From positions 1 through 63,124 of the forward strand of contig JADIMW010000076.1 in assembly GCA_017694415.1 (NCBI GenBank): DNA of 63,124 nt, in the 5' to 3' direction. Shown piece by piece: positions 1-63,124 of the stretch. Source of the DNA: Candidatus Caccoplasma merdipullorum. GTDB taxonomy: Bacteria; Bacteroidota; Bacteroidia; Bacteroidales; G3-4614. Each line of letters starts with the position of its first letter. Positions within the stretch are counted from its first letter, which is position 1. The notes beneath the pieces were generated by a model that saw only the letters and a program-made list of their open reading frames with translations, did not search any database and was not told the DNA's origin. A program made the position numbers and the translations under genes.

Positions 1-326
1 AGAAACTCCTTGTATTCCTTGCACCCTTCTTCTGTGAACTTGGACTTTATTTTATCTGATTCAAAGTCTATGATTTCCTGCGGTGACGCACCGAATATCG
101 TATCGTCACCGTTTTCTTCGTTCTGCTCACCAGTCAGTACCACTTTGGGCAGAAAGAAAACTACATCTTTTGCCGCTTTGCTATAACAATACCCTACATA
201 CCCAAAAGCGTATCTATTTTCCTTGGCAGGAACGGACACTACATCTTTGAGCACATCTCTGACGGTCAGTCCATCCCTGACCATATCATCCAAACTATAC
301 GGGTATCCTTCGATGAACAGCAGCAT
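1..326 (-). CDS. Partial CDS (N-terminal ~108 aa; continues off the window), putative McrC/LlaJI.R2-like nuclease partner of the upstream McrB-family GTPase
   Basis: Open frame on the minus strand with its ATG at 324-326, 3 nt after the stop of the 329-2392 gene. My translation begins MLLFIEGYPYSLDDMVRDGLTVRDVLKD... The function is inferred only from its position directly downstream of a McrB-like gene. Confidence 0.4.
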   Translation of the reverse strand, partial: MLLFIEGYPYSLDDMVRDGLTVRDVLKDVVSVPAKENRYAFGYVGYCYSKAAKDVVFFLPKVVLTGEQNEENGDDTIFGASPQEIIDFESDKIKSKFTEEGCKEYKEF

Positions 327-328
327 AA

Positions 329-2392
329 TTACAATTCTTGAATATCAATTCCCCATTCTGGTCTAGATTTGATTTTGGAAAGAAAATCAGAAAAACTTTT
401 ACGTTGTTTGCCATCTCCTACTTGTGTAGATACATGTAGCGATTCGCCGTTAGGTAATTTTATTTCTTTGGATCTTCCCTCTGCGTTAGGGTCACTTGAG
501 TTATGTATACGTTGTTCTCGATCTTCGTCTGTCTCTACTATATGAGGAATTATAAAATTCTCAGACATCCAAACATCTCGTATATGAGCTGCAGTGTCTT
601 GGGCATGATTATTGCAATAAATCTCGACAGCACGTTTTACTAATGCACCCTTCCCCCATGCTTTACCTTTTTCATCTGTTTCCTCTCCATTAATAGAATA
701 TCGGACAGAAGAGGTACTGTTATCATCGTCTTCAGACATATCATCCTCATTATCTTCCGTACCGTTCTCATCAATAGGCTTCAATCCCAGTTTGTCCATC
801 ATTGAAACAATGAGCCGCTTGCTGTCTTCATCATACAATTTGGAAAAAGAGAAGTCCTCATCTGTGGGGAATATGTCAGCATCACCGTCCTTGCATACAT
901 CATTCCACAAATAGAACAATATTTTGTTCCTGAATAAGTTATAGGAAATGATTCTTGTTGGCGGATTTACAAAATAATCGCCCAGCATCTTGTCTTCAGA
1001 ACCCGTATCTTTTAAGATACGGGCATTTACTTCTTTTTGGAAATCGCTCCATCTGTATTTCAAACCGTCAACATCAATCACCCAATCCGTGTTCTTGTAC
1101 TTAATCGGCTCATACTCCCAGTCCCAACGACGCTTGAACGCACTGTCAATCGGAAACAGGGACTGGTCGGAAGTATTCATAGTGGCATAGATATAAAGAT
1201 TGGACGGCAGACACAGTTCCCCGTCCTTTAGGCCTTCTTTGCCTTCTTCACTAAGTTCATCTTCCAAGAATGCCTTTAAATCAGCATCTGCCTTGATCGT
1301 ATATTCAGATTTGCCGTTTTCGTCCCTATCAAGAAGTTGAAACAAGTCACCAAAAATCTGTGCACAGTTCCCCCTGTTTATCTCCTCAATGATCAAATAG
1401 ACATTTTCATTCGGTTTCCTATATGCTTGCATATAGGCATTTATAAACGCTTGAGGTATGAATTTATAAGTAATTATATCTTCATCCAAATCATCTTTCC
1501 CATCATTCAACCTGACTGTAAGACCTCCGTTAAGTCCATAAAGCGGTTTCTTTGCTTTTGTCGGCTTATATGCCCCGACAAAGGTGGAATAATCACTATC
1601 CGGATGGAAAGTCGTTCTAAAAATGTTTTCTTTCGATACACCTTCCAATTGCTTCTTTATTCTGTGGGATTTTCCCGTTCCAGGAGCACCATAATAAATT
1701 ATTTGGCGAGACACAAAATCATCCAACTGTTTACTACATTCCATTTTAGAAGGATATAAATACTCTAAATCAGTACGAGAAACAAGCAAACATTTCATAC
1801 TATCCATGCCTGCATATAAAGTTTGTATAAAAGGTGCTCGTGATAATTCTGAAGCTTTCGCTTTTACTGAATATCCTCCTTCAAATGTCAAAGTGCTATA
1901 TGTTAAATGTAATTCGTTTTTTAATGAAGTTCTATCAACCTTATTATCAGAATAGTCTATTTGAATAACGCTCTTATCAAACCAATCATTGACATTCTCT
2001 AAGGACAAGTGAAAATCTTCAATAAACAGTTTTAATAAGTTTTCATTTGTTGGTTTCTCGACAAACCCTTCAAATTTATATATAAAAACAATGAGAGCAT
2101 ACAATTTAGGATTTGCAGAAAACATTGTGTCTGAAACATATTCAGACCAACCATTTGCAAATCGAACATAAAGTGTAGACTCTGATTCAACTGGAGCAAC
2201 GTCTTCTAACATCATTATGTCATTAAGCCAATCTCCAATAAATGAATCTTTTATTTTATAAGTTTCATTCGTCCGTAAGCCATCCGTTTTTATGCTTCTA
2301 AGTATTGATAATAGTCCAATAAATTTACTTGGAATATTATTCTTTAGCATTTCAATTGAATTAACTATTGTTTGTTTGGAAAAGTAATACAT
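329..2392 (-). CDS. McrB-family AAA+ (AAA_5) GTPase, restriction-system subunit (LlaJI.R1 / McrB-like) with unknown N- and C-terminal domains
   Basis: Walker A is YYGAPGTGKSH and the Walker B-like segment is YLIIEEINRGN. The McrB signature is ATMNTSDQS, followed by FKRRWDW. It is tightly linked to a C5-MTase gene. Confidence 0.8.
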   Translation of the reverse strand: MYYFSKQTIVNSIEMLKNNIPSKFIGLLSILRSIKTDGLRTNETYKIKDSFIGDWLNDIMMLEDVAPVESESTLYVRFANGWSEYVSDTMFSANPKLYALIVFIYKFEGFVEKPTNENLLKLFIEDFHLSLENVNDWFDKSVIQIDYSDNKVDRTSLKNELHLTYSTLTFEGGYSVKAKASELSRAPFIQTLYAGMDSMKCLLVSRTDLEYLYPSKMECSKQLDDFVSRQIIYYGAPGTGKSHRIKKQLEGVSKENIFRTTFHPDSDYSTFVGAYKPTKAKKPLYGLNGGLTVRLNDGKDDLDEDIITYKFIPQAFINAYMQAYRKPNENVYLIIEEINRGNCAQIFGDLFQLLDRDENGKSEYTIKADADLKAFLEDELSEEGKEGLKDGELCLPSNLYIYATMNTSDQSLFPIDSAFKRRWDWEYEPIKYKNTDWVIDVDGLKYRWSDFQKEVNARILKDTGSEDKMLGDYFVNPPTRIISYNLFRNKILFYLWNDVCKDGDADIFPTDEDFSFSKLYDEDSKRLIVSMMDKLGLKPIDENGTEDNEDDMSEDDDNSTSSVRYSINGEETDEKGKAWGKGALVKRAVEIYCNNHAQDTAAHIRDVWMSENFIIPHIVETDEDREQRIHNSSDPNAEGRSKEIKLPNGESLHVSTQVGDGKQRKSFSDFLSKIKSRPEWGIDIQEL

Positions 2393-2400
2393 ACCTACAT

Positions 2401-3438
2401 TTATTTAGATTGTTCATATGCTGCAATCATGGATTTCATAATTGCTTTTATTATTGGCACACTGACTGAGTTTCCCAATTGTTTGTATGCTTGATTGTCA
2501 GAAACAGGCATTATAAAATCATCTGGAAATCCCTGTAATCTTTTAGCTTCCAAGACAGAAAGTTTCCTTTCTAAATCCCAAAGTTTTGGAGTGCGACCTG
2601 CTATTATTGTTGGAGCATACGTATCCAAGCAAGCATAAAATGCCTCTTGTATCTGAGTTTTGGCAATATCCCCTACATGAAACCTAAGAGAACCGTCCGG
2701 CTTTTGATAAGAGAACACACCGTATTTACCTTTCTTTGTATTAGGAGCATACTTGGAATTATCATGCTGCACTCTCTCCTGCTCAGAACAATGAGCAAAA
2801 TGAAACTTAATCCTGTCTATCTCAAATTTAGTAAGTTTCAAATTGGCTGAATGATCATTTACATCAACAATGTCTCTTAATACCGGATTTCCACCTAGTG
2901 GTTTAGGAAACACATATTGAATCGGTTTATCAAAAGCGACACAATACCATCTTTCTCTTTTTTGCGGCAAGCCGAAATCTAAAGAACTTAAAACAGTCCA
3001 ATATGGATAATAACCCAATTCTTTTAAATTAGAAAGAATTGTATTCAATGTTTGTCCATTTTTATGAGAAACCAACCCCTTTACATTTTCTAGAAATATC
3101 ATTTTAGGATGATGATATGAAACTATTCTACATATATCGAAAAATAAAGTACCTCTCGTTTGGTCTTCAAATCCTTGACATAGGCCGGCATAACTAAACG
3201 GCTGACAAGGGAATCCTGCAGTCAGTATGTCAAAAGTGGGAATGCTTTCCGCATCTATTTTAGTTATATCTCCTTTGGGGATCTCATTAAAATTAGCATT
3301 ATATGTTTCTTGTGCAAATCTATCTATGTCAGATGAAAAAACACATTGAACATTATTAGCTTCCATTGCAAGTCTAAATCCACCTATACCACAAAACAAA
3401 TCTATTCCTTTATATTTCATTTTCTTCATCTTGTTCAT
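2401..3438 (-). CDS. DNA (cytosine-5)-methyltransferase
   Basis: Canonical C5-MTase motifs are present: DLFCGIGG (I), GFPCQPFS (IV), ENVKGL (VI), QKRERW (VIII) and GNSVSVPI (X). Confidence 0.93.
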   Translation of the reverse strand: MNKMKKMKYKGIDLFCGIGGFRLAMEANNVQCVFSSDIDRFAQETYNANFNEIPKGDITKIDAESIPTFDILTAGFPCQPFSYAGLCQGFEDQTRGTLFFDICRIVSYHHPKMIFLENVKGLVSHKNGQTLNTILSNLKELGYYPYWTVLSSLDFGLPQKRERWYCVAFDKPIQYVFPKPLGGNPVLRDIVDVNDHSANLKLTKFEIDRIKFHFAHCSEQERVQHDNSKYAPNTKKGKYGVFSYQKPDGSLRFHVGDIAKTQIQEAFYACLDTYAPTIIAGRTPKLWDLERKLSVLEAKRLQGFPDDFIMPVSDNQAYKQLGNSVSVPIIKAIMKSMIAAYEQSK

Positions 3439-3462
3439 CCCTCTACTAGCAACACATCTGAT

Positions 3463-3672
3463 TTATTCATAAGGTTCATACAAATCTTTCAATTCACACT
3501 GCAGCACCCTTGAAATTTCAATCAATTGCGGAGCACTAGGTTGTGTAGTATTAGTACACCACCGGCTTATTGTCATCTTTGATACCCCAAGCTGTTCAGC
3601 TAAATAAGTGTTTGTAACCATTTTCTCAGCCAGAATCACCCGAATACGATTTTTATACTCTTTCTTTTCCAT
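3463..3672 (-). CDS. XRE-family helix-turn-helix protein, likely the controller (C) protein of the adjacent R-M module
   Basis: The HTH segment is TNTYLAEQLGVSKMTISRWCTN. I chose the internal ATG at 3670-3672 (MEKKEYKNRI...) over the longer 104-aa ORF. It lies directly upstream of the MTase on the same strand. Confidence 0.7.
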   Translation of the reverse strand: MEKKEYKNRIRVILAEKMVTNTYLAEQLGVSKMTISRWCTNTTQPSAPQLIEISRVLQCELKDLYEPYE

Positions 3673-3748
3673 AGAAGACCTTTCTACATTCGTGTGCAAA
3701 AATACACATAAATGTGGAAAGAGGCAAGTGAAATGAGAGTTGCATATA

Positions 3749-4543
3749 CTACTTTCTTTTATAACTTTTCCTTCCATTCTGTCTGTTTACTATCCCAACA
3801 GCAAACATCAGGCACCTCCGTTTATACTCATCTTCCTCTTCATCCGGTCTGCGACCATCCCAACGAAGGTCTGAGTCGGAATTACCACCACCGCCTCCGG
3901 AAGAAACAGGTATCGGTTGCCCACTGATGAGCGCATCGGCTATTGCAAAAATCATATTGCGAACTGAAGGTATAGCCAACTGGCCGAGCAATGATTCAGT
4001 TCTGACTCCAAATTTTCGTTTGTGTCTGAAAGAGTTTTATTCTCCCGTCTTAACTGATAAAGTTCACCGTAATCCGCTAGAACATTATTCTGGGCAGTTT
4101 CAACCTGTCGGGCTGCATCATTTCTGTATAGGGATTCTATCTTCCGGACAATTTCGGTAAACTGCTTGGAGATAGACCGATTCTGACGCTCAATCCATTT
4201 GTCCGTACCGAACAATGGTACTTTCTCTGTAATTTGCGGTGGTGTGAAATCAACTTTGTGGTTACGAAATGGCTGTATAACAGAACGAGCCTTCGCCGCA
4301 TCCTTTGTCAATTGTTCCACTTCCTGCTCCTTTTCTTGAAGCTTACATGCCTTGTCTTCAAGCTTCATCCGGTTTTCTTCCGTCCCATCGAAGATCGGAG
4401 TCGGAATTACCATCACCTTCGCCGGATGAGACAGCGACAGGCTGTCCGCCTATCAAAGCATTTGTAAGGGAAAATATTGAGGGGTTTGATTTTAGCGACC
4501 TTTTTATTTGTTTTTGAGTCAATGTTTTTGATTCACAACCCAC
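3749..4543 (-). pseudogene. Frameshifted remnant(s) of a gene of unknown family, possibly mobilisation-related, containing a duplicated GQP(V/I)xVSSGxGxGNSDSDLRWDGR(K/R)PDE segment around a coiled-coil stretch
   Basis: Three overlapping minus-strand ORFs in three different frames (4358-4543, 3952-4416, 3749-3991). The first and third end or begin with near-identical peptide motifs. The underlying DNA at about 4371-4470 and 3841-3940 is visibly similar. Confidence 0.45.
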
Positions 4544-4561
4544 ACCTCAAAGCCCATAAAG

Positions 4562-4606
4562 CACCGGCGCGACAAACAAATTTTCGTTGTTTGTCGCGCC
4601 GGGGTG
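4562..4606 (-). terminator. Strong hairpin downstream of the DUF2795 gene; also the apparent right edge of the AT-rich island
   Basis: Perfect 16-bp inverted repeat ccggcgcgacaaacaa / ttgtttgtcgcgccgg (4564-4579 and 4587-4602) with a 7-nt loop. It lies about 30 nt after the minus-strand stop at 4634. Confidence 0.6.
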
Positions 4607-4633
4607 GTTTGAATGTTCTATTATTCGAAGGGG

Positions 4634-4855
4634 TCAATACTCTTCTTCGTTGAAGAAGAAGTCTTCTTTGGTGGGGTAGTCGGGCCAGATGTCTTCTATG
4701 CACTCGTATATTTCGCCTTCGTCTTCTATTTCCTGTAAGTTTTCTATTACTTCCAACGGTGCTCCCGACCGCATTGCGTAATCTATCAACTCGTCTTTTG
4801 TTGCCGGCCACGGCGCGTCTTCGAGCTTCGAGGCCAATTCTAATGTCCAATACAT
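4634..4855 (-). CDS. DUF2795 domain-containing small protein
   Basis: 73 aa. The segment WPATKDELIDYAMRSGAPLEVIENL is typical of DUF2795. Confidence 0.7.
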   Translation of the reverse strand: MYWTLELASKLEDAPWPATKDELIDYAMRSGAPLEVIENLQEIEDEGEIYECIEDIWPDYPTKEDFFFNEEEY

Positions 4856-5127
4856 ATCTTATATCTTTTTTTGTCCGTCCCGGGAGTTTTTTCTCCTCGA
4901 ACGATACATGATATTATTACAAATTTCTCGCGAATGTAGGATAAATTTTTTATATTCTCAACTGGTTGGCAATTAAAATTACTAAATGTATTATCCTGTT
5001 TGACATTTACTTGATTGCCAGCATATTATTTTAATCGTCCGCGTCGTTTCGCCGCCCGTTTTTTGTTTTATTTACCGTTTGGCTAAACCGGTTTGTTCTT
5101 CGGCTGTTAATAGTGGCGGCCGTTTGT

Positions 5128-5667
5128 TTATTCGCCCCAATATGTTTCCGTGTTGCCTGCTGATATGTTGCAATGCCGAGAGAGGACGAAGAAGTAGTCG
5201 GATAACCTGTTTATGAATGCTGTTTCTTCGGCATCGACTTTGCTTTGCTCGGCGAGACGGCAGATGTTCCGTTCTGCTCGGCGGGCTACTGTCCGGCAGA
5301 TATGTGCCTTGCAGGCTGCGGGTGTTCCTCCCGGCAGTATGAATTTGCTGTGCTTGGGCAGGGTTGTTTCTATCGTGTCTATGCGTTTCTCGATTTTTTC
5401 GATGTCTTCGGGGGTTATTCCCGGCAGTTTTATATTGCTTTCTTCTTCGCAGGCGAGTTTTGACCCTACTACGAAGAGTTTGTTTTGTATAAAAATCAAG
5501 AGTTTTTTGTCTTCTGCATCGGTTATTTCGTTTATGAGGTCGCCGATAAAGGCATTGAGTTCATCAACTGTTCCGTAGGCTTCTAACCGCACATCGCTTT
5601 TCGGGACTCTTTTGCCTCCTACTAATGATGTGGTTCCGGCATCGCCGGTCTTGGTGTATATTTTCAT
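5128..5667 (-). CDS. pduO: Cob(I)yrinic acid a,c-diamide / cob(I)alamin adenosyltransferase, PduO type
   Basis: The N-terminus MKIYTKTGDAGTTSLVGGKRVPKSDVRLEAYGTVDELN is the hallmark of PduO/MMAB-type adenosyltransferases. The 179-aa length also fits. Confidence 0.88.
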   Translation of the reverse strand: MKIYTKTGDAGTTSLVGGKRVPKSDVRLEAYGTVDELNAFIGDLINEITDAEDKKLLIFIQNKLFVVGSKLACEEESNIKLPGITPEDIEKIEKRIDTIETTLPKHSKFILPGGTPAACKAHICRTVARRAERNICRLAEQSKVDAEETAFINRLSDYFFVLSRHCNISAGNTETYWGE

Positions 5668-5677
5668 ATCTTTTCTT

Positions 5678-6385
5678 CTAAAATGATTCTTTGTAGCGTT
5701 CTTTGTTCAGTTTGGGGGATGCTATGAAGAGTGCGGTATCGTACATGTCCATAAAGACTTTTATTTTTTCGTGTTTTGCCATCTTGTTAAACAAACGGTA
5801 TATCTCTTCGGTTTTGTGCATGCCTTCTCCCATGATAATCGTATTGTCGGATATGCAGTGCTCTATGGATGTAAAGATTTTCTCGTATTCTTCTGCGCGG
5901 TCTTGTTCTCTTATATATATGAATTCCGGCGGATTTGTGTTTTGGTAACTTGCGGATATTTCCTCGATATATCCGCTGCTGTGTATTTCGATATTGTCGT
6001 GCTGCGGCAGGTATGCACGCCGACGGTCGTCGGCCTCGACTGTTTTTATTTGTGCTTCGGGTGCAGCAAGTATTATGGCTGTTGTGGAGATTCCGTATGA
6101 TGTCCCGCATTCTAATATGCTGCGGGGTTTGAACTTGTTTATTATCCTGAACAGTAATTTGGCGGTTTTAAGCGGCATAAGGGAATGTCGCTGTTTGCCT
6201 GTCAGCGCGGTTTTTACGGTTTCTCTTTTTTCTTCTATTTTGTCGTATGCATAATAGGCTGCGTCTTCTTCTATTACCCGTGTTATCAACGTATATACAA
6301 ACGGGGAATGTACTCCGTATCCTTTACGGTGCGATATTCGCCTGTATCCTTTTACGCAATATTTCTTTACCGAGGTTATCGACAT
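5678..6385 (-). CDS. Class I SAM-dependent methyltransferase (O-methyltransferase-like)
   Basis: SAM-binding motif I-like segment ILECGTSYGISTTAIILA; 235 aa. Confidence 0.6.
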   Translation of the reverse strand: MSITSVKKYCVKGYRRISHRKGYGVHSPFVYTLITRVIEEDAAYYAYDKIEEKRETVKTALTGKQRHSLMPLKTAKLLFRIINKFKPRSILECGTSYGISTTAIILAAPEAQIKTVEADDRRRAYLPQHDNIEIHSSGYIEEISASYQNTNPPEFIYIREQDRAEEYEKIFTSIEHCISDNTIIMGEGMHKTEEIYRLFNKMAKHEKIKVFMDMYDTALFIASPKLNKERYKESF

Positions 6386-6832
6386 TGTCTTTGTTTTTCT
6401 TTCAGCAAAGATAAAAATTTACGGTTAATTCGCTTCTTTTATTTTTAATTTCGGTTTTCGTTTTACTAGTGATTTATATAGGGAGGTTCTTCGATGTATG
6501 GTTTTGTCCGTTTTTTATTTTGCACTTTGGGGGATTTGCGTTATATGCCCGATGTTGTTTTATTGGTCTTTATAATAAGGCTGACCGGCTCTCACGAGTC
6601 GGTCAGTCCAAACTTGAAATATATCAAAAACAAGAAAGAGGATAACTTTATATATTGTTTTTATTGCTTTTCATTATTATAACACGGTTGGTAAGGCGTT
6701 TGTTCGGGATGTCGGTATTTTTTTATTTTTATTGTTCTTTTGGGTGATTTGTTTTCTTTATAACACCGGTGTTTTTGTTTTGTTTTCGGGAATCTTGATT
6801 TTATAGTTTTTCGGACAGGGTTTTTCTTCTGA

Positions 6833-6871
6833 TATAAAAAAATCCGCTTCGGTTTTATTCCGAAACGGATT
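6833..6871 (-). terminator. Rho-independent terminator of the GH2 gene
   Basis: On the minus strand there is a 12-bp stem, aauccguuucgg / ccgaagcggauu (one G-U pair), with a 7-nt loop, followed by a U-run. Confidence 0.7.
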
Positions 6872-6913
6872 CTTTTGTCTGGAGCCAAAGGGTTTTTGCC
6901 CTTTTCGGTTGTG

Positions 6914-11800
<4,887 letters not shown>

Positions 11801-11889
11801 TCAAAACGGCAGCTTTTACACGCATTCATGACTTTTGTACCGGAAGGCAAAACGAAAGGGTCTGCCTTCCCGGGAAACGGAGGAAAAGA

Positions 11890-12633
11890 CTACCCGGCAT
11901 TGCGTTGCCGCACCACTTCGTACAGCAGGATTCCCGTTGCCACCGATACGTTGAGCGAAGCTATCTTGCCGAACTGCGGCATTGACACTGCCACATCGGA
12001 TATTGCCGACAGGGTTGCCGATACTCCTTTGTCCTCTGCGCCCATTATTATTGCGGTGGGGAGTGTCATATCGGCTTTTGTGTAATTTGTCGAGGCTTTC
12101 TCGGATGCTGTTACTATCTGCAACCCGCACGATTTCATGTATTTTACGGCATCTTCCAACGATTTCGGACGGCACACCGGCAGGGTCAGTAACGCCCCTG
12201 CTGAAGTTTTTACGGCGTCGGCCGTTACCGTTACGCTTCCGCGCGACGGGATGACAACTGCATGTACTCCCGCACATTCGGCCGTACGTGCTATGGCTCC
12301 GAAATTACGGACATCGGTGATATGGTCGAGGACTACGATAAACGGCGTTTCGCCTCTGTCGTAAACCGATGCTATTATCTCTTCTATCGGCTGATAGTTT
12401 ACCGGCGATATGTATGCTATTACGCCCTGATGATTTTTACGGGTTATCGCATTGAGCTTCTCCACGGGTACGCGCTGGGGACGGATTCCGTTGTCTTTAA
12501 GAACGGCAAAGAGCTCGCCTGCTAATTCACCTGAAAAATCGCGCTTCAACAGAACTCTGTCAATCTCTTTTCCTGCTTCTACGGCTTCTATTACGGCTCG
12601 GATTCCGAACACCATGTCTTCTCGTTTTGTCAT
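11890..12633 (-). CDS. rlmB: 23S rRNA (guanosine-2'-O)-methyltransferase, SpoU/TrmH family (RlmB)
   Basis: 247 aa with an N-terminal substrate-binding domain (GIRAVIEAVEAGKEIDRV). The SpoU C-terminal knot motifs are MGAEDKGVS and IPQFGKIASLNVSVATGI. Confidence 0.85.
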   Translation of the reverse strand: MTKREDMVFGIRAVIEAVEAGKEIDRVLLKRDFSGELAGELFAVLKDNGIRPQRVPVEKLNAITRKNHQGVIAYISPVNYQPIEEIIASVYDRGETPFIVVLDHITDVRNFGAIARTAECAGVHAVVIPSRGSVTVTADAVKTSAGALLTLPVCRPKSLEDAVKYMKSCGLQIVTASEKASTNYTKADMTLPTAIIMGAEDKGVSATLSAISDVAVSMPQFGKIASLNVSVATGILLYEVVRQRNAG

Positions 12634-12643
12634 ATTTTTATTG

Positions 12644-14302
12644 TCAATGCTTTTCGGTGAGTAATTCTCCTGCGTGTTTTATTGCTGCTTCGGTAAGGAC
12701 AGGCCCGCTCATCATCCGAGCAATCTCTTCTACCCTCTGCCTGTGGTCGAGCGGCAGGATGTTTACGGTTACCGTTTCGCTTTCTTCGTCTTTTTCCACT
12801 TTGTAGTGCGTGTCGCCTTTCGATGCTACTTGCGGCAGGTGGGTTATTACTATTACCTGTCTCCCCGCCGACATGGCCTCCATTATTCCGCCTACACGTC
12901 CTGCCGTTTCGCCCGATATTCCCGTATCTATTTCGTCGAACAGTATGGCCGGCATACCGTGAACGGCTGCTATCATTGCTTTTATACAGAGCATCAAACG
13001 TGATATTTCACCGCCGGATGCGCTTGCCGCTACCGGCGAAAGAGGCATGTTCTTGTTGGCTGAGAAACAGAATACGGCTTGTTCTGTTCCGTTCTTGTCG
13101 GGTTCGGGCATCGGCTGCCATTCTACGCTGAAACGGATATTGGGCATTGCCAACGGCCGCACCATCTCTTCGAGTTTTTTTGAGAACCGCGCGGCTGCTT
13201 CTCTCCGTTTTTTCCGCAACTGTTCGGCGGCACTGTTCATCTGCTCTGCTGCCTTTTGCTTTTCTTTTTGCAGGCGTTCAATCTCTTCTCCGCTGTCGGC
13301 TATCGTGTCGAGCTGTTTCTTTGTCTCGTCGCGCAATGTTATCAGCTGGGATATGTTTTCTTTTGAATAGCGTTTTTTCAACGCGTATATCTGCGAGAGC
13401 CGCTCTTCTACCTGTTCGAGGCGCGCGGGGTCGCAGTTTATCCGTTCTTGTTTGTCGAACAGCTCCGAGGCTATGTCCTTGGCTTCGATATAGAGTTGTT
13501 CTGCTCTTTCTGCAAGTTCCGCTATTTTTATCTTGCTTTCTACGGAACGGAGTTCTGCCAGCGCGCCTCGGATATTTGTCAATGCTCCGCCGTTTTCTTC
13601 GTCGAGTTTTGTTACTGCCGTATATAATGCGTATTTTATCTCTTCGGCGTGTGCAAGTTCGGTTTGTTCTTCTTCCAACTGCTCTTCTTCGTCTTCTTGC
13701 AGGTTGGCCTGAGATAACTGTTCATATACGTATTTGAGGTATTCTTCTTCGGCATCGCCGCGTTTTTTACGGGATTCGGCTTCGGCCAACTGCCGTTCTT
13801 TTTCGCGATATGCTGCGTATGCGGTATGGTATGCCGACAATTCGGCTTCGTCACCCGAATAGAGGTCGATTGCATCCAACTGGAAAGTGTTGTCGGCAAG
13901 AAGCAGGTTTTGGTGCTGGGAGTGTATGTCTATAAGGCGTTCGCCTATTTTCCGCAATACCGATATGTTTGTCGGGGTGTCGTTTATAAAGGCGCGGGTT
14001 TTGCCGTTTGCTGTTATTTCCCTGCGTATTACGGCTTCGTCGTCATAGTCTATGTCGTATTCTTCGAACAGGGATTCGAGTGCGCATCCCGTTATATCGA
14101 AGCATCCTTCTATTATGCACTTGTCTGCCCCGGGTCGAATGACTTTGGTGTCGGTTCTTGCTCCGCACAGTATGTTCAACGCTCCTACCAATATGGATTT
14201 TCCTGCTCCGGTTTCTCCTGTTATTACGGTCATGCCGGATCGGAAATCGATGGTGAGTTCGTCGATAAGTATATATTTTCTTATTGTTAGGCTTTTTATC
14301 AT
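12644..14302 (-). CDS. recN: DNA repair protein RecN
   Basis: N-terminal Walker A is ITGETGAGKSIL, followed by a long coiled-coil middle. The C-terminal SMC signature is SGGEISRLMLCIK with Walker B ILFDEIDTGISG. Confidence 0.95.
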   Translation of the reverse strand: MIKSLTIRKYILIDELTIDFRSGMTVITGETGAGKSILVGALNILCGARTDTKVIRPGADKCIIEGCFDITGCALESLFEEYDIDYDDEAVIRREITANGKTRAFINDTPTNISVLRKIGERLIDIHSQHQNLLLADNTFQLDAIDLYSGDEAELSAYHTAYAAYREKERQLAEAESRKKRGDAEEEYLKYVYEQLSQANLQEDEEEQLEEEQTELAHAEEIKYALYTAVTKLDEENGGALTNIRGALAELRSVESKIKIAELAERAEQLYIEAKDIASELFDKQERINCDPARLEQVEERLSQIYALKKRYSKENISQLITLRDETKKQLDTIADSGEEIERLQKEKQKAAEQMNSAAEQLRKKRREAAARFSKKLEEMVRPLAMPNIRFSVEWQPMPEPDKNGTEQAVFCFSANKNMPLSPVAASASGGEISRLMLCIKAMIAAVHGMPAILFDEIDTGISGETAGRVGGIMEAMSAGRQVIVITHLPQVASKGDTHYKVEKDEESETVTVNILPLDHRQRVEEIARMMSGPVLTEAAIKHAGELLTEKH

Positions 14303-14315
14303 GCTTGTCCGTTTT

Positions 14316-15224
14316 TTAATCGGTCTTCCCTTTGCGCAACTGCTGCAACCGTTGTCCTTCGGTCGGGTATATACCCGAAAGGAGTTTATATACGTCTTCC
14401 CTCTCCTGCTGCGGTGCCTCGGAATAGAGGTTTACGAGTTCGTCGAGTTTGGAATCGCTGAATATCGGCAACAGGACGGACATGGAGTTTGTCGAATAGA
14501 CTTCTTTGAGCGTCTGTAATGCCTGTGTTATCACTTTGCGCCCTTTGTCGGGGGACATCGACATCTGGTCGAGTCCGAGCCGGTGGTATTTGTACATCAT
14601 TTCGCGGTACGGCGCCAACCTCTCTTCGGTAAAGGAGGAGATTATCGCCGATCGGTTGCGCGAACTGCCGAATGTCTGCCATCCTGCTTCCTGCGAACTT
14701 TGCCCCATTATGGCGAACGTCTCCGCCTTGCGGAAAAAGACGTCTCCGCCGCGTGGCGAGAATGTGTCGAAATCTATTCCGAGAATAAGGTAAGCATAGA
14801 AGTTGAGTACGCAGGTGAGATTGTTCTCGAACATGTTGTCGTTATAGACCAGCGGTTCGTATTCCTGATAGGTGAACGAAAACTCCGAGTCTTTGAAATT
14901 GAACGTGGTGGTGGTATATGAGGTGTTGTAAACAGGGCGGCTTGCCTGTATCTGAATATCGCCGACGTAGCGCGAGTCTTCGATGCTTTTTATGGTTATG
15001 TATATGGCGCAGTTTATCCTTTCGGCAATAGATATTTGCGCATTGCTCCACTTGCGGTCGTTCATATATTCTGTTACGGACTGCTGGAGCGTATTGAACA
15101 TCTCTTCATCGACCTGATCTTGTACCTGATCGATATTTATTGTAACCTGACAGTTCAACTCTTGTGCCTGAATGTCGATATGGCTTGTTACAAGCAGCAA
15201 CAGAATCGGTATGAATCGTTTCAT
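14316..15224 (-). CDS. porD: DUF4835 family protein (T9SS-associated PorD)
   Basis: 302 aa with a signal peptide. The position between coaBC and recN is the conserved Bacteroidota arrangement for DUF4835/PorD. Confidence 0.6.
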   Translation of the reverse strand: MKRFIPILLLLVTSHIDIQAQELNCQVTINIDQVQDQVDEEMFNTLQQSVTEYMNDRKWSNAQISIAERINCAIYITIKSIEDSRYVGDIQIQASRPVYNTSYTTTTFNFKDSEFSFTYQEYEPLVYNDNMFENNLTCVLNFYAYLILGIDFDTFSPRGGDVFFRKAETFAIMGQSSQEAGWQTFGSSRNRSAIISSFTEERLAPYREMMYKYHRLGLDQMSMSPDKGRKVITQALQTLKEVYSTNSMSVLLPIFSDSKLDELVNLYSEAPQQEREDVYKLLSGIYPTEGQRLQQLRKGKTD

Positions 15225-15231
15225 CTGTTTT

Positions 15232-16431
15232 TTATTTACCGTATATTCCCGATATGTATGTTATTATGTCGTCGGCAACGGCACTCTTGCTTTTCATCGG
15301 GTATGACGTCTTTTCGCCGGTTCGGGAGATTATGGTTATCTTGTTGTTGTCTCCTCCGAAGCAGGCTCCTTTGTCGGCCAACGAATTCAGGACTATGAAA
15401 TCGAGATTTTTTTTCTCCAGTTTGTGCCGCGCATTTTCTTCTTCATTGTCGCTCTCGAGTGCAAATCCTGCAAGTATTTGCCCCGGTTTTTTGATTTGTC
15501 CCAATGATGCTGCTATGTCGGGATTGGGTATCAGTTTGAGCATCATGTCGGCATTGCCGCGTTTTATTTTTGTGGCGTTGGTCTGTTCGGGGGCGAAATC
15601 GGCTACGGCTGCACACATTACCGCTATGTCGCTGTCGGGGAAGTTTTCTGTCGCCGCCTTGTACATTTCTTTGGCGGACTCTACATCTATGCGCTTTACT
15701 CCTGCCGGTGTCGGCAGTGTTACCGGGCCGGATATGAGGGTTACTTCTGCTCCGCGCGATGCGAAAGCGGTAGCTATGGCGTATCCCATTTTACCCGACG
15801 AGTAATTTCCTATGAAGCGTACAGGGTCGATTTTTTCGTATGTCGGACCTGCCGTTATCATTACTTTTTTCCCGAAGAAACTTTTGCTCGCGGAGAAGAA
15901 ACGCTCCAGCTCGTCGGCTATTTTTTCGGGTTCTTCCATACGTCCTTTTCCTTCGAGACCGCTGGCCAATGCGCCTTCGGCCGGTTCGATGATATGGTTT
16001 CCGTATGAACGCAACAGTTCGAGGTTGCGCCGTGTCGAGGGATGACGGTACATGTCGAAATCCATGGCGGGAGCCACGAATACCGGCGCACGCGCCGAGA
16101 GATAGGTGGTAATGAGCATATTGTCGGCTACGCCGTTTGCCATTTTTGCTATGGTGGAGGCTGTTGCCGGGGCTATCAGCATGGCATCTGCCCAAAGTCC
16201 TAAATCGACGTGGCTGTGCCATTCTCCGGTGTTGGCGGTGAAGAACTCTGATATTACAGGTTTCTGGGTAAGGGACGATAGGGTTACCGGTGTGATGAAT
16301 TCCTTGCCGGACGGGGTTATGACAACTTGTACTTCTGCTCCCCGCTTTATCAGCGTCCGCGCCAGATATACGGCCTTGTATGCTGCTATGCTGCCGGTTA
16401 TGCCCAATATTATCTTTTTGTTCTTCAACAT
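15232..16431 (-). CDS. coaBC: Bifunctional phosphopantothenoylcysteine decarboxylase / phosphopantothenate-cysteine ligase
   Basis: The N-terminal flavoprotein domain has ILGITGSIAAYKA and the C-terminal CoaB domain has ITAGPTYEKIDPVRFIGNYSSGKMG. The 399-aa length fits. Confidence 0.95.
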   Translation of the reverse strand: MLKNKKIILGITGSIAAYKAVYLARTLIKRGAEVQVVITPSGKEFITPVTLSSLTQKPVISEFFTANTGEWHSHVDLGLWADAMLIAPATASTIAKMANGVADNMLITTYLSARAPVFVAPAMDFDMYRHPSTRRNLELLRSYGNHIIEPAEGALASGLEGKGRMEEPEKIADELERFFSASKSFFGKKVMITAGPTYEKIDPVRFIGNYSSGKMGYAIATAFASRGAEVTLISGPVTLPTPAGVKRIDVESAKEMYKAATENFPDSDIAVMCAAVADFAPEQTNATKIKRGNADMMLKLIPNPDIAASLGQIKKPGQILAGFALESDNEEENARHKLEKKNLDFIVLNSLADKGACFGGDNNKITIISRTGEKTSYPMKSKSAVADDIITYISGIYGK

Positions 16432-16442
16432 CGCTTTCTTTT

Positions 16443-17222
16443 TTATTTGTTACGCTGATAATTTATCCACAACTCGGTAAGGGTTTTCTTCGTGTTGAGG
16501 GTAAATATTCCTTTCATCATCCAGTCGTAATACGACGGGTCTTTTTTGAACACGTCTATTACTTTTTTTCCTTTGTATTTGCCGAAGTTAAAGACTTCGC
16601 ATCCGTTTTCGTCATATACCATCTTGCCCGCAAAATCGACGTTGCGGTTGAATGACGAAAATTCGGAGAGGGCGGCTACGTCGTTGGGCAGTTCGGGGTA
16701 TCTGTCCAGTTGTGCCTGAAGCACTTCGTAAGTGGCACGGGTGTCGGCTCCTGCCGAGTGCGCGTTTTCGAGCGTCTTGCCGCAATAGAACTTGTATGCC
16801 GCCGCCAGCGTCCTCTGTTCCATTTTGTGAAATATCGTCTGTACGTCTATCATCTTGCGGCGCGATACGTCGAATTTCGCATCGGCACGTATCATCTCTT
16901 CCGCCAACAGCGGGATGTCGAACCTGTCGGAATTGTATCCTGCCAAATCGCACCCTTCGAATACTTTCGATATGTGTTTGGCTATCTCCTTGAATGTGGG
17001 AGCTTCCGCCACATCGGCATCGGTTATGCCGTGCAGGGCGGTCGCTCCCTCAGGTATGTGGATTCCGGGATTTACCCGTATTGTCTCGCTCTCTTCCTTG
17101 CCGTTGGGATATACTTTTATGTAACTTATCTCGACTATGCGGTCTTCGGCTACATTTATGCCCGTGGTTTCGAGGTCGAAAAATATTATCGGATTCTTTA
17201 TGTTTATCTTCATATTCGACAA
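16443..17222 (-). CDS. DnaQ-like 3'-5' exonuclease (DNA polymerase III epsilon-like)
   Basis: Exo I is FFDLETTG, Exo II is AGYNSDRFDIPLL, and Exo III is HSAGADTRATYEV. Confidence 0.85.
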   Translation of the reverse strand: MSNMKINIKNPIIFFDLETTGINVAEDRIVEISYIKVYPNGKEESETIRVNPGIHIPEGATALHGITDADVAEAPTFKEIAKHISKVFEGCDLAGYNSDRFDIPLLAEEMIRADAKFDVSRRKMIDVQTIFHKMEQRTLAAAYKFYCGKTLENAHSAGADTRATYEVLQAQLDRYPELPNDVAALSEFSSFNRNVDFAGKMVYDENGCEVFNFGKYKGKKVIDVFKKDPSYYDWMMKGIFTLNTKKTLTELWINYQRNK

Positions 17223-17249
17223 CCTGCAATATTCTTTATATCGCTATCG

Positions 17250-18377
17250 CTAAAAATCGGTAAGCATTATCGGCATCAGCAATATCAGCAAGTCTTCGTC
17301 CGGCTCGTTCACTACGGGGGTGATTACTCCTGCACGGGACGGGTCGGAGAGTTGCAGCGATATGTCCTGCGAGGCTATGTTGTTGAGTATCTCTATCAGG
17401 AAATTCGCACTGAATCCGATATTCATCGTGTCGCCGGTATAGCTGCATGCCACGCTCTCCTGTGCTGATGTAGAGAACGATATGTTGCGAGCCGATACTA
17501 CGAGCTTGTCGGGCGAGAGTTGCAGTTTTACGAGACTGCTGCGCTGGTCGGAGAATACGGAGACTCTTCGCAATGCCGTGATAAATACGGAACGGTCTAT
17601 TATCAGCTGGCTCGGGTTGTTCTGCGGTATTACTGCTGCATATTTGGGATATGTGCCTTCTATCAGACGGCAGTTGAGGACAAAATCGGAGAGTCTGAAA
17701 CATGCGTTCTTGTCGTCGAACGTTATGGTTACGTCGCCGTCTTCTTTTGAAAGGATGTTTTTTAGCAATGTGGCCGGTTTGCGCGGCAGTATGAACGAGG
17801 TTTGCAATCCTGTCTGTACCGACATGTTCTTGAAACATGCGAGTTTCTGGCTGTCGGATGCGACGAATACGATATGGTCGGGTTTTATGTCGAAGTATAT
17901 TCCGTTCATTATCGGCCGCAGGTCGCTGTCGCCCAGCGCGAACGACGTGCGGTTTATTCCGTTGAGCAGTGCGGAGGAGGAGATGGATATGGTCTTGGCG
18001 GTATCGCTCATCGGGGCACGCTGCGGATAGTCGTTACCGTTTATCCCCACGAATCCGAACTGCCCGTTCTGGAAATAGAGGAATATCTCGAGGTTAGCAT
18101 CGTTTATTTCGAACGTCAGCGGCTGGTCGGGCAACTCTTTTAATGAATCGAGCAGCATTTTTGCCGATACGGCGAAAACGCCTTTTCCTTCGGATTCCTG
18201 TACCTCGAACGTGGTTGTCATGGTTGTTTCTTGATCGGAGGCTGTTACGGTCATCTCTCCGTCGGAAAGGGTGAAAAGGAAATTATCCAGTATGGATATG
18301 GTATTTTTCGAATTTATTACACGCCCGACTGCCTGTAAGTGGAACAATAGTGTCGAACTTGAAACGATGAACTTCAT
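17250..18377 (-). CDS. dnaN: DNA polymerase III subunit beta (sliding clamp)
   Basis: 375 aa. The N-terminus MKFIVSSSTLLFHLQAVGRVI and the C-terminus LILLMPIMLTDF are typical of DnaN. Confidence 0.93.
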   Translation of the reverse strand: MKFIVSSSTLLFHLQAVGRVINSKNTISILDNFLFTLSDGEMTVTASDQETTMTTTFEVQESEGKGVFAVSAKMLLDSLKELPDQPLTFEINDANLEIFLYFQNGQFGFVGINGNDYPQRAPMSDTAKTISISSSALLNGINRTSFALGDSDLRPIMNGIYFDIKPDHIVFVASDSQKLACFKNMSVQTGLQTSFILPRKPATLLKNILSKEDGDVTITFDDKNACFRLSDFVLNCRLIEGTYPKYAAVIPQNNPSQLIIDRSVFITALRRVSVFSDQRSSLVKLQLSPDKLVVSARNISFSTSAQESVACSYTGDTMNIGFSANFLIEILNNIASQDISLQLSDPSRAGVITPVVNEPDEDLLILLMPIMLTDF

Positions 18378-18516
18378 ATGCTTATGATTATTATGTTATT
18401 ATATTGTTATTCCGTAAGTTTTCCAGTCCTCCTCTTTCAGGGATAGACGAGAGCAAATATAATACTTTTTTGCTAATGGGTGTGTTTTTATTATGAATAA
18501 TACCACAGGGGGATTT

Positions 18517-19959
18517 TTATTTTTCTACTCGTTTTTTTATGATTGTTACCGAATAGATTAATGTGGCCAATGTTACGGCGGATGCCAACGGGATACCGTA
18601 CAGCGCGGGAATACGCAACAGAATGAATACTGCCGCAACCAGTATGGTAGTTGTAGTCAGCACGGAATACATCCGTTTTTCGGGACGGAACCCGTAACGT
18701 ACGGCGCAGAGTCCCCATATCAGAATCGTGTAGAGGACAAAATTAAGCAGGAATGCGGCTCCCAACCCTTCCAGCCCCCATATTGTATAGAAGAGGATAT
18801 TTATGATAAACGACGTGGTATCGGATATGAATTCGGTAATAAGGAAGAGGCGTCCCTGACTCTTTGCCAACAGTACAAATCCCAATGACCATGATATGCC
18901 TTTGAACAGAACGCCTGTTATAGCCCAACCCGTATATCGGGTTGCCATATTGAATGTCTTGTCGTACAGAAGATTTATTATCTCGTTCTGGAACATAAGG
19001 AAGAGGGTTGCCAGCGGAGCGAGCAGCAACAGGGTCGTTTCTATCTGTCGGGAAACCTGCCGGGAGGTTTCGGCATTGTCGCTGCTAACCGCGGACAAGC
19101 GCGGATAATATTCGGACGACATGGCTATAAAGATAAGCCCCACGTATCGCGATACGAGGGTATAGCCCGACTGGTACAACCCCACATCTGCCGTGGACGA
19201 GTAACGATTGAGCCACGCTATAAGCACGTAGTTCAGCAACGTGGTAATGAATCCGCTTATGGTCATGTATATTCCGAGGCGCATCATAGGTGTTCCTTCG
19301 CGGAATGCGATACGTGCCGTTATTTTCTCTGATGGCGGATATGTCCGTCTGGAATATATTGCGGCGAATATATAGGTGGATAGTGATGCGGCTATCAACG
19401 ACGGCACTATTCCGGCCATACCGAAGAAGTAATAGAGGGGGACGGATATTGCCAGCGACAGGATGCTGCCGGCTACCGACGAACGGGCGAGGAGCTTTAA
19501 TTTTTCGCCTCCTTGCAACACGGCCTGTTCTCCTCCGGTAAGGGCATTCAGCAACAGTGATGCCGACAGGAAGACGAATCCCCATATATATCGGTCGCTG
19601 CCGAAAGTGATACGGCTCAACAGCGGTGCTGCGCCGATAAATATCATCGCCCCTAACAAACCTGTAAAGAGCGACAGCCGCCGCAATACGGATATTATCC
19701 GCATCATTCCGCTGCCGCCTGCCGCCCGTGCTGCGGAGACATCGCGGACTCCGCTTTGGCGCAGCCCTAATCCTGTAACTGACGATACTACGTCGGTTGC
19801 ACTGTTGAACAGCGAAATTATTCCCACGCCTTCGGGCCCGAGCAGAACGGCTATTACCTTGTTACGGACAAGTGAGCAGAGTACGGTTATGCTTTGTACT
19901 CCGCCAAACAGACCTGTGGCTTTTAATATGCGTCGGTATAGGCCGCTGTCGTTTTGCAT
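18517..19959 (-). CDS. Oligosaccharide flippase family protein (Wzx/MOP superfamily)
   Basis: 480 aa and highly hydrophobic with multiple predicted TM helices. The N-terminus has the typical flippase pattern ...ATGLFGGVQSITVLCSLVRNKVIAVLLGPEGVG. Confidence 0.75.
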   Translation of the reverse strand: MQNDSGLYRRILKATGLFGGVQSITVLCSLVRNKVIAVLLGPEGVGIISLFNSATDVVSSVTGLGLRQSGVRDVSAARAAGGSGMMRIISVLRRLSLFTGLLGAMIFIGAAPLLSRITFGSDRYIWGFVFLSASLLLNALTGGEQAVLQGGEKLKLLARSSVAGSILSLAISVPLYYFFGMAGIVPSLIAASLSTYIFAAIYSRRTYPPSEKITARIAFREGTPMMRLGIYMTISGFITTLLNYVLIAWLNRYSSTADVGLYQSGYTLVSRYVGLIFIAMSSEYYPRLSAVSSDNAETSRQVSRQIETTLLLLAPLATLFLMFQNEIINLLYDKTFNMATRYTGWAITGVLFKGISWSLGFVLLAKSQGRLFLITEFISDTTSFIINILFYTIWGLEGLGAAFLLNFVLYTILIWGLCAVRYGFRPEKRMYSVLTTTTILVAAVFILLRIPALYGIPLASAVTLATLIYSVTIIKKRVEK

Positions 19960-20014
19960 CTTTGTTTTCTGCTCTGTTATTCTGTTTCTGCGGGTTATTA
20001 TCGTTTAGCCTGCA

Positions 20015-20965
20015 TTATTCGGGGATATTTATCTCGTATGTGTCGTAAACCGTCCCTGTCGCCCCGAACCCTTCTTTTTGCCTCAGCAATCCTTCGTTGA
20101 GTATTTCGCCACGCTGTTCGGTGGATATTCCGAAGTCGAAACAGGGGACGTGTTTGTACCGCTCGGTGAGCAGATAGGAGAATATCACGTCCAGTCCTCC
20201 CGTCTCGCGTCCGTATGGTGTTGAGGCTATGTATTGCACATGTACGCATCGCGGGGTTTCGTAAACTACTGTCCCGGCCAACAGCTCTCCCTCTTTTTCG
20301 GATATGTAGAGACGGATGTTTTCGGGAAAACGGCTTTGCAACAGCGTTATCTCTTCTAATGTATGCACGGGCGATACGGAATGGCGTTCGGCGAGGTTGG
20401 CGGTGAGTATTTGCCAGAACGGGGCGAAATCGACCGTTTCGCGTACTGATACTCCGTTTTTCAGCCCTTTTTTTATGCAGCGGCTTCGCAGCTTGGAGAA
20501 GTGCGCTGCTCCCGACGGCAGTATTACCGTGGACGAGAGGGTACGTCCTGTCAGTTTGGCTCCGTACCGGTAGAGGGCATAGAGTTCTTCTTCGGCCGGT
20601 GCGCAGTGATATATGTGCGGCACGGGTTTGTATATTATGCGGCGGATTCCGTACTCCCGGAGGTGATTTATCATGGCATCGAATATTTTCATTACTTCTG
20701 TTCCTCCGCAGTGCCGGGAGACGAGCAGCCCGCCGTATGTGAGCCCGCCGTGGGAAATGAGCGTGCCGTCGTCTTCGTTTGCCGGGAGCAGGGCTACGGG
20801 CTCGCCTGCCGAGCGGAACACCAGCGAGTGGTCGTTGTACCGGTCGGAATGGTAATCCATGTAATCGCGACGGAAAAGGAACGTGGCATTGCGCGATACG
20901 GAGACCTGCGCATCCCATGTGTCCTTGTCTTTCGGCAGATATATGTCGGCTTTTATGTCTTTCAT
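20015..20965 (-). CDS. GNAT/FemAB-like acyltransferase family protein
   Basis: About 316 aa starting from the internal ATG at 20963-20965 (MKDIKADIYL...). I chose this start to avoid a 49-nt overlap with the upstream M23 gene; the longer ORF would start at 21025. The family call comes from overall resemblance only. Confidence 0.5.
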   Translation of the reverse strand: MKDIKADIYLPKDKDTWDAQVSVSRNATFLFRRDYMDYHSDRYNDHSLVFRSAGEPVALLPANEDDGTLISHGGLTYGGLLVSRHCGGTEVMKIFDAMINHLREYGIRRIIYKPVPHIYHCAPAEEELYALYRYGAKLTGRTLSSTVILPSGAAHFSKLRSRCIKKGLKNGVSVRETVDFAPFWQILTANLAERHSVSPVHTLEEITLLQSRFPENIRLYISEKEGELLAGTVVYETPRCVHVQYIASTPYGRETGGLDVIFSYLLTERYKHVPCFDFGISTEQRGEILNEGLLRQKEGFGATGTVYDTYEINIPE

Positions 20966-20976
20966 CTGTTGCGGGG

Positions 20977-22203
20977 TTATTTGTCGAGCCAGAGTTCGGG
21001 ATTTTGTTTTGCCGTTTCTTTCCATAACTGGAAATGCAACAGTGTGGAATTGTTGTCTTCGGGGTCGGAATATATCCTGCCTATTGCCTGACGTGTTTTT
21101 ACCTTGCTGCCTACTTTTACATATACTTCGCTCAGGTTGGAGTATATGGTGAGGTAGTTTCCGTGGCGTACTATTACGGAACTGTTGTATCCGGGCACAA
21201 CGAAGATTTTCGTTACTACTCCGTCGAATACGCTCCGTGCTTCGGTTCCGGGAAGTGTCTTTATTATTATGCCGCTGTTGTTTACTTGTACGTATTTTAA
21301 TTCGGAGTGCTGCTGCCGTCCGAAATGTCCGATTATCATGTAGCGTCCGGAAAGGGGCATCGGGAGCTTTCCTTTGTTCTGTTCGAAACTTTTTGCCAAT
21401 ACCTGTTCGTCTTTTGTCATGGAATATCCGCCGTAACTTTGCGGTTTTCTTTCGGTATCGGATTTTTGGTTGGACTTGCGCGCTTCTTCGGCTATCAACT
21501 GCTCTATCTTGCGGTCTAATGCTGCCGCCTGTTCTTTCTGCCTCTTCAGTTCGCTGCGAAGTGCCTTTTCGTTCTTCTTCATGTTATTGACCACCACTTT
21601 CTGGTCGGCTTCTTTCTTCTTCAGCTTTTCGGCCTCTTCTTGCAGCTTGTCGAGAGCGGCTTTTCTCTCTTTGCGGAGTTGGGCCAGCTCCGTGCGTTTT
21701 TTTACGAGCTCTTCTTGTTGTGCCTTTATCTCTTCGGCCTGTGTCCTCCGCCATGCCGAAAATTCCTTAAGGTAGCGTATGCGCCTTATCGTTTGGCTGA
21801 ATGTATTGGCAGAGAAGAGGAATATCAGCGTTTCATATCCCGAGTTCTGCCGGTATATGCTTTGTATTGCCAATGCGTATTCGCGTTTTTTTTCTTTTAG
21901 TGTAGTTTCGAGTGTGTTTATCTTTTGTGAGAGGTCTCTTTCCTGCCTTTGCAATTTGTTTATTTCGGTGTTTATCTTGTTTATCTCCTTTTTTTGCAGT
22001 GTTATCTCGGCGGTTATCTGATTGAGCCGGCTCAACGATTTTTTTGCCGAGAGTTGTGCTGCCTTGAGTTTCTTGCTGGTATTGGCAACCCGTTGCTGCG
22101 CCTCTTTTTGCTGTTTTTTTAAATCGGACATCCGTGATGACTGCGGATATGCCGACAGGATACAGGTTGCTATCGTGAGTAATATTATGATATGCCGTGT
22201 CAT
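20977..22203 (-). CDS. Murein hydrolase activator / M23 family metallopeptidase with an N-terminal coiled coil (EnvC-like)
   Basis: Signal peptide, then about 230 aa of K/E/Q-rich coiled coil. The C-terminal M23/LytM domain has GVVTKIFVVPGYNSSVIVRHGNYLTIYSNL. Confidence 0.85.
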   Translation of the reverse strand: MTRHIIILLTIATCILSAYPQSSRMSDLKKQQKEAQQRVANTSKKLKAAQLSAKKSLSRLNQITAEITLQKKEINKINTEINKLQRQERDLSQKINTLETTLKEKKREYALAIQSIYRQNSGYETLIFLFSANTFSQTIRRIRYLKEFSAWRRTQAEEIKAQQEELVKKRTELAQLRKERKAALDKLQEEAEKLKKKEADQKVVVNNMKKNEKALRSELKRQKEQAAALDRKIEQLIAEEARKSNQKSDTERKPQSYGGYSMTKDEQVLAKSFEQNKGKLPMPLSGRYMIIGHFGRQQHSELKYVQVNNSGIIIKTLPGTEARSVFDGVVTKIFVVPGYNSSVIVRHGNYLTIYSNLSEVYVKVGSKVKTRQAIGRIYSDPEDNNSTLLHFQLWKETAKQNPELWLDK

Positions 22204-23036
22204 TATTTTATATATGTTTTTATGAAATCGTCAAAAGATATACGCGTATATCTTTTGGATATTGCGGTATCGGGTTCGAATGTCTTTTCCCAATCGTATG
22301 TTATCTCGTTCATCCCTGCTTTTACGGCAAAGTATTTACCGGGCAGCGATATGGTTATGGAGACTTCGCCGGGCACACTTCCTCCTGTTTTCGCTTTTTT
22401 TCGCATGGAATATGTGCTGATAAGGGTGTTGCCTTCTCCGTCGGAAAGATGCGTTTGTGCGAGGTCGGCATCTTTCCCTACCGTGAATTTAAGTTCGGGA
22501 TATTTTCCGTACGGCGTATGCAAAACCGTTTTGTCGCCGTCCGTGCTCCAACGGAATTTATCGTAATCGTTTTCTGTTATGTTATTGCCGGAGAGTTTGA
22601 ACGGAGCTCCGAGCAGAAGGCTCTGGATTTGGGGGATTCCTGCGCCTCCGGGGATTTTTTGGGACAGGGCGGAGACTGCTTCGACTGCAGCGATTCCGTT
22701 TAAACGGTCCATGACGTATATGGAATCGGGGGTAAGCATTAGCCTTAGCATCTCTATTCCGAGTACGGGCATGAACGAAACTTGCACAAACTCTCCTTTA
22801 ATCATCCGTACTTGTGCGCGGGACGACAGGTTGCCCAGTGTAAACAGGCATTTTATCGAAACTTTGTCGTAATCGGGTATTTCTGCAAGCAATGCTTCGT
22901 ACAGGTCTTTTCCTGCGGTGTACGACAACATGGCGGGGTCGTTGTCGGCTAAATCTTTTGCCGTACGGCACGACTCCAGTCCGAGGATAACCGCAAGTAA
23001 TAACGCTCCTGCCGATACGATAATTGCTCTTTTCAT
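22203..23036 (-). CDS. DUF4292 domain-containing lipoprotein
   Basis: I chose the start at MKRAIIVSAGALLLAVILGLESC, a lipoprotein signal with a lipobox Cys. The position between the TPR protein and the M23 peptidase is conserved in Bacteroidales. Confidence 0.6.
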   Translation of the reverse strand: MKRAIIVSAGALLLAVILGLESCRTAKDLADNDPAMLSYTAGKDLYEALLAEIPDYDKVSIKCLFTLGNLSSRAQVRMIKGEFVQVSFMPVLGIEMLRLMLTPDSIYVMDRLNGIAAVEAVSALSQKIPGGAGIPQIQSLLLGAPFKLSGNNITENDYDKFRWSTDGDKTVLHTPYGKYPELKFTVGKDADLAQTHLSDGEGNTLISTYSMRKKAKTGGSVPGEVSITISLPGKYFAVKAGMNEITYDWEKTFEPDTAISKRYTRISFDDFIKTYIK

Positions 23037-23038
23037 AT

Positions 23039-24778
23039 CTACTGCTCTTCGATATACTGCTGCGTTTCTATTTTTTTCTTTAATATTTCGGAGTCGAGGC
23101 CTGCTTCTTCGGCTTGTTTCCAATATCGTACCGCTTCGACGGTTTTTCCTTGTTTGTAGAGTATGTCGCCGTAGTGGTCGAGTATTTCGGGAACGACATC
23201 GCCGCTGTTGTCCAACGCCATTTTGGTATAGAGTTCGGCAAGTGTATAGTTTCCCCGTTTAAAGAATATCCAGCCGTATGTGTCGAGATATGTGGCATTT
23301 GCCGGTTCTTCGGCTATGGTTATGGCACTCATCTTTTCGGCTTTTTTAAGGTCGCCTCCAGATATGGCTATGTAATAGCTGTAGTTGTTAAGAGCCCCAA
23401 GATTTTTAGGATTGTACTCTATTGCTTTTTCGTAATAGCAGAATGCTGAATCGACATTGTTCTGTTTGTAATATATGTCGCCTATCTGTGCGTATATGCC
23501 TGAAAGGACTTCGGTGTTCTGCTGCATCTTGGATGCCGCCTTGTGCAGTGTCGTCAATGCTTTGCCGTCCTGTTCGGCATAGAAGTAGTATGACCCTGCC
23601 AACGACAAATAGAGGGAATCTTCCCCGAAGTACTCCAACGACTCGTCTATGGCATTGTTCATCGCATCGCTCTTGTTCTGGTTGAAGAGGACTCCTATGA
23701 GTTTTTTCCACATTTCCTGATTGTCGGGCTGTAAATCGAGCGATACACGTATCTGCTCTTCGGCTTCGGGATATTTTTCCTGCATCAACAGGACTTCCGT
23801 ATAGAAATCGCGTATATCGCTGCTGCGGGGGTATGCTTCTATGAGCGACGAAAACAACTGGTCGGCTTTTTGGAAGGAACTGACGTCCTTGTCTTTTTGC
23901 AACAGGATATATATGAAATTTTTCAGCATCGCCAACTTGGTGTTGAGTTCCAAATCGGGGCAGGAAAAGGCATCGAACAACGCTACTTGCAGACTGTCTT
24001 CGGCTTTTGTTACTCTGTAATATTCGGCTTTTGCCATGGGGAGAAGGCAGTTTTCGGGGTTCATGGCTTCTATTTCGCGTATTACTGCCCTACTCTGCTC
24101 TATGCTGTCCACCTCGAGATAACCCGATGAAAGCATTGTCTTATATTCGATATTGTCGGGATTGGCTTCGGACAGGCGTTTCAACTCTTTCAATATGTCG
24201 CCTTTCCTTTCAAGACGGTCGAGAATGTTTATCTTCATCATCGTGGCATAGTACATATCGCCCGTCAGACGTTCTATGTTGTCGTAACACGCCAGCGCCG
24301 AGTCGTAGTCTTCGTCGGCGAGATATGCCTCGGCGAGGTACTGATGCAGCGATTCATCGTACGGGTCGTTATAGAGCATCCTGTTGTAAATTCTTATCGC
24401 ATTTTTGTTATCGCCGATATTGAGCAACATGTTTGCCGCTCCTATGTTGTACCAATAGTTATCGGAATTGGCATCGGCTGCCGCAACCGCACACCGTGCC
24501 GCTTCTTTTTCTTCGCCCAAGTGGTAATAGTACATGGAGAGCCAGTAGTTTACCTCGGCATTGGTACTGTCGATTGCCGTTGCCCGCCGAAGTAAATCGA
24601 ATGCGGCATCCAGCTCTCCCTTGTTGTCGAGTTTTAGAGCCTCCATATACAGATATTCGACTTTTTCCGAGCCTGCGGTATCGGTTTTTTTCTGTTTTGC
24701 CGACACGGCGGAGGTGAATATAATCGACAGAACTACTACTGCAATACTTGTTACTCTGCTCATATAATCCGATTTCAT
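23039..24778 (-). CDS. Tetratricopeptide repeat (TPR) protein, secreted
   Basis: Multiple TPR-like A/Y/L-periodic repeats are visible. The signal peptide is [22 protein letters not shown]. The start is either the ATG at 24776-24778 (ATGA overlap with the dut stop) or the ATG at 24761-24763. Confidence 0.8.
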
Positions 24779-25221
24779 TTTACGCCGGTGTGCCCGAAAC
24801 CTCCTGCTCCGCGTTCGGTATCGGAAAGTTCTTCTGCTTCTTCCCACTCTACTTTTACATACTCCTTTACCACCATCTGGCATATCCTTTCTCCGTCTTC
24901 GACTACAAAATCGGTATCGGAAAGGTTTACGAGGATTACGCATATCTCACCCCGATAGTCGGCGTCTATCGTTCCGGGCGTATTGAGGACGCTTATACCT
25001 TTTTTTATGGCCAGACCGCTGCGCGGCCGTATCTGGGCCTCATACCCTTCGGGCAACTCGATGTATATGCCGGTAGGTATCAATGCCCTTTGGAGGGGTT
25101 TCAACAATACGGGGCTCTGCAAATCGGCTCTTAAGTCCATCCCGGCCGAGAACAATGTTCCGTATGCCGGCAACGGATGCTTGCTTGTATTTTTTATCTT
25201 TACTTTTACGGTAGTCATCAT
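24775..25221 (-). CDS. dut: dUTP diphosphatase
   Basis: 148 aa from the [11 protein letters not shown] start. The dUTPase motifs are [20 protein letters not shown] and a C-terminal [10 protein letters not shown]. Confidence 0.93.
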
Positions 25222-25471
25222 GTATCCGGATTTTTTTCGGGTTTTGTTATTCTGCTGTTTTAATTTGTCCACGGTGCTTTTACCGAGGGCGAAGTTAATT
25301 AAAACCACGCAATTATACTAATAATACACCTTCTTTAATTTCCTTTGGCAAATTATAGAGGCGTAGCGCATTCCGAGTGTTACAAAAAGTTTCCAAAACC
25401 GTTTATTGCACGGCTTTTTGCTACTTTTATAAAAATAATATCTCTTTTTTCTTGTTTTTTTCTCGAAAACA

Positions 25472-25502
25472 GTTGCAAAGTTACATAAATAATGTATCTT
25501 TG
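25472..25502 (+). promoter_or_regulatory. Candidate Bacteroidetes sigma-A promoter for gdhA
   Basis: The -7 motif TAnnTTTG is matched by tatctttg at 25495-25502. A partial -33 TTG lies at 25473-25475. It sits 63 nt upstream of the gdhA ATG. Confidence 0.4.
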
Positions 25503-25564
25503 TCGCGGTTTTGCCAAAGGGCGATTCCGATATTATGAAATACCAACTTTAAATTACAAATAAA

Positions 25565-26899
25565 ATGGAAGTAAAAAAAGTTTTGAGCGACCTGAAAAGG
25601 CGTTTTCCCAACGAACCTGAATATCATCAGGCTGTAGAAGAAGTTTTGACGACGATTGAGGAGGAATACAACAAACACCCCGAGTTCGACCGTTACAACT
25701 TGATTGAACGCCTCTGCATCCCTGACAGAATATTTTCATTCCGTGTAACATGGGTGGATGACAAAGGCCAAGTACAGACAAACACCGGCTACCGTATCCA
25801 GCACAACAACGCTATCGGCCCGTACAAAGGCGGTATCCGTTTCCACTCGTCTGTAAACCAGTCGATACTGAAATTCCTTGCTTTCGAGCAGACTTTCAAA
25901 AACTCCCTTACAACTCTCCCGATGGGTGGTGGTAAAGGTGGTGCAGATTTTACTCCCCGCGGTAAATCGGATATGGAAGTTATGCGTTTCTGCCAGGCTT
26001 TCGTTACCGAGTTGTGGCGACACATAGGTCCTGAAACCGACGTTCCTGCCGGTGATATAGGCGTAGGCGGCCGTGAAGTAGGCTACATGTTCGGTATGTA
26101 CAAGAAACTTGCTCGCGAACATACGGGTACGTTTACAGGTAAAGGTCTCGAATTCGGCGGTTCGCTTATCCGTCCCGAAGCTACCGGTTACGGTAACGTA
26201 TATTTCCTGCTCGAAATGCTGAAGACCAAAAACATCGACATAAAGGGCAAAGTTGTTGCAATATCCGGTTCGGGTAACGTTGCACAATATACTGCCGAGA
26301 AACTTATCAGCCTCGGTGCAAAGGTTATCACAATGTCCGACAGCAACGGTTACATATATGACCCCGACGGTATCGATGCCGAAAAACTCGCATATATCTT
26401 CGAATTGAAGAATGTTCAGCGCGGACGTATCAAAGAGTACGCAGAGAAATACGGTTGCAAGTATGTTGAAGGTGCTCGTCCCTGGAACGAGAAATGCGAT
26501 ATTGCAATGCCGAGCGCAACTCAGAACGAGATTGACGGCGACGATGCTCGCGCTCTTCTCAAAAACGGCTGCTTCGCTGTTTCGGAAGGTGCCAACATGC
26601 CTTCTACTCCCGAAGCTATCGCAGAGTTCCTCAATGCAAAAATACTCTACGCTCCGGGTAAGGCTGCAAATGCCGGCGGTGTATCTGTCAGCGGTCTCGA
26701 AATGACCCAGAACTCTATCAAACTCGGCTGGAGCAAAGAAGAGGTTGATGAGAAACTGAAAAACATCATGAAAGATATACACAACCAGTGTATCCGCTAC
26801 GGAAAACAGGAAGACGGTTATGTGAACTACGTTAAGGGTGCAAACGTTGCCGGATTCATGAAAGTTGCCAAAGCCATGATGGCTCAGGGTATCCTCTAA
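25565..26899 (+). CDS. gdhA: NADP-specific glutamate dehydrogenase
   Basis: 444 aa. It has the GDH catalytic segment LPMGGGKGGADF and the dinucleotide-binding segment VAISGSGNVAQY. Confidence 0.95.
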   Translation: MEVKKVLSDLKRRFPNEPEYHQAVEEVLTTIEEEYNKHPEFDRYNLIERLCIPDRIFSFRVTWVDDKGQVQTNTGYRIQHNNAIGPYKGGIRFHSSVNQSILKFLAFEQTFKNSLTTLPMGGGKGGADFTPRGKSDMEVMRFCQAFVTELWRHIGPETDVPAGDIGVGGREVGYMFGMYKKLAREHTGTFTGKGLEFGGSLIRPEATGYGNVYFLLEMLKTKNIDIKGKVVAISGSGNVAQYTAEKLISLGAKVITMSDSNGYIYDPDGIDAEKLAYIFELKNVQRGRIKEYAEKYGCKYVEGARPWNEKCDIAMPSATQNEIDGDDARALLKNGCFAVSEGANMPSTPEAIAEFLNAKILYAPGKAANAGGVSVSGLEMTQNSIKLGWSKEEVDEKLKNIMKDIHNQCIRYGKQEDGYVNYVKGANVAGFMKVAKAMMAQGIL

Positions 26900-26923
26900 T
26901 CGGATTCGTCTGAAATGATTATA

Positions 26924-26959
26924 CAAAAAAAAGAGCGGCCAAGCGGTCGCTCTTTTTTT
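26924..26959. terminator. Bidirectional rho-independent terminator between the convergent gdhA and sprA genes
   Basis: An A-run is followed by the hairpin agagcggcc aagc ggtcgctct (one mismatch) and then a T-run. Confidence 0.7.
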
Positions 26960-27045
26960 GTATATGTTCAGGTTCTTCTTATGAAATTCCTAATCTTCTT
27001 TTTATTTGAATTTTTATATTTTCCTACAACCTCGCATTTTGCTTT

Positions 27046-30000
27046 TTACTGTCGGCGGGTAAGGTTGAGCTGCACGGCAACTCCGTAGCTTATGTCGGTT
27101 ACGGGATAGGACGTGGAGGAGATTAGCGGTGTGTTTACCTGATGTTCGTAGAATGCCTTGAGGGTTATCATCTGGCTTACGGCATAGTTGGCCGATACTT
27201 TCAACGACCATATTTTTGTACCTGACGTGGCTTGTGTGAAGTTGGCTTCTATTTTGCGAATCAGCGCCGTGGATGTACGGAACGAAAAATCGGCCTGCAA
27301 TCTTAAATCGCTGCTGAATCCGCCGGGGGCGGTAGAGCCTCCTTTGCCCATGCTGAGGTTTACGAAAGTGTATCCTGCTCCTACCGTGAGCTCGCGCGAA
27401 TATGATTCGACTATCTGCCCGGCTGACGGACTTAGTGTTATCGTCCTGCTGTCTTTATAGGAGGTACGCAGTGTTACGCTGCTTTTTAATGTCATGTCGA
27501 TTCCTATAAGTGGTGCGAAACTTTCGGTTATGACGACTGAACCTATATCGTATGGCGATGAGGGTATGGGATTACCTGTCTGTTCGTCTTTTACGAATCC
27601 GAATCCGTTGCCTGCATCTGTCCAGTTCAGATATGATGAATATGCCCCTACGCTATATACGCAGGTGTAGGCGTGGGAGAGGGTGAAACTCTTGAAGACT
27701 TTCTTCATCCGCGTCAGTTTTCCGAGTCCGTCGTATGTTACTCGCCAGTTGGGCAACAGATTTTTCAGACTGGGGAATGCCGACATCTCGACATTATCTA
27801 CGCTTTTGCCTGTATATGCCGCTATGAAAGCGGGTATCATTACATCGCCCGAACTTTTGTTTACTCCGCCTATGTTTGAATCGAAAAGTTTGCCGGCCAG
27901 ACTCAGCTCGTTTATGTATTGTGCGGAGGGATAGCGTACGCCGCGATATGCAGATTCCATTCGTGCTGCTATCTTGTCGCGGTATGCGAGGAATCTGTCG
28001 AATGCATCGGATTGATACCCGTTGGCGGCGTTTATCTTGCGTAATGCCGTTGAGAGACCTATTGTAGTCATTGAGAACGAACCTCCGCGCGTGGTCGGTC
28101 GTCCGTCGAACATAAACTGCACTTGGCTGTTTTCCGATTTGGAATATGTTGCCGTAAGGGTTATCTTGAACCCTTTTATCGGTTCTACGAGGGCGTCTAT
28201 CATCAGGTTACGAGATGTTGCCATTACTGCGGGGGAGACAAGCGAGGAGTCGTTCGTTATTACCCAGCCTTTGTCTATCGCCTTATCGAGATAACTGTTG
28301 CCCGGCATTCCGAATGCGAAGTCCAGCCCGGGTGAGAGTGAACTTGTAGCGGTGTTTTGTCCGAGTATGTCGGAGACTTCGGAGGTAAACGACGGCAATG
28401 TCATGGACGACGTGTATTTATACTGGATATTGATGTTGCGCAGCATCATTGCGAAACGGGTAAGGTATTCGCCGGTTTTATACAGTTTACTGTCTTCCTT
28501 GTTGGCCGGAACGGGGTTGGTGCGGACTATGCTGAGGGTTATTTCCACGGAGTCGAGATTGGTTATGCGTATGGCATTTTTGTTTATCGCCTTGTACTTT
28601 ATCTGGTAGAGGCGTCCGTCGGGCGTGCGTCCGGCTACACGCAACTTCTTTGTGTCGAGGTTGTGTTTTACTATTGTCGCCGTGTCTTTGCTGAGGGTTA
28701 TTTTCTTTTCTACCTTGTTGTTGTCCTGCAGCTTGCGGGTGGTACTCGTCGAACGGGATGCGGTACGGCTGCGGCTGCTTCTTGTAGTTCCTGAAAATTT
28801 CCGGTTTACGGCCTTCAAATATTTCGATTTGTTGTACAGGGTCTCAAAGTTGAATTTTCCGTTTATTCCGAGTTGCGCCTGATTGTTTATGGTATTTCCG
28901 ACTTGCGTCTCTTCATCGATATATGCTCCCCTGTCCCACTGGTAATTCGAGGTGTATGTTCCTTGCAGGTTTACCCAGTCCATTATAGGCGATTTTGACA
29001 ACGGCACATCGACGGTTGCATTGAAACTTTGGGTGTATTTCCACGGTGTTCCCAATTCCCAGATGCTTTTCATTACGGTCTCTTTCCAATCTCTGAATTC
29101 GTCGGGATAGAGGCGTTTGTTTACTACTCCCGACGGTTCTTCGACTTGTGCGTTTGTCATCGTGGACAATGACAGTGTGGTGCATTTGAGCGGATTCCAC
29201 TGTATCGAGAACTGTCTGTCCCAATAGAAATTTTTCGTTACTGAAACGGGTAATTGCGAATAGGCGTCGTTTTCGAGGTTGCGCTCCTGCTGCTCGTGAT
29301 AGTAACGGGATATGTTTGTACTGAATGATATTGAACTGGGGGCATAATTGACACTCATCTCCTTGAAAGGCGCCATGTGTTTCGACTTGCTTTTGATTTT
29401 CCCGAACGGTTTCCACGGTTTTATGTAAGGGGTGTACATGTATGCGAGATTGAAACGGCGGTCGCGCGAGTTTTCAAATTCGGTAGTCGGCGACTGATTG
29501 TCTTGTTTGTTGGATGAATAGCTTGCCGTAAAGTTTGCGGGATCCCACGGCATGGGGTTCTTGCTTTTTACATCGAACTTGAATCCTGACAGACTGAAAC
29601 TGCGCGTGCGCGAACGCTCGAGCGCGAGATTCTTCAATGAATCGCGTTCTTGCTTTGTTGTTGCCGTTTCCAATGCATCGCGCATGAGAATATCTTCGTC
29701 GAGGGGATTGTACTTTGGCATGTTACGCTCTTCGTAATAGGAATAGTAGAGCGGCGACGTGAGTTTCCATTTTTCGGGGAGGAAACGACCGGCATCTATC
29801 AGAAACGAGAAGTTGTACTGATAATAGTCTTCCATACGTCTGTTGTTCAGGGTTTGATCGACGGCCCCGAAACCGGCTGTTTCGATATGTGTTCCGCCTG
29901 CTATCGTTCCTATATCGGAGATATTCAGATTTACATCGGCTTTTACGCCCCAGCCTCCGTCTTGATTGAAGCCCGACAGACGCAATTCGTTTACCCATAC

Positions 30001-33000
30001 GACAACGTCTTTTTCGGTTGCGGCATTGTTTCGCACTCCTATCATTACGGTTGCCATGTTCGACAACGACGGGTTACCCACAACGGTTACCTTGTTTCGG
30101 GCATTATCGGGGTCGTACATATAGTAGGGCTCGGTATAGGAGACTCCGCTTTCGCCTCGCGACTTGGCTGCATTACGTGCTTTTTTTACATCGGTAAGGA
30201 GCGACAGCGGAAAGTCGAACATGTTTTCGGCCGGCCATACCGCCTCCTGGTCGTTTTCGTTATATGTGTTGTATCGACCGGCCGGCGTAAGATTCAGCGG
30301 CACTTCGTATTCGTAATAGTTGGAACGTGCATCGGAACCTATTCGTATAAAGGCTGCGACTTCTCCGCTTCGAAGGTTGGTATCGTCGTCTATCAGTTTT
30401 TCGGCATGTACGAACATCTGCAACCGTTCGTAATTGCGGATGTCGAGTCCTGAATTTTTATATATGGCTCTTGCGTTTTTCGACGGAAGGCTTGTTACTT
30501 TCATCGATATTGCCTGTTCGTTGAGCTGTGTTATCTGCGACTGGTCGGATGAGACGAGACGTGTAACGCCGGGGGGAAGGACGTAGTTTACGGGTTCTTG
30601 TCCTGCGTTTTCTTCGATGTTCACCACCGACACGTCCAAATCTCCTTCGGCAGGCAATGTCGTTCCTCCGCCTTTGTCGTCGTTATGGATTCTCAACGTA
30701 TAGCTGCGCCAGTCGCCACGTACGAGCTCCATTGTGGCAAAACGTAAATGTACTTCTTTTTTGAATCCGGTCATGAAAACTCGGGCGAAACGGATTGTCT
30801 TGAAGTCCTGTATTGAACCGAACGTTTCGCGCGGCATGTGGCTGCCGTCGCCAACGTCTTCTTTTAACGGTATTTTAAACTGATACCATTTTACCGTTGC
30901 GGTCTGTCCGTTGCGGAGGGTTACTGTACTTTCTTGTTCGGCGGTTATGTAGTTCCGCCCTACCTGAAGGTCTTCGGGCGTTATCTTTACGCCGTACTGG
31001 TAGTAGCGTTCGTATTCGTCGAGGGTATTGTCCTGATTGATGTCTTCTACATCGGGTACGCTTTTGGATGCCTGATAGTACGGGTCGGAAACGTCTTCGG
31101 ACGGCAGGGAGTTGCCTTCTGTTCCGTTGTATCGCTTGTACCGCTCCAGTATGGAGGCTTGGTTGTCGTCGTAATCAACGCTTCGGAAATAGCCGTAATT
31201 GTCTCCGGCGGGGTCGTTGAGAGGGGAGTACTTGTCGAACTGGTATCGGCTGAGGGTTTCGGGAGAGAGTACGGAACGCAACTGCTCGAGATAGGTGGCG
31301 TATGTCCCGAAGGTTTTTTCTTCTTCGGACGAGAGGCCGTTCAACCCGACGTCCTGCAATGCGCGGGAACCGGATGCGTTATCGAATGCGTATGTCAGGG
31401 ACTGTTGCCGCGAGACTTTTCCCCAAACCGTGGTATTTACCAGCGATTCGTCGCCGTCTGTGGGGAGTCCGTTCTCGAATGACTTCTTGCCGTCTTTCAG
31501 TATGTCCTCGGATATTTCCCCAAAGTTGAAATAGAGGTATCCGCCGTTGTCCTTGTCGTATATGAACGGGTCGAGCATCCAGAACTGGAGATATTCGATA
31601 TTGGCCGTTTCGAAATCGGTATTGTCCATTTTGCGCATCATACCTCCCCAGCGTTGTTCGGGGTTCTGCAATGTACCGTCGGGATTGACGTTTGTTCCGT
31701 CGAGCGCATAGGGGCCGCGCTCGGTTGGGTAATACGACAGGTTGAGTACCTGCAAAAGCGATGTTTCGCCGTAACTCAACTCGCGGTTCGGGAATACTTC
31801 GGTGGACTGTACTTCGCGTACGTAATGGTTCGAGAGTTGTTCGAGGTCGTTTTTTAGATGTGTGGGGGTTAGCGACGAGTTGCGGTCGGTAAAGATACGG
31901 TCGATATAGTACCAGTTGAACAGAGCGCGGTTCTTGCCGTAATTTATATCGTTGCTCAGTGAGGCTTCGGGGAACATCGACGGGGTTGAACAGATTGTCC
32001 ATGAATAGGGCAGGCGGATGTCTATCTGCGACTGCGAGTATTCGAAATCGTCGATATACGACATGGCTTCGGATTTTTTGGTACTCGGTATCAGTTGTGC
32101 GAATTCGGCATTTACAGTGAACTTGGACGGGGCGGTGGCGTTTACCGTCGGGATTCGGTTCAACAGGTTGGTCAGCCACTGGAATTCGGTTGTATAGGAC
32201 GTGTTCAACCCCCATATCGTATTGTTTATCACTTCGTTGCCGACAGTGAGTTTGTCGGTGAGTGCTTTTTCGCCCATGTGCATTATGGTCGCTCCTATCC
32301 TGAAATCCTTGGTTATGGCATAGTTCAAATCGAGTCCTACCAACGTTTTCCGCTGCATGTTGAAGAGTTCCTGACTTTCGAGCGATACTTGTATTGCTGT
32401 TCCGGAATCGACGTAACTTTGGTTTATTATGGTTACGGTTCCCATGGTATAATCGACCGTGTAATCGACATTTTCGACAAGTGTTACTCCTCCTGCGGTT
32501 ACTTTTACCGAACCTCGCGCCACGTTTTGCGCATTGAGTTGTATTGTTGAACCGGATGAGGCTTTGTATTCTCCTTGCAGCGTGAATTTGTTCTTGTCGG
32601 TATATTGGGCGGCCACGGTCTTGGTCGAGTCGTACAGTTCCTGATAGATATATTTGTCCACATCGGGGACATTCTCGCCTATGGCTTTTTTAAGGTATGA
32701 GCCGAACGGCTCGAGTACCGGGAATATTATCTTGCCTCTGGCTGTGTTTATGGTGTATCCTTCTACAAAGTCGAACACGCCGTCGGGGTTGGTTTCGTTG
32801 TTGCTGTCCAACCGGTCGAGGTTCATGACGGAAAGGAGCTGCTTGCCTACTATGTTTCCTATCGACATGTAGGTTACGGATGTTCCGGCCGTGTCGTTAC
32901 GGAAATAGACCTGCATCTTGAACTTCTCTTTTTGTACCTGATATGCGTCCAACGAATAGACGTTTTTCATCATAAGGTCCCATATCGGCCTGTTGGTGGT

Positions 33001-34557
33001 TATTGTCGTGGACTTAAGCATCTTTACGTAGAGTGATGATGCTGCATCGGTTACGTCGGATGAGAATTCGCCGACTTGATAGACGTTTCCGTTTTTGGTG
33101 TATTCGTATGCTACGGCAAGCACCTCGTCGGAGTTGAGTCGCTGGTTGAGCGATATATATCCGAGCTGGGTGTTTACGGTATATTCGCTTTCGGTAAGTT
33201 TGCGCGCGCTCTCCAGCTTGACGTAATCTTGCCCGCCGGTTATTCCGTAGGCTTCGAGCGGGGCAAGTGCCTGCGATACGAGGCTTATGTCGCGGGCATC
33301 GGGGTAGTTGTTCAGTATCTCGCGATATAGCGTGTTGGCATCGTTGGCAGGAACCGTATATGCGGCATTGGCTTGCCAGTGGGCGTTGGAGATATGCTCT
33401 TGCTTTTCTTCTCCGAGGTCGGCAAATGCCACTACGTTACGGGCATTGTCGTATGTGCCGCGCTTGTTTGTTACCCATACTTCTATTCGGTTTATCGTTA
33501 TTCCGGACGATATGTAGGGAAGTTTCGCTATGCTGGTTTCGTAATTGTCGCGGAAGTTGTGGCCGATGAAGAAGTGCCTGTTTTCATCGTAGTTGTCGGC
33601 TGTTATGGTGTATTCGGTAAGTTGTACTCCGTTTTTGGAATTTACGGTGGAGGACTGCGACTCTTGTTGCGAGACCAAAGCGGTTACGGTGAGTTTGCCG
33701 AACTGCAACTCTGTTTTTATACCGAACAGGGATGTCCCGCCTTGTATGAGCGAGGAGTTGGTGGTCATGCTGACGTTTCCGGCTTCTATGCTCTTTATTA
33801 TCTGGTCTTCTTCTCCTTCGTACTTGAGGTTCAGCTTTTGCGAGTCGAAATCGAACGTCGCATCGGTATTGTAGTTCATCGCAAAATTCAGTTTGTCTCC
33901 TACCGATGCAGTTATGTTGGCCTGTATCTTTTCGTCGAAATCGAAGTAGGTCTTTTTGCGCGCCTCGGCCGACAGCGCGGGATTGTCGGTTTTATTGGTC
34001 TTTATCGAGAGGACGAGTTCGGCTGTTCCCTGCGTGGTTATCCGCACGCCGCCGGGGCCGAAGACTTTGTCGAGCGGCCCGAGATTGAACTGCATGTCGA
34101 AAATGTCGAATTTCTTTTTCCCTTCTCCTACGTTTTCGTTGTTTTTTTCGTGGTAGTATGCCTGCATCGACTTGCGCAGAGAATAATCGCTGTACTCTTT
34201 GGGGGTAAGCATGAACGGCGTGGTTATTTCCATGCCCGATACTTTGGTGCGGATTACGTAACATCCTGTTTTAGTGTCGTATTCCACTACGGATTTTACA
34301 TTCTCGGGGGTTTCGAGGTCGGCCGGTGTTACAGGGTCTAAATCGTCGTAACTTTCAACTGTGGTTTTCTTTACCGAATATCGGGGTTTTTCGTGTTTGG
34401 GCTGTCGTGTTCCGGAGGTATTCCGTACGGATATGGTATCGGTGGATATTACTCTGTCAGCGTCTTGCGGCACGATATATGCGGCAAAAGCGGAATATGG
34501 GCATATTCCGCTGACTATTATGATTATATATATGAGTAATATTCTACCTCTTTTCAT
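27046..34557 (-). CDS. sprA: T9SS outer-membrane translocon SprA/Sov
   Basis: 2503 aa with an N-terminal signal peptide and beta-rich composition throughout. It ends in a beta-barrel-like terminal strand (GVAVQLNLTRRQ). The size and ruvA adjacency are typical of SprA. Confidence 0.85.
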   Translation of the reverse strand: MKRGRILLIYIIIIVSGICPYSAFAAYIVPQDADRVISTDTISVRNTSGTRQPKHEKPRYSVKKTTVESYDDLDPVTPADLETPENVKSVVEYDTKTGCYVIRTKVSGMEITTPFMLTPKEYSDYSLRKSMQAYYHEKNNENVGEGKKKFDIFDMQFNLGPLDKVFGPGGVRITTQGTAELVLSIKTNKTDNPALSAEARKKTYFDFDEKIQANITASVGDKLNFAMNYNTDATFDFDSQKLNLKYEGEEDQIIKSIEAGNVSMTTNSSLIQGGTSLFGIKTELQFGKLTVTALVSQQESQSSTVNSKNGVQLTEYTITADNYDENRHFFIGHNFRDNYETSIAKLPYISSGITINRIEVWVTNKRGTYDNARNVVAFADLGEEKQEHISNAHWQANAAYTVPANDANTLYREILNNYPDARDISLVSQALAPLEAYGITGGQDYVKLESARKLTESEYTVNTQLGYISLNQRLNSDEVLAVAYEYTKNGNVYQVGEFSSDVTDAASSLYVKMLKSTTITTNRPIWDLMMKNVYSLDAYQVQKEKFKMQVYFRNDTAGTSVTYMSIGNIVGKQLLSVMNLDRLDSNNETNPDGVFDFVEGYTINTARGKIIFPVLEPFGSYLKKAIGENVPDVDKYIYQELYDSTKTVAAQYTDKNKFTLQGEYKASSGSTIQLNAQNVARGSVKVTAGGVTLVENVDYTVDYTMGTVTIINQSYVDSGTAIQVSLESQELFNMQRKTLVGLDLNYAITKDFRIGATIMHMGEKALTDKLTVGNEVINNTIWGLNTSYTTEFQWLTNLLNRIPTVNATAPSKFTVNAEFAQLIPSTKKSEAMSYIDDFEYSQSQIDIRLPYSWTICSTPSMFPEASLSNDINYGKNRALFNWYYIDRIFTDRNSSLTPTHLKNDLEQLSNHYVREVQSTEVFPNRELSYGETSLLQVLNLSYYPTERGPYALDGTNVNPDGTLQNPEQRWGGMMRKMDNTDFETANIEYLQFWMLDPFIYDKDNGGYLYFNFGEISEDILKDGKKSFENGLPTDGDESLVNTTVWGKVSRQQSLTYAFDNASGSRALQDVGLNGLSSEEEKTFGTYATYLEQLRSVLSPETLSRYQFDKYSPLNDPAGDNYGYFRSVDYDDNQASILERYKRYNGTEGNSLPSEDVSDPYYQASKSVPDVEDINQDNTLDEYERYYQYGVKITPEDLQVGRNYITAEQESTVTLRNGQTATVKWYQFKIPLKEDVGDGSHMPRETFGSIQDFKTIRFARVFMTGFKKEVHLRFATMELVRGDWRSYTLRIHNDDKGGGTTLPAEGDLDVSVVNIEENAGQEPVNYVLPPGVTRLVSSDQSQITQLNEQAISMKVTSLPSKNARAIYKNSGLDIRNYERLQMFVHAEKLIDDDTNLRSGEVAAFIRIGSDARSNYYEYEVPLNLTPAGRYNTYNENDQEAVWPAENMFDFPLSLLTDVKKARNAAKSRGESGVSYTEPYYMYDPDNARNKVTVVGNPSLSNMATVMIGVRNNAATEKDVVVWVNELRLSGFNQDGGWGVKADVNLNISDIGTIAGGTHIETAGFGAVDQTLNNRRMEDYYQYNFSFLIDAGRFLPEKWKLTSPLYYSYYEERNMPKYNPLDEDILMRDALETATTKQERDSLKNLALERSRTRSFSLSGFKFDVKSKNPMPWDPANFTASYSSNKQDNQSPTTEFENSRDRRFNLAYMYTPYIKPWKPFGKIKSKSKHMAPFKEMSVNYAPSSISFSTNISRYYHEQQERNLENDAYSQLPVSVTKNFYWDRQFSIQWNPLKCTTLSLSTMTNAQVEEPSGVVNKRLYPDEFRDWKETVMKSIWELGTPWKYTQSFNATVDVPLSKSPIMDWVNLQGTYTSNYQWDRGAYIDEETQVGNTINNQAQLGINGKFNFETLYNKSKYLKAVNRKFSGTTRSSRSRTASRSTSTTRKLQDNNKVEKKITLSKDTATIVKHNLDTKKLRVAGRTPDGRLYQIKYKAINKNAIRITNLDSVEITLSIVRTNPVPANKEDSKLYKTGEYLTRFAMMLRNINIQYKYTSSMTLPSFTSEVSDILGQNTATSSLSPGLDFAFGMPGNSYLDKAIDKGWVITNDSSLVSPAVMATSRNLMIDALVEPIKGFKITLTATYSKSENSQVQFMFDGRPTTRGGSFSMTTIGLSTALRKINAANGYQSDAFDRFLAYRDKIAARMESAYRGVRYPSAQYINELSLAGKLFDSNIGGVNKSSGDVMIPAFIAAYTGKSVDNVEMSAFPSLKNLLPNWRVTYDGLGKLTRMKKVFKSFTLSHAYTCVYSVGAYSSYLNWTDAGNGFGFVKDEQTGNPIPSSPYDIGSVVITESFAPLIGIDMTLKSSVTLRTSYKDSRTITLSPSAGQIVESYSRELTVGAGYTFVNLSMGKGGSTAPGGFSSDLRLQADFSFRTSTALIRKIEANFTQATSGTKIWSLKVSANYAVSQMITLKAFYEHQVNTPLISSTSYPVTDISYGVAVQLNLTRRQ

Positions 34558-34621
34558 TTGAAAACCGCAACTCTCCGGTTTTGGCAGGCTGTACGGAGAG
34601 GGGGTTTCTCGGTTCGCTTTG

Positions 34622-35203
34622 TCAGAGCATCTTGAGTGCGGCTTTTATTATCTCTTCTACTTTTGCCGCCGGCCTCTCTTTTTGTATAGCCTGTACTGCT
34701 TTTCGGGCTGCCGGTTGCGGGTATCCCAACATGACAAGTGCAGCCACCGCCTCTTCTTGTTCCTCCCGCCCGGATTGTATTCCTACTATAAACGGAGAAT
34801 TATCCTGTTTTATTTTATCCTTAAGGTCAACAATTATGCGTTCGGCTGTTTTTGCGCCTATTCCCTTTACCGATTTGAGTATGGAGACGTTGGCCGAGGC
34901 GATTACCTGCTCCATTTCGGCGGCTGTGAACGACGACAATATTACCCGTGCGGTATTGGGCCCTACTCCCGATACGGATATGAGCATCATGAATATTTCG
35001 CGCTCGCGGGTGTCCTTGAATCCGTACAGCAGATGTGCGTCTTCGCGTATGGCTTCGTATATGTAGAGTTTGGCTTCTTTTCCTACTGCAAGCGAGCTGT
35101 ATGTGGTCAACGATATGTTTACCTGATACCCTATGCCGTTACATTCGGTTACGGCCATCGTCGGTGTCAGTTCGGTGATTTTTCCGTTAATATATTCTAT
35201 CAT
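34622..35203 (-). CDS. ruvA: Holliday junction branch migration complex subunit RuvA
   Basis: The N-terminus MIEYINGKITELTPTMAVTECNGIGYQVNISL is followed by HhH motifs (VSGVGPNTARVIL, SVKGIGAKTAERI). 193 aa. Confidence 0.95.
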   Translation of the reverse strand: MIEYINGKITELTPTMAVTECNGIGYQVNISLTTYSSLAVGKEAKLYIYEAIREDAHLLYGFKDTREREIFMMLISVSGVGPNTARVILSSFTAAEMEQVIASANVSILKSVKGIGAKTAERIIVDLKDKIKQDNSPFIVGIQSGREEQEEAVAALVMLGYPQPAARKAVQAIQKERPAAKVEEIIKAALKML

Positions 35204-35609
35204 CGGTGTTTTCTGTTTGGTGGCATAAATATAGCTATTTTATACGATTCGGGAAGAATGCATGTAGATATTTATATTGCGGCTACGTCTGTTTTGTGTA
35301 TTCTGCCGCTGCTATATTCCGTCGCGCCATACACGTTTCGCATATCTTATATTTTAAGGCCGTTCGCCTTTTGAGGATGATTTTCGTATTTGTTTTTTAA
35401 AATGGTATTACAGAAGGAAGGGGTATTTCTGAGTATCGGCTTTCTTTTCCGCTTCATGCCGGATATATACGATGAGAGCCGGAGTCTCACGAGTCCGGCT
35501 CTCCGAAGTCATGAAAAACACATTACAAATTCCATTCTTCTGCTTATGATTCAGAATAATGGAATTTGCACTTTATGCTCCGACTTCTTGTCTGCTTATT
35601 ATTCTGTTG

Positions 35610-35683
35610 TGGAGTATAGCGGACTCGAACCGCTCACCTCGACACTGCCAGTGTCGCGCTCTAGCCGGATGAGCTAATACCCC
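35610..35683 (-). tRNA. tRNA-Ala (anticodon GGC)
   Basis: My manual fold of the reverse complement GGGGTATTAGCTCATCCGGCTAGAGCGCGACACTGGCAGTGTCGAGGTGAGCGGTTCGAGTCCGCTATACTCCA gives a 7-bp acceptor stem with the G3:U70 Ala identity pair. The anticodon loop is CTGGCAG and the T-loop is GGTTCGAGTCC. CCA is not encoded. Confidence 0.9.
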
Positions 35684-35836
35684 GTATTTTCAATATTTGC
35701 CTTTTCCTCTGAAAAGGAGCGCCCCGACGACTTTCATTTGTTTGTGATGCCTGCCGACGCAGCATGGGAGCGCAATGACGGAGGACAAAGATAATAGTAT
35801 TTTTTACAATAGCGTTAAAAGGAGACTATTTTTTTT

Positions 35837-35844
35837 TACTTTTG
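35837..35844 (+). promoter_or_regulatory. Candidate -7 promoter element (TAnnTTTG) for ruvC-metH
   Basis: tacttttg matches the motif and lies 35 nt upstream of the ruvC ATG, preceded by a T-rich tract. Confidence 0.3.
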
Positions 35845-35878
35845 TGCGACTATCGTGATTCTTAGTTTATTGAGACTG

Positions 35879-36445
35879 ATGACAAAATCGCTCGACAGGA
35901 TTATAGGTATCGACCCCGGAACGAATGTCATGGGGTACGGGGTGCTGGAAACGGACGGTAAAAAAGTGTCGCTCGTTGCAATGGGTACACTGAAACTGAA
36001 CCGTTTCGAAAGTCATTATGTCCGTCTTAACCGTATCTATGAACGGGTGTCGGGTCTTATCGCGCAGTACTCTCCTTCGTGCATGGCTATCGAATCGCCC
36101 TTTTTCGGAAAAAACGTACAGTCGATGCTAAAGCTCGGCCGTGCTCAGGGGGTTGCCATGGCTGCGGCTATTCATTTCGGGATTCCAATAACGGAATATG
36201 CTCCGCTGAAAATAAAGCTGGCTGTTACAGGTAACGGAAACGCATCGAAGGAACAGGTGGCGGAAATGATTAAACGGATATTGAAGATTAGGGATGAGGA
36301 TATGGCGCCGCAACTTGATGCGACTGATGCTGTCGGCGCGGCTCTTTGTCATTTCTACCAGTCGTCGTCTCCTGTTAAAGAGTCGAAATGCAGCAGTTGG
36401 AAAGATTATATCGCAAAGAATCCCGATAAGGTTGTAAATAAGTAA
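35879..36445 (+). CDS. ruvC: Crossover junction endodeoxyribonuclease RuvC
   Basis: [17 protein letters not shown] carries the first catalytic Asp and [12 protein letters not shown] carries the catalytic Glu. The ATG at 35879 is preferred over the upstream GTG at 35855. Confidence 0.9.
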
Positions 36446-36452
36446 TATTGAA

Positions 36453-39400
36453 ATGTCTGAAAACAAACCTGATATAAAGAAACTTCTGAAAAACGGGGTT
36501 CTGGTTCTGGACGGAGCCATGGGTACCATGATTCAGCAACGGCGTTTGAGTGAAGCCGGGTTCAGAGGTACGAGATTTGCCGACCACAAGTTCGAGCTTA
36601 AAGGGAATAACGATATTCTGGTTCTTACCAACCCTGATATTATATACGATATTCATTCGGCATATCTCGAAGCGGGAGCCGACATTATAGAGACCGACAC
36701 GTTCAATGCCACGTCGGTCAGCATGGCCGATTACGGAGCAGAGGGGTATGTGGAGGAGATAAACAGGAAGGCTGCCGAAATTGCATCGAAGGCTGCTGCT
36801 CGGTTCTCGACGCCTGAAAAGCCACGATATGTGGCCGGGAGCATCGGCCCTACCAACAAAAGTTGCTCTATTTCGCCGGACGTGGAAAACCCCGCTGCGC
36901 GGAGCATCGAGTACGACGGACTTTTCGAGGCTTACCGCCAACAGATTTCGGCTTTGATTGAAGGAGGGGTGGATTTGCTCCTTTTCGAAACGGTTTTCGA
37001 CACTCTTAATGCAAAGTGCGCTCTTGATGCGGCGGAGGAGGCTTTCGCCGCGTGCGGAAAAAGATTGCCGGTAATGTTGTCGCTTACCGTAGCCGACAGG
37101 GGCGGACGGACGTTGTCGGGACAAACAATCGAGGCTTTTCTTGCATCTGTATCCCATGCAAATCTGCTGTCAATAGGGATAAACTGTTCTTTTGGGGCAA
37201 AGGAGATTCTGCCGTTCCTCAGAGAATTGTCGGAGAAGGCAGGGTGCTTTGTATCTGTTCATCCCAACGCCGGACTTCCCAACCGTTTCGGCGAGTATGA
37301 GGAGACTCCGGAATCGATGCTTGCGAATATCCGTCCTTATTTCGACGAGCGTCTGGTAAATATTATCGGTGGGTGCTGCGGTACCACGCCCGAACATATC
37401 GCGCTTATTGCCCGCGCCGCCGCAGACGCCGTACCGCACGTGCCCGCGGATAACGACAGCGGGTTGGTACTGTCGGGACTGGAACCGCTCGCGGTAAACC
37501 GCTCGAACAATTTTATCAATGTGGGCGAAAGGTGTAATGTGGCAGGGTCGAGAAAGTTCCTGCGACTTATCAGTGAAAAGAATTATGATGAAGCGCTGCA
37601 GATTGCCCGCAAGCAGGTTGAGGACGGCGCACAGATTATAGATATAAACATGGACGACGGGATGTTGGATGCCCGTTCTGAAATGGTAAATTTCCTGAAC
37701 CTTATATCGTCGGAACCGGAGATATGCCGCGTACCGATAATGGTGGATTCGTCGAAATGGGATGTCATCGAAGCGGGACTTAAGTGTTTGCAGGGGAAAT
37801 CGATTGTAAACTCTATAAGTTTGAAAGAGGGGGAGGATGTTTTCCTTGAGCATGCCGCCCGAATAAAAAGGTTGGGAGCCGCCATGGTGGTTATGGCTTT
37901 CGACGAGACGGGGCAGGCGGATACTTTCGAGAGGAAGATAGAAGTATGCAAACGGGCCTATATGCTGCTTACCGAAAAAGCGGGCATTGCTCCGGAGGAT
38001 ATTATTTTCGATCCTAATGTACTGGCTGTTGCGACGGGTATTGAAAGCCACAGGAAATATGCGTACGATTTCATCCGTGCCGTTAAGTGGATTAAGGAGA
38101 ACTTGAAGGGGGCGAAGGTAAGCGGAGGCATCAGCAACCTCTCTTTTTCTTTCAGGGGAAACAACTATATCCGCGAAGCGATGCACTCGGTATTCCTTTA
38201 TCATGCAATAAAGGAAGGAATGGACATGGGGATTGTAAACCCTGCTTCATCGCTGACTTACAGCGATATTCCGGAAGATATACTGACGGCTGTGGAGGAT
38301 GTGATTTTCGACAGGCGGGATGATGCCACGGAACGTCTTATCGAGGTCGCCTCGAGAGTTAAAGGGACGAATACCGACGGCAAAGAGGTTACGCAGCTCG
38401 ATGCCACGGCATGCAAAAGCGTGGAGGAACGCCTCGCGCATGCCTTGATAAAGGGTGTCGCTGAGAATCTGCACGATGATATTATGGAGGCTGCAGCCAA
38501 ATACGGCAGTGCCGTGGCTGTAATAGAGAAGCCTCTTATGGACGGCATGGGTGCCGTGGGGAGACTTTTCGGCGAGGGGAAGATGTTCCTGCCGCAGGTG
38601 GTGAAGAGCGCACGCGTAATGAAACAGGCTGTTGAGATTTTGCAGCCGCTTATCGAAAAGGAAAAAGGGGATACGTCTTCCAATGCGGCGGCCGGCAAAA
38701 TTGTACTGGCTACTGTTAAGGGAGATGTGCACGATATAGGGAAGAATATTGTTTCGGTAATCCTCGCCTGCAACAATTACGAGGTTATAGACCTTGGGGT
38801 AATGGTGCCGCCTGACAGGATTATAGAGACGGCCATAGAAAAGAAGGCGGATATTATAGGATTAAGCGGATTAATCACTCCGTCGCTTGAGGAGATGTGC
38901 CGCATAGCTTCGGAGCTGGAACGCAGGGGTTTGAGGCTTCCTCTGCTTATCGGCGGTGCGACTACGTCGGAACTGCATACGGCAGTGAAGATTGCACCGT
39001 TGTACGGAGGTGTGGTAATCTATGCGAAGGATGCGTCGCAAGATCCCATAATTGCCGCAAAACTGCTTAACCCTGCTCTGCGGGACGGGTTTATTGAAGA
39101 AGTGAAAGAGCGTCAAAGGAGGTTGCGAGAGGGGTGCTCGGAACGGGAAATGGTTTCGTTCGACGAGGCTGAGAGTAAACGTTTCGTCATGGACTGGAGC
39201 GGCTACCGCCCGGTAAAGCCCGCATCGGTTGGTGTTCCGCTCTATTTTTCATTTGGTATTGACGAACTGATAGAGTACATAAACTGGATTCCGTTTTTTG
39301 CCTTGTGGAAATTAGGCGGCAAGTTTGCGTCTGCGGCGCATGCGGGGGGATGCGACAGATGCCGCGCTTCGTGGGTGGCTCAGTTCGCGCAGCATGAACG

Positions 39401-40151
39401 GGCGCAGGCCGAGGAGGCTATGCGCCTTTACAGCGATGCGCTCGGGTTGCTTAAAGAGATTTCGGGGGATGCGGAATGCCGCATTAATGTCGGCACGGTG
39501 ATAAACCGCGCATCTTCTGCGGGTAACCGCATAGATATATATACGGATAACGGCAGGGTCGGGATTGCAACTTTGAGACAGCAGGAGAAAAAAAACGAGG
39601 CTGGTGCTGTATATTATTCGCTGGCGGATTTTATCGCGCCGGAATCGTCGGGCATGGAGGACTTCATAGGGGCTTTTGCTGTTACTGCCGGAACGGGGAT
39701 AGCTGCGCGTATTGAAAGGATGAAATGCGACGGGGACGAATATGGTGCGCTTCTGTTGCAGTCGCTGTCCGACCGTTTGGCCGAAGCCGGCGCTGCATTG
39801 CTTCATTACCGCGTAAGGCATGATATATGGGGTTTTGCTCCGAACGAGAGACCTGAACCGGCTGCTATTTTACACGATGATGTCGTTGGCATAAGACCTG
39901 CTGTCGGGTATCCGTCGTTGCCCGACCAGTCGCTGATTTTCGATTTGGCAAAGATTATAGATTTTAAAAGGACAGGTATCGAGATTACGGAAAACGGGGC
40001 GATGTCGCCGTCCTCGTCGGTTGCAGGATTTATCATAGCCAACCCCGAGGCGCGTTATTTTGTTGTAAGGATTGACGAGGAACAGCGCAAGTTGTATCTT
40101 GCCGAACGAGGGCTGTTGCCGGAGGAAGGTAAAAAATGGGTATCGGCTTAA
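36453..40151 (+). CDS. metH: Cobalamin-dependent methionine synthase
   Basis: 1232 aa with a homocysteine-binding N-terminal domain (GGCCGTTPEHI), a pterin-binding domain, the B12-binding motif GDVHDIGKNIV, and a C-terminal AdoMet activation domain. Confidence 0.95.
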   Translation: MSENKPDIKKLLKNGVLVLDGAMGTMIQQRRLSEAGFRGTRFADHKFELKGNNDILVLTNPDIIYDIHSAYLEAGADIIETDTFNATSVSMADYGAEGYVEEINRKAAEIASKAAARFSTPEKPRYVAGSIGPTNKSCSISPDVENPAARSIEYDGLFEAYRQQISALIEGGVDLLLFETVFDTLNAKCALDAAEEAFAACGKRLPVMLSLTVADRGGRTLSGQTIEAFLASVSHANLLSIGINCSFGAKEILPFLRELSEKAGCFVSVHPNAGLPNRFGEYEETPESMLANIRPYFDERLVNIIGGCCGTTPEHIALIARAAADAVPHVPADNDSGLVLSGLEPLAVNRSNNFINVGERCNVAGSRKFLRLISEKNYDEALQIARKQVEDGAQIIDINMDDGMLDARSEMVNFLNLISSEPEICRVPIMVDSSKWDVIEAGLKCLQGKSIVNSISLKEGEDVFLEHAARIKRLGAAMVVMAFDETGQADTFERKIEVCKRAYMLLTEKAGIAPEDIIFDPNVLAVATGIESHRKYAYDFIRAVKWIKENLKGAKVSGGISNLSFSFRGNNYIREAMHSVFLYHAIKEGMDMGIVNPASSLTYSDIPEDILTAVEDVIFDRRDDATERLIEVASRVKGTNTDGKEVTQLDATACKSVEERLAHALIKGVAENLHDDIMEAAAKYGSAVAVIEKPLMDGMGAVGRLFGEGKMFLPQVVKSARVMKQAVEILQPLIEKEKGDTSSNAAAGKIVLATVKGDVHDIGKNIVSVILACNNYEVIDLGVMVPPDRIIETAIEKKADIIGLSGLITPSLEEMCRIASELERRGLRLPLLIGGATTSELHTAVKIAPLYGGVVIYAKDASQDPIIAAKLLNPALRDGFIEEVKERQRRLREGCSEREMVSFDEAESKRFVMDWSGYRPVKPASVGVPLYFSFGIDELIEYINWIPFFALWKLGGKFASAAHAGGCDRCRASWVAQFAQHERAQAEEAMRLYSDALGLLKEISGDAECRINVGTVINRASSAGNRIDIYTDNGRVGIATLRQQEKKNEAGAVYYSLADFIAPESSGMEDFIGAFAVTAGTGIAARIERMKCDGDEYGALLLQSLSDRLAEAGAALLHYRVRHDIWGFAPNERPEPAAILHDDVVGIRPAVGYPSLPDQSLIFDLAKIIDFKRTGIEITENGAMSPSSSVAGFIIANPEARYFVVRIDEEQRKLYLAERGLLPEEGKKWVSA

Positions 40152-40236
40152 CAAAAAGTAAACTTCCCGTTTTCGCCTTTTTGCATTATTGTATTATTTT
40201 TGCAAGCTACAAATTTTAAATAATTGTATTAAGTAT

Positions 40237-41133
40237 ATGGATAAGAAAAGAGTTGCCGTAGTCGGTTACGGAAATATAGGAAGGTATGTGGTTGAAGCTC
40301 TCGAGGCTGCGCCCGATTTTGAGATTGCCGGCATTGTACGCCGTAATGCAAGTGTCGTTCCTGCCGAAATAAGCAAATATGCCGTAGTCGGGGACATAAA
40401 GGAATTGAAAGATGTGGACGTGGCTATTCTCGCCACTCCGACACGTAAGGTGGAAGAGTATGCCGAAAAGATTCTGGCCATGGGGATAAATACCGTGGAC
40501 AGTTTCGATATTCATACCGAGATTGCAGGATTGCGCAAACGTTTGGGCGCTATTGCCGAAAAGAACGGTACGGTTTCGATTATATCGGCCGGTTGGGATC
40601 CGGGTAGCGACTCTGTTGTGCGTACTCTTTTGGAGGCTGCCGCTCCCAAAGGTATTACATATACCAACTTCGGCCCGGGTATGAGCATGGGGCATACTGT
40701 TGCCGTAAAGAGCATCGAAGGGGTTAAGGCTGCTCTTTCAATGACTATTCCTCTGGGTACGGGTATTCACCGCCGCATGGTATATATCGAAGTTGCCGAA
40801 GGGTACGATTTCAATACCGTTGCCAAGAATATCAAGAGCGACCCGTATTTCGTAAATGACGAAACGCATGTAATGCAGGTGGAAAGTGTGGAGAACCTCC
40901 TCGATATGGGTCATGGTGTACAGATGATACGCAAAGGGGTTTCGGGCAAGACTCAAAACCAGCTTTTCGAGTTCAATATGAAAATAAACAATCCCGCTCT
41001 TACGGCACAGATTCTTGTAGGTACTGCAAGAGCGTCGTTCAAGCAGAAACCGGGTTGTTATACTATGCCGGAGGTTCCGGTAATAGACTTGCTGCCGGGA
41101 GACAGGGACGAATGGATTTCTCACCTTGTATAA
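40237..41133 (+). CDS. ddh: meso-Diaminopimelate D-dehydrogenase
   Basis: Start at MDKKRVAVVGYGNIGRYVVEAL (Rossmann motif). The roughly 298-aa length and overall pattern are typical of Bacteroidales Ddh. Confidence 0.8.
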   Translation: MDKKRVAVVGYGNIGRYVVEALEAAPDFEIAGIVRRNASVVPAEISKYAVVGDIKELKDVDVAILATPTRKVEEYAEKILAMGINTVDSFDIHTEIAGLRKRLGAIAEKNGTVSIISAGWDPGSDSVVRTLLEAAAPKGITYTNFGPGMSMGHTVAVKSIEGVKAALSMTIPLGTGIHRRMVYIEVAEGYDFNTVAKNIKSDPYFVNDETHVMQVESVENLLDMGHGVQMIRKGVSGKTQNQLFEFNMKINNPALTAQILVGTARASFKQKPGCYTMPEVPVIDLLPGDRDEWISHLV

Positions 41134-42034
41134 GATGCTGAATACCGTTATATGGACAGTGAATCCGACAGCCTTTTCCATCGGACCGGTAGAGGTGCGA
41201 TGGTACGGGCTGTTGTTCGCTTTGGGCTTTCTGATAGGTTATTATATTGAGGCCAAAATATTCAAACACGACAAAGCTCCCGACGACTGGTGCGACAAAT
41301 TGTTCGTTTATACGATAATTGCCACGATAATAGGCGCACGACTGGGGCATTGCCTGTTTTACGAATGGGATTATTTCTCGGCTCACCCGCTCGAGATACT
41401 GAAAGTGTGGGAAGGGGGATTGGCCAGCCACGGCGGTGCAATTGGCATAATAATAGCTATTTATATTTATACGAAGAGGGTTACGCACCGCGGCATGTTA
41501 TGGGTGCTCGACCGTCTTGTTATTCCCACCGCTCTCGTGGCGGCGATGATAAGGACGGGCAATTTGATGAATCACGAAATTTACGGCGTCAGTACCAACT
41601 TGCCGTGGGGGTTCATCTTCATTGAAAACATTCATGCATGGCAGGCTGGATTTCCGGCCAAGTTTTCGATGATTTCGCACCCTACCCAAATATATGAGGC
41701 ATCGGCTTATCTGATACTGTTTTTCGTACTGATGTACATGTATTGGAAAAAAGATGCCGGAGACAGGAGGGGACTGCTGTTCGGGACGTTTATGCTGTGG
41801 GTTTTCGGTGCGCGTTTCTTGATTGAATTCCTGAAACTTCCGCAGGAACCGTTCGAAATATATATGAAGGAGATTATCGGATTGAATATGGGACAGGTGC
41901 TTAGCATCCCGTTCATAATATTGGGTATCTACTTTGTATATAAAGGTAAAAGCGGGCATAAGAAGAGCGGGGTGATTAAATCGCGCAATTCGCATATCCG
42001 CCACCACTACAATCATAAGAAAGGGGATATATAA
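41126..42034 (+). CDS. lgt: Prolipoprotein diacylglyceryl transferase
   Basis: Polytopic membrane protein with the Lgt motifs VRWYGLLFALGFLIGY and GGLASHGGAIG. An alternative start lies at 41135. Confidence 0.88.
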   Translation: MYKMLNTVIWTVNPTAFSIGPVEVRWYGLLFALGFLIGYYIEAKIFKHDKAPDDWCDKLFVYTIIATIIGARLGHCLFYEWDYFSAHPLEILKVWEGGLASHGGAIGIIIAIYIYTKRVTHRGMLWVLDRLVIPTALVAAMIRTGNLMNHEIYGVSTNLPWGFIFIENIHAWQAGFPAKFSMISHPTQIYEASAYLILFFVLMYMYWKKDAGDRRGLLFGTFMLWVFGARFLIEFLKLPQEPFEIYMKEIIGLNMGQVLSIPFIILGIYFVYKGKSGHKKSGVIKSRNSHIRHHYNHKKGDI

Positions 42035-42069
42035 ACTTTTTTTGATAAAGCTCTTTCCCGCTTAAATAC

Positions 42070-42114
42070 AATACGGCTTGCTGATATTACCCGGCAAGCC
42101 GTATTATTGTTTCT
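42070..42114 (+). terminator. Rho-independent terminator after lgt
   Basis: 12-bp perfect stem aatacggcttgc / gcaagccgtatt (42070-42081 and 42094-42105), followed by a T-rich tail. Confidence 0.65.
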
Positions 42115-42218
42115 AACTTTATTTGACTGCGTCTATTATTGGAGGCGGCTCGACAATGTCCGTTTGAACAAGTTCCGCATCCTCGGCTCTCACCTTTAGC
42201 TATATTGGAGCAATATGG

Positions 42219-42950
42219 TTATTTCTTGCGGCCGACAGGCAGCCTCTCCCATATGTATTCGGGTATCGACTTCCATATGAGGACGAGAATCTTGTATCGC
42301 CAGTCGATTGTTATCCTGCGCTTGCGCGATGTTACGGCTTTATATATTCTGGTGGCTACATGCTCGGCTTTCATCAGCATCGGATAGGCTCCTTGCTTTA
42401 ACAGGGGGGTATCGACAAAGCCCGGACGTATATCGGTAAATTTTATCGGAAGTTTTCTTATGGCCGATAATTGCGCAAGCGAATCGATATAGATATTTTG
42501 ATAACGTTTTGTAGCTGAATACGCCGGGGCTGCTCCCAACCCTTTTGTTCCCGCTATGGAGCTTACTGCTGCTATATGCCCTCCTCCTGCGGAAACGAAA
42601 TAATTGTATGCGGCTGTTATCATGCGGGTAAAACCTACGCTATTGGTTTTTGCCGTATTTATTTCTATTTCGGGTGCCAGTGCTTGATTCTGGGCCCCTA
42701 TTCCCGATACATGTAAATATACGTCCATCCCGCCCGTCGCTTCGATAAGGGTATGCAGCCGTTCTGCGGCATCATCTTCGGTTATATCTATTTCTGCGCT
42801 GTAACACCTTTCGGGATATTTCTCGGTAAAGTATTGCAATTTGTCGCTACGCCGCCCGGCTACGCCTACGGTATATCCTTCGGACAAGAAGCGTTCGGCC
42901 GTGCAAAACCCAATCCCCGATGTCGCCCCCATTATTATTATCCTTTTCAT
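42219..42950 (-). CDS. SDR family oxidoreductase
   Basis: The cofactor motif is IMGATSGIG and the catalytic YSATK is present. 243 aa. Confidence 0.85.
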   Translation of the reverse strand: MKRIIIMGATSGIGFCTAERFLSEGYTVGVAGRRSDKLQYFTEKYPERCYSAEIDITEDDAAERLHTLIEATGGMDVYLHVSGIGAQNQALAPEIEINTAKTNSVGFTRMITAAYNYFVSAGGGHIAAVSSIAGTKGLGAAPAYSATKRYQNIYIDSLAQLSAIRKLPIKFTDIRPGFVDTPLLKQGAYPMLMKAEHVATRIYKAVTSRKRRITIDWRYKILVLIWKSIPEYIWERLPVGRKK

Positions 42951-43273
42951 GATTTTCGGTTTATATGTGTATTTTTATCGTCGCTGTACTTGTTGCTTCT
43001 GCGTTTATGCCATCCTGCGCACTCTTTTCGAGAAACAAATATACTAATTGCGGACTATTGTTTTTATAATTTTTTACCCTCTATGTTCTTTATGTTATGA
43101 TAATTCGCAATATTCATACAGTAAATTTATTGACGCATGATGTAATTATTGTCGCAAAATATCTGTTTTATAATTTACACCCCTTTTCTTTACAATAAAA
43201 AATACAGCGTTTGTTTTTTATATTATACCAATCTGAAACAGCGACTTTTCCAGCAATAACGCCTCGGAACCGG

Positions 43274-43354
43274 GTGTTCATTTAAACAATTTACTTTACG
43301 AATATATTTTTTTACTAAATGAACACTATCGTATCGCTTATATCCCTATATTTG
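43274..43354 (+). promoter_or_regulatory. Candidate promoter/operator of the TM-AraC gene
   Basis: Perfect 11-bp inverted repeat gtgttcattta (43274-43284) / taaatgaacac (43316-43326). A TAnnTTTG match, tatatttg, follows at 43347-43354, 126 nt upstream of the ATG at 43480. Confidence 0.35.
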
Positions 43355-43479
43355 TTATCGAAGAGGAATTTTTGATAACTATAAAACTTATACGCCGATT
43401 TTAACACAATATCGTATTATGAACATAGAGTGTAGAGTGAAATCGGGGTTGTTTTGTTTTTGTTTCGTATATAAGTATC

Positions 43480-44565
43480 ATGGTTGATAACGGTCATTAT
43501 TATTATTATTTCATCGTTGGAATGGCTGTCGCTTTTTTCGGGATAATGGGCGTTATGAACTTATGGCAGCCGGAAAACCGACTGCGGAAAATTCTCGGCG
43601 GGATACTTGTTTTCTGGATGGTTCAGCATATAGTATCGGTCTGTTTTATTTCGGACTTCTATTCCAACAACAGATATTTCAGCAGAATAATCAATGCTTT
43701 CGATATGACAGCCACTCCTACCTGTTGTTTCTTGCTGGTGGAGTTATGCAAACCCGGCTGGCTGACTTGGCGTAAGGTTGTGTATAACGAACTCCCGTTC
43801 GTTATTCTCGGCTTGGCATTTATAATGCTGGATAATGTTCTTTGGTATTATGCTCTTGTGGGATTTTTTGTTGCATACAGTATTACCGTTACTTTTTTTA
43901 TCGTACATTTTATAACCGAATACAACAAATTCCTAAAAGCTCACTTCTCGTACGACGAAAATATTAACTTGAGGTGGCTATATGCCGTACTGGCTACATT
44001 CATAGTCCTGATGCTGGTTTATGCCGCGTGCAGTTTATACGATACTGCTGTCGGCGACAGCGTTTATATTGCAGGTTCTATTATCGGGTGGGCAATGATT
44101 TGTTATTTTATCCAACGGCAGGAATCGGTTTTACTTGAACTCGACCCTGTTAAGGAGGAAGGGAATGATGACAAGGAGGTATGGCCGGATTGCGAAGTTC
44201 CCCGCAACCTCGCAAAATTGATACAGGAACGTTTTATCGAACCGCAACTGTTTTTAAACCCTCAATTAAAACTCGGAGACATGGTGCAGGCCATAGGGAC
44301 AAACCGTACTTACATGAGCCGGTATCTGAACGACATATTGAAAACGAACTTTTACGATTATATTAATGGCCTGAGACTGAAATACGCACAAAAACTTATC
44401 GAACAGTCGCAATACAGCATTAAGGCCATCGCCGCAATCGCGGGCTTTAACAGCTATTCTACTTTCAGACGCTCTTTTATCGCCACTTACAAGCAATCTC
44501 CTCAAGAATACAGAAACAACATACAACAGATAAATTATGAACGAACAGCAAAGAAACCAATATAA
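43480..44565 (+). CDS. AraC-family transcriptional regulator with an N-terminal polytopic membrane domain
   Basis: The N-terminal ~200 aa are hydrophobic with about 6 TM segments. The C-terminal HTH_18/AraC domain has LGDMVQAIGTNRTYMSRYLN... and IAAIAGFNSYSTFRRSFIATYKQSPQEYR. Confidence 0.8.
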   Translation: MVDNGHYYYYFIVGMAVAFFGIMGVMNLWQPENRLRKILGGILVFWMVQHIVSVCFISDFYSNNRYFSRIINAFDMTATPTCCFLLVELCKPGWLTWRKVVYNELPFVILGLAFIMLDNVLWYYALVGFFVAYSITVTFFIVHFITEYNKFLKAHFSYDENINLRWLYAVLATFIVLMLVYAACSLYDTAVGDSVYIAGSIIGWAMICYFIQRQESVLLELDPVKEEGNDDKEVWPDCEVPRNLAKLIQERFIEPQLFLNPQLKLGDMVQAIGTNRTYMSRYLNDILKTNFYDYINGLRLKYAQKLIEQSQYSIKAIAAIAGFNSYSTFRRSFIATYKQSPQEYRNNIQQINYERTAKKPI

Positions 44566-45544
44566 AGAGAAAGAAGAGGCTTTGAGTAAAACACAAAGCT
44601 GCTCGCATGAACACCGCAAACTGATATGCGGCAACTGCGGCGCGACTTACGACGACGGCGACCTGTTCTGCCCTGAGTGCGGGAACAGGCTCGGCGGCAG
44701 GAAATGTCCGAATTGTCATGCCGAAATAACCGCAACTTGCGAAATTTGCCCTAAATGCGGAAAACCTACCGACTTGGGACATTGCTCGTTCTGCGGAGCG
44801 GAGTTCGAAGGGGATGAACCGTTTTGCGGAGAGTGCGGCTCGCCGCGGGCGGGAATTGTATGTCCCGATTGCGGCACAAAATCGTTCCGCTCGTTCTGTC
44901 CCAACTGCAACAGGCCACTGAACGACAATGCCATGATGGCAATGGAACAGGCGAAAAACGACCCTAAATATCAACGGGTTCTCAGCATTAACAAGGAAAT
45001 GGCCGAAATGGAGGAATACCTTATCAGTTTTAAAAATGAAATTGAAAAGGCTATTGCCGAAGCGGAGGCCGAGATGGATGCTCCCGATGTTCCGGGTCTT
45101 AGTGCCGAGGGAGAGGCTTTACAGGCCAAATATGCCGAATTGATGAAATTGCTGGGTAACCAGCCTAATAATATGCCGCAGCCGAATACCAAGGCTGCAC
45201 GGCCTAAAGAATCGGTAAAGCGCAAGCGCGATTTGAAACTGAAGTTTGCCGATGCCGATAAAATAATGGAGGCATATAAGGCTAAGGCCGCAGAAATGCA
45301 GTCGGCATTGAAAGAGATGCTTCCCGACGCCGACATGACTCCTGCTCAACAGCGCGATTATGCTTGCGCCAGAAAAGTTCCTGTAATAATCAGGGAAAAA
45401 GAGGAGAAGAAGACATGGTGGGTTTGCAACTACTGCGGATGTTATCATCGCCAACCTTCGGAATGTGCCGAACCGTGGCAGGGCGGGACATGGCTTACCG
45501 AAGAAATCGTGGTAGAGAAAAAGATATGGCAATATATGGACTAA
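44537..45544 (+). CDS. Multi-zinc-ribbon coiled-coil protein (four tandem CxxC...CxxC ribbons, a coiled coil, and a C-terminal Cys/Trp-rich motif)
   Basis: Ribbons: CGNCG..CPECG, CPNCH..CPKCG, CSFCG..CGECG and CPDCG..CPNCN (aa 31-125). A K/E/A-rich helical middle follows. The tail is WWVCNYCGCYHRQPSECAEPWQGGTW. The ATG overlaps the AraC gene end by 29 nt. Confidence 0.75.
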   Translation: MNEQQRNQYKEKEEALSKTQSCSHEHRKLICGNCGATYDDGDLFCPECGNRLGGRKCPNCHAEITATCEICPKCGKPTDLGHCSFCGAEFEGDEPFCGECGSPRAGIVCPDCGTKSFRSFCPNCNRPLNDNAMMAMEQAKNDPKYQRVLSINKEMAEMEEYLISFKNEIEKAIAEAEAEMDAPDVPGLSAEGEALQAKYAELMKLLGNQPNNMPQPNTKAARPKESVKRKRDLKLKFADADKIMEAYKAKAAEMQSALKEMLPDADMTPAQQRDYACARKVPVIIREKEEKKTWWVCNYCGCYHRQPSECAEPWQGGTWLTEEIVVEKKIWQYMD

Positions 45545-45560
45545 TCTAAATTTTACTATA

Positions 45561-48500
45561 ATGTCGAGTACAATACGTCCTGACGGGACTCTACGTTCTC
45601 CGTCCGACAAAAAGAACAATGGCGGCACACAACGCCCGAACAACGATATAAAACCTTTTGACGACGAAAAAGCCGCTCAATCGGGTACGCAACGCCCTGC
45701 GGCAACGGGCAACCGTCCGCAACAATCCGGTACGCAACGCCCGGATAGCGGTATCAAGCCTTTCGACGGCGGGAACTCTTCTCAGTCGGGTACACAACGC
45801 CCTGCGGCAACGGGCAACCGTCCGCAACAATCCGGCACGCAACGCCCGGGCAGCGGTATCAAGCCTTTCGACGGCGGGAACTCTTCTCAATCGGGAACAA
45901 AGCGTCCTGCAACGGCAGACGAGCAGTCGAAGAAATCGGGTACGCAACGCCCTTCGTTAGACAAAGACAAACAACAGGCAGCTAATAAGCAACAGGTTAA
46001 AGCCGCAGATATAAAAGTGCTTAAACGGGATGATGAATCGTCTGCAAAGGAGTTCGTGCTGAATGGCGTCGTTTATACTGTCGAAGGGCTTATATCGTCT
46101 TCGACGGGAGAGGCCGAGGTGTATAAATTGAGCAAAGGGGGTAATTTGTACGCGTTGAAACTTTATTACTGCGGGTATTCTCCCGACCCTGAAGTGATAA
46201 AGATTCTTAAGGGGATTACCGGTACGGGATTTCTTGTGGATATTATCGATGCCGGTACATGGACTTCTCCGCAGGGGGAGGTGCGCGATTATGAATTGCA
46301 GCCTTATTACAGCGGCGGAGAACTGACGGCTGGAGCGATGAAAAACAAGGCCGAGGTTTTAAAAGCTACTGCTGCGGGGATGATTATGGCGGTAAAGGTA
46401 GCTCACGACCATAATATCTTGCATAAGGATATTAAACCGGGAAATTTCTTCTATTGCGACGAGAGCCATTCTCAAATTATTTTGGCGGATTTCGGTATCG
46501 CGTCGGCATTTAAGCGCGACAGCTCCGGGACAATGATTCCGCTTAAGGCTTATGCGCAATGGAGAACGAAGATTTATGCGGCTCCTGAAATATATACGGC
46601 CATAGACGGGGAGATAGAATATCCCGACGAGAAAAGCGATTATTATTCGCTCGGCATGTCGCTGCTTACCTTGTGGATTGGGGAAAAACCGTTCGAGAAT
46701 ATCGACGAACGCGCGATGATACGTCTGAAACGCGGGGAGAGCGGGACTCTTCCCTACCCCGACGATATGCCGCAACAATTGCTGCATCTGATAAAGGGAC
46801 TGACTGTTCCCAACCCTGAAAAGCGTTGGGGATTCAACGAATTTGAGCGATGGGCGAGAGGCGAGAATGTCCCCGCGGAGGATAATTCACGCCCGTCGGC
46901 AAGCGGACTGAATATTCTTTACAACGGTTCGAAAAATCAAGTCGCTACTTCGAAGGAAGAACTGGCCGCCTTTATGATGGATGATACGAAACTTGCCGAA
47001 CAATACTTGTATAGCGGAAAGATATCGAACTGGATGCTGGAGGCGGGTTATCCCGAAGTGCAAATTCAGATAGATGAAATTATAAATAAACTTTATCCTA
47101 AATCGCGGTACAGCGGAGTAATGGCTGTTTGCTACCTGCTCGATGCCGGGCTGCCGTTTATCGGGATAAAGGGGGACAAACTGAATACCAATGCGGAGAT
47201 TGCCGATGATATAGCCAACAACCCCGATGAATATCAGAAATCGCTCGTTAATGCCGATGCTCCGCTCTATGTGTTTTTCAATGCGAACGGTATTAACCTC
47301 GCCGACAAGTTTCTGCCTATTTTCAAGAAGAATTCCTGGCACGCCGTATGGCAACTCGTTTTTACGCTCGACCCTGCCCACCCGTTTCCTTACAATAATC
47401 CGGAATCGAAAATATTCCGCTGGTGCGATTCGGTAGAGGAGATTATCGACGCTTATGCTTCAGGCCCGATGGATAAATTTACCGATTTGGGTTATCGTAA
47501 CCGGTTCAACACTTATTGCGAACTTATGCTCGGCGATGCGTTCTTCTTATGGCTGGCTCACCGCGACCCGGCTTTAGCAGGCAAGATTAAGAGCAAACTC
47601 TCCGGCGAAAAGGATACGAAGGGGCATCTTATTTACTATCTGCTTTACCTCCTCGACCCTGAACTGCCTTATGAACTCGATAAAAATGCCGACAGCAAAC
47701 ATTTCAACGCCGCACAAATAGGTGTTATGGTCAACACCGATTTACTGATGTATTATATTGCAGGGCGCGAAGAGGGGTACGACAAGTTCGAAAAGAATCT
47801 CGAATCGGCAAACATGCTTGTCGACTGCCGCGATAACAGAATATACTACTATTTGAAGAGTAAGGACGTTTACAAAGACAAACTCGATTATATCTATTAT
47901 TGTTTCGACCTCGAATCGAAAGACAACAAACGGAAAGCGGGACCTTATGATGTCAATATCGCAATATTCAAAGCTATCAAGGCTCTGGCCGGCGATACGT
48001 TCTACTTCTTTCCGAAAAGCGGGAATAGCGTTTCATCGCTCGACGAATTGAAAGATGTGCCTATGGATGAGCAACAATATGAATTGCAAAACGGATTGTT
48101 GAGACATTGGCTGGCCGTACAGTTCCAGGAAGACCCGTTTGCAGACCTTTCGGAAGAGTATTCTTACGAGAATCTGCTGGCTGAATATACCATAGCTCTT
48201 TCCGAAATAGACCCCGGAATTGAAGAACTGCAACGTTTCAACGATGCTTGCGATGATATACAGGGCAGGGTTGACAAGATAAAGAGGAATATCCGAAGTA
48301 TTCGGATAATAAGAGGAGTATGGTATCTCCTCGTTGCACTGCCCCTGCTGCTGATTGGCACAGCGTATTTTATTTGGGGCGTCGAATCGCAATTGACTTC
48401 CGTTATCTCGTGGAAATGGGTTTGGCTGCCGATATTGTCGCTGGCTATACCGCTGCGTTTTCTGCAAATCGTTCCCGCCATCGAGAATGGGTTTACTTCG

Positions 48501-49214
48501 CTTTTCGGCGAAAAACTGGGGGATGCTCTTACCTACCACCGCTGGATTACCTCCGTTTTAATAGCTGCCGTTCCGATTCTGCTTTTTAAGGCAATAGATG
48601 AATGGGGCGGAGAGTACGGTTTTATCTTTATGTCTGTTATTTGCCTCGCTGTTTTATGGGTGCAGTTTTACAAGACAATATTGTCATGCAGACTCTATAT
48701 TAAGTCTTACGACAATGAAATAAATCCGGATGTCGAAGCCGGCACTATCGAACCGCTTTTCTACGCATGGAAAGACAAGGATTCGGATGCGCCTTTTGAA
48801 TCTTCGATAGAAGACGACCAGACATTTTACAACAATGCTCTCGGCGCGATACGCAGAACTACGCTACGGAAAATTTTCAGCGGACTGGTTTATGTTATTC
48901 TTATTTTCTCCTTATGGAGCATTACGTCGCCGGCAAGCACAAAACTGATGCAGCAATATTGCCCGGGTTTTTATGAAATGGTAAGGGAGAGCATGGAGGG
49001 TAGCGCCGCCCAAACCTCGACATATCAGGTCATAAACGTCAAAAGTTCTTTGATGGTACGAGAGAAACCGACTACAAGTTCAACTGCCATCGGTTCGCTG
49101 CGCAACGGACAAAAGATAGAAGTTTATGAAATAGTGGACGGGTTCGCCCGTATCAAATACGGCGACCGCGAGGGGTATGTTAAGGAGACTTACTTGAAAC
49201 TGATTAATGATTAG
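45561..49214 (+). CDS. Transmembrane Hanks-type Ser/Thr protein kinase with a TQRP-repeat N-terminal tail, an unknown ~460-aa central region, ~5 TM helices and a C-terminal SH3b domain
   Basis: Kinase motifs (aa ~165-432): YALKLY (catalytic Lys), HKDIKPGNF (catalytic loop), DFGIA and YAAPEIY. Hydrophobic helices span aa ~915-1125. The C-terminal segment YQVINVKSSLMVREKPTTSSTAIGSLRNGQKIEVYEIVDGFARIKYGDREGYV is SH3_3-like. Confidence 0.85.
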   Translation: MSSTIRPDGTLRSPSDKKNNGGTQRPNNDIKPFDDEKAAQSGTQRPAATGNRPQQSGTQRPDSGIKPFDGGNSSQSGTQRPAATGNRPQQSGTQRPGSGIKPFDGGNSSQSGTKRPATADEQSKKSGTQRPSLDKDKQQAANKQQVKAADIKVLKRDDESSAKEFVLNGVVYTVEGLISSSTGEAEVYKLSKGGNLYALKLYYCGYSPDPEVIKILKGITGTGFLVDIIDAGTWTSPQGEVRDYELQPYYSGGELTAGAMKNKAEVLKATAAGMIMAVKVAHDHNILHKDIKPGNFFYCDESHSQIILADFGIASAFKRDSSGTMIPLKAYAQWRTKIYAAPEIYTAIDGEIEYPDEKSDYYSLGMSLLTLWIGEKPFENIDERAMIRLKRGESGTLPYPDDMPQQLLHLIKGLTVPNPEKRWGFNEFERWARGENVPAEDNSRPSASGLNILYNGSKNQVATSKEELAAFMMDDTKLAEQYLYSGKISNWMLEAGYPEVQIQIDEIINKLYPKSRYSGVMAVCYLLDAGLPFIGIKGDKLNTNAEIADDIANNPDEYQKSLVNADAPLYVFFNANGINLADKFLPIFKKNSWHAVWQLVFTLDPAHPFPYNNPESKIFRWCDSVEEIIDAYASGPMDKFTDLGYRNRFNTYCELMLGDAFFLWLAHRDPALAGKIKSKLSGEKDTKGHLIYYLLYLLDPELPYELDKNADSKHFNAAQIGVMVNTDLLMYYIAGREEGYDKFEKNLESANMLVDCRDNRIYYYLKSKDVYKDKLDYIYYCFDLESKDNKRKAGPYDVNIAIFKAIKALAGDTFYFFPKSGNSVSSLDELKDVPMDEQQYELQNGLLRHWLAVQFQEDPFADLSEEYSYENLLAEYTIALSEIDPGIEELQRFNDACDDIQGRVDKIKRNIRSIRIIRGVWYLLVALPLLLIGTAYFIWGVESQLTSVISWKWVWLPILSLAIPLRFLQIVPAIENGFTSLFGEKLGDALTYHRWITSVLIAAVPILLFKAIDEWGGEYGFIFMSVICLAVLWVQFYKTILSCRLYIKSYDNEINPDVEAGTIEPLFYAWKDKDSDAPFESSIEDDQTFYNNALGAIRRTTLRKIFSGLVYVILIFSLWSITSPASTKLMQQYCPGFYEMVRESMEGSAAQTSTYQVINVKSSLMVREKPTTSSTAIGSLRNGQKIEVYEIVDGFARIKYGDREGYVKETYLKLIND
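45684..45893 (+). repeat. 105-bp in-frame tandem duplication (2 copies, 5 mismatches by my count) inside the kinase N-terminal tail
   Basis: Copy 1 is 45684-45788 and copy 2 is 45789-45893. Each encodes GTQRPAATGNRPQQSGTQRP(D/G)SGIKPFDGGNSSQS. More diverged copies flank them. Confidence 0.9.
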
Positions 49215-49219
49215 GTGTC

Positions 49220-52200
49220 ATGAAATGTAATAATTGTAATACGGATAATCGTCAGGAGGCTCTGTTTTGTAAACATTGCGGAGGGAAACTCGCTCTGCCC
49301 GATACCGACCCGTTTATCGGACTCGTCGGACTTACGGATATTAAACAGCAGATAGCCCAGCTTATTACCACCTTCAATTCTGTGAAGAACAGGGGTGCGA
49401 ATATTACCATCGGGTGCGATACTATTATCATGGGAGCCTCGGGTACCGGCAAGACTCATCTTGCCAACGCTATCGCCAAGGCTCTTTACAGCGCGAATAT
49501 CGTAAAACAGCCGAGGCCGCTAGTTGTGGATGCGGTAGATTGGGATAATTTCGTAAAGGACTGGCAGGAGAATATAAAAAAGGTTCAGGACGGTATTCTT
49601 ATTATAGACAATGTTCAGAAACTTGTTCCGGACGGGTATTCGAAGAATGTTGACAAACTCGATATCTTGTTCAGCGGAATGGACAAGTGGAACGGGAATC
49701 CCATCGTTATAATAACAGGTCTCCCGGACGGATTCAGGGAATATATAGAAGGGAATCCGCAGGTGAGGAACAAGTTTGAGTATTTCTTCCGACTTGAAGA
49801 GTATTCGGCTCAGGAACTTACGGCTATTTGCATAAAGGCTCTGTCGGAAAAATACAAGGTAGGCATAGAAGCCGATGCTTACGGCAAGCTCGAAAGGGTA
49901 ATGATGTTCATTGTCAGGAATAAACCTGAGGGTTGGGGCAACGCTCATGCCGCCCTGAAAATGGCCGATGAGATTTTCTACAACATGGTGCGCCGGGGCG
50001 GAGAAACTGTTTCGTGTGCGGATATCGAGGGTACCGAGTATCGGGACAAGACTTCGGAGGAGATTATGGCGGAACTTGACGAGTTCGTCGGTATCGACAA
50101 TATTCGTACTGAGATAAGGAACTTGATTTCGGAACTAGAATTGAGCAAGGTCCGCTCGAACAAGGACGGCAGCGGCGAGATTAATTCGCATTATATTTTT
50201 TCGGGTAATCCCGGTACGGGCAAAACTACGATAGCTCGCAAAATGGCCGATATTTTCAAAGCTATGGGGGTACTGCCCATAGGGCATCTGGTAGAGGCAG
50301 ACCGCAGCAAACTCGTCGGACAATATGTCGGACAAACGGCAATACAGACAAACAGACTTATAGATAAAGCCATGGGCGGCGTTTTGCTTATAGACGAGGC
50401 TTATACGCTTAATCAGGGGGACAGCGACAATTTCGGACATGAAGCTATCGATACTCTGCTGAAACGACTGGAGGATGACCGCGGGAAGTTCGTATGTATC
50501 GTTGCCGGATATACAAAACAGATGTTCGATTTTATACAGTCGAACCCCGGACTTAAATCGCGCTTTAACAAGGATATTCGCTTTGAGGATTATGACGGGG
50601 GTTCGCTTACGGCGATATTCCGCCAACAGATGGCTTCGAAATCGAAAGAGATGCCCCGGCCGCTGACTTTATCGGACGAGGCGGAACGTAACTTGCGCAA
50701 CTTCTTCGATATGATGTATGCCACCAGAGACAGGAATTTCGGTAATGCAAGGGATGTGCGAAAAGTATTCGAAACAGCCATGTCGCGACAAAGCGCCAGA
50801 CTTACCAAATTGCGTACCGAGGGGCAATTTACTCCCGACATGTTGTTCGTCCTTACCCGCGACGATATTGAAGGGGATGAAAATACACGCGAACTGAATC
50901 TCGACGACATTATGGCTAAAATGGAACGCGAGTTTGTCGGCATGCAATCGGTTAAAGACGCCATGCGGACAATAGGCAAGAAAATGGCTACGAACAGGTT
51001 GAGAATGGAACATGGCGTGGGCGATGCCAAAACTCTTGGCATACATATAAAACTTACGGGTAACCCGGGTACGGGAAAGACCACCGTTGCCAGAACTCTG
51101 GGTGAAATGTTGAAAGCGGTACATGTGCTTCCTACCGATAATGTAATAGAGGTTGACCGCAGCAAGTTGGTTTCGCAGTATGTAGGTGAAACGGCAAAGC
51201 TCGTAAACCAGACCATCGACCGCGCGATGGGGGGTATCTTGTTTGTGGACGAGGCTTATACGTTATCGCAGGATTCGGGCAGCGGCTCGGATTTCGGGAA
51301 GGAGGCTATCGAGACTTTGATGAAACGGATGGAGGACGACAGGGGCAAGTTCGTCTGTATCCTCGCAGGCTACCGCAACGAGATGGATAATTTCATGAGG
51401 GTCAATCCGGGTATAAAGAGCCGCATTACACACCATATCCATATCGAGGATTATTCTCGCGACGAACTGCTGCAGATTTTCAAGAACATGGTGAAGAAGG
51501 AAAAAATGGTTCTTACGCCTGAAGCGGAAGAATTGTCGCGCCGCGCTGTCGATGAAATCGTTTCGGCTAAAAGCAAAGACTTCGGAAATGCCCGGGAAAT
51601 GAGGAAGCTGCTCAATACCACGCTCGACAATCAGGCTAACCGCATTGACAGGCTCGACGGCAATGTTACTAAGGAACAGCTTATAACAATAGAAGCGGAA
51701 GATATTCCGGTTGCAAAACATAAGGATATTGACGAGGAGGAATGTCTGAAGGCTCTCGACAAACTTGTCGGACTCGACGGTGTTAAACAGGAGGTGCGCA
51801 ATCTTGTAAATTACCTGAAGCTGGAAAAGATGCGTGCGGAAGCTCTCGGCAAAAAGTTCGCGGGCATGAGAGACCACTATCTTTTCCTCGGCAACCCGGG
51901 TACGGGAAAAACAACCGTCGCCAGAATAATGGCCGATGTATTCCTGTCGCTTGGCATAACGACGAAGAGCGGCATTGTTGAGGTTGACCGCAGTAAGCTT
52001 GTCGCAAAATACGTGGGTCATACTGCTGAACAAACCAACAACGTAATTGACAGCGCCATGGGCAGCATTCTGTTTATCGATGAGGCCTATACTCTTAATC
52101 AGGGTCCGCAGGACAATTTCGGGAATGAGGCTATCGACACTCTGCTGAAACGTATGGAGGATGACCGCGGCAAGTTCGTATGTATTGCTGCGGGGTATTC

Positions 52201-52549
52201 TTATGAGATGGGCGAGTTCCTCGCTGCCAACTCCGGATTGCAAAGCCGCTTTAACAAAACGATTGTATTCGAGGATTATGATGCTGCTTCGCTCGCTGAA
52301 ATATTCCGCCGCAAGGCTGCCGGAGAGAATTTCACCATGTCGCCCGAAGCTGAATCCGCCATGGTAAACCGCTTTGTCGAACTGTACGAAAACAGGACTC
52401 AAAACTTCGGTAATGCGCGCGAGGTTAATAATGTCTTCCAGAAAGTAAAAGAACGGCAAAGTCAGAGAATTATAGATATGATGATGAAGGGGGGGAGACC
52501 TTCGCCGGCCGACTTGTTGAGTTTTACGCCCGAAGATTTCGCTTTTTAA
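49220..52549 (+). CDS. Zinc-ribbon plus four tandem AAA+ modules (CbxX/CfxQ/SpoVK-like), with the first module degenerate
   Basis: N-terminal ribbon: CNNCN...CKHCG. Walker A motifs are GASGTGKTH (aa 72), GNPGTGKTT (aa 329), GNPGTGKTT (aa 614) and GNPGTGKTT (aa 891). Walker B is LIIDNV in module 1 and L(L/F)(I/V)DEAYTL in modules 2-4. DRGKFVCI(V/L/A)AGY recurs in modules 2-4. Confidence 0.85.
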   Translation: MKCNNCNTDNRQEALFCKHCGGKLALPDTDPFIGLVGLTDIKQQIAQLITTFNSVKNRGANITIGCDTIIMGASGTGKTHLANAIAKALYSANIVKQPRPLVVDAVDWDNFVKDWQENIKKVQDGILIIDNVQKLVPDGYSKNVDKLDILFSGMDKWNGNPIVIITGLPDGFREYIEGNPQVRNKFEYFFRLEEYSAQELTAICIKALSEKYKVGIEADAYGKLERVMMFIVRNKPEGWGNAHAALKMADEIFYNMVRRGGETVSCADIEGTEYRDKTSEEIMAELDEFVGIDNIRTEIRNLISELELSKVRSNKDGSGEINSHYIFSGNPGTGKTTIARKMADIFKAMGVLPIGHLVEADRSKLVGQYVGQTAIQTNRLIDKAMGGVLLIDEAYTLNQGDSDNFGHEAIDTLLKRLEDDRGKFVCIVAGYTKQMFDFIQSNPGLKSRFNKDIRFEDYDGGSLTAIFRQQMASKSKEMPRPLTLSDEAERNLRNFFDMMYATRDRNFGNARDVRKVFETAMSRQSARLTKLRTEGQFTPDMLFVLTRDDIEGDENTRELNLDDIMAKMEREFVGMQSVKDAMRTIGKKMATNRLRMEHGVGDAKTLGIHIKLTGNPGTGKTTVARTLGEMLKAVHVLPTDNVIEVDRSKLVSQYVGETAKLVNQTIDRAMGGILFVDEAYTLSQDSGSGSDFGKEAIETLMKRMEDDRGKFVCILAGYRNEMDNFMRVNPGIKSRITHHIHIEDYSRDELLQIFKNMVKKEKMVLTPEAEELSRRAVDEIVSAKSKDFGNAREMRKLLNTTLDNQANRIDRLDGNVTKEQLITIEAEDIPVAKHKDIDEEECLKALDKLVGLDGVKQEVRNLVNYLKLEKMRAEALGKKFAGMRDHYLFLGNPGTGKTTVARIMADVFLSLGITTKSGIVEVDRSKLVAKYVGHTAEQTNNVIDSAMGSILFIDEAYTLNQGPQDNFGNEAIDTLLKRMEDDRGKFVCIAAGYSYEMGEFLAANSGLQSRFNKTIVFEDYDAASLAEIFRRKAAGENFTMSPEAESAMVNRFVELYENRTQNFGNAREVNNVFQKVKERQSQRIIDMMMKGGRPSPADLLSFTPEDFAF

Positions 52550-52690
52550 AATTACTATTCCGCAATATCGATTTTATATTCAGAATAGTGAAAGAGTGGT
52601 ATTTACAAAGAATTAAAAATATAATGACACCGGAATATAATTGTTCCGAATAAGAACCGCCGGTGTTTAACTTATGATATTTTTTGATTT

Positions 52691-53350
52691 ATGATATGTC
52701 CTAAATGTAAAGCTGATATTCCTGATGATTCCTGGTTCTGCGACCAATGCGGTTGCGAGTTGATGTTTTGCCCTAAATGTAAATCTCCGGCAAAAGGAAA
52801 ACGCTGTACTCAATGCGGCTCGGAACTGGTTACGGGCAAGGAGCTGGGTTTATTCGCGTCTCAACCGGCAACGGCAGCCTCGACGACGCAAGTCCCAAAC
52901 ATTTCTCAACAGCAGAATAATACTACGACGAATATCGACTATAACGATGTATTGAAAAATAACATTTCTGCTCAACCGCAGCCACGGCAACAGGCTCAAC
53001 CGTCCGGTTCTTCTACTTTGCGCGGCTCGTCCGACAGCGCAGGGGGCGTCGATGCGGGTCCTTCCAGACTGGTTATGTTGGATGACCCGTCGAAAGTTGT
53101 GGTGTTTAAGGATAACGGTATTATCGGAAGGACAAACGGAGATTATCTGGATGTTTTTTCGAACCTGCCTTATGTCAGCGGCACGCACGCCAAATTTACA
53201 TTGCACTCGTCGAAGCAATGGCTTATTGCAGACCTCGGTTCGACGAACGGTACGAAATTGCAGAATACCGACTTGATACCTAACAGTAATTATCTGCTTA
53301 AAAAGGGGCAGATTATAGAAATAGGATTCGTTAAATTCAGAGTGGAATGA
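52691..53350 (+). CDS. Double zinc-ribbon plus FHA domain protein
   Basis: N-terminal ribbons CPKCK..CDQCG and CPKCK..CTQCG are followed by a Q/T/S-rich linker. The C-terminal FHA has GIIGRTNGDY...VSGTHAKF...LIADLGSTNGTKL. Confidence 0.85.
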   Translation: MICPKCKADIPDDSWFCDQCGCELMFCPKCKSPAKGKRCTQCGSELVTGKELGLFASQPATAASTTQVPNISQQQNNTTTNIDYNDVLKNNISAQPQPRQQAQPSGSSTLRGSSDSAGGVDAGPSRLVMLDDPSKVVVFKDNGIIGRTNGDYLDVFSNLPYVSGTHAKFTLHSSKQWLIADLGSTNGTKLQNTDLIPNSNYLLKKGQIIEIGFVKFRVE

Positions 53351-54093
53351 AAATCATATACGATGCGGCAAGCGATATGGGGTGCGTACGCTCCAATAAC
53401 GAAGACATGATTCTTATAGACAGGTCTTTCCTGCGCGATGAATCGGCTTCGGGCGAGGTTTTAGTGGATGGCAACAGCAGATTCTGTGCTATTGTTGCAG
53501 ACGGAATGGGAGGAAATAACGGTGGCGAGTTTGCTTCGGATATTGCCTGCCAGGAGTTCGATTCATGGATTAACGATATTCCCTCTAAATTGACTCATGG
53601 GGAGATTCGTGCAAAAGTAAACGAATTTGTACTTAATACTCACACCCTTATAAACTGCAAAGGGGATGAAATGGAGGAATTTAGCGGTATGGGTACCACT
53701 CTCGTCGGCATTTTCTTCTATGAAGGCAGTTCGTATTGGGTCAATATCGGGGATAGCCGCATATATATTTACAGGGACGGCATATTGCGTCAGATTTCAC
53801 GCGACCATTCGATGCGGAACTTGATGAACAATCCGGAACTGCCGGCTAACCTCATTTACAACTCTCTCGGGTCGGGAACCGGCACTGACAGCTTCGCCGA
53901 CTGCGACAATATACCTCTTTTTGAAAATGACTGCATCTTGATTTGTTCGGATGGCCTGAGCGATATGGTCGATGATGAAAAATTAGCTCTTCTGCTTAAA
54001 CAATATGCACCTGCTTCAGCATATGTTTCTTCTGCTAAAGCAGCCGGAGGGGAAGATAACATTTCTGTTATAACCTTATCAATATATAAATAA
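53347..54093 (+). CDS. PP2C-family Ser/Thr protein phosphatase (Stp1/PrpC-like)
   Basis: Motifs are RSNNEDM, VADGMGG, GTTLVG, NIGDSRIY, SDGLSD and GGEDNISVI. The start overlaps the FHA gene stop (ATGA). Confidence 0.9.
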   Translation: MKIIYDAASDMGCVRSNNEDMILIDRSFLRDESASGEVLVDGNSRFCAIVADGMGGNNGGEFASDIACQEFDSWINDIPSKLTHGEIRAKVNEFVLNTHTLINCKGDEMEEFSGMGTTLVGIFFYEGSSYWVNIGDSRIYIYRDGILRQISRDHSMRNLMNNPELPANLIYNSLGSGTGTDSFADCDNIPLFENDCILICSDGLSDMVDDEKLALLLKQYAPASAYVSSAKAAGGEDNISVITLSIYK

Positions 54094-54183
54094 CCTTCTC
54101 CACGCGAATTAGCACTTTCTCGGTGCTTGGTTTATATTTTGAAAAACTTTGAATCAATTAATATGAAAATAGAAATTCCCCGT

Positions 54184-54230
54184 ATGTTTTCTGCTTACGT
54201 CGAGGATTCTCATCGACGTAAGCAAAACAT
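54184..54230. other. Long imperfect hairpin between the PP2C gene and the downstream genes (possible terminator or regulatory structure)
   Basis: atgtttt-ct-gcttacgtcga / tcgacgtaagc-aaaacat gives 11 + 7 bp of stem with a 2-nt bulge and a 9-nt loop. No clean U-tract on the plus strand. Confidence 0.5.
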
Positions 54231-54308
54231 AAACATTTTAAATTTAAACAGCTATGAATTGACCGATTTACCGTAGTTCTAATTTTACAACTTCAAACTC
54301 TTTTTATC

Positions 54309-55214
54309 GTGTATCTGAAAATAAGTCATTGGAAATGTTCGTTGCATGATTGGGACGACTATTACAGTAATGATAACGACAATAAGCAAAATTGTCGTTT
54401 TTGCGAAGATTGTTTTTTCCCTTTAAAGTTGGGGGTAATTGAAAAATACCCGTTTTTCGAAATAACGGAAATAAATGCGACAGACATAGAAGTTTGTCAT
54501 TCCGGCGGAGGACTCGCAAGCTACGGTACTTTCTGCCGTGAGGTGTCGCATGTTATCCCGTCTGCCGACGAAATTGTCAGATATAAAAAAGAAAAAATAT
54601 CCGTAAACTCATCTGTTCAAATTTATTATGGTTTCTGTTACAGCGAATCCGAAACGAGAGATTATTTCGAACTCGAACTGTTAGATGGACCTTGTTCGCG
54701 CAAGACATGGAACATGATGCGGGTACAACACGAAGGGTGTATCATAACCTTTCAGCGCGAGGATATAGTTCCCAACAGCAAATTGAGCGATATTCGCCGA
54801 CGTCCCGACAACTCTGAAATCCCGTGGCTTAATATCAAAATAAAAGAAATTTATACGGAGGGCTTGTCGGTAATGTTCGATAATTTCAATTATATTTATC
54901 ACGTAAAATGCGATGCTCCGATACGGGAAAACGGTGTAACAATATCATTGGTTTCGTGTATCGAACTGTTTGAAAGCGACATTGAAAACGACTTTTTCCG
55001 CTATGAAATCGATATCGATATATGGGAAAATCATGAAAAGGATGCGGATGCAGCTCTTGCAGTGGCTGAAAGCATTGCCGAACAGACCCCGGAGGCTCTC
55101 GAAATTATCGCCCGTTATATGGATATTGCCGATTGTCTTGGGGCTGCCGATGCTCGTGCTTGGCTTGCCGACTATTATGGAACAACAGACTCAAAATACG
55201 ATGCTTATGTGTGA
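54309..55214 (+). CDS. Hypothetical protein (Cys-rich N-terminus, acidic helical C-terminus)
   Basis: 301-aa ORF with only non-ATG starts available (GTG at 54309 or TTG at 54342). I recognise no family. Coding potential is inferred from length and the overlap-coupled downstream gene. Confidence 0.5.
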   Translation: MYLKISHWKCSLHDWDDYYSNDNDNKQNCRFCEDCFFPLKLGVIEKYPFFEITEINATDIEVCHSGGGLASYGTFCREVSHVIPSADEIVRYKKEKISVNSSVQIYYGFCYSESETRDYFELELLDGPCSRKTWNMMRVQHEGCIITFQREDIVPNSKLSDIRRRPDNSEIPWLNIKIKEIYTEGLSVMFDNFNYIYHVKCDAPIRENGVTISLVSCIELFESDIENDFFRYEIDIDIWENHEKDADAALAVAESIAEQTPEALEIIARYMDIADCLGAADARAWLADYYGTTDSKYDAYV

Positions 55215-55872
55215 AGACTGTATTGATATACCTGAATACCGTAAGGAACTGCTTTCGAAAATAGCCGCCTCGCCGGATGATTTGGAAAGCATGGCTGAAT
55301 TGGTATGTGCCGATTGCCTTATCTGCGAGAAGAATGTAAAGGACTTCGGACCTGCATGGAAAAACTCCGTGTTTGTAAACGAAATACTGGAGTATGCTCC
55401 CGTATTGCTGAAGGAGAAAGGAAACGAATATGGCAATATTGTATTCAACGTATGCGATAGAGTGAAAGACGTGCTGTTTAATCACCCGCGCCTGATGGTA
55501 AAGCTGTTAAAACTGGAATTGAAGGCTCTTGATACAAGTAAGGATATTGACGGGGACAAACAGGAAATAAAAAAGGGTATAGAAAAAAAAATAGAGTTTC
55601 TCGAAGTAAATATTAAAAGGGCCGACATGGGGAATCTGGAACAGTGCGAAAATATCGGCATGTTGAAAAGAGACCCGGTGGAATGGACGGCAGAATATGA
55701 AAAAGTTATAGATGAGGCTGAAGAAAAAGCCAATGCCGAACTTGCGGATGTACCTCGCGGTATGGGATTCTGCCATGCTTACTGGCACTCTCTTGCCAAT
55801 ATTCTTTTCGAGGATTACGGTATTGTCTGGCGCAGCCCGGCCATGATGAATCCCGGCGTTATGTTCGACTGA
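55201..55872 (+). CDS. Hypothetical protein with the C-terminal motif GMGFCHAYWHSLANILFEDYGIVWRSPAMMNPGVMFD
   Basis: I chose the ATG at 55201 (MLMCEDC...) within the longer 54970-55872 ORF. It overlaps the upstream stop by 14 nt. Family unknown. Confidence 0.5.
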   Translation: MLMCEDCIDIPEYRKELLSKIAASPDDLESMAELVCADCLICEKNVKDFGPAWKNSVFVNEILEYAPVLLKEKGNEYGNIVFNVCDRVKDVLFNHPRLMVKLLKLELKALDTSKDIDGDKQEIKKGIEKKIEFLEVNIKRADMGNLEQCENIGMLKRDPVEWTAEYEKVIDEAEEKANAELADVPRGMGFCHAYWHSLANILFEDYGIVWRSPAMMNPGVMFD

Positions 55873-56512
55873 TGCGCCTTTTGTACGGTTTTGCCGAAAT
55901 TGCATACGGTCATCTGCAACAACACGGTAGGTTTTAGGGTTTTACAATATGTACGTTTTGACCTTTTTCAATCTGCCAAAATATATACGAAACAATTGTA
56001 CCCATATTAAATAAAGTAAAGGCATAAAGGGTATTCTACAGACCTATAACATACATTTATGTTATTTTTCTCTCTCTTTTGGAATACCTGCTCAATACGA
56101 ACAGGCAAAGACTAAATTTCTCGATGTATTAAAAGCTCTCTGCCTATTCATCGGCCGTTTCATTATCGACCCGACATCGGGAAACCTCTCTGTATCTGCT
56201 TGCAGATTATATGGCATTCTTCCCGTCGCCGAACGGCTGGCGGGGTATTAGGCTCACCCGAAAGAAATTTCGTGGCAGACGGGCAAGCCCGTTGGAGAAT
56301 GGTTGTGGCAAGAACATAACACAATTATTGAAGCGAATTATCGCTAAACTTCCACTTGATTATTAAGGATTTCAACTACCCTTTATCCAAAAAATACAAA
56401 AAAATATAGCCGAATAGCGCTGTATTTTTTAGCCAAAAAAGGTAATTTAATTTAGCCACATATGGAAATTCTAAAATATAGTATTATCTTTGCCCATAAT
56501 CAGTATATAGAT

Positions 56513-57787
56513 ATGAAGACATATAAACCGAGAATCGCGGATAAGGAGTTACAACGAAAGCTAGCAGGTATCGGTGCTGTTTTGATTGAAGGACCTAAAT
56601 GGTGCGGTAAAACTACAACTGCGGAGCAACAGGCGTCCACAATCATCTACATGGACGATCCTTTGTACAAAGAACAGAATCTCCGTATGGCTGATATAAA
56701 TCCGAAAGCGTTGTTGGTCGGAGAATGTCCCATATTGGTAGATGAATGGCAACTTGCTCCCAAATTATGGGATACAATCCGTTTTGAAGTCGATCACCGA
56801 GAAGGCGAAGGTCTTTTTATTTTAACTGGTTCGGCTGTTCCTGCAAAAACAGAAGAAATTCATCATTCAGGAGCAGGTAGATTTGCATGGCTAACTATGC
56901 GTCCCATGAGTTTATACGAGTCGGGGGAATCTTCTGGAGAAGTGAGTTTGGAGGGGATGTTTGAAACTCCAGATAATATAATGGGAATCAACAAATTGTC
57001 GCTTGATGATATTGCTTTTTTAATTTGTCGTGGTGGGTGGCCTCGTGCATCATTGCAAACAGGAGATATTGCGCTGGATCAAGTGAAATACTATTATGAC
57101 GCTGTGACGCGTTCGGATATTTCTCGAGTAGATGGCGTTCGACGCAATCAAGAACGGGCAAAACGATTGATGCGTTCATATGCTCGGCATCAAGGTTCTC
57201 AGGCTCCCATCAGTACTATTGTAGAAGATATGCGAGTGAATGATGAGGAATCAACGGATGTAAAAACAGTTACTTCTTATATTGACGCTCTGAAAAAAAT
57301 TTTTGTCATAGAAGATTCTGTTGCATGGAATCCTAATCTGCGCTCAAAGACAGCTATTCGGACATCTGATACCAGGTACTTTGTTGATCCGTCAATTGCT
57401 GTTGCTGCTTTGGGTCTTGGCCCCAAGGACCTGATTAATGATCTGAATACAATGGGGTTGTTGTTTGAGACGCTTTGCATCCGGGATTTACGCGTATTTG
57501 CGAGCGCTTTAGATGGACAAGTTTATCATTTTCGAGACAAGTACGGCCTCGAATGTGACGCAGTTGTTCATCTGCGCAATGGTAAATTTGGCCTTATCGA
57601 AATAAAACTTGGCGGAGACCAACTTATAGAGCAAGGCGCAACTACCTTAAAAACATTGGCTGCAAAGATAGATACGGATAAAATGAAAGCCCCGTCTTTC
57701 TTAATGGTATTGACGGCTACAGGAAAATTTGCCTATCGACGTGCAGACGGAGTTTATGTGGTTCCTATTGGATGCTTAAAAGACTAA
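56513..57787 (+). CDS. AAA+ ATPase of the AAA_14 / DUF4143 family
   Basis: Start at MKTYKPRIADKELQRKL. Walker A is IEGPKWCGKTT and Walker B is ILVDEWQ. The size and C-terminal region are typical of DUF4143 proteins. Confidence 0.75.
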   Translation: MKTYKPRIADKELQRKLAGIGAVLIEGPKWCGKTTTAEQQASTIIYMDDPLYKEQNLRMADINPKALLVGECPILVDEWQLAPKLWDTIRFEVDHREGEGLFILTGSAVPAKTEEIHHSGAGRFAWLTMRPMSLYESGESSGEVSLEGMFETPDNIMGINKLSLDDIAFLICRGGWPRASLQTGDIALDQVKYYYDAVTRSDISRVDGVRRNQERAKRLMRSYARHQGSQAPISTIVEDMRVNDEESTDVKTVTSYIDALKKIFVIEDSVAWNPNLRSKTAIRTSDTRYFVDPSIAVAALGLGPKDLINDLNTMGLLFETLCIRDLRVFASALDGQVYHFRDKYGLECDAVVHLRNGKFGLIEIKLGGDQLIEQGATTLKTLAAKIDTDKMKAPSFLMVLTATGKFAYRRADGVYVVPIGCLKD

Positions 57788-57795
57788 TAAACGAT

Positions 57796-57972
57796 ATGAC
57801 ACAGATACAACATAACCAACTGGTCTCATTTATATGGAATATTGCTAACGATGTTCTTGTAAACGTATATAACAAGGGGGATTACCGTAAAGTGATTCTC
57901 CCGATGATTGTATTGAGACGCTTCGATGCCGTTTTAGAGGCTACGAAAATTCAGTTTAGTTTAGTCCATTAG
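57796..57972 (+). pseudogene. hsdM: Truncated N-terminal stub (~50 aa) of a type I restriction-modification methyltransferase (HsdM)
   Basis: MTQIQHNQLVSFIWNIANDVLVNVYNKGDYRKVILPMIVLRRFDAVLEATK is the characteristic HsdM N-terminal domain start. The frame then runs into unrelated sequence and a stop. Confidence 0.65.
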
Positions 57973-58547
57973 CTTATATATATGCTAAATCAAAGTAAAC
58001 TATATTTAGGTAGGCATATTTGCTTGTCAGTATGCCTATGGTTATTACGGTAAAAGCGGTTTTGGTTGCCAATAAAAAGGAAGCACAGGCTGAAGAGATA
58101 TCGGGAGTTTTTCTTTTTTGGCTGCAAGTATGTTTACCAATCAATGTCTCTTGGTGCAGAGCGAAGAGTTGTACACGGTAAGGTTCGAACTCCTTTCTTG
58201 TGCAAACAAGTGAAGGGAATGAAACCTAATGAAAATTGAAAAGGTCTGAATTTGCTTTAATTGACGGTTCTGTTTCTATATTATTTCTTAATCAAAGGAG
58301 TGAAAATAATAAAACGTTGATTATATGCAAATTATATATAGAAAACTTACGCTGATTTCAAATTTTCCAGATTTCTGATTAAGGGGCAAGACTTAACGCC
58401 TTATAATTACTATGTGCATTGAATATTTATATTCAACGGTACAAAAGTAGTAAATTTTTATTTATGAAGAAGCCATACGTTTTACATTTTTTTATTATTA
58501 CATGTTCGACAACTTCGGTGTTTCATCATTTTTTATACATGGATACC

Positions 58548-58591
58548 GTATAAAAAGCCGTGCGGCGGTTTATTGGATATCCGCCGCACGG
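58548..58591 (-). terminator. Rho-independent terminator of amtB
   Basis: 11-bp stem ccgtgcggcgg / ccgccgcacgg (58558-58568 and 58581-58591). On the minus strand it is followed by cuuuuua. Confidence 0.6.
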
Positions 58592-58629
58592 GATTGTTTA
58601 TACGTGGTAATCAAATACTGCCCATATTG

Positions 58630-59973
58630 TTATTTATCGGTATGTGATGATGAGTATTCGGCCAGTTCCCTGTCGATTTCCACACCATACTCCTCGTCAT
58701 GTTCGCTTCTGTCGAGCCCTATTCGCTCGCTGCTTGCCGATACTCTCATGGGTATCATCTTGTTGGTTATCCAATAGAGTATGAATGTTACTACAAACGT
58801 ATAGGCGCAAACTATCAATACGGCAAGCAGGTGGTGCATGAAGTTCTGAGACCATGTCATGCCTGAGGAGGCGTCATATACGAATATGCCCGTCATTACG
58901 GAACCGACGATACCTCCTACTCCATGTGTTGGGAATACATCCAACGCATCATCGAACGAATTGCTTTTGTTTTTCCATGTTACGGCCATGTTACATATTA
59001 ACGTGGTAACGAATGATATGAATATGCTTTCTCCAACCGATACATATCCTGCCGACGGGGTTATGGCAACCAACCCTACGACGGCACCTACGGCTGCCCC
59101 CATAGCCGAGGGTTTCCGACCTCGCAAACAGTCAAATACCACCCATGTTATCATTGCTGTCGCCGATGCTGTATTGGTATTGAGAAATGCTTTTACGGCT
59201 GTTGAGTTGGCCGCGAGGGACGAACCTGCGTTGAAACCGAACCACCCGAGCCAGAGCATTGCCGCACCCAGCATTACAAACGGCACGTTGGCCGGTCGGC
59301 CCGACTCCCTCCTGCGACCGAGGAATATAGCCCCGGCTAAAGCGGCTACTCCCGAAGAGGCATGTACTACTATTCCGCCGGCAAAGTCGAGAACGCCCAT
59401 TTGTCGCAAAAAGCCGTCGGGATGCCATGTCCAATGTGCCAACGGACAATAGACAAAGACACAGAACAGTATCATGAAGACGAGATATGCCGAGAAACGT
59501 ACCCGCTCCGCGAATGAGCCTGTTATCAGGGACGGGGTTATTATGGCGAATTTCATCTGGAAAAGAGCATATAGCGCAAGAGGTATGGTGGGTGCAAGCA
59601 ACGGATATGTTGCATCTCCCACATTTTTAAACATGAAGAATGTTGCCGGATTTCCGATGAAATGTCCCACATCGTCGCCAAACGCCAGACTGAAACCGAA
59701 AAAGACCCATATTATGCTGATTATACCCATGGCGATAAAGCTCTGCAATATTGTTGATATTACATTCTTTGCCCGTACCATACCACCGTAAAAGAACGAT
59801 AGTCCGGGTGTCATCATCAGCACGAAAATTGTTGCTGTTATCATCCATGCCACATCGGCAAAGTTCAGGTTCGGGTCAAGGTCGGTAAAAACCCCTTCCG
59901 AATCGGAATATACAAGCCCCAACAGACTTAATATTAACAGGGCTGCAAATAAAATAATCCATCTCTTTTGCAT
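58630..59973 (-). CDS. amtB: Ammonium transporter (Amt family)
   Basis: 447-aa polytopic protein with the Amt signatures DFAGGIVVHASSG and VFPTHGVGGIVG. Confidence 0.92.
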   Translation of the reverse strand: MQKRWIILFAALLILSLLGLVYSDSEGVFTDLDPNLNFADVAWMITATIFVLMMTPGLSFFYGGMVRAKNVISTILQSFIAMGIISIIWVFFGFSLAFGDDVGHFIGNPATFFMFKNVGDATYPLLAPTIPLALYALFQMKFAIITPSLITGSFAERVRFSAYLVFMILFCVFVYCPLAHWTWHPDGFLRQMGVLDFAGGIVVHASSGVAALAGAIFLGRRRESGRPANVPFVMLGAAMLWLGWFGFNAGSSLAANSTAVKAFLNTNTASATAMITWVVFDCLRGRKPSAMGAAVGAVVGLVAITPSAGYVSVGESIFISFVTTLICNMAVTWKNKSNSFDDALDVFPTHGVGGIVGSVMTGIFVYDASSGMTWSQNFMHHLLAVLIVCAYTFVVTFILYWITNKMIPMRVSASSERIGLDRSEHDEEYGVEIDRELAEYSSSHTDK

Positions 59974-60503
59974 AATTTCTATATTTTATAACGACAATCT
60001 GTTTTATTTTGCCGGCAAAAATAGACAAACAGCAATCAGAATATACCCATGTAAATACTTTTTTCTTTTTAGTATTCCGTTTCAATATCAATTTGCCAAT
60101 TTATAAAACAAATAAGTAACAATTGGATAGCGGATAGTCCTTTTACTTAAAAAAATTAAAGAGAGGAGTTTTTTATTTCGATATAATTCTTTAGGAAAGA
60201 TGAAAAAAATACGGTATTACGCTATTATAATCGCGAATAAAAACAGGTTATACAATAATAGTTTTGTACTGATTCTTTCGATTATCGATTTAGTTGGTAC
60301 GATTTGACAACGTGCCATGCGGATATATGTAAAAGGTGAATCTGTTGAAACGTTTATTCTGAGAAATCTTCACGGACACATATATGATTCGTTGCACTTT
60401 TACATGGGCGGAGAAAAAACGGGGAAGGCAGATAGAGGTTTTTACGCTTTTGGAATATTCGGAAGCTTGTGTGATAAACCATATTGGAACGGCATAGCAA
60501 TAA

Positions 60504-61259
60504 TCATATCAACTTAAGGATTTTTGCAAAGCGACAGGCCTCAATTGAATTTTTCACTTTTAATTTGCTCAAGATTTTTTGTCTGTGTCTGCTGACCGTA
60601 TTGACGCTGACGCATAATATCTGTGCTATTTCCTTACTTATCAAACCTTTGTTTATAAGGCTCAGAATTTGTTTTTCCCTATTGGAGAGTATCTGTATGC
60701 CGTCATGCTTTTCCTGTTCCTTCATTTGGCCGTTTGAGGAATCCACTATCATACATTTAACGGTAAAATCAAACAGCATGGGACTATAAAGACATAATGC
60801 AAGCCAGAGAGATTTGTTGGATGATGTTGAAATATAAAACATACGGTGCAAGACGGGAATATAGCTGTTTCGGCTGTTTTTCATGCGAAGGTTGCTTATT
60901 AAATAATAGTCGTTGCGCTTATTTACGGGCTGCCGTTTGACAAAATTAAAAAAACACAACTCTTGCACGTGCTTATCCGCCAAATCGTCGGGATGAACCC
61001 TATTGAAAATATTTTCCTCCCATACCGAGCGTACAACTTCATCTTTAATCTCCTTGTTCATTCCCAGCATTTGTGAAAATTTGCCGTAATATATATAGCT
61101 GACATTATTGCGCAAATCGCTCAATACGGCAATGGCGTTCTCCATCCGTGCATAGTTGCACGCAATAACCTTGTACGTGTTCAACAATTCCCGGCTCTGC
61201 AACTCGCCGTTAAAATCCTGCTTTGAAAATTCCTTATTCAGTATCTCTTTTGTATTCAC
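60504..61259 (-). CDS. LuxR-family transcriptional regulator with an N-terminal sensor-like domain
   Basis: The C-terminal HTH is LSNREKQILSLINKGLISKEIAQILCVSVNTVSRHRQKILSKLKVKN. The annotated start is GTG at 61257-61259. Confidence 0.8.
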   Translation of the reverse strand: MNTKEILNKEFSKQDFNGELQSRELLNTYKVIACNYARMENAIAVLSDLRNNVSYIYYGKFSQMLGMNKEIKDEVVRSVWEENIFNRVHPDDLADKHVQELCFFNFVKRQPVNKRNDYYLISNLRMKNSRNSYIPVLHRMFYISTSSNKSLWLALCLYSPMLFDFTVKCMIVDSSNGQMKEQEKHDGIQILSNREKQILSLINKGLISKEIAQILCVSVNTVSRHRQKILSKLKVKNSIEACRFAKILKLI

Positions 61260-61479
61260 CTGACAGCAACAAAATGGTTATTTATAATCATTGTCATATA
61301 TAACCCATTAACCTACTTTTGCAAAGGTAAACTAATTGGATGATTATTTACAACAAATAAAAACGGATACTGCCGGTTATAATTGCTTAATGCGGAGCGG
61401 ACATAATAGATCATGCTCAAGCCGTCGGCTATCTTGAATTTTTGTTGCTTAACTTTAAATATTATCGCATTAAAAAGGT

Positions 61480-62145
61480 ATGTTAATGAAAAAGTTATTA
61501 TTAAGCGGGATGCTGATTGCCGCTTCTGTTACAGGCATGGCACAATCATTAGAGAAGATGCAGTGGTTCAATGAACCTGAGCAATGGGAAATTAAAGACA
61601 ACACTCTTTCAATGCACGTTACTCCCCAAAGCGATTATTGGCGCATTTCGCATTACGGCTTTACCGTGGACGATGCTCCGTTCCTTTACACATTACGTGG
61701 CGGCGAGTTTGAGGTTAAGGTGAAAATATCGGGCGATTACAAGACTCGTTTCGACCAGTCGGGACTGATGCTGCGTATCGACCACGAAAACTACATAAAA
61801 GCCGGTATCGAGTTCGTGGACGGGAAATACAACCTCAGTACCGTAGTTACTCACCATACCAGCGACTGGAGCATCATACCGTTGGACAAACCTGTCCAAT
61901 ATGTATGGATAAAGGCTGTACGCCGACTGGATGCCGTGGAAATCTTCTATTCTTTCGATGACAGGGTGTACACGATGATGCGCAATGCGTGGTTGCAAGA
62001 CAATCACCCTGTTATGGTGGGAATAATGGGTGCCTGCCCTGACGGTAACGGTTTCGAGGCAAAATTTGAGAATTTCTCAATAAAACATCTGCCTGATTTT
62101 CGCAGACTCCAATGGCTGGAAAGGAATAGCACCGACAATATATGA
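61480..62145 (+). CDS. DUF1349 domain-containing protein (concanavalin-like fold) with a signal peptide
   Basis: WFNEPEQWEIKDNTLSMHVTPQSDYWR and DQSGLMLRID are typical of DUF1349. The N-terminus MLMKKLLLSGMLIAASVTGMA looks like a signal peptide. Confidence 0.65.
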   Translation: MLMKKLLLSGMLIAASVTGMAQSLEKMQWFNEPEQWEIKDNTLSMHVTPQSDYWRISHYGFTVDDAPFLYTLRGGEFEVKVKISGDYKTRFDQSGLMLRIDHENYIKAGIEFVDGKYNLSTVVTHHTSDWSIIPLDKPVQYVWIKAVRRLDAVEIFYSFDDRVYTMMRNAWLQDNHPVMVGIMGACPDGNGFEAKFENFSIKHLPDFRRLQWLERNSTDNI

Positions 62146-62497
62146 TGCTCCACAAACCGAATTTACCAATTTGTTACAGGGGACTACCTTTCGCTCCGAA
62201 CTCGAGGATGGCAGTTACATCCTGAAACAGGGAAATGACGGAATCGGTTTTTATCTTGTCAATCCCGATGAAACGAGAATAAACTGCAACAGGGTATATT
62301 TACCTCAATCGGCGATATATCAGAGCAGCGTATTCCTGCTCGATTTTTACGGAGAGACTACCTCTATCTCCTCTGAACGGGTTGTGGATGATAAACCGGC
62401 AGAAAAAATATACTACGATTTGAACGGACAGCGCGTAATGAACCCTCAAAAGGGTATATATGTCACGAACGACGGCGAAAAAGTCATTGTCAAATAA
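62084..62497 (+). pseudogene. Start-less C-terminal fragment of a Bacteroidales surface/secreted protein
   Basis: The frame is open from 62084 with no in-frame ATG before 62171 (only TTG). The C-terminal end KIYYDLNGQRVMNPQKGIYVTNDGEKVIVK resembles the common C-terminal tail of secreted Bacteroidales proteins. Confidence 0.45.
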
Positions 62498-62594
62498 CAG
62501 ACTTTTTTCTGATAACATAGGTTCTTTGACAAGAAATGTAATACAGGAGGGTATCCCAAAAGCCATATGATGTAATCCGAAGGGTTACCCTCCT

Positions 62595-62862
62595 CTGCTC
62601 TCGCCTTTCACTGTCTTTGACTAACGTCGAGGACAGGATGCGGCTCGGCATAACCATAACGAAAGTTTTGCTTCTGCTCTCGCCTTTCACTGCCTTTGAC
62701 TAACGTCGAAGACAGGATGAGGCTCGGCATAACCATAACGAAAGTTTTGCTTCTGCTCTCGCCTTTCACTGCCTTTGACTGACATCGAAGACAGGATGAG
62801 GCTCGGCATAACCATAACGAAAGTTTTGCTTCTGCTCTCGCCTTTCACTATCTTTGTAGCCA
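62595..62862. repeat. 79-bp tandem repeat array, 3 full copies plus a partial fourth and a degenerate leading copy
   Basis: Unit starts (ctgctctcgcctttcac...) fall at 62595, 62674, 62753 and 62832. The copies differ by a few substitutions. Each unit contains the hairpin ctg-c-ctttgac taac gtcgaag-a-cag. Confidence 0.9.
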
Positions 62863-62877
62863 AAGATTTAAATGTAC

Positions 62878-63124
62878 ATGAAAGAGCGACTCCTCTTATG
62901 TGATATAGCAAAAGGCATCTGCATAATACTTGTAGTTATCGGACATTATCATCCTGATAATGCCCCCGACTGGTATACTATTATCCACAGGTTCATATAC
63001 TCTTTTCATATGCCCTTTTTCATTTTTACGAGCGGGTATATTTATAATGCTACGAAAAGAGATATCCCTTATAAGGCTTTTGTCTGGAAAAAGATTAAGC
63101 GGCTTGTAATTCCTTATATCTCTA
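62878..63124 (+). CDS. Partial CDS (N-terminal 82 aa), acyltransferase family 3 (membrane O-acyltransferase)
   Basis: My translation is MKERLLLCDIAKGICIILVVIGHYHPDNAPDWYTIIHRFIYSFHMPFFIFTSGY... The DxxKGxxIxLVVxxH and HMPxFF motifs are typical of acyltransferase_3. It runs off the window. Confidence 0.7.
   Translation, partial: MKERLLLCDIAKGICIILVVIGHYHPDNAPDWYTIIHRFIYSFHMPFFIFTSGYIYNATKRDIPYKAFVWKKIKRLVIPYIS

Follow-up and report, generated by a model that had tools for sequence, protein, structure and literature searches.

A conserved five-gene kinase, FHA, PP2C and AAA+ cassette of gut Bacteroidales as a possible membrane phosphothreonine switch

Gene content of the locus

Eight open reading frames (G1 to G8) occupy positions 43480-55872 of the window, the whole stretch of 63,124 nt of Candidatus Caccoplasma merdipullorum DNA that was analysed, with coordinates exactly matching those of an earlier note made on the same sequence. 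The genes are separated, in order, by -29, 16, 5, 141, -4, 215 and -14 nt, and the same eight genes with identical lengths were returned by an independent gene caller in the sister strain L178. The description of eight co-directional, tightly packed genes was thus found correct in its coordinates, gaps and domain calls by ORF and Pfam checks. A candidate Bacteroides-type -7 promoter motif (TATATTTG; 43347..43354, + strand), proposed on weak consensus evidence only, lies upstream of G1. It is the sole + strand match to the motif within 43036-56485 and lies between the arms of an imperfect inverted repeat (43075-43093 / 43416-43434), and a + strand motif scan detected no internal promoter motif of this type within the eight-gene locus.

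G2 (44537..45544, +) encodes a scaffold-like zinc-ribbon (ZnR)/coiled-coil protein (DZR/zinc ribbons, Pfam 6e-15), with four CxxC...CxxC ribbons at the N-terminus, a coiled-coil/acidic linker and, at the C-terminus, a conserved Cys/His knuckle (W-V-C-N-x-C-G-C-x-H...C...GGTW). Its family comprises 266 clusters (50% identity) at E<=1e-10.

G3 (45561..49214, +) encodes a 1217-aa inner-membrane Hanks-type Ser/Thr kinase, as judged by Pfam and homologue alignment, with Pkinase (2e-23) and SH3_3 (5e-11) domains and five predicted transmembrane (TM) helices between them. Residues K200, H288-K-D290-x-K292-x-x-N295, D310-F-G, A-P-E343 and R422 are invariant in an alignment with 12 homologues (24-57% identity). 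The disordered N-terminal tail (45561..45953, +) contains eight T-x-R-P motifs, seven of them TQRP/TKRP plus one TIRP, and is predicted to be a multi-site pThr docking platform; T-x-R-P was found neither elsewhere in G3 nor in the other seven proteins of the locus. The TQRP units are encoded by a tandem repeat (45615..45952, +) with a period of 105 nt (35 aa) and about three copies, whose number varies between strains in such a way that 99%-identical proteins of 1182, 1217, 1252 and 1287 aa differ by whole units only. Thr-centred repeats are present in the N-tails of most kinase homologues, in the T-x-R-P form in only about one-third of the loci and elsewhere as variants such as DKTLK or DRTIVV.

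The central domain of G3 (46836..48320, +; residues 426-920), which is cytoplasmic and specific to the family, was modelled by AF2 (pLDDT 90.7, pTM 0.81) as mostly helical with four beta-hairpin-helix units; it gave no PDB sequence match, and the best Foldseek match of its fold in the PDB had an E of 0.39 and TM<0.2. Among the five TM helices (48300..48929, +; TM prediction and homologue alignment), TM4 and TM5 are joined by a conserved cytoplasmic loop (IEPLFYAWK...F-x-SS), and positive-inside residues are located N-terminal to TM1 and TM5. As the number of helices is odd, the C-terminus would lie outside, and the C-terminal bacterial SH3 domain (SH3_3, Pfam; 49047..49199, +) is predicted to be periplasmic. 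This domain is restricted to closer relatives, being absent or swapped for another beta-rich domain in distant homologues; it is therefore not the universal sensor of the family.

G4 (49220..52549, +) had been described as a CbxX/SpoVK-type protein with four tandem AAA+ modules, and Pfam indeed detected four AAA stretches (1e-65) with AAA_lid_6, while NCBIfam and PDB searches placed it in the SpoVK/CbbX/EccA clade, with CbbX (7e-54) and EccA1 (1.5e-42) as its nearest solved relatives. The N-terminal zinc ribbon and first module (49220..50074, +) were delimited by sequence motifs; this degenerate module has an intact Walker A, a Walker B reading IIDN and no YVG pore loop, so that it appears to be hydrolysis-dead. 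Where a Walker B could be detected in sampled homologues, a zinc ribbon and a first module with Walker-B D-N/A were likewise seen. Modules 2-4 (50075..52549, +; motif reading) are canonical, with GNPGTGKT, h-h-h-h-DE, Y-V-G pore loop, A-G-Y sensor-1, S-R arginine finger and G-N-A-R sensor-2. Homologues of G4 contain 3-5 modules in total, 2-4 of them of the active type.

The adaptor G5 (52691..53350, +; Pfam DZR and FHA, 2e-11) carries a double zinc ribbon at its N-terminus (residues 3-43) and an FHA domain at its C-terminus (145-212), joined by an S/T/Q-rich linker in which S-T-L-R-G occurs once; the pThr-binding residues G-R, S-x-x-H and N-G-T of the FHA domain are intact. A single TxRP just N-terminal to the FHA domain was found in 15/61 adaptors, and its presence was associated with that of TxRP in the kinase tail (12/9/3/37; Fisher p=4e-5, shared ancestry ignored). 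G6 (53347..54093, +), which overlaps G5 by 4 nt, encodes a Stp1/IreP-like PP2C phosphatase (PP2C_2 8e-16 in Pfam, Stp1-like 2e-45 in NCBIfam) with the metal-binding motifs NNED, DGMGG, SDGLSD and GGEDN all intact. Hence, the phospho-Thr circuit of Hanks kinase, FHA protein and PP2C claimed in the earlier note was recovered by Pfam with its catalytic and binding residues intact, zinc ribbons are present on the three partners G2, G4 and G5, and domain searches of the locus agreed that a vWA/TerY protein is absent.

The remaining genes flank these five. G1 (43480..44565, +), whose stop overlaps the start of G2 by 29 nt, encodes a membrane-anchored AraC-family regulator with about six predicted TM helices and a C-terminal HTH_18 (HTH_18/AraC, 6e-17 in Pfam). 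The two proteins previously called unknowns, G7 and G8, kept that status, as neither matched Pfam, NCBIfam or PADLOC. G7 (54309..55214, +; 301 aa, GTG start) also lacked a PDB match; its C-terminal 165 aa match the 187-aa product of the gene that takes its place in the Phocaeicola barnesiae locus, and its N-terminus bears a weak likeness to a 105-aa family found in five loci. G8 (55201..55872, +; 223 aa) was modelled as an all-helical TPR-like protein (AF2 pLDDT 95, pTM 0.90), for which comparison with PDB folds gave TPR-like matches only, none of them significant. It belongs to a family of 108 clusters that Pfam does not annotate and carries an invariant C-terminal motif (R-G-M-G-F-C-x-x-Y-W...W-x-S-P...N-P-x-V-x-F-D).

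Conservation and genomic context of the cassette

Related loci were sampled from about 80 gut Bacteroidales species, and 79 loci were adequately covered; flank and accessory counts refer to 90 loci. The co-localisation of homologues, on which the earlier proposal had been staked, was found throughout: G2, the kinase, the multi-AAA+ protein, the ZnR-FHA adaptor and the PP2C occur together in 79/79 loci whose flanks were long enough to judge, regardless of whether the kinase or G2 served as the anchor, and G2 adjoins the kinase in every one. Gene order is colinear in 75/79 and permuted as blocks in 4. The hosts include Bacteroides, Phocaeicola, Prevotella, Barnesiella, Alistipes, Muribaculaceae and Paludibacteraceae, among others, with kinase identity falling as low as 24-30%; one carrier, Bacteroides cellulosilyticus, is in culture. 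Because of the 79/79 co-occurrence, the core arrangement is far beyond chance. The unit of eight genes put forward earlier holds for the five core genes, G2 to G6, but not for G1, G7 and G8, which are accessory or, as in the case of G7, clade-restricted.

In 13/90 loci the core is preceded by a full-length G1 homologue (31-35% identity), which shares its strand in 12 of them. G8 is the commonest accessory gene, adjoining the core in 20/90, and other variable neighbours encode TYPP/DUF1963, Sel1, M48+TerB peptidases, TerB+TPR and SH3+TM proteins; for TYPP/DUF1963, chaperone-like binding of extended peptides has been predicted (PMC4275035). A membrane or envelope flavour is apparent in the five TM helices and periplasmic SH3b of the kinase, as well as in the TM-AraC, M48+TerB, TerB+TPR, SH3+TM and TYPP/DUF1963 accessories.

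The cassette itself is accessory and patchily distributed. Its synteny is stable within Prevotella, and a congeneric MAG has an M60 peptidase and other genes instead of the cassette at the syntenic site (RuvC-MetH-DAPDH-Lgt-SDR...Amt). On its 3' side lies a hotspot that holds a DUF4143/AAA_14 ATPase at 56462-57787 and, at 57772-57972, 66 aa of the HsdM N-terminus; in L178 the hotspot carries instead an N6_N4 methyltransferase and an AAA_15/21 ATPase. The defence-island debris noticed earlier is thus real, but it does not extend to a general context, as the flanks of the 90 loci are mostly housekeeping families and only a handful of PADLOC matches was obtained among 107 flank-family representatives. 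It belongs to the strain-variable downstream hotspot of the source species. Single loci have a DUF4062-STAND protein and an integrase (L003) or an FHA/caspase/kinase cluster (L096) nearby.

Assignment to an already named system, the other outcome that was to count against novelty, was not obtained: PADLOC gave generic kinase and AAA domain matches only, NCBIfam has no model specific to any such system, and full-text literature searches found no description of such a cassette. The five-gene cassette is thus undescribed in PADLOC, NCBIfam and the searchable literature.

Discussion

The explanation that we favour, with a probability of about one-half, is that the locus constitutes a self-contained, inner-membrane-anchored pThr switch controlling a dedicated AAA+ remodelling chaperone of the SpoVK/CbbX class. 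A membrane or envelope-proximal cue would activate G3, which would phosphorylate the Thr of the [S/D][G/K]-T-x-R-P repeats in its own disordered N-tail, the adaptor-linker copy of the motif in G5 being probably another target. These pThr sites would be read by the FHA domain of G5, and the zinc ribbons of G5, G4 and the coiled-coil scaffold G2 would assemble a complex bringing G4 to the membrane; there, the three active modules of G4, all with a pore loop, might thread and remodel a small range of client proteins. G6 would then erase the marks and reset the system, and client choice or output could be tuned by G1, G8, TYPP/DUF1963, Sel1, M48-TerB peptidases or SH3-TM proteins. The sequences show intact catalytic or binding residues in the kinase, FHA, PP2C and AAA+ proteins, the topology, the strict gene linkage and the motif distribution, whereas the phosphorylation targets, the assembly through zinc ribbons, the client and the stimulus are inferred. 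The ribbons could instead bind nucleic acid or membrane. Members of the SpoVK/CbbX/EccA clade are specialised chaperones with narrow clients and variable N-terminal recruiting domains, without peptidase partners (PMC11513918).

Regarding its role, a membrane- or envelope-linked stress or quality-control response seems most likely, with anti-phage activity as the main alternative; both readings had been raised in the earlier note. Phosphorylation-gated defence of the abortive-infection type, less probable but a serious contender, would have the kinase sensing infection, the kinase, its multi-TM region or the AAA+ unfoldase acting as effector, and the FHA and PP2C proteins setting the threshold. 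The patchy accessory distribution, including the congeneric MAG without the cassette, is no less compatible with a conflict system than with a stress pathway; the abutting strain-variable hotspot, the neighbourhoods of L003 and L096 and the variability in accessory genes, AAA+ module number and repeat number point in the same direction. Likewise, the best PADLOC matches of G3 are defence kinases (mad6, 6e-26, and PD-T4-6), and defence functions are known for both the KKP kinase/phosphatase module (PMC11341870) and TerY-P-like triads (PMC11090510). Nevertheless, no system is assigned by PADLOC or NCBIfam, the cassette lacks a nuclease, TIR, pore-toxin or other usual effector, housekeeping families dominate the flanks, and synteny is stable within Prevotella. 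A search of 2.9 million viral contigs revealed no relative of the cassette, which is neutral evidence on a defence role.

Transcriptional signalling, in which the kinase, FHA and PP2C proteins act through the membrane-bound AraC regulator with the AAA+ protein as an auxiliary, is unlikely. The 29-nt overlap would couple G1 translationally to G2 and G1 recurs in 13 loci, but 77/90 have no G1-like gene beside the core, and it is the AAA+ protein, the ZnR scaffold and the FHA adaptor that are universal, not the regulator. Identity with the TerY-P triad, the T6SS threonine-phosphorylation pathway or the PknB/PstP/FhaA cell-division cluster is very improbable. These share the kinase plus PP2C (plus FHA) logic, and in NCBIfam G5 comes closest to FhaB/FipA and G6 to Stp1, without reaching the cut-off in either case; however, G5 and G6 match no PADLOC model, and this identity was rejected on finding all the defining features tested (vWA/TerY protein, T6SS structural genes, ClpV-type ATPase, PASTA domains, FtsW/PBP neighbours) absent and the kinase devoid of a zinc ribbon. 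Chance neighbourhood or unrelated expression units, for which internal promoters in the 141- and 215-nt gaps could be invoked, is the least probable reading and is conceivable for G7, being refuted for the five core genes by the 79/79 co-occurrence across Bacteroidales families at kinase identities down to ~25%, with reading frames that overlap or nearly abut and no Bacteroides-type promoter found inside the locus by motif scan.

Comparison with known systems

In the H1-T6SS of P. aeruginosa, recruitment of the AAA+ protein ClpV1 requires Fha1, which PpkA phosphorylates in a reaction reversed by PppA. The cassette resembles this pathway in its membrane Hanks kinase, which like PpkA has an extracytoplasmic domain, FHA reader, PP2C eraser and putatively recruited AAA+ output. 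In contrast, T6SS structural genes are absent from the locus and from the 90 related loci, the AAA+ protein is of the concatenated SpoVK/CbbX type instead of the ClpV/ClpB type, zinc ribbons are carried by three partners with a dedicated ZnR-coiled-coil scaffold, and the docking sites appear on the kinase's own tail.

The TerY-P triad comprises a TerY vWA protein, a PP2C and a Ser/Thr kinase-ZnR, and TerY-P-like stand-alone defence modules occur; CoCoNuT extensions add SpoVK-family ATPases, tandem forms of which can share operons with TerY-P (PMC11090510). A kinase and PP2C pair, zinc ribbons and, in some accessories, TerB domains are common to both, whereas the cassette has no vWA protein, its kinase no zinc ribbon, its FHA adaptor and multi-AAA+ protein are obligatory, and the TerY-P models of PADLOC have no match in the locus. 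With the SpoVK/CbbX/EccA clade (PMC11513918), G4 modules 2-4 share AAA_lid_6, G-Y sensor-1, the second arginine (GNAR) and the pore loop. Known members are single-module homohexamers, whereas the G4 family places 3-5 modules per chain behind a zinc ribbon, with an apparently dead first module and a fixed association with the kinase/FHA/PP2C set.

In Firmicutes, the arginine kinase McsB, ClpC and the phosphatase YwlE constitute a phospho-arginine tagging system for an AAA+ unfoldase. By analogy, in both this system and our model a writer, an AAA+-linked reader and an eraser would deliver phosphorylated proteins to a motor, although with pArg read by the ClpC N-domain in one and pThr by a separate FHA adaptor in the other; the McsB system is coupled to the ClpP protease, whereas no peptidase is universal in the cassette. 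Finally, GarA and OdhI of Actinobacteria are small FHA proteins that bind their own acceptor Thr once phosphorylated. G5 resembles them in a putative acceptor Thr just N-terminal to the FHA domain but differs in its N-terminal double zinc ribbon and in being linked to an AAA+ protein, whereas GarA and OdhI are linked to TCA-cycle enzymes.

The locus and its gene products

The eight co-directional genes that the earlier note had placed at 43480-55872 (G1 to G8, + strand) matched the open reading frames of the window exactly, including their spacing of -29, 16, 5, 141, -4, 215 and -14 nt, and a gene caller run on a sister strain (L178) found all eight again, each of equal length. A 398-aa antisense ORF at 51263-52459 (- strand), wholly within G4, most likely arises mechanically, as an artefact, from the repetitive coding sequence of the other strand. 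Elsewhere in the window, the gene of the type IX secretion translocon SprA (2503 aa; 27046-34557, - strand) is ordinary for Bacteroidota; together with the nearest genomes, which are those of uncultured Bacteroidales, it places the organism in this order.

The domain content claimed for G1 to G6 was likewise borne out by Pfam, NCBIfam and topology prediction. G1 has an AraC HTH after about six TM helices. G2 carries four CxxC...CxxC zinc ribbons, then a coiled-coil/acidic linker and a Cys/His cluster at the C-terminus. G3 combines a Hanks-type kinase domain with five TM helices and, at its C-terminal end, SH3_3. In G4, an N-terminal zinc ribbon precedes four AAA/AAA_lid_6 modules, which are of the SpoVK/CbbX/EccA type, an FHA domain is preceded by a double zinc ribbon in G5, and G6 is a Stp1-like PP2C (PP2C_2 match of 8e-16 in Pfam) with intact metal motifs. 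No match was found for G7 or G8 in Pfam, NCBIfam, PADLOC or PDB, and PDB sequence searches also returned none for the central domain of G3 (residues 426-920). The model of G8 was all-helical and TPR-like (pLDDT 95), with no significant structural match.

A five-gene core is conserved in Bacteroidales

The proposal of a single locus implied that homologues of these genes should co-localise in other genomes, and this was found. The same five genes, encoding the zinc ribbon/coiled-coil protein, the kinase, the multi-AAA+ protein, the zinc ribbon-FHA protein and the PP2C, were present in 10/10 kinase-anchored neighbourhoods and in 79 of 90 loci overall, the remaining 11 being interrupted by contig ends. 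Therefore, the conserved unit is a five-gene core, G2 to G6, which together with variable accessory genes is called here the cassette. The order G2-G3-G4-G5-G6 was kept in 75 loci and block-permuted in four; a chance juxtaposition of these genes is unlikely. The cassette is real and strongly conserved.

When one genome per species was scanned with a five-sequence alignment of G2, a relative was detected in 118 species, of which 80 were kept for locus analysis. The species were nearly all Bacteroidales, including Barnesiella, Alistipes, Prevotella, Muribaculaceae and Paludibacteraceae. A scan of species genomes with the single G3 protein gave no match, and that with a G3 alignment was dominated by generic Hanks kinases, the only family members being L004-L006. 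Homologues of G3 with the same long architecture ranged from 97% down to about 24% identity. The cassette is carried by cultured type strains, namely Bacteroides cellulosilyticus DSM 14838, B. stercorirosoris DSM 26884 and B. timonensis, all three detected in the G2 scan, and Phocaeicola barnesiae, so genetics is feasible. Copies or fragments were also seen on contigs labelled Desulfobacteraceae (L006) and on Clostridia, Staphylococcus and Lachnospiraceae MAGs (L113, L157, L166), which may be Bacteroidales contigs binned in error or genuine transfers beyond the phylum.

The kinase G3 and its repeat tail

G3 has the catalytic Lys (K200), the HRD-type loop Asp and Asn (H-K-D290-I-K-P-G-N295), the DFG (D310-F-G) and APE (A-P-E343) motifs and the subdomain XI Arg (R422) of Hanks-type Ser/Thr kinases, all of them invariant in alignment A1. 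As these residues are invariant, the enzyme is expected to be active, despite an atypical Gly-rich loop (S-T-G-E-A-E-V).

The first 131 residues of G3 are disordered and contain eight T-x-R-P (TxRP) motifs, which were found nowhere else in the eight proteins. The TxRP units are encoded by a 105-nt tandem repeat at 45615-45952, in which each unit adds two S-G-T-Q-R-P and one I-K-P-F-D-G-G. Strains with 99%-identical G3 proteins differ by whole 35-aa units (1182, 1217, 1252 and 1287 aa), and Thr-centred tail repeats of the form [D/G][K/G]-T-x-[R/K/V] were present in most G3 homologues. The strain-variable length of this docking-repeat tract suggests a tunable signalling gain.

As the five predicted TM helices have positive-inside flanks, the kinase and central domains and the conserved loop between TM4 and TM5 are predicted to be cytoplasmic and the SH3b domain to lie outside; the latter is replaced or missing in distant homologues. 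The central domain was modelled with a pLDDT of 90.7 and a pTM of 0.81, and the model had no fold match in PDB (best E 0.39). Among homologues, this domain is so divergent that its alignment (A2) yielded no search pattern.

The adaptor G5 and the AAA+ protein G4

In its FHA domain, G5 has the residues that canonically bind pThr (G-R, S-x-x-H and N-G-T). In 15 of 61 loci, a single linker TxRP was found in G5 directly before the FHA domain, and its presence co-occurred with TxRP in the cognate G3 tail (12/9/3/37; Fisher p=4e-5, without correction for phylogeny). The linker of the window's own G5 has S-T-L-R-G as its motif. GarA-type FHA switches, like G5, have a Thr motif just ahead of the FHA domain, a likeness that serves as a mechanistic analogy only.

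G4 matched AAA and AAA_lid_6 in Pfam (1e-65 and 2e-42), and its closest solved structures in PDB were CbbX (7e-54) and EccA1 (1.5e-42). The first module keeps Walker A, has I-I-D-N as Walker B and lacks a pore loop. Modules 2-4 show the canonical features: Y-V-G pore loops, arginine fingers (S-R) and sensor-2 (G-N-A-R). The same design was seen in the sampled homologues, in which the zinc ribbon is followed by a first module with a dead Walker B (D-N/A) wherever Walker B was detectable, and then by two to four live modules. Proteins of the SpoVK/CbbX/EccA clade have been described as dedicated chaperones with narrow clients and variable N-terminal recruiting domains, without peptidase partners (2024 study, PMC11513918). 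That study defines the SpoVK-EccA-like clade by AAA plus AAA_lid_6, a sensor-1 G-Y signature and a retained sensor-2 arginine, and G4 has all of these, with A-G-Y and G-N-A-R in modules 2-4. However, known members of this clade have one AAA+ module per chain and form homohexamers, whereas G4 concatenates four modules (three to five in homologues), the first of them Walker-B-dead.

Accessory genes

When the flanking ORFs were clustered, the recurrent accessory genes were found to share the strand of the core. G8-like proteins were encoded beside the core in 20 loci and DUF1963/TYPP proteins in 16-23; for this domain, a chaperone-like binding of extended peptides has been predicted (PMC4275035). 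Less frequent were a 164-aa family (10 loci), a fusion of an M48 metallopeptidase with TerB (seven loci), two families of SH3-like+TM proteins (six loci each), and TerB+TPR and Sel1 proteins (four loci each). Examples of the M48+TerB, TerB+TPR and SH3-like+TM neighbours are found at L131 8561-9847, L128 6328-8532, L156 6628-8217 and L148 242-1375. The presence of TerB among the neighbours recalls the Ter/TerY-P stress systems. Only Phocaeicola barnesiae, the closest relative, was found to have a counterpart of G7. This protein is unrelated to the 164-aa family, and its N-terminus is weakly similar to a 105-aa family (E 0.006).

Regulators like G1 were present in 13 loci, upstream of the core in every case, and the impression from 3-10 loci that the AraC gene is not conserved was overturned by the 80-locus set. 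A purely transcriptional pathway, in which the output of the cassette would run through G1, is unlikely.

Two loci carried larger sets of genes. In L096, a metagenomic relative, the cassette is permuted, and behind it lies another cluster (17807-23615) that encodes a 250-aa protein, three FHA proteins, a caspase-like Peptidase_C14 with EF-hand matches and a second kinase of 522 aa with a strong match to the PD-T4-6 and mad6 defence-kinase models. The cassette of L003 (GCA_003575145) is extended at 939-9127 and 18764-23360, with a G8-like protein, a DUF1963 protein, a 1557-aa DUF4062-STAND NTPase and a 673-aa protein upstream, and a second multi-AAA+ protein (1124 aa) without zinc ribbon, followed by a tyrosine integrase, downstream.

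Genomic context and promoter

The cassette of the window is flanked by RuvC, MetH, DAPDH, Lgt and SDR genes on one side and by DUF4143 and Amt genes on the other. In a congeneric MAG (Lgt 89% identical), RuvC-MetH-DAPDH-Lgt-SDR and the gene of the ammonium transporter are retained, with an M60 peptidase and other genes between them where the window has the cassette, which is therefore accessory at this site.

The stretch 3' of G8 differs between strains (55873-58629 in the window vs. 20417-23759 in L178). The DUF4143 ATPase and truncated HsdM from which the earlier note had read a defence-island context are both real (DUF4143/AAA_14 at 56462-57787; HsdM N-terminal fragment of 66 aa at 57772-57972), but L178, with an identical cassette, has in their place an N6_N4 DNA methyltransferase (621 aa) and an AAA_15/AAA_21 ATPase. 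Thus, the debris belongs to an adjacent variable stretch, which looks like a defence-gene hotspot beside the cassette and outside it. Moreover, the flanks of the 90 loci mostly encode housekeeping proteins such as GidA, MetA, tRNA synthetases and glycoside hydrolases, and few flank families match PADLOC models; in this qualitative comparison, the housekeeping families argue against defence-island enrichment. A phage-borne origin was also rejected, with no G2 relative in 2.9 million viral contigs.

A single Bacteroides-type promoter motif was found on the + strand. It lies 125 nt upstream of G1, with no other inside the locus, an arrangement that hints at a single transcription unit. A scan for sigma-70 promoters and terminators, uninformative in Bacteroidota, gave counts not above those of shuffles. 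The Bacteroides-type motif is flanked by an imperfect 19-nt inverted repeat (43075-43093 and 43416-43434, 84% complementary, 322 nt apart) resembling that of an invertible promoter, but its orientation in the sister strain L178 is the same, and evidence of inversion was not found. A tract-length difference (T7/T9) was seen near this repeat.

Proposed mechanism and significance

The cassette couples a pThr triad to an AAA+ ATPase, with variable accessories. For its molecular logic we propose, with a probability of about one half, a writer/reader/eraser switch wired to an AAA+ motor. The data show the competence of its parts, their topology, the gene linkage and the motif distribution; which sites are phosphorylated, what the zinc ribbons do, and which client and stimulus are involved is what we infer. 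The membrane kinase G3 would phosphorylate its own tail at the Thr repeats and probably also the G5 linker, and these marks would be read by the zinc ribbon-FHA adaptor G5. The zinc ribbons common to G5, G4 and the coiled-coil scaffold G2 may assemble the complex, at the membrane, a few specific clients would be remodelled by the live modules of G4, and the PP2C G6 would reset the system.

Regarding function, the housekeeping contexts, the SH3b domain and three kinds of accessory protein (TM-AraC, M48+TerB and SH3-TM) slightly favour a role in membrane or envelope stress or quality control. An anti-phage function would fit the patchy distribution, the variable modules and the adjoining hotspot; we regard it as the less probable reading, though of appreciable probability. 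Equally tentative is a broader view of the cassette as an unrecognised class of bacterial machine, in which a membrane kinase would place multi-site pThr 'tags' on a tail of variable copy number, and a zinc ribbon-FHA adaptor would read them and hand over either the substrate so tagged or the entire complex to an AAA+ motor of the SpoVK type, concatenated and in part inactivated, as a new anti-phage/abortive-infection system or a membrane-protein quality-control switch in gut Bacteroidales.

Few signalling devices of Bacteroidota, the phylum that dominates among the Gram-negative bacteria of the human gut, are as poorly understood as Ser/Thr kinase-FHA-PP2C triads, and the cassette is widespread among gut Bacteroidales. 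As an AAA+ output is hard-wired to the triad, the path from phosphorylation to mechanical work is directly testable. The AAA+ design, with a dead first module and two to four live ones in a single chain, is unusual, and the central domain of G3 and G8 gave confident predicted models without structural relatives. If the cassette is an immune system, it would add a new effector logic; if it is a stress chaperone, the 'dedicated chaperone' concept of SpoVK/CbbX/EccA would extend to phosphorylation control.

Comparison with known systems

The cassette is apparently undescribed: no description was found in the full-text literature searchable without subscription. Membership of a named system is unlikely. 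No component had a full-length, above-threshold match in PADLOC-DB v2 or NCBIfam (MADS, PD-T4-6, Stk2, Mokosh, IetAS and BREX PglW). Partial PADLOC matches corresponded to catalytic cores (mad6 over G3 residues 266-428, IetA over single AAA modules), NCBIfam scores were far below their cut-offs (MAD6 62.9/460, IteA 77.6/510, PglW 18.7/990), and G2, G5 and G6 matched no defence-system model of either collection.

TerY-P triads require a vWA protein and a kinase-zinc ribbon fusion, and the cassette has neither. As had been noted, Pfam and PADLOC detected no vWA/TerY protein among the eight, nor was one found among the top families of 107 flank-family representatives, and G3 ends in TM helices and SH3_3, with the ribbons on G2, G4 and G5, where the TerY-P kinase has a C-terminal fusion to a zinc ribbon or OB fold. 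The PP2C partner is present as G6, though without a PADLOC model match. Some CoCoNuT operons with TerY-P also hold SpoVK-family tandem ATPases (PMC11090510); unlike the cassette, they lack an FHA adaptor, a zinc ribbon scaffold and a G3-type kinase. The PknB/PstP/FhaA-FhaB type has a PASTA kinase with FtsW/RodA and PBP neighbours, whereas G3 has no PASTA domain (score of 50.8 against the NCBIfam PknB_PASTA model, cut-off 450), and no FtsW or PBP neighbours were found in the window flanks or among the flank families of the 90 loci.

Functionally, the closest system is the T6SS threonine-phosphorylation pathway (PpkA/Fha1/PppA, which recruit ClpV1), with which the cassette shares a Hanks kinase, an FHA protein and a PP2C encoded together. 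However, it lacks the T6SS cluster (TssB/C, Hcp, VgrG, TssM and others) and the ClpV-type ATPase, no T6SS family was found among the flank families of the 90 loci, and its AAA+ protein is of the CbbX/SpoVK type, another clade. McsB/ClpC/YwlE is a mechanistic analogy only; the pThr-tag machine, if true, would be the pThr counterpart of pArg-ClpC tagging.

What the first reader, a model, noticed from the sequence alone, without database searches (positions are those of the whole stretch)
44627..52830. The same short zinc-ribbon module is fused to the N-terminus of three different proteins in the locus
The coiled-coil protein carries four CxxC-(9-13)-CxxC ribbons (nt 44627-44911). The AAA+ protein starts with one (MKCNNCNTDNRQEALFCKHCGG, nt 49226-49285). 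The FHA protein starts with two (CPKCKADIPDDSWFCDQCG and CPKCKSPAKGKRCTQCG, nt 52697-52825). Recurrent fusion of one small module to otherwise unrelated partners in a single operon suggests a shared docking or targeting function. That could be a common ligand, nucleic acid, membrane patch or mutual oligomerisation, rather than coincidence.
Basis: seen in the sequence. Interest (0 to 1): 0.7.

Follow-up and report, generated by a model that had tools for sequence, protein, structure and literature searches.

The report
Zinc-ribbon triad in kinase–AAA+ cassette
Seven small zinc-ribbon modules sit on three of the five proteins of an undescribed, widely conserved kinase / phosphatase / phospho-reader / AAA+ motor gene cassette of Bacteroidota. 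They are kept in every relative examined, so they are almost certainly a working part of the machine, most likely its assembly handles.

Summary
The window encodes exactly seven CxxC…CxxC ribbons in real genes. All seven lie in three adjacent proteins, and all match Pfam Zn_Ribbon_1/DZR.

The genes form a five-gene operon:
- ZCC, with four ribbons, a coiled coil and a C-terminal Cys/His domain
- a polytopic Ser/Thr kinase with a periplasmic SH3b domain
- an AAA+ protein with one ribbon and four SpoVK/CbbX-type modules
- an FHA protein with two ribbons
- a PP2C phosphatase

I recovered about 100 related loci from Bacteroidota and an Ignavibacteriota-type MAG family. Every complete copy keeps the ribbons on the AAA+ protein (44/44 in one set) and on ZCC (37/37), even where gene order is permuted. 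Seventy ribbon-less AAA+ relatives lie outside the cassette.

The seven ribbons are not interchangeable copies. Each position has its own conserved sequence and charge, and there is no sign of concerted evolution.

The kinase N-terminal tails carry arrays of Thr-x-Arg repeats, which are probable phospho-docking sites for the FHA protein.

The closest analogues are McsA–McsB–ClpC–YwlE, the ClpX zinc domain, and the T6SS PpkA/Fha/PppA/ClpV pathway.

PADLOC, NCBIfam and my literature searches gave no description of this cassette.

The parts
44537..45544 (+). ZCC: 335-aa protein with four zinc ribbons, a helical/coiled-coil region and a C-terminal Cys/His beta-hairpin domain.
   Evidence: Pfam DZR 5.9e-15. 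AF2 model has pLDDT 83.7 and pTM 0.66, with no PDB fold match. The family is small: 205 clusters at E<=1e-30.
44627..44683 (+). ZCC ribbon 1 (C31-G49). Acidic. Optional, being absent in some orthologues.
44705..44761 (+). ZCC ribbon 2 (C57/C60/C71/C74). Acidic.
   Evidence: The Cys ligands are at least 90% conserved in A2.
44783..44839 (+). ZCC ribbon 3 (C83/C86/C97/C100-G101). Acidic, and invariant in the family.
   Evidence: Invariant columns in A2.
44861..44911 (+). ZCC ribbon 4 (C109/C112/C121/C124). Near neutral, and invariant in the family.
   Evidence: Invariant columns in A2.
45419..45493 (+). ZCC C-terminal conserved motif W-x-C-N-x-C-x3-H-x2-P-x2-C-x2-P-x-LGG-x-W. A probable fifth metal site.
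   Evidence: W295, C297, H304, P307, C310, G316, G317 and W319 are invariant in A2. Alignment.
45561..49214 (+). Hanks-type Ser/Thr kinase, 1217 aa, with five predicted TM helices and a periplasmic SH3b domain.
   Evidence: Pkinase 2.4e-23 and SH3_3 5.4e-11. HKDIKPGN and DFG motifs and TM positions. Orthologues carry 2x SH3_3 or PG_binding_1.
45561..46040 (+). Kinase N-terminal tail with nine T-x-[RK] motifs, mostly SGTQRP. Candidate multi-pThr docking array.
   Evidence: T-x-[RK] occurs at 4.77/100 aa in the tails against 0.53/100 aa in the rest of 17 kinases.
49047..49199 (+). SH3b domain (aa 1163-1213), placed outside the cytoplasm after the fifth TM helix.
   Evidence: Topology is my inference.
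49220..52549 (+). Ribbon-headed AAA+ protein with four tandem SpoVK/CbbX/EccA-type modules.
   Evidence: AAA 1.1e-65 in 4 stretches and AAA_lid_6 in 3. TIGR02881, TIGR03922 and TIGR02880 hits. AF2 pLDDT 82.5.
49226..49285 (+). AAA+ N-terminal ribbon, basic in most orthologues.
   Evidence: C3, C6, N10, R11, A14, C17, K18, C20 and G21 are invariant in A1. Present in 99/120 top homologues. Two of the ribbon-less entries, the two I checked, are mis-called starts. The ribbon has lower-confidence pLDDT and a tethered linker.
49322..50074 (+). AAA module 1. Walker A is intact (GASGTGKT), Walker B is D-N (IIDNVQKL), and there is no YVG pore loop. Probably binds ATP but does not hydrolyse it.
   Evidence: N131, Q133, K134 and L135 are invariant in A1. 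Motif counts.
52691..53350 (+). Protein with two ribbons, a roughly 90-aa low-complexity linker and an FHA domain.
   Evidence: FHA 1.9e-11 and DZR 5.2e-07. The pThr-binding residues G146, R147, S163, H166, N186 and G187 are invariant in A3.
52697..52753 (+). FHA ribbon 1. Acidic, with signature DS-x-[FY]-CDQCG.
52769..52819 (+). FHA ribbon 2. Strongly basic, with signature G-[KR]-R-C-T-x-C-G.
53347..54093 (+). PP2C Ser/Thr phosphatase. Its start overlaps the FHA stop by 4 nt.
   Evidence: PP2C_2 8.3e-16. Stp1/IreP-type 2.1e-45, below the NCBIfam cut-off.
54111..54127 (+). Terminator-like hairpin just after the PP2C stop. Probable end of the operon.
   Evidence: This is a consensus scan only.

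Best explanation
The ribbons are a defining, conserved part of a self-contained five-gene phospho-signalling and remodelling cassette: ZCC, membrane Ser/Thr kinase, ribbon-AAA+, ribbon-FHA and PP2C.

Proposed mechanism:
1. The polytopic kinase senses something at the envelope. In part of the family its periplasmic end is a peptidoglycan-binding SH3b or PG_binding_1 domain.
2. The kinase phosphorylates the Thr-x-Arg repeat array in its own cytoplasmic N-terminal tail.
3. The FHA protein reads these phosphothreonines.
4. The FHA protein's two ribbons sit on a long flexible linker. Together with the ribbon array of ZCC and the single tethered ribbon of the AAA+ protein, they act as heterotypic protein-protein docking modules. 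These bring the AAA+ motor and the Zn/coiled-coil regulator to the active kinase.
5. The motor has one inactive module and three active modules.
6. The AAA+ protein then remodels or unfolds a client, or ZCC itself.
7. PP2C resets the system.

Shown here: the domain identities, the operon, the strict retention and co-occurrence of the ribbons, their class-specific conservation, and the Thr-repeat tails.

Inferred: zinc binding, autophosphorylation, FHA binding to the tail, ribbon-mediated docking, and the client.
For: - Ribbon identity and clustering.
- Operon structure: gaps or overlaps of 16, 5, 141 and -4 nt, and a terminator-like site after PP2C.
- The cassette, with ribbons on all three proteins, is found in L001-L009 and L013, L084-L092 and L093-L172. 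In the last set 44/44 complete AAA+ ORFs and 37/37 ZCC ORFs carry ribbons.
- There are two gene orders: 31 canonical loci and 6-7 permuted.
- Ribbon-less AAA+ relatives (70 loci) and a sister clade with a different N-domain (L081-L083) lack the kinase, FHA and PP2C genes.
- 9 of the first 21 AAA+ residues are invariant over 14 proteins of 40-84% identity, including the non-ligand residues N10, R11, A14 and K18. That points to a conserved surface.
- Ribbon classes have conserved sequence and charge signatures.
- T-x-[RK] repeats are about nine-fold enriched in the kinase tails.
- The FHA pThr-binding residues are invariant.
- The AAA+ ribbon and the FHA ribbons are tethered by low-confidence or low-complexity linkers.
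- Precedents: the McsA zinc domains and coiled coil bind and reassemble the kinase McsB in the mcsA-mcsB-clpC operon (PMC11046695). Small domains shared between core and accessory proteins are proposed to mediate homotypic recruitment, as for the EADs (PMC7159879).
Against: - No interaction was tested or modelled, because no multimer prediction was available.
- Charge covariation between ribbon classes is not compensatory. The correlations are positive or absent, and they are confounded by phylogeny.
- The ribbons belong to the most generic bacterial ribbon family. The ZCC profile (ribbons included) hits 16,115 representative clusters at E<=1e-3, most of them presumably through the ribbons. 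That family's function is unknown and has also been proposed to be nucleic-acid binding (PMC3355149).
- No client or effector is evident in the cassette.
- The periplasmic sensor domain is variable, and absent in Prevotella-type kinases.
Confidence: 0.42

Rival explanations
1. Shared non-protein ligand. The ribbons each bind nucleic acid or an anionic membrane surface. The three proteins are therefore co-localised at the membrane next to the kinase, or on DNA/RNA, without touching each other.
For: Two ribbons are consistently basic: AAA +2.3 and FHA R2 +3.3. Paired N-terminal ribbons of these Pfam families are typical of the cytoplasmic ends of membrane proteins and have been suggested to bind nucleic acid (PMC3355149). 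The kinase is membrane-embedded.
Against: Four of the seven ribbons are strongly acidic (FHA R1 -3.3; ZCC R1-3 sum -7.6), which is poor for binding DNA or anionic lipid. Class-specific signatures argue against a single common ligand.
Confidence: 0.2
2. Redox or zinc switch. The Cys4 sites are thiol-oxidation sensors, as proposed for McsA and as known for Hsp33 and RsrA from my own knowledge. In these anaerobes, oxidation would release zinc and switch the assembly or the AAA+ activity on or off.
For: There are seven Cys4 sites plus a further conserved C/H cluster on three proteins of one system in obligate-anaerobe lineages. McsA zinc motifs have been proposed as an oxidative-stress sensor (PMC11046695). 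One locus lies directly after the BatA-BatD operon (L089).
Against: The evidence is purely circumstantial. The cassette also occurs in large-genome environmental Bacteroidota (L085, 7.6 Mb contig). Conserved non-Cys surface residues are not explained by a pure redox role. The Bat adjacency is seen in one locus only.
Confidence: 0.12
3. The cassette is an anti-phage or conflict system. The ribbons would be invader-sensing or effector-recruiting modules rather than housekeeping assembly handles.
For: The distribution is patchy and the family small: 202 ZCC clusters and 205 representative clusters at E<=1e-30. Flanks vary between loci. Some neighbours are defence-like: RloB/AAA_21 in L090, CHAT and WD40 in L089, and a PDC-S01-type ATPase downstream in the window. 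The kinase and AAA domains resemble those of mad6, PD-T4-6 and IetA at domain level.
Against: No PADLOC system matches beyond generic domains, and ZCC, FHA and PP2C have no hits at all. There is no nuclease, pore or protease effector. The window context is ordinary core chromosome. Periplasmic peptidoglycan-binding domains point to envelope sensing.
Confidence: 0.15
4. No shared function. The ribbons are generic stabilising caps that are common in this phylum and happen to sit on three neighbours.
For: The ribbon family is very large and promiscuous (16,115 hits at E<=1e-3). Ribbon-PP2C and ribbon-kinase fusions exist elsewhere (NF011149; PMC7159879).
Against: None of the other genes in the window carries a ribbon. 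Retention is 44/44 and 37/37. Co-occurrence of the AAA+ ribbon with the cassette is strict. Invariant non-ligand residues are present.
Confidence: 0.06

Closest known systems
McsA-McsB-ClpC-YwlE system of Bacillus (ctsR-mcsA-mcsB-clpC operon)
   Same: A multi-zinc plus coiled-coil protein is encoded immediately upstream of a protein kinase, which is followed by an AAA+ unfoldase gene, with a dedicated phosphatase. The McsA zinc domain binds the kinase, and its other zinc domain and coiled coil reassemble the oligomer (PMC11046695). The phospho-mark directs clients to the AAA+ protein.
   Different: There is no homology. McsA's zinc domain 2 is helical (PMC11046695), not a ribbon, and ZCC has no Pfam hits other than ribbon families and weak ATG14. 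From my own knowledge, McsB is a phosphagen-type arginine kinase rather than a Hanks Ser/Thr kinase, and ClpC is an Hsp100 that reads phospho-arginine with its own N-domain. The AAA+ protein is of SpoVK/CbbX type, with four to seven modules in one chain.
T6SS threonine phosphorylation pathway (PpkA / PppA / Fha, with ClpV)
   Same: A membrane Hanks kinase, a PP2C, an FHA reader and an AAA+ ATPase control the assembly of a machine. The FHA protein binds a phosphothreonine on a membrane component (PMC3953482, abstract).
   Different: There are no T6SS structural genes in the window or listed in the related loci. From my own knowledge, the T6SS proteins carry no ribbons. The AAA+ clade also differs.
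ClpX N-terminal zinc-binding domain (own knowledge, not tested here)
   Same: A small Cys4 zinc module at the extreme N-terminus of an AAA+ unfoldase, tethered by a linker, serves as the docking site for adaptors and some substrates.
   Different: The fold family differs (zf-C4_ClpX, not Zn_Ribbon_1/DZR). In the ClpX system the partners do not carry the same kind of module.
Effector-associated domains (EADs) of NTP-dependent conflict systems (Kaur et al. 2020, PMC7159879)
   Same: One small domain is fused to a core component, and further copies are fused to otherwise unrelated partner proteins of the same system. The authors propose that they recruit by homotypic interaction.
   Different: EADs are described as a distinct set of small domains, not zinc ribbons. 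In those systems they link variable effectors, whereas here the partners are fixed and the ribbon classes are anciently diverged. The cassette has no MoxR-vWA or GTPase core.
Pfam DZR / Zn_Ribbon_1 architectures with phospho-signalling domains (e.g. NF011149 ribbon-PP2C phosphatase; ribbon-kinases of GAP1-N2 systems)
   Same: The same ribbon family is fused to PP2C, kinase or FHA proteins in other phyla.
   Different: Those are single fusions. In the searches I ran, I found no report of a conserved triad of ribbon-bearing proteins including an AAA+ motor and a multi-ribbon coiled-coil protein.

Membership tests
Pfam Zn_Ribbon_1 (PF13240) / DZR (PF12773) | Match to the family profile above the gathering score | tested here: met
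   ZCC scores DZR 55.6 and Zn_Ribbon_1 52.7 bits. The FHA protein scores DZR 30.2 bits against 27.3. The AAA+ N-terminus alone scores Zn_Ribbon_1 26.3 bits against 25, while its DZR score of 25.3 is below 27.3.
Pfam Zn_Ribbon_1 / DZR | Four metal ligands in two CxxC knuckles, conserved in relatives | tested here: met
   Invariant Cys columns in A1, A2 and A3. The last ligand of FHA ribbon 2 is H or D in three non-Bacteroidales loci.
Pfam Zn_Ribbon_1 / DZR | Actual zinc binding | not testable with these tools
   Needs metal analysis of purified protein.
FHA domain (phosphothreonine reader) | Profile match plus the conserved G-R, S-x-x-H and N-G pThr-binding residues | tested here: met
   PF00498 scores 44.7 bits against 20.7. 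G146, R147, S163, H166, N186 and G187 are invariant.
Hanks-type Ser/Thr kinase | Catalytic loop H-x-D-x-K-P-x-N and the DFG motif | tested here: met
   HKDIKPGN starts at 0-based offset 287 (residue 288) and DFG at offset 309 (residue 310). Pkinase scores 83.3 bits.
PP2C phosphatase | Profile match above cut-off | tested here: met
   PP2C_2 scores 58.6 bits against 24. Against the Stp1/IreP equivalog it scores 155 bits against a cut-off of 230, so it is not that equivalog.
SpoVK / CbbX / EccA clade of AAA+ | AAA core followed by AAA_lid_6; match to the clade models | tested here: met
   AAA in 4 stretches and AAA_lid_6 in 3. TIGR02881, TIGR03922 and TIGR02880 score 629-761 bits, summed over the modules.
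SpoVK, CbbX or EccA proper (equivalogs) | Single-module (SpoVK, CbbX) or TPR plus single-module (EccA) architecture and the corresponding genomic context | tested here: not met
   Four to seven tandem modules with an N-terminal ribbon. The window has no RuBisCO, sporulation or ESX genes.
McsA | Sequence homology to the McsA zinc domains | tested here: not met
   ZCC matches only ribbon families and, weakly, ATG14. There is no PDB sequence or fold match to McsA. The resemblance is architectural only.
T6SS threonine phosphorylation pathway | Linkage to T6SS core genes | tested here: not met
   None found among the genes of the window that were scanned, nor in the precomputed Pfam lists of related loci.
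Known anti-phage defence systems (PADLOC-DB 2.0) | Matches to the specific component models of one system | tested here: not met
   Only generic kinase and AAA domain hits. ZCC, FHA and PP2C have none.
Effector-associated domains (EAD concept) | Same small domain on a core component and on accessory proteins of one system | tested here: met
   Ribbons on three of five proteins, conserved.
Effector-associated domains (EAD concept) | Homotypic interaction; partners that vary between systems | tested here: inconclusive
   Interaction was not testable. The partners here are fixed, not variable, and the ribbon classes are diverged.

The most novel reading that the evidence does not exclude
The seven ribbons form a heterotypic 'zinc-ribbon code'. 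This would be a new kind of adaptor set in which acidic ribbons (ZCC R1-3, FHA R1) and basic ribbons (AAA, FHA R2) pair specifically. The pairing would assemble a phosphothreonine-gated AAA+ remodelling machine at a membrane receptor kinase. That machine would be a previously undescribed envelope-surveillance or stress system of gut and environmental Bacteroidota, and a Ser/Thr-phosphorylation counterpart of the arginine-phosphorylation McsAB-ClpC pathway.
Probability: 0.3. Interest if true: 0.75.

Novelty: new variant of a known kind. Interest (0 to 1): 0.55.

Why it matters
Kinase/PP2C/FHA modules are known regulators of bacterial machines, and AAA+ motors are known to use N-terminal domains to pick partners.

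This cassette joins the two through a shared small zinc module, in a phylum where Ser/Thr signalling is little studied. It is common in human-gut and rumen metagenomes; for example, one AAA+ cluster has 1,649 member sequences.

If the ribbons are the docking code, they would give a concrete role to a very abundant 'zinc ribbon domain-containing protein' annotation. They would also offer a tractable model for how phospho-marks are coupled to an unfoldase outside the Firmicutes McsB-ClpC paradigm.

The cassette also holds single-chain AAA+ proteins with four to seven modules, which is interesting for ring assembly.

Tried and rejected
1. Known-system assignment. PADLOC, NCBIfam and Pfam gave only domain-level hits. 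Six full-text literature searches, plus one more on the ribbon Pfam families, found no description of the cassette.

2. 'Ribbon replaced by Clp_N in a sister AAA+ clade'. A precomputed PF02861 listing exists for P0042. My own Pfam scan of the P0061 N-domain found nothing at E<=0.001. I therefore say only that the sister clade has a different, helical N-domain and a different gene context.

3. 'Natural ribbon-loss variants'. P0028 and P0040 looked ribbon-less, but the ribbon is in frame just upstream of the called start.

4. Fold assignment of ZCC. The model is confident, but there is no significant PDB match. Only local ribbon hits and a weak resemblance to MSMEG_4306 were found. The PDB sequence search gave only bL32-type ribbons.

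5. Charge covariation as a proxy for contact. No compensatory signal was found.

6. Homologue search with the kinase middle domain. It returned only 4 hits, so no alignment or model of that domain was made.

7. Sigma-70 promoter scan. It is uninformative for Bacteroidota.

8. AraC-type membrane regulator upstream (43480-44565). It is not conserved next to the cassette in other loci, so I do not count it as a part.

Full report
**1. The observation**

The region encodes, on the + strand:
- a TM + AraC-HTH protein (43480-44565)
- a 335-aa zinc-ribbon/coiled-coil protein, here called ZCC (44537-45544)
- a 1217-aa Ser/Thr kinase (45561-49214)
- a 1109-aa AAA+ protein (49220-52549)
- a 219-aa FHA protein (52691-53350)
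- a 248-aa PP2C (53347-54093)

- Pfam assigns ZCC and the FHA N-terminus to DZR/Zn_Ribbon_1 above the gathering scores.
- The AAA+ N-terminus, scanned alone, reaches Zn_Ribbon_1 at 26.3 bits against a cut-off of 25.
- A six-frame regex scan of the whole 63 kb window finds no further such motif in any real gene. Three of the five operon genes carry them, and none of the other genes in the window does.
- The rest of the window is ordinary Bacteroidota chromosome: MetH, DAP dehydrogenase, Lgt, SprA, GDH, RuvC, DnaN, RecN, CoaBC, AmtB and a T9SS-tailed beta-galactosidase.

**2. Operon**

- The intergenic distances are 16, 5 and 141 nt, and the FHA and PP2C genes overlap by 4 nt.
- A terminator-like hairpin follows PP2C at 54111-54127.
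- The AraC-type gene overlaps the ZCC start, but it is not conserved beside the cassette elsewhere.

**3. Do orthologues keep the ribbons? Yes.**

Anchored on the AAA+ protein:
- 99 of the 120 best homologues start with the ribbon.
- In an alignment of 14 proteins at 40-84% identity, C3, C6, N10, R11, A14, C17, K18, C20 and G21 are invariant.
- The ribbon-less entries include fragments and members of a sister clade with another N-domain. Two apparently ribbon-less entries, checked on DNA, are mis-called starts. The ribbon lies in frame just upstream.

In the scan of one genome per GTDB species:
- The ten loci whose AAA+ protein has the ribbon (Bacteroides, Prevotella, Muribaculaceae and other Bacteroidales) all carry ZCC and the kinase. 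All but one also carry the FHA and PP2C genes.
- In those loci ZCC has 3-4 ribbons and the FHA protein has 2.
- The 70 loci with ribbon-less CbbX-like AAA+ proteins have none of these neighbours.

Further look-ups:
- The full cassette turned up on a 7.6 Mb contig (L085).
- It also turned up in further loci, some with the genes rearranged (L086-L092).
- A Melioribacteraceae MAG holds the AAA+, FHA and PP2C genes on a contig that is cut off upstream (L084).

A metagenome scan anchored on the FHA protein gave 80 more loci.
- The search pattern was ribbon 1 of the FHA protein, so the FHA ribbon in that set is present by construction.
- All 44 complete AAA+ ORFs have the ribbon, and all 37 complete ZCC ORFs have at least two ribbons.
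- Two gene orders occur: 31 loci with ZCC-STK-AAA-FHA-PP2C and 6-7 loci with FHA-PP2C-ZCC-STK-AAA.

**4. The ribbons are related but not interchangeable**

Across 15 cassettes, identity at non-Cys positions behaves as follows.
- It is 0.36-0.55 within a ribbon class (for example AAA, FHA R1, ZCC R3) but 0.15-0.28 between classes.
- Between-class identity is the same within a genome (0.207) as between genomes (0.199).

So there is no concerted evolution. These are seven old, separately constrained modules.

Net charge is class-specific over 35 non-redundant cassettes:

| Ribbon class | Mean net charge |
|---|---|
| AAA | +2.3 |
| FHA R1 | -3.3 |
| FHA R2 | +3.3 |
| ZCC R1-R3, summed | -7.6 |
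| ZCC R4 | +0.7 |

I found no compensatory covariation. ZCC R3 and R4 are invariant in the family, R2 is nearly so, and R1 is optional.

**5. The partner proteins**

*Kinase*
- It has the HKDIKPGN and DFG motifs.
- A conserved cytoplasmic middle region of about 450 aa follows the kinase domain and has no Pfam match.
- It has five predicted TM helices and a C-terminal SH3b domain, which by topology is periplasmic.
- Orthologues end in 2x SH3_3, in PG_binding_1, in an unassigned beta-rich domain, or in nothing.
- Its N-terminal tail holds nine T-x-[RK] motifs (SGTQRP and variants).
- Fourteen of 17 orthologous tails hold such repeats, for example DKTIRSG x10, DKTLRPG x7 and GGTMRQP. The other three hold different Thr repeats.
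- The motif density is 4.77 per 100 aa in the tails against 0.53 in the rest of the proteins.

*FHA protein*
- All pThr-binding residues are invariant.
- A low-complexity linker of about 90 aa separates the ribbons from the FHA domain.

*AAA+ protein*
- All four modules belong to the SpoVK/CbbX/EccA clade.
- Module 1 keeps Walker A but has D-N in place of D-E in Walker B, and it lacks the YVG loop. Modules 2-4 are intact.
- Relatives have four to seven modules in total.
- The AF2 model folds each module well (pLDDT 82.5), with uncertain inter-module geometry (pTM 0.44).
- The ribbon and its linker are at lower confidence, which suggests a tethered head.

*ZCC*
- It gives a confident AF2 model (pLDDT 83.7, pTM 0.66).
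- It has no significant PDB fold or sequence relative.
- Its C-terminus carries an invariant W-x-C-N…H…P…C…LGG-x-W motif, a probable fifth metal site.
- The family is small: 202 clusters in the 90% database and 205 representative clusters at E<=1e-30.
- Source names are only 'zinc ribbon domain-containing protein' or 'hypothetical protein' (one JGI entry reads 'uncharacterized OB-fold protein').

**6. Mechanism**

The parts suggest a kinase-gated AAA+ machine.
1. The membrane kinase marks its own Thr-repeat tail.
2. The FHA protein reads the marks.
3. PP2C erases them.
4. The ribbons, which are tethered on the FHA and AAA+ proteins and arrayed on ZCC, provide the contacts that bring reader, regulator and motor together.

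This is inference. It rests on four points:
- the strict retention and co-occurrence of the ribbons
- the invariant non-ligand surface residues
- the tethered geometry
- precedent

The best precedent is McsA. It has two zinc domains plus a coiled coil, it is encoded just upstream of the kinase McsB and the AAA+ protein ClpC, and its zinc domain binds the kinase while the rest reassembles the oligomer (PMC11046695). Other parallels are the ClpX zinc domain as an adaptor dock (own knowledge), the T6SS PpkA/Fha/PppA pathway (PMC3953482), and the EAD concept (PMC7159879).

Rivals:
- A shared non-protein ligand (membrane or nucleic acid). Four of the seven ribbons are strongly acidic, which argues against it.
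- A redox or zinc switch, for which the evidence is circumstantial.
- A role of the whole cassette in phage defence. The distribution is patchy and a few neighbours are defence-like, but there is no effector and no PADLOC system match.
- Coincidence, which is disfavoured.

**7. Novelty**

Every domain is known, and ribbon fusions to PP2C or to kinases are catalogued elsewhere. PADLOC, NCBIfam and my full-text literature searches turned up no description of this five-gene cassette, of the ribbon triad, or of ribbon-headed multi-module SpoVK-type AAA+ proteins. I classify it as a new variant of a known kind: a Ser/Thr phospho-signalling module coupled to an AAA+ motor.

**8. Verdict**

The ribbons are not a coincidence and very probably mark a functional link. 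They are seven specialised ribbons rather than one repeated tag, and the docking mechanism remains untested.

Noticed in passing
window 45561-46040; also kinase N-termini in L001, L002, L088, L089, L090, L092: The kinase N-terminal tail is an array of short Thr-x-Arg repeats (SGTQRP, GGTMRQP, DKTIRSG, DKTLRPG and others). The repeat sequence differs between lineages, but the Thr and Arg are kept. The motif is about nine-fold enriched over the rest of the protein.
   Followed up: yes
window 49322-50074, and homologues P0001-P0120: The first AAA module is conserved but degenerate: Walker B is D-N (IIDNVQKL) and there is no YVG pore loop. The number of modules per chain varies from four to seven (about 1109, 1391, 1675 and 1940 aa). 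This raises the question of how rings are closed.
   Followed up: partly
window 45419-45493: ZCC ends in an invariant Cys/His motif (W-x-C-N-x-C-x3-H-x2-P-x2-C…LGG-x-W) inside a predicted beta-hairpin domain.
   Followed up: partly
window 54970-55872 (true start probably near 55200); L006 5444-6025, L007 3-569, L165 1799-2404: An unannotated protein of about 190-200 aa, ending in GMGFCHAYW…NPGVMFD, lies downstream of PP2C in the window. Its homologue lies immediately upstream of ZCC in three other loci. It may be a loosely linked accessory gene. It overlaps another 301-aa ORF (54309-55214) that has no homologues in the related loci searched.
   Followed up: partly
window 56462-57787: A DUF4143 / AAA_14 ATPase that matches the PADLOC candidate defence family PDC-S01 (5.8e-61), about 2.4 kb downstream of the cassette.
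   Followed up: no
window 329-3438 (- strand; GC 0.35-0.39): A low-GC segment holds a McrB-like AAA_5 protein and a C-5 cytosine DNA methylase. It is probably a restriction-modification island.
   Followed up: no
L081-L083 (P0061 and relatives): The closest ribbon-less sister AAA+ proteins (56-58% identical) have a helical N-domain of about 190 aa in place of the ribbon. They sit between a ThiF-like gene and an SH3_3 gene, upstream of five radical-SAM genes, next to conjugative-transposon genes (TraM/TraO/TraQ, integrase). This is a quite different context.
   Followed up: partly
L096, L116, L118, L119, L122, L124, L129: Permuted gene order FHA-PP2C-ZCC-STK-AAA. In L116 a further AAA+ gene end precedes the FHA gene, so some genomes may hold two cassettes in tandem.
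   Followed up: partly
L004 11345-12352, L005 17406-18380, L008 17440-18348, L009 12015-12995, L013 17327-18292: In Prevotella-type loci a conserved membrane protein of about 320 aa, with a C-terminal zinc ribbon (CGQCG…CPHCG), lies about 3.5 kb downstream of PP2C. It may be mere synteny.
   Followed up: no
window 6914-11707 and 27046-34557 (- strand): A 1597-aa GH2 beta-galactosidase with GEVED and a T9SS C-terminal sorting domain, and a 2503-aa SprA. Together they mark the source as a T9SS-bearing member of the Bacteroidota.
   Followed up: no

What the first reader, a model, noticed from the sequence alone, without database searches (positions are those of the whole stretch)
49220..52549. 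Single polypeptide with one degenerate and three canonical CbxX/SpoVK-type AAA+ modules
CbxX/CfxQ, SpoVK and EccA-type ATPases normally carry one AAA+ module and assemble as homohexamers. Here four modules are concatenated (aa ~33-265, 283-550, 565-830, 842-1109). Module 1 has lost the Walker B acidic pair (IIDN in place of IDEA). Modules 2-4 are so similar that stretches are recognisable at the DNA level, for example gaggatgaccgcgg(g/c)aagttcgtatgta at 50471 and 52157. A dimer would supply six active modules, so the ring may be a pseudo-hexamer with built-in asymmetry. This is unusual for the family and points to a specialised remodelling or translocation role gated by the kinase.
Basis: partly seen in the sequence, partly recalled or inferred. 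Interest (0 to 1): 0.68.

Follow-up and report, generated by a model that had tools for sequence, protein, structure and literature searches.

The report
Chained AAA+ ATPase in kinase cassette
This gene encodes one protein made of four linked ATP-motor units (one permanently switched off, three active); it belongs to a widespread but undescribed bacterial family with 2 to 9 such units that always sits beside a membrane kinase, a phosphatase and a phospho-threonine reader, suggesting a new phosphorylation-controlled protein-remodelling machine.

Summary
ORF 49220-52549 (+, 1109 aa) carries four SpoVK/CbbX/EccA-clade AAA+ modules. Module 1 has D-N at Walker B; modules 2-4 are fully canonical.

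1. About 225 non-identical relatives share zinc ribbon + pseudo-ATPase module 1 + 1-8 further modules. They come from Bacteroidota, Ignavibacteriota, Spirochaetota and others.
2. Canonical modules are of two paralogous types that alternate in 86% of junctions. The query is 1-B-A-B.
3. The gene sits in a conserved five-gene cassette, complete in 32 of 44 genome loci: multi-zinc-ribbon protein, membrane Ser/Thr kinase with a repeated-Thr tail, the AAA chain, zinc-ribbon-FHA, PP2C.

No module reaches the SpoVK, CbbX or EccA equivalog cut-offs, and no paper found describes the family.

Kinase linkage is strongly supported by synteny. The "dimer = six active modules" ring is only one possibility. 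Live-module counts are 2-6 and never exceed 6, but 4 and 5 make up 31%. AlphaFold2 does not fix the inter-module geometry (pTM 0.45 and 0.55).

Best reading: a phospho-regulated, pore-loop-bearing protein remodeller of unknown substrate. It is a new variant of a known kind and moderately to highly interesting.

The parts
49220..52549 (+). Whole ORF, 1109 aa: zinc ribbon, pseudo-ATPase module M1, and three canonical AAA+ modules of types B, A, B
49220..49294 (+). N-terminal zinc ribbon (aa 1-25; C3, C6, C17, C20)
   Evidence: The four Cys plus N10, R11, A14, K18 and G21 are invariant in alignments A1 and A2
49307..50041 (+). Module 1 (aa 30-274), a conserved pseudo-ATPase. Walker A is intact. 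Walker B is D-N, GY is GL, the Arg finger is K, sensor-2 is H, and there is no pore loop
   Evidence: It scores only 42-59 bits against the SpoVK, EccA and CbbX models
50066..50872 (+). Module 2 (aa 283-551), canonical, type B
50912..51709 (+). Module 3 (aa 565-830), canonical, type A. It is the module closest to CbbX
51746..52543 (+). Module 4 (aa 843-1108), canonical, type B
44537..45544 (+). Cassette gene 1: a 335-aa protein with several DZR-type zinc ribbons, a coiled-coil-like middle and a Cys-rich C-terminus
   Evidence: homologues detected in the same place in related loci
45561..49214 (+). Cassette gene 2: a 1217-aa Hanks-type Ser/Thr kinase. It has an N-terminal Thr-repeat tail, a kinase domain, a conserved middle region with no Pfam match, about 5 TM helices and a C-terminal SH3b
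45621..45953 (+). Seven G-T-[QK]-R-P repeats in the kinase N-terminal tail (aa 21-131). These are candidate phospho-Thr docking sites
   Evidence: equivalent Thr-repeat tails in the kinases of 13 related loci
52691..53350 (+). Cassette gene 4: a 219-aa protein with two zinc ribbons, a linker and an FHA domain
53347..54093 (+). Cassette gene 5: a 248-aa PP2C-type Ser/Thr phosphatase, followed by a terminator-like hairpin at 54111-54127

Best explanation
The ORF encodes the ATPase subunit of a conserved five-gene cassette that I could not find described anywhere.

The protein has three parts:
- an N-terminal zinc ribbon;
- a conserved first module that should bind ATP but not hydrolyse it. Walker A is kept; the catalytic Glu, sensor 1, sensor 2 and the pore loop are lost;
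- three catalytically complete modules of two alternating paralogous types (B-A-B), each with an aromatic-x-Gly pore loop.

I think it most likely works as an ATP-driven protein remodeller or unfoldase. Its modules would assemble into ring(s) together with modules of further chains. The zinc ribbon and module 1 would act as the assembly or docking part.

Activity or recruitment would be switched by reversible threonine phosphorylation, as follows:
1. The membrane-anchored kinase phosphorylates the repeated Thr motifs in its own cytoplasmic tail.
2. The zinc-ribbon-FHA protein reads them and brings in, or licenses, the AAA chain at the membrane.
3. The PP2C phosphatase resets the switch.

Shown here: the architecture, the motif conservation, the family, the A/B alternation, the constrained spacing and the synteny. 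Inferred: ring formation, substrate threading, the order of the phospho-relay, and the role of module 1. Unknown: the substrate and the biological role.
For: Module identity and catalytic competence:
- The closest solved structures are CbbX (E 7e-54; fold TM 0.72-0.78 at 38% identity) and EccA1.
- In 40 four-module homologues, M2-M4 keep the Walker A Lys, Walker B D-E, GY, the Arg finger and the sensor-2 Arg in 38-40 of 40. They keep the pore-loop aromatic in 37-40 of 40.
- Across 721 live modules of 225 relatives, the Arg finger is kept in 718 and GY in 717.

M1 is conserved, not decaying:
- Walker A Lys is kept in 222 of 225 and the Walker B second residue is N in 196 of 225. The zinc-ribbon Cys are invariant in alignments A1 and A2.

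Rigid, regular build:
- Walker A to Walker A spacing has a median of 278 aa, with 5-95% at 273-288, over 504 junctions.

Functional linkage to phospho-signalling:
- All five genes are found together in 32 of 44 species genomes from several phyla. Nine more loci are cut by contig ends but consistent. The gene order differs in Spirochaetota and Roseateles.
- No sixth gene recurs with the cassette.
- Every kinase examined has a repeated-Thr N-terminal tail and C-terminal TM helices.

Analogy from established knowledge, not tested here: the PpkA/PppA/Fha1 threonine-phosphorylation pathway controls T6SS assembly and ClpV recruitment. CbbX threads the RbcL tail through its pore. SpoVK and EccA are narrow-substrate chaperones (PMC11513918).
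Against: - No experiment exists on any member, and no substrate candidate is encoded in the cassette. The multi-zinc-ribbon protein or the kinase tail might be the substrate, but that is a guess.
- AlphaFold2 does not predict a defined inter-module arrangement. pTM is 0.45 for the full length and 0.55 for two modules, and the linkers fall below pLDDT 50. Ring assembly is therefore inferred from the clade only.
- FHA binding to the Thr repeats is inferred from domain logic alone.
- The SH3b domain, a possible sensor, was detected only in the window and its closest relative L007. The input signal is therefore not conserved.
Confidence: 0.55

Rival explanations
1. One reading: an in-plane pseudo-hexamer. 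Modules lie side by side in one ring, as in dynein or engineered single-chain ClpX. Two chains of this protein would supply 2 x 3 live modules, with M1 outside the ring as a regulatory appendage.
For: - Live-module counts in the family never exceed six, even in 8- and 9-module proteins (1ABABABb, 1ABABABab).
- Counts of 2, 3 and 6 make up 149 of 225 proteins.
- Seventeen proteins have exactly six post-M1 modules, as 4 live + 2 dead or 5 live + 1 dead. This recalls dynein's dead AAA5 and AAA6.
- A/B alternation in 86% of junctions resembles alternating A3B3 hetero-hexamers such as Pex1/Pex6 or the two-subunit red-algal CbbX (from knowledge, not tested).
- The tight linker length suggests a fixed geometry.
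Against: - Four and five live modules without dead fillers are common: (4,0) in 45 proteins and (5,0) in 7. Neither tiles a hexamer in a homo-oligomer.
- A dimer of B-A-B gives two B-B seams.
- No dynein, midasin or RNF213 chain appears among the top 50 fold matches.
- pTM is low.
- The counts are not phylogenetically independent.
Confidence: 0.25
2. A stacked multi-tier machine. Six chains assemble so that each module position forms its own homotypic ring. This gives a 4-tier tube here and 3-9 tiers in relatives. The M1 ring would be an ATP-locked, non-hydrolysing assembly tier, like NSF-D2.
For: - This model tolerates any module number.
- Dead modules sit at the chain ends: always M1, and otherwise almost always the C-terminus, with only 2 exceptions.
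- Dead modules lose their own cis elements and often their own Arg finger. M1 keeps R in 163 of 225, and C-terminal dead modules in 8 of 36. Neighbouring live modules keep theirs; M2 keeps R in 222 of 225. This is what homotypic contacts would predict.
- Two-module stretches of both models align with the stacked D1-D2 protomers of Cdc48, Rix7 and Drg1 at TM 0.50-0.56.
Against: - TM of about 0.5 at RMSD 8-10 A, from models with low pTM, is weak evidence.
- To my knowledge no AAA+ stack of more than two tiers is known.
- This model does not explain why live modules stop at six, or why types A and B alternate.
Confidence: 0.3
3. Biological role: a conflict or anti-phage (abortive-infection-like) system. 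The kinase would sense infection and the AAA chain would be the effector.
For: - The cassette is self-contained, patchily distributed over distant phyla and found in variable neighbourhoods.
- Some loci lie near restriction-modification, Fic, ParDE or Dnd genes (L001 and L003).
- The kinase domain hits the defence kinases mad6 and PD-T4-6, and the AAA hits IetA and mad8. These are domain-level hits only.
Against: - No PADLOC system model is matched as a whole.
- The cassette has no nuclease, protease, NADase or pore-forming effector.
- The P. communis copies are 99.7-99.9% identical, so there is no sign of diversification.
- In the window the neighbours are housekeeping genes: metH, ddh, lgt.
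Confidence: 0.2
4. Biological role: an envelope-biogenesis chaperone. Like SpoVK activating MurG, the AAA chain would remodel a membrane-proximal biosynthetic or secretion factor, in response to a cell-wall signal sensed by the kinase.
For: - The SpoVK precedent (PMC11513918).
- All kinases examined are membrane-anchored.
- The window's kinase ends in a peptidoglycan-type SH3b domain.
- lgt and a DAP dehydrogenase gene lie just upstream.
Against: - SH3b was detected only in the window and L007.
- No envelope gene is conserved next to the cassette.
- The modules are not SpoVK orthologues.
Confidence: 0.15

Closest known systems
CbbX (red-type Rubisco activase; PDB 3SYL, 3ZUH)
   Same: It is the best sequence and fold match for each canonical module (38% identity, TM 0.72-0.78). 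It shares the GNPGTGKT Walker A, the Y-[VI]-G pore loop, DEAY, AGY, NPGxxSR and the sensor-2 Arg.
   Different: - CbbX has one module per chain and forms a homohexamer.
- It has no zinc ribbon and no pseudo-ATPase module.
- None of the window ORFs I scanned is Rubisco.
- Each module scores 192-220 bits against a cut-off of 459.
EccA (type VII secretion AAA+ chaperone; PDB 9LUR)
   Same: Same clade. It is the second-best solved relative (E 1.5e-42) and a narrow-substrate chaperone (PMC11513918).
   Different: - EccA has an N-terminal TPR domain plus a single AAA module.
- No T7SS genes were found here.
- Each module scores 210-222 bits against a cut-off of 467.
SpoVK (sporulation AAA+ that activates MurG)
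   Same: It gives the highest-scoring NCBIfam model per module (239-248 bits) and belongs to the same clade, with the GY and sensor-2 signatures (PMC11513918).
   Different: - The scores are below the cut-off of 423.
- SpoVK is a single-module protein confined to sporulating Bacillota.
- This window is from a Bacteroidota chromosome.
Type II AAA+ proteins (Cdc48/p97, NSF, Rix7, Drg1, ClpB)
   Same: These have several AAA modules in one chain, and one tier can be a poorly hydrolysing assembly ring. Two-module stretches of the models align with them at TM 0.50-0.56.
   Different: - They have exactly two tiers.
- They belong to different clades (16-19% identity).
- Here there are 4 modules, and 2-9 in relatives, with two alternating paralogue types.
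- The stacked geometry is not established for this protein.
Single-chain ring AAA+ proteins (dynein, midasin/Rea1, RNF213) and engineered single-chain ClpX
   Same: Their AAA modules are concatenated with a mix of live and dead sites.
   Different: - They are eukaryotic, belong to the dynein/MoxR-related clade and always have six modules.
- They are not among the top fold hits.
- The module number is variable here.
T6SS threonine-phosphorylation pathway (PpkA kinase, PppA PP2C, Fha1, acting on ClpV AAA+)
   Same: A membrane Hanks kinase, a PP2C and an FHA protein are encoded beside, and presumably gate, an AAA+ ATPase.
   Different: - None of the window ORFs I scanned is a T6SS structural gene.
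- The ATPase is not ClpV-type.
- The zinc ribbons on three components and the kinase Thr-repeat tail are specific to this cassette.

Membership tests
SpoVK-EccA-like clade of classical AAA+ (as defined in PMC11513918) | Conserved Tyr in the sensor-1 region (GY signature) | tested here: met
   AGY is present in M2, M3 and M4, and Y is kept in 39-40 of 40 homologues. M1 has GL in 40 of 40.
SpoVK-EccA-like clade of classical AAA+ (as defined in PMC11513918) | Second arginine finger (sensor-2 Arg) retained | tested here: met
   GNAR is present in M2-M4, with R in 38-40 of 40. M1 has H in 39 of 40.
SpoVK-EccA-like clade of classical AAA+ (as defined in PMC11513918) | Conserved Asn upstream of the first Arg finger | tested here: met
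   The N-P-G-x-x-S-R motif is present in M2-M4, with N in 39-40 of 40. It aligns column for column with CbbX NPGFRSRI. The spacing here is six positions, not the 'four residues' worded in the paper. It is identical to CbbX.
SpoVK (TIGR02881 equivalog) | Score at or above the curated cut-off of 422.95 bits for one module; confined to sporulating Bacillota | tested here: not met
   Each module scores 239-248 bits. The whole-protein score of 761 is the sum of 4 copies. The window is from Bacteroidota, with SprA and T9SS CTD genes.
CbbX (TIGR02880 equivalog) | Score at or above 459.25 bits; partnered with red-type Rubisco | tested here: not met
   Each module scores 192-220 bits. None of the window ORFs I scanned is Rubisco.
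EccA (TIGR03922 equivalog) | Score at or above 466.65 bits; N-terminal TPR domain; T7SS locus | tested here: not met
   Each module scores 210-222 bits, and only the C-terminal half of the model is matched. The N-terminus is a zinc ribbon. No T7SS genes were seen.
Stacked type II AAA+ (Cdc48, NSF, ClpB) | Consecutive modules of one chain lie in separate stacked rings | tested here: inconclusive
   Two-module alignments give TM 0.50-0.56 at RMSD 8-10 A, from models with pTM 0.45 and 0.55.
Single-chain ring AAA+ (dynein, midasin, RNF213) | Six AAA modules of the dynein-related clade in one chain forming one ring | tested here: not met
   This protein has four modules of the classical clade. No such chain appears in the top 50 fold hits. 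The in-plane geometry itself is not excluded.
T6SS threonine-phosphorylation pathway | Kinase, PP2C and FHA genes encoded within a T6SS cluster that has ClpV | tested here: not met
   The kinase, PP2C and FHA triad is present. No T6SS structural genes were found among the window ORFs I scanned or in the flanks of related loci.
Known anti-phage systems (PADLOC-DB v2) | Full-length match of the components to a system's models | tested here: not met
   Only domain-level hits were found: IetA, TRIP13 and mad8 for the AAA, and mad6 and PD-T4-6 for the kinase domain. There were none for the zinc-ribbon, FHA or PP2C proteins.
The family defined here: zinc ribbon + M1 pseudo-ATPase + (A/B)n, within the five-gene cassette | N-terminal CxxC..CxxC ribbon; M1 with Walker A intact and L-[FIV]-[IV]-D-N-[VA]-[QH]-K-L at Walker B; canonical modules following at a period of about 278 aa; flanked by DZR, STK, FHA and PP2C genes | tested here: met
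   The window protein has all of these features.

The most novel reading that the evidence does not exclude
The family may be a new class of bacterial AAA+ machine. Classical-clade modules of two alternating types are concatenated 2-9 times behind a conserved ATP-locked pseudo-module. They would assemble either into a multi-tier tube or into an alternating A/B ring built from one, two or three chains. The machine would be switched at the membrane by a dedicated kinase, FHA and PP2C relay that reads a multivalent phospho-Thr array.
Probability: 0.45. Interest if true: 0.8.

Novelty: new variant of a known kind. Interest (0 to 1): 0.63.

Why it matters
As far as I know, all characterised members of the SpoVK/CbbX/EccA clade are single-module homohexamers with one dedicated client.

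This would be a natural family in which such modules are fused in variable number. It has a conserved dead module, two alternating module types and at most six live sites. That makes it a ready-made system for asking how subunit order, dead sites and stoichiometry shape AAA+ ring mechanics. So far those questions have been addressed mainly with engineered single-chain ClpX or with dynein.

The strictly conserved kinase, FHA and PP2C partners also offer a compact bacterial model of phospho-threonine control of an unfoldase. The cassette occurs in gut and oral Bacteroidota (Prevotella, Bacteroides, Muribaculaceae), where its role is unknown.

Tried and rejected
1. Orthology to SpoVK, CbbX or EccA was rejected. 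The whole-protein scores pass the cut-offs only because four copies add up, and single modules score about half the cut-off.
2. Known defence system: PADLOC gave only domain-level hits.
3. Rapid diversification: four 'Prevotella communis' entries looked like separate 90% clusters but are 99.7-99.9% identical.
4. A sixth conserved cassette gene: clustering of 427 flanking ORFs found only lineage-local synteny. The large upstream protein in the Melioribacteraceae loci is an ordinary hybrid histidine kinase.
5. The AraC-type membrane regulator overlapping the cassette start in the window does not appear upstream of the cassette in L001, L003 or L005, the related loci whose gene annotation I inspected.
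6. Structure prediction to settle the geometry was inconclusive. The full-length model has pTM 0.45 and the two-module model 0.55.
7. Fold search against PDB gave neither a dynein-like nor a convincing p97-like two-module match.
8. Pfam found nothing in the kinase middle region, the kinase tail or the C-terminal half of the zinc-ribbon protein.
9. The sigma-70 promoter scan was uninformative. Counts were near the shuffle expectation, and Bacteroidota promoters differ from the sigma-70 consensus.
10. I saw no obvious correlation between the number of kinase Thr repeats and the number of AAA modules.
11. Seven literature searches found no description of concatenated SpoVK/CbbX-type proteins or of this cassette. 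The library does not cover most subscription journals.


Full report
**1.

The ORF listing and translation show one uninterrupted ORF at 49220-52549 on the + strand, encoding 1109 aa. It starts 6 nt after the stop of the upstream kinase gene.

Pfam finds four AAA stretches and three AAA_lid_6 stretches. The NCBIfam models for SpoVK, EccA and CbbX each match four times.

M2-M4 are 40-53% identical to each other, and M1 is 23-25% identical to them. Walker A is present in all four modules. Walker B is I-I-D-N in M1 and D-E in the other three.

The quoted 28-mer occurs at 50471 and 52157 with one mismatch. Longer direct DNA repeats of 60-74% identity have a period of about 830-860 nt.

**2.

Residues 1-25 form a CxxC...CxxC zinc ribbon.

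M1 is degenerate in more than Walker B:
- The sensor-1 Tyr is Leu.
- The Arg finger is Lys.
- The sensor-2 Arg is His.
- The segment carrying the pore loop is missing.

These substitutions are conserved rather than random decay. In 40 four-module homologues the Walker A Lys is kept in 40, N131 in 40, Leu for Tyr in 40 and His for Arg in 39. The four Cys of the ribbon are invariant.

M2-M4 keep every catalytic residue in 38-40 of 40 homologues, and an aromatic-x-Gly pore loop in 37-40 of 40. So there are three competent, substrate-engaging modules plus one nucleotide-binding pseudo-module.

**3. It is a family, not a singleton**

The homologue search returned mostly full-length relatives of about 1110, 1390, 1670 and 1870-1940 aa, with 4, 5, 6 and 7 modules. 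The great majority have the zinc ribbon and D-N in the first module.

I then searched the 1.84-billion-protein representative library with the zinc ribbon plus M1. This gave 164 clusters at E <= 1e-30. Among the best 150:
- 62 clusters share the zinc ribbon plus M1 start. Most have 2-8 modules; 8 have a single module and are probably fragments.
- 85 clusters are other multi-module SpoVK-type proteins with unrelated N-termini.

A pattern from the M1 Walker B region found the family in 44 species genomes. They come from Bacteroidota, Ignavibacteriota, WOR-3, Atribacterota, Spirochaetota and one Roseateles, with up to 9 modules.

The window itself is a Bacteroidota chromosome carrying SprA, a T9SS C-terminal-domain protein, MetH and Lgt.

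**4. Internal logic of the chain**

- **Two module types.** A neighbour-joining tree of modules separates M1 from the canonical modules and splits those into two types, A and B.
- **Alternation.** Classifying about 230 family proteins gives the architectures 1ABA (53), 1BAB (40, including the query), 1ABAB (32) and 1AB (17), up to 1ABABABAB. Of 542 junctions, 468 (86%) alternate.
- **Growth in two-module steps.** Same-type modules within a protein are 47-87% identical, against 39-51% across types. In the long proteins M3/M5 and M4/M6 reach 73-87%, which indicates recent duplication of two-module units.
- **Constrained spacing.** Walker A to Walker A spacing has a median of 278 aa, with 5-95% at 273-288, over 504 junctions.
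- **Dead modules at the ends.** Apart from M1, dead modules are almost always C-terminal.
- **A cap of six.** The number of live modules is 3 (108 proteins), 4 (54), 2 (37), 5 (15), 6 (4) and 1 or 0 (7). It never exceeds six.
- **Cis decay.** Dead modules tend to lose their own Arg finger. M1 keeps R in 163 of 225, and C-terminal dead modules in 8 of 36. The adjacent live modules keep theirs; M2 keeps R in 222 of 225.

These counts come from non-identical but related sequences, so they are descriptive rather than statistical.

**5. Context**

The gene order in the window is: multi-zinc-ribbon protein (44537-45544), Ser/Thr kinase (45561-49214), AAA chain, zinc-ribbon-FHA (52691-53350), PP2C (53347-54093).

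The same five genes flank the AAA gene in:
- Prevotella communis (40% identity, 4 modules);
- a 7-module locus;
- a 5-module locus.

By phmmer of the window proteins against six-frame ORFs, all five genes are present in 32 of 44 genome loci. Of the remaining twelve:
- Nine are cut by contig ends but are consistent with the cassette.
- One lacks a detectable zinc-ribbon protein.
- Two belong to a ribbon-less sister family.

In Spirochaetota and Roseateles the kinase gene has moved to the end of the cassette but is still present. No further gene family recurs with the cassette.

The kinases share:
- a disordered N-terminal tail with 4-9 short Thr motifs, which is seven G-T-[QK]-R-P repeats in the window;
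- a conserved middle region with no Pfam match;
- C-terminal TM helices.

**6. Comparison with known families**

Each canonical module is closest to CbbX and EccA1, both in sequence and in predicted fold. Each carries the clade signatures listed in PMC11513918: GY, the Asn before the Arg finger, and the sensor-2 Arg.

Single modules score only 239-248, 192-220 and 210-222 bits against cut-offs of 423 (SpoVK), 459 (CbbX) and 467 (EccA). They are clade members, not orthologues of any characterised protein.

PADLOC gives only domain-level hits. Seven full-text searches found no description of concatenated SpoVK/CbbX-type proteins or of this cassette. The SpoVK paper's text does not mention tandem forms or kinases.

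**7. Geometry is unresolved**

AlphaFold2 models the modules confidently (mean pLDDT 82.5 and 88.7) but not their arrangement. pTM is 0.45 for the full length and 0.55 for M3-M4, and the linkers fall below pLDDT 50.

Two-module stretches align only loosely with stacked D1-D2 protomers of Cdc48, Rix7 and Drg1 (TM 0.50-0.56, RMSD 8-10 A). No dynein-like chain appears in the top 50 matches.

The family data pull both ways:
- **For homotypic tiers or another assembly:** the common counts of 4 and 5, the terminal position of dead modules and the cis pattern of decay.

**8. Verdict**

The kinase linkage and the remodeller character are well grounded by synteny and motif conservation. The dimeric pseudo-hexamer is one of at least two live structural models. 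'Unusual' applies only relative to the characterised members.

I rate this a new variant of a known kind. It is a previously undescribed, widely distributed concatenated AAA+ family embedded in a dedicated phospho-threonine switch. Its substrate and biological role are unknown.

Noticed in passing
window 45621-45953 (kinase aa 21-131); kinases in L001, L003, L005, L007, L009, L012, L015, L020, L023, L038, L045, L047, L049: All cassette kinases carry a low-complexity N-terminal tail with 4-9 copies of a short Thr motif, often [DG]-x-T-x-R. The window has seven G-T-[QK]-R-P copies. Others have DKTIRTGG, DKTLRP, GGTMRQP or GTARID. The tail is probably a multivalent phospho-Thr array for the FHA protein.
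   Followed up: partly
L006, L031, L037 (sister family, about 1266-aa AAA x4): A ribbon-less sister family of four-module proteins lacks the kinase cassette. In L006 it sits on a conjugative-transposon-like element (TraM/TraO/TraQ, integrase), between a ThiF-like E1 gene and an SH3 protein followed by a cluster of radical-SAM genes.
   Followed up: no
L004 (Bacillus cereus BAG5X1-1, P0034, 1928 aa): A TPR/ARM N-terminus is fused to five SpoVK-type modules, next to an HSP70/MreB-like gene and a TPR protein. This is another, unrelated multi-module architecture of the same clade. At least 85 representative clusters of such 'other' multi-module proteins were seen.
   Followed up: no
window 43480-44565 (+): This ORF encodes an AraC-type regulator with about five predicted TM helices ahead of its HTH_18 domain. 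It overlaps the start of the zinc-ribbon gene by 29 nt. No such gene lies upstream of the cassette in L001, L003 or L005.
   Followed up: partly
window 52550-52690: A 141-nt gap separates the AAA and FHA genes, the only sizeable gap in the cassette. It can fold into hairpins, including ACACCGG...CCGGTGT at 52627 (MFE -26.7 kcal/mol). It also holds the best sigma-70-like promoter match of the region (52613-52641). Its function is unknown.
   Followed up: no
window 329-3438 (-): A McrB-like AAA_5 protein (687 aa) lies next to a C-5 cytosine DNA methylase (345 aa). This is a probable restriction-modification pair in a low-GC stretch (35-39% against about 48% elsewhere).
   Followed up: no
window 54309-55872 (+): Two overlapping ORFs of about 300 aa lie directly after the cassette terminator. 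Neither has a Pfam match, and it is unclear which of them, if either, is a real gene.
   Followed up: no
L020 and L021 (Melioribacteraceae): The 9-module loci carry two paralogous multi-zinc-ribbon genes upstream of the kinase gene instead of one.
   Followed up: no
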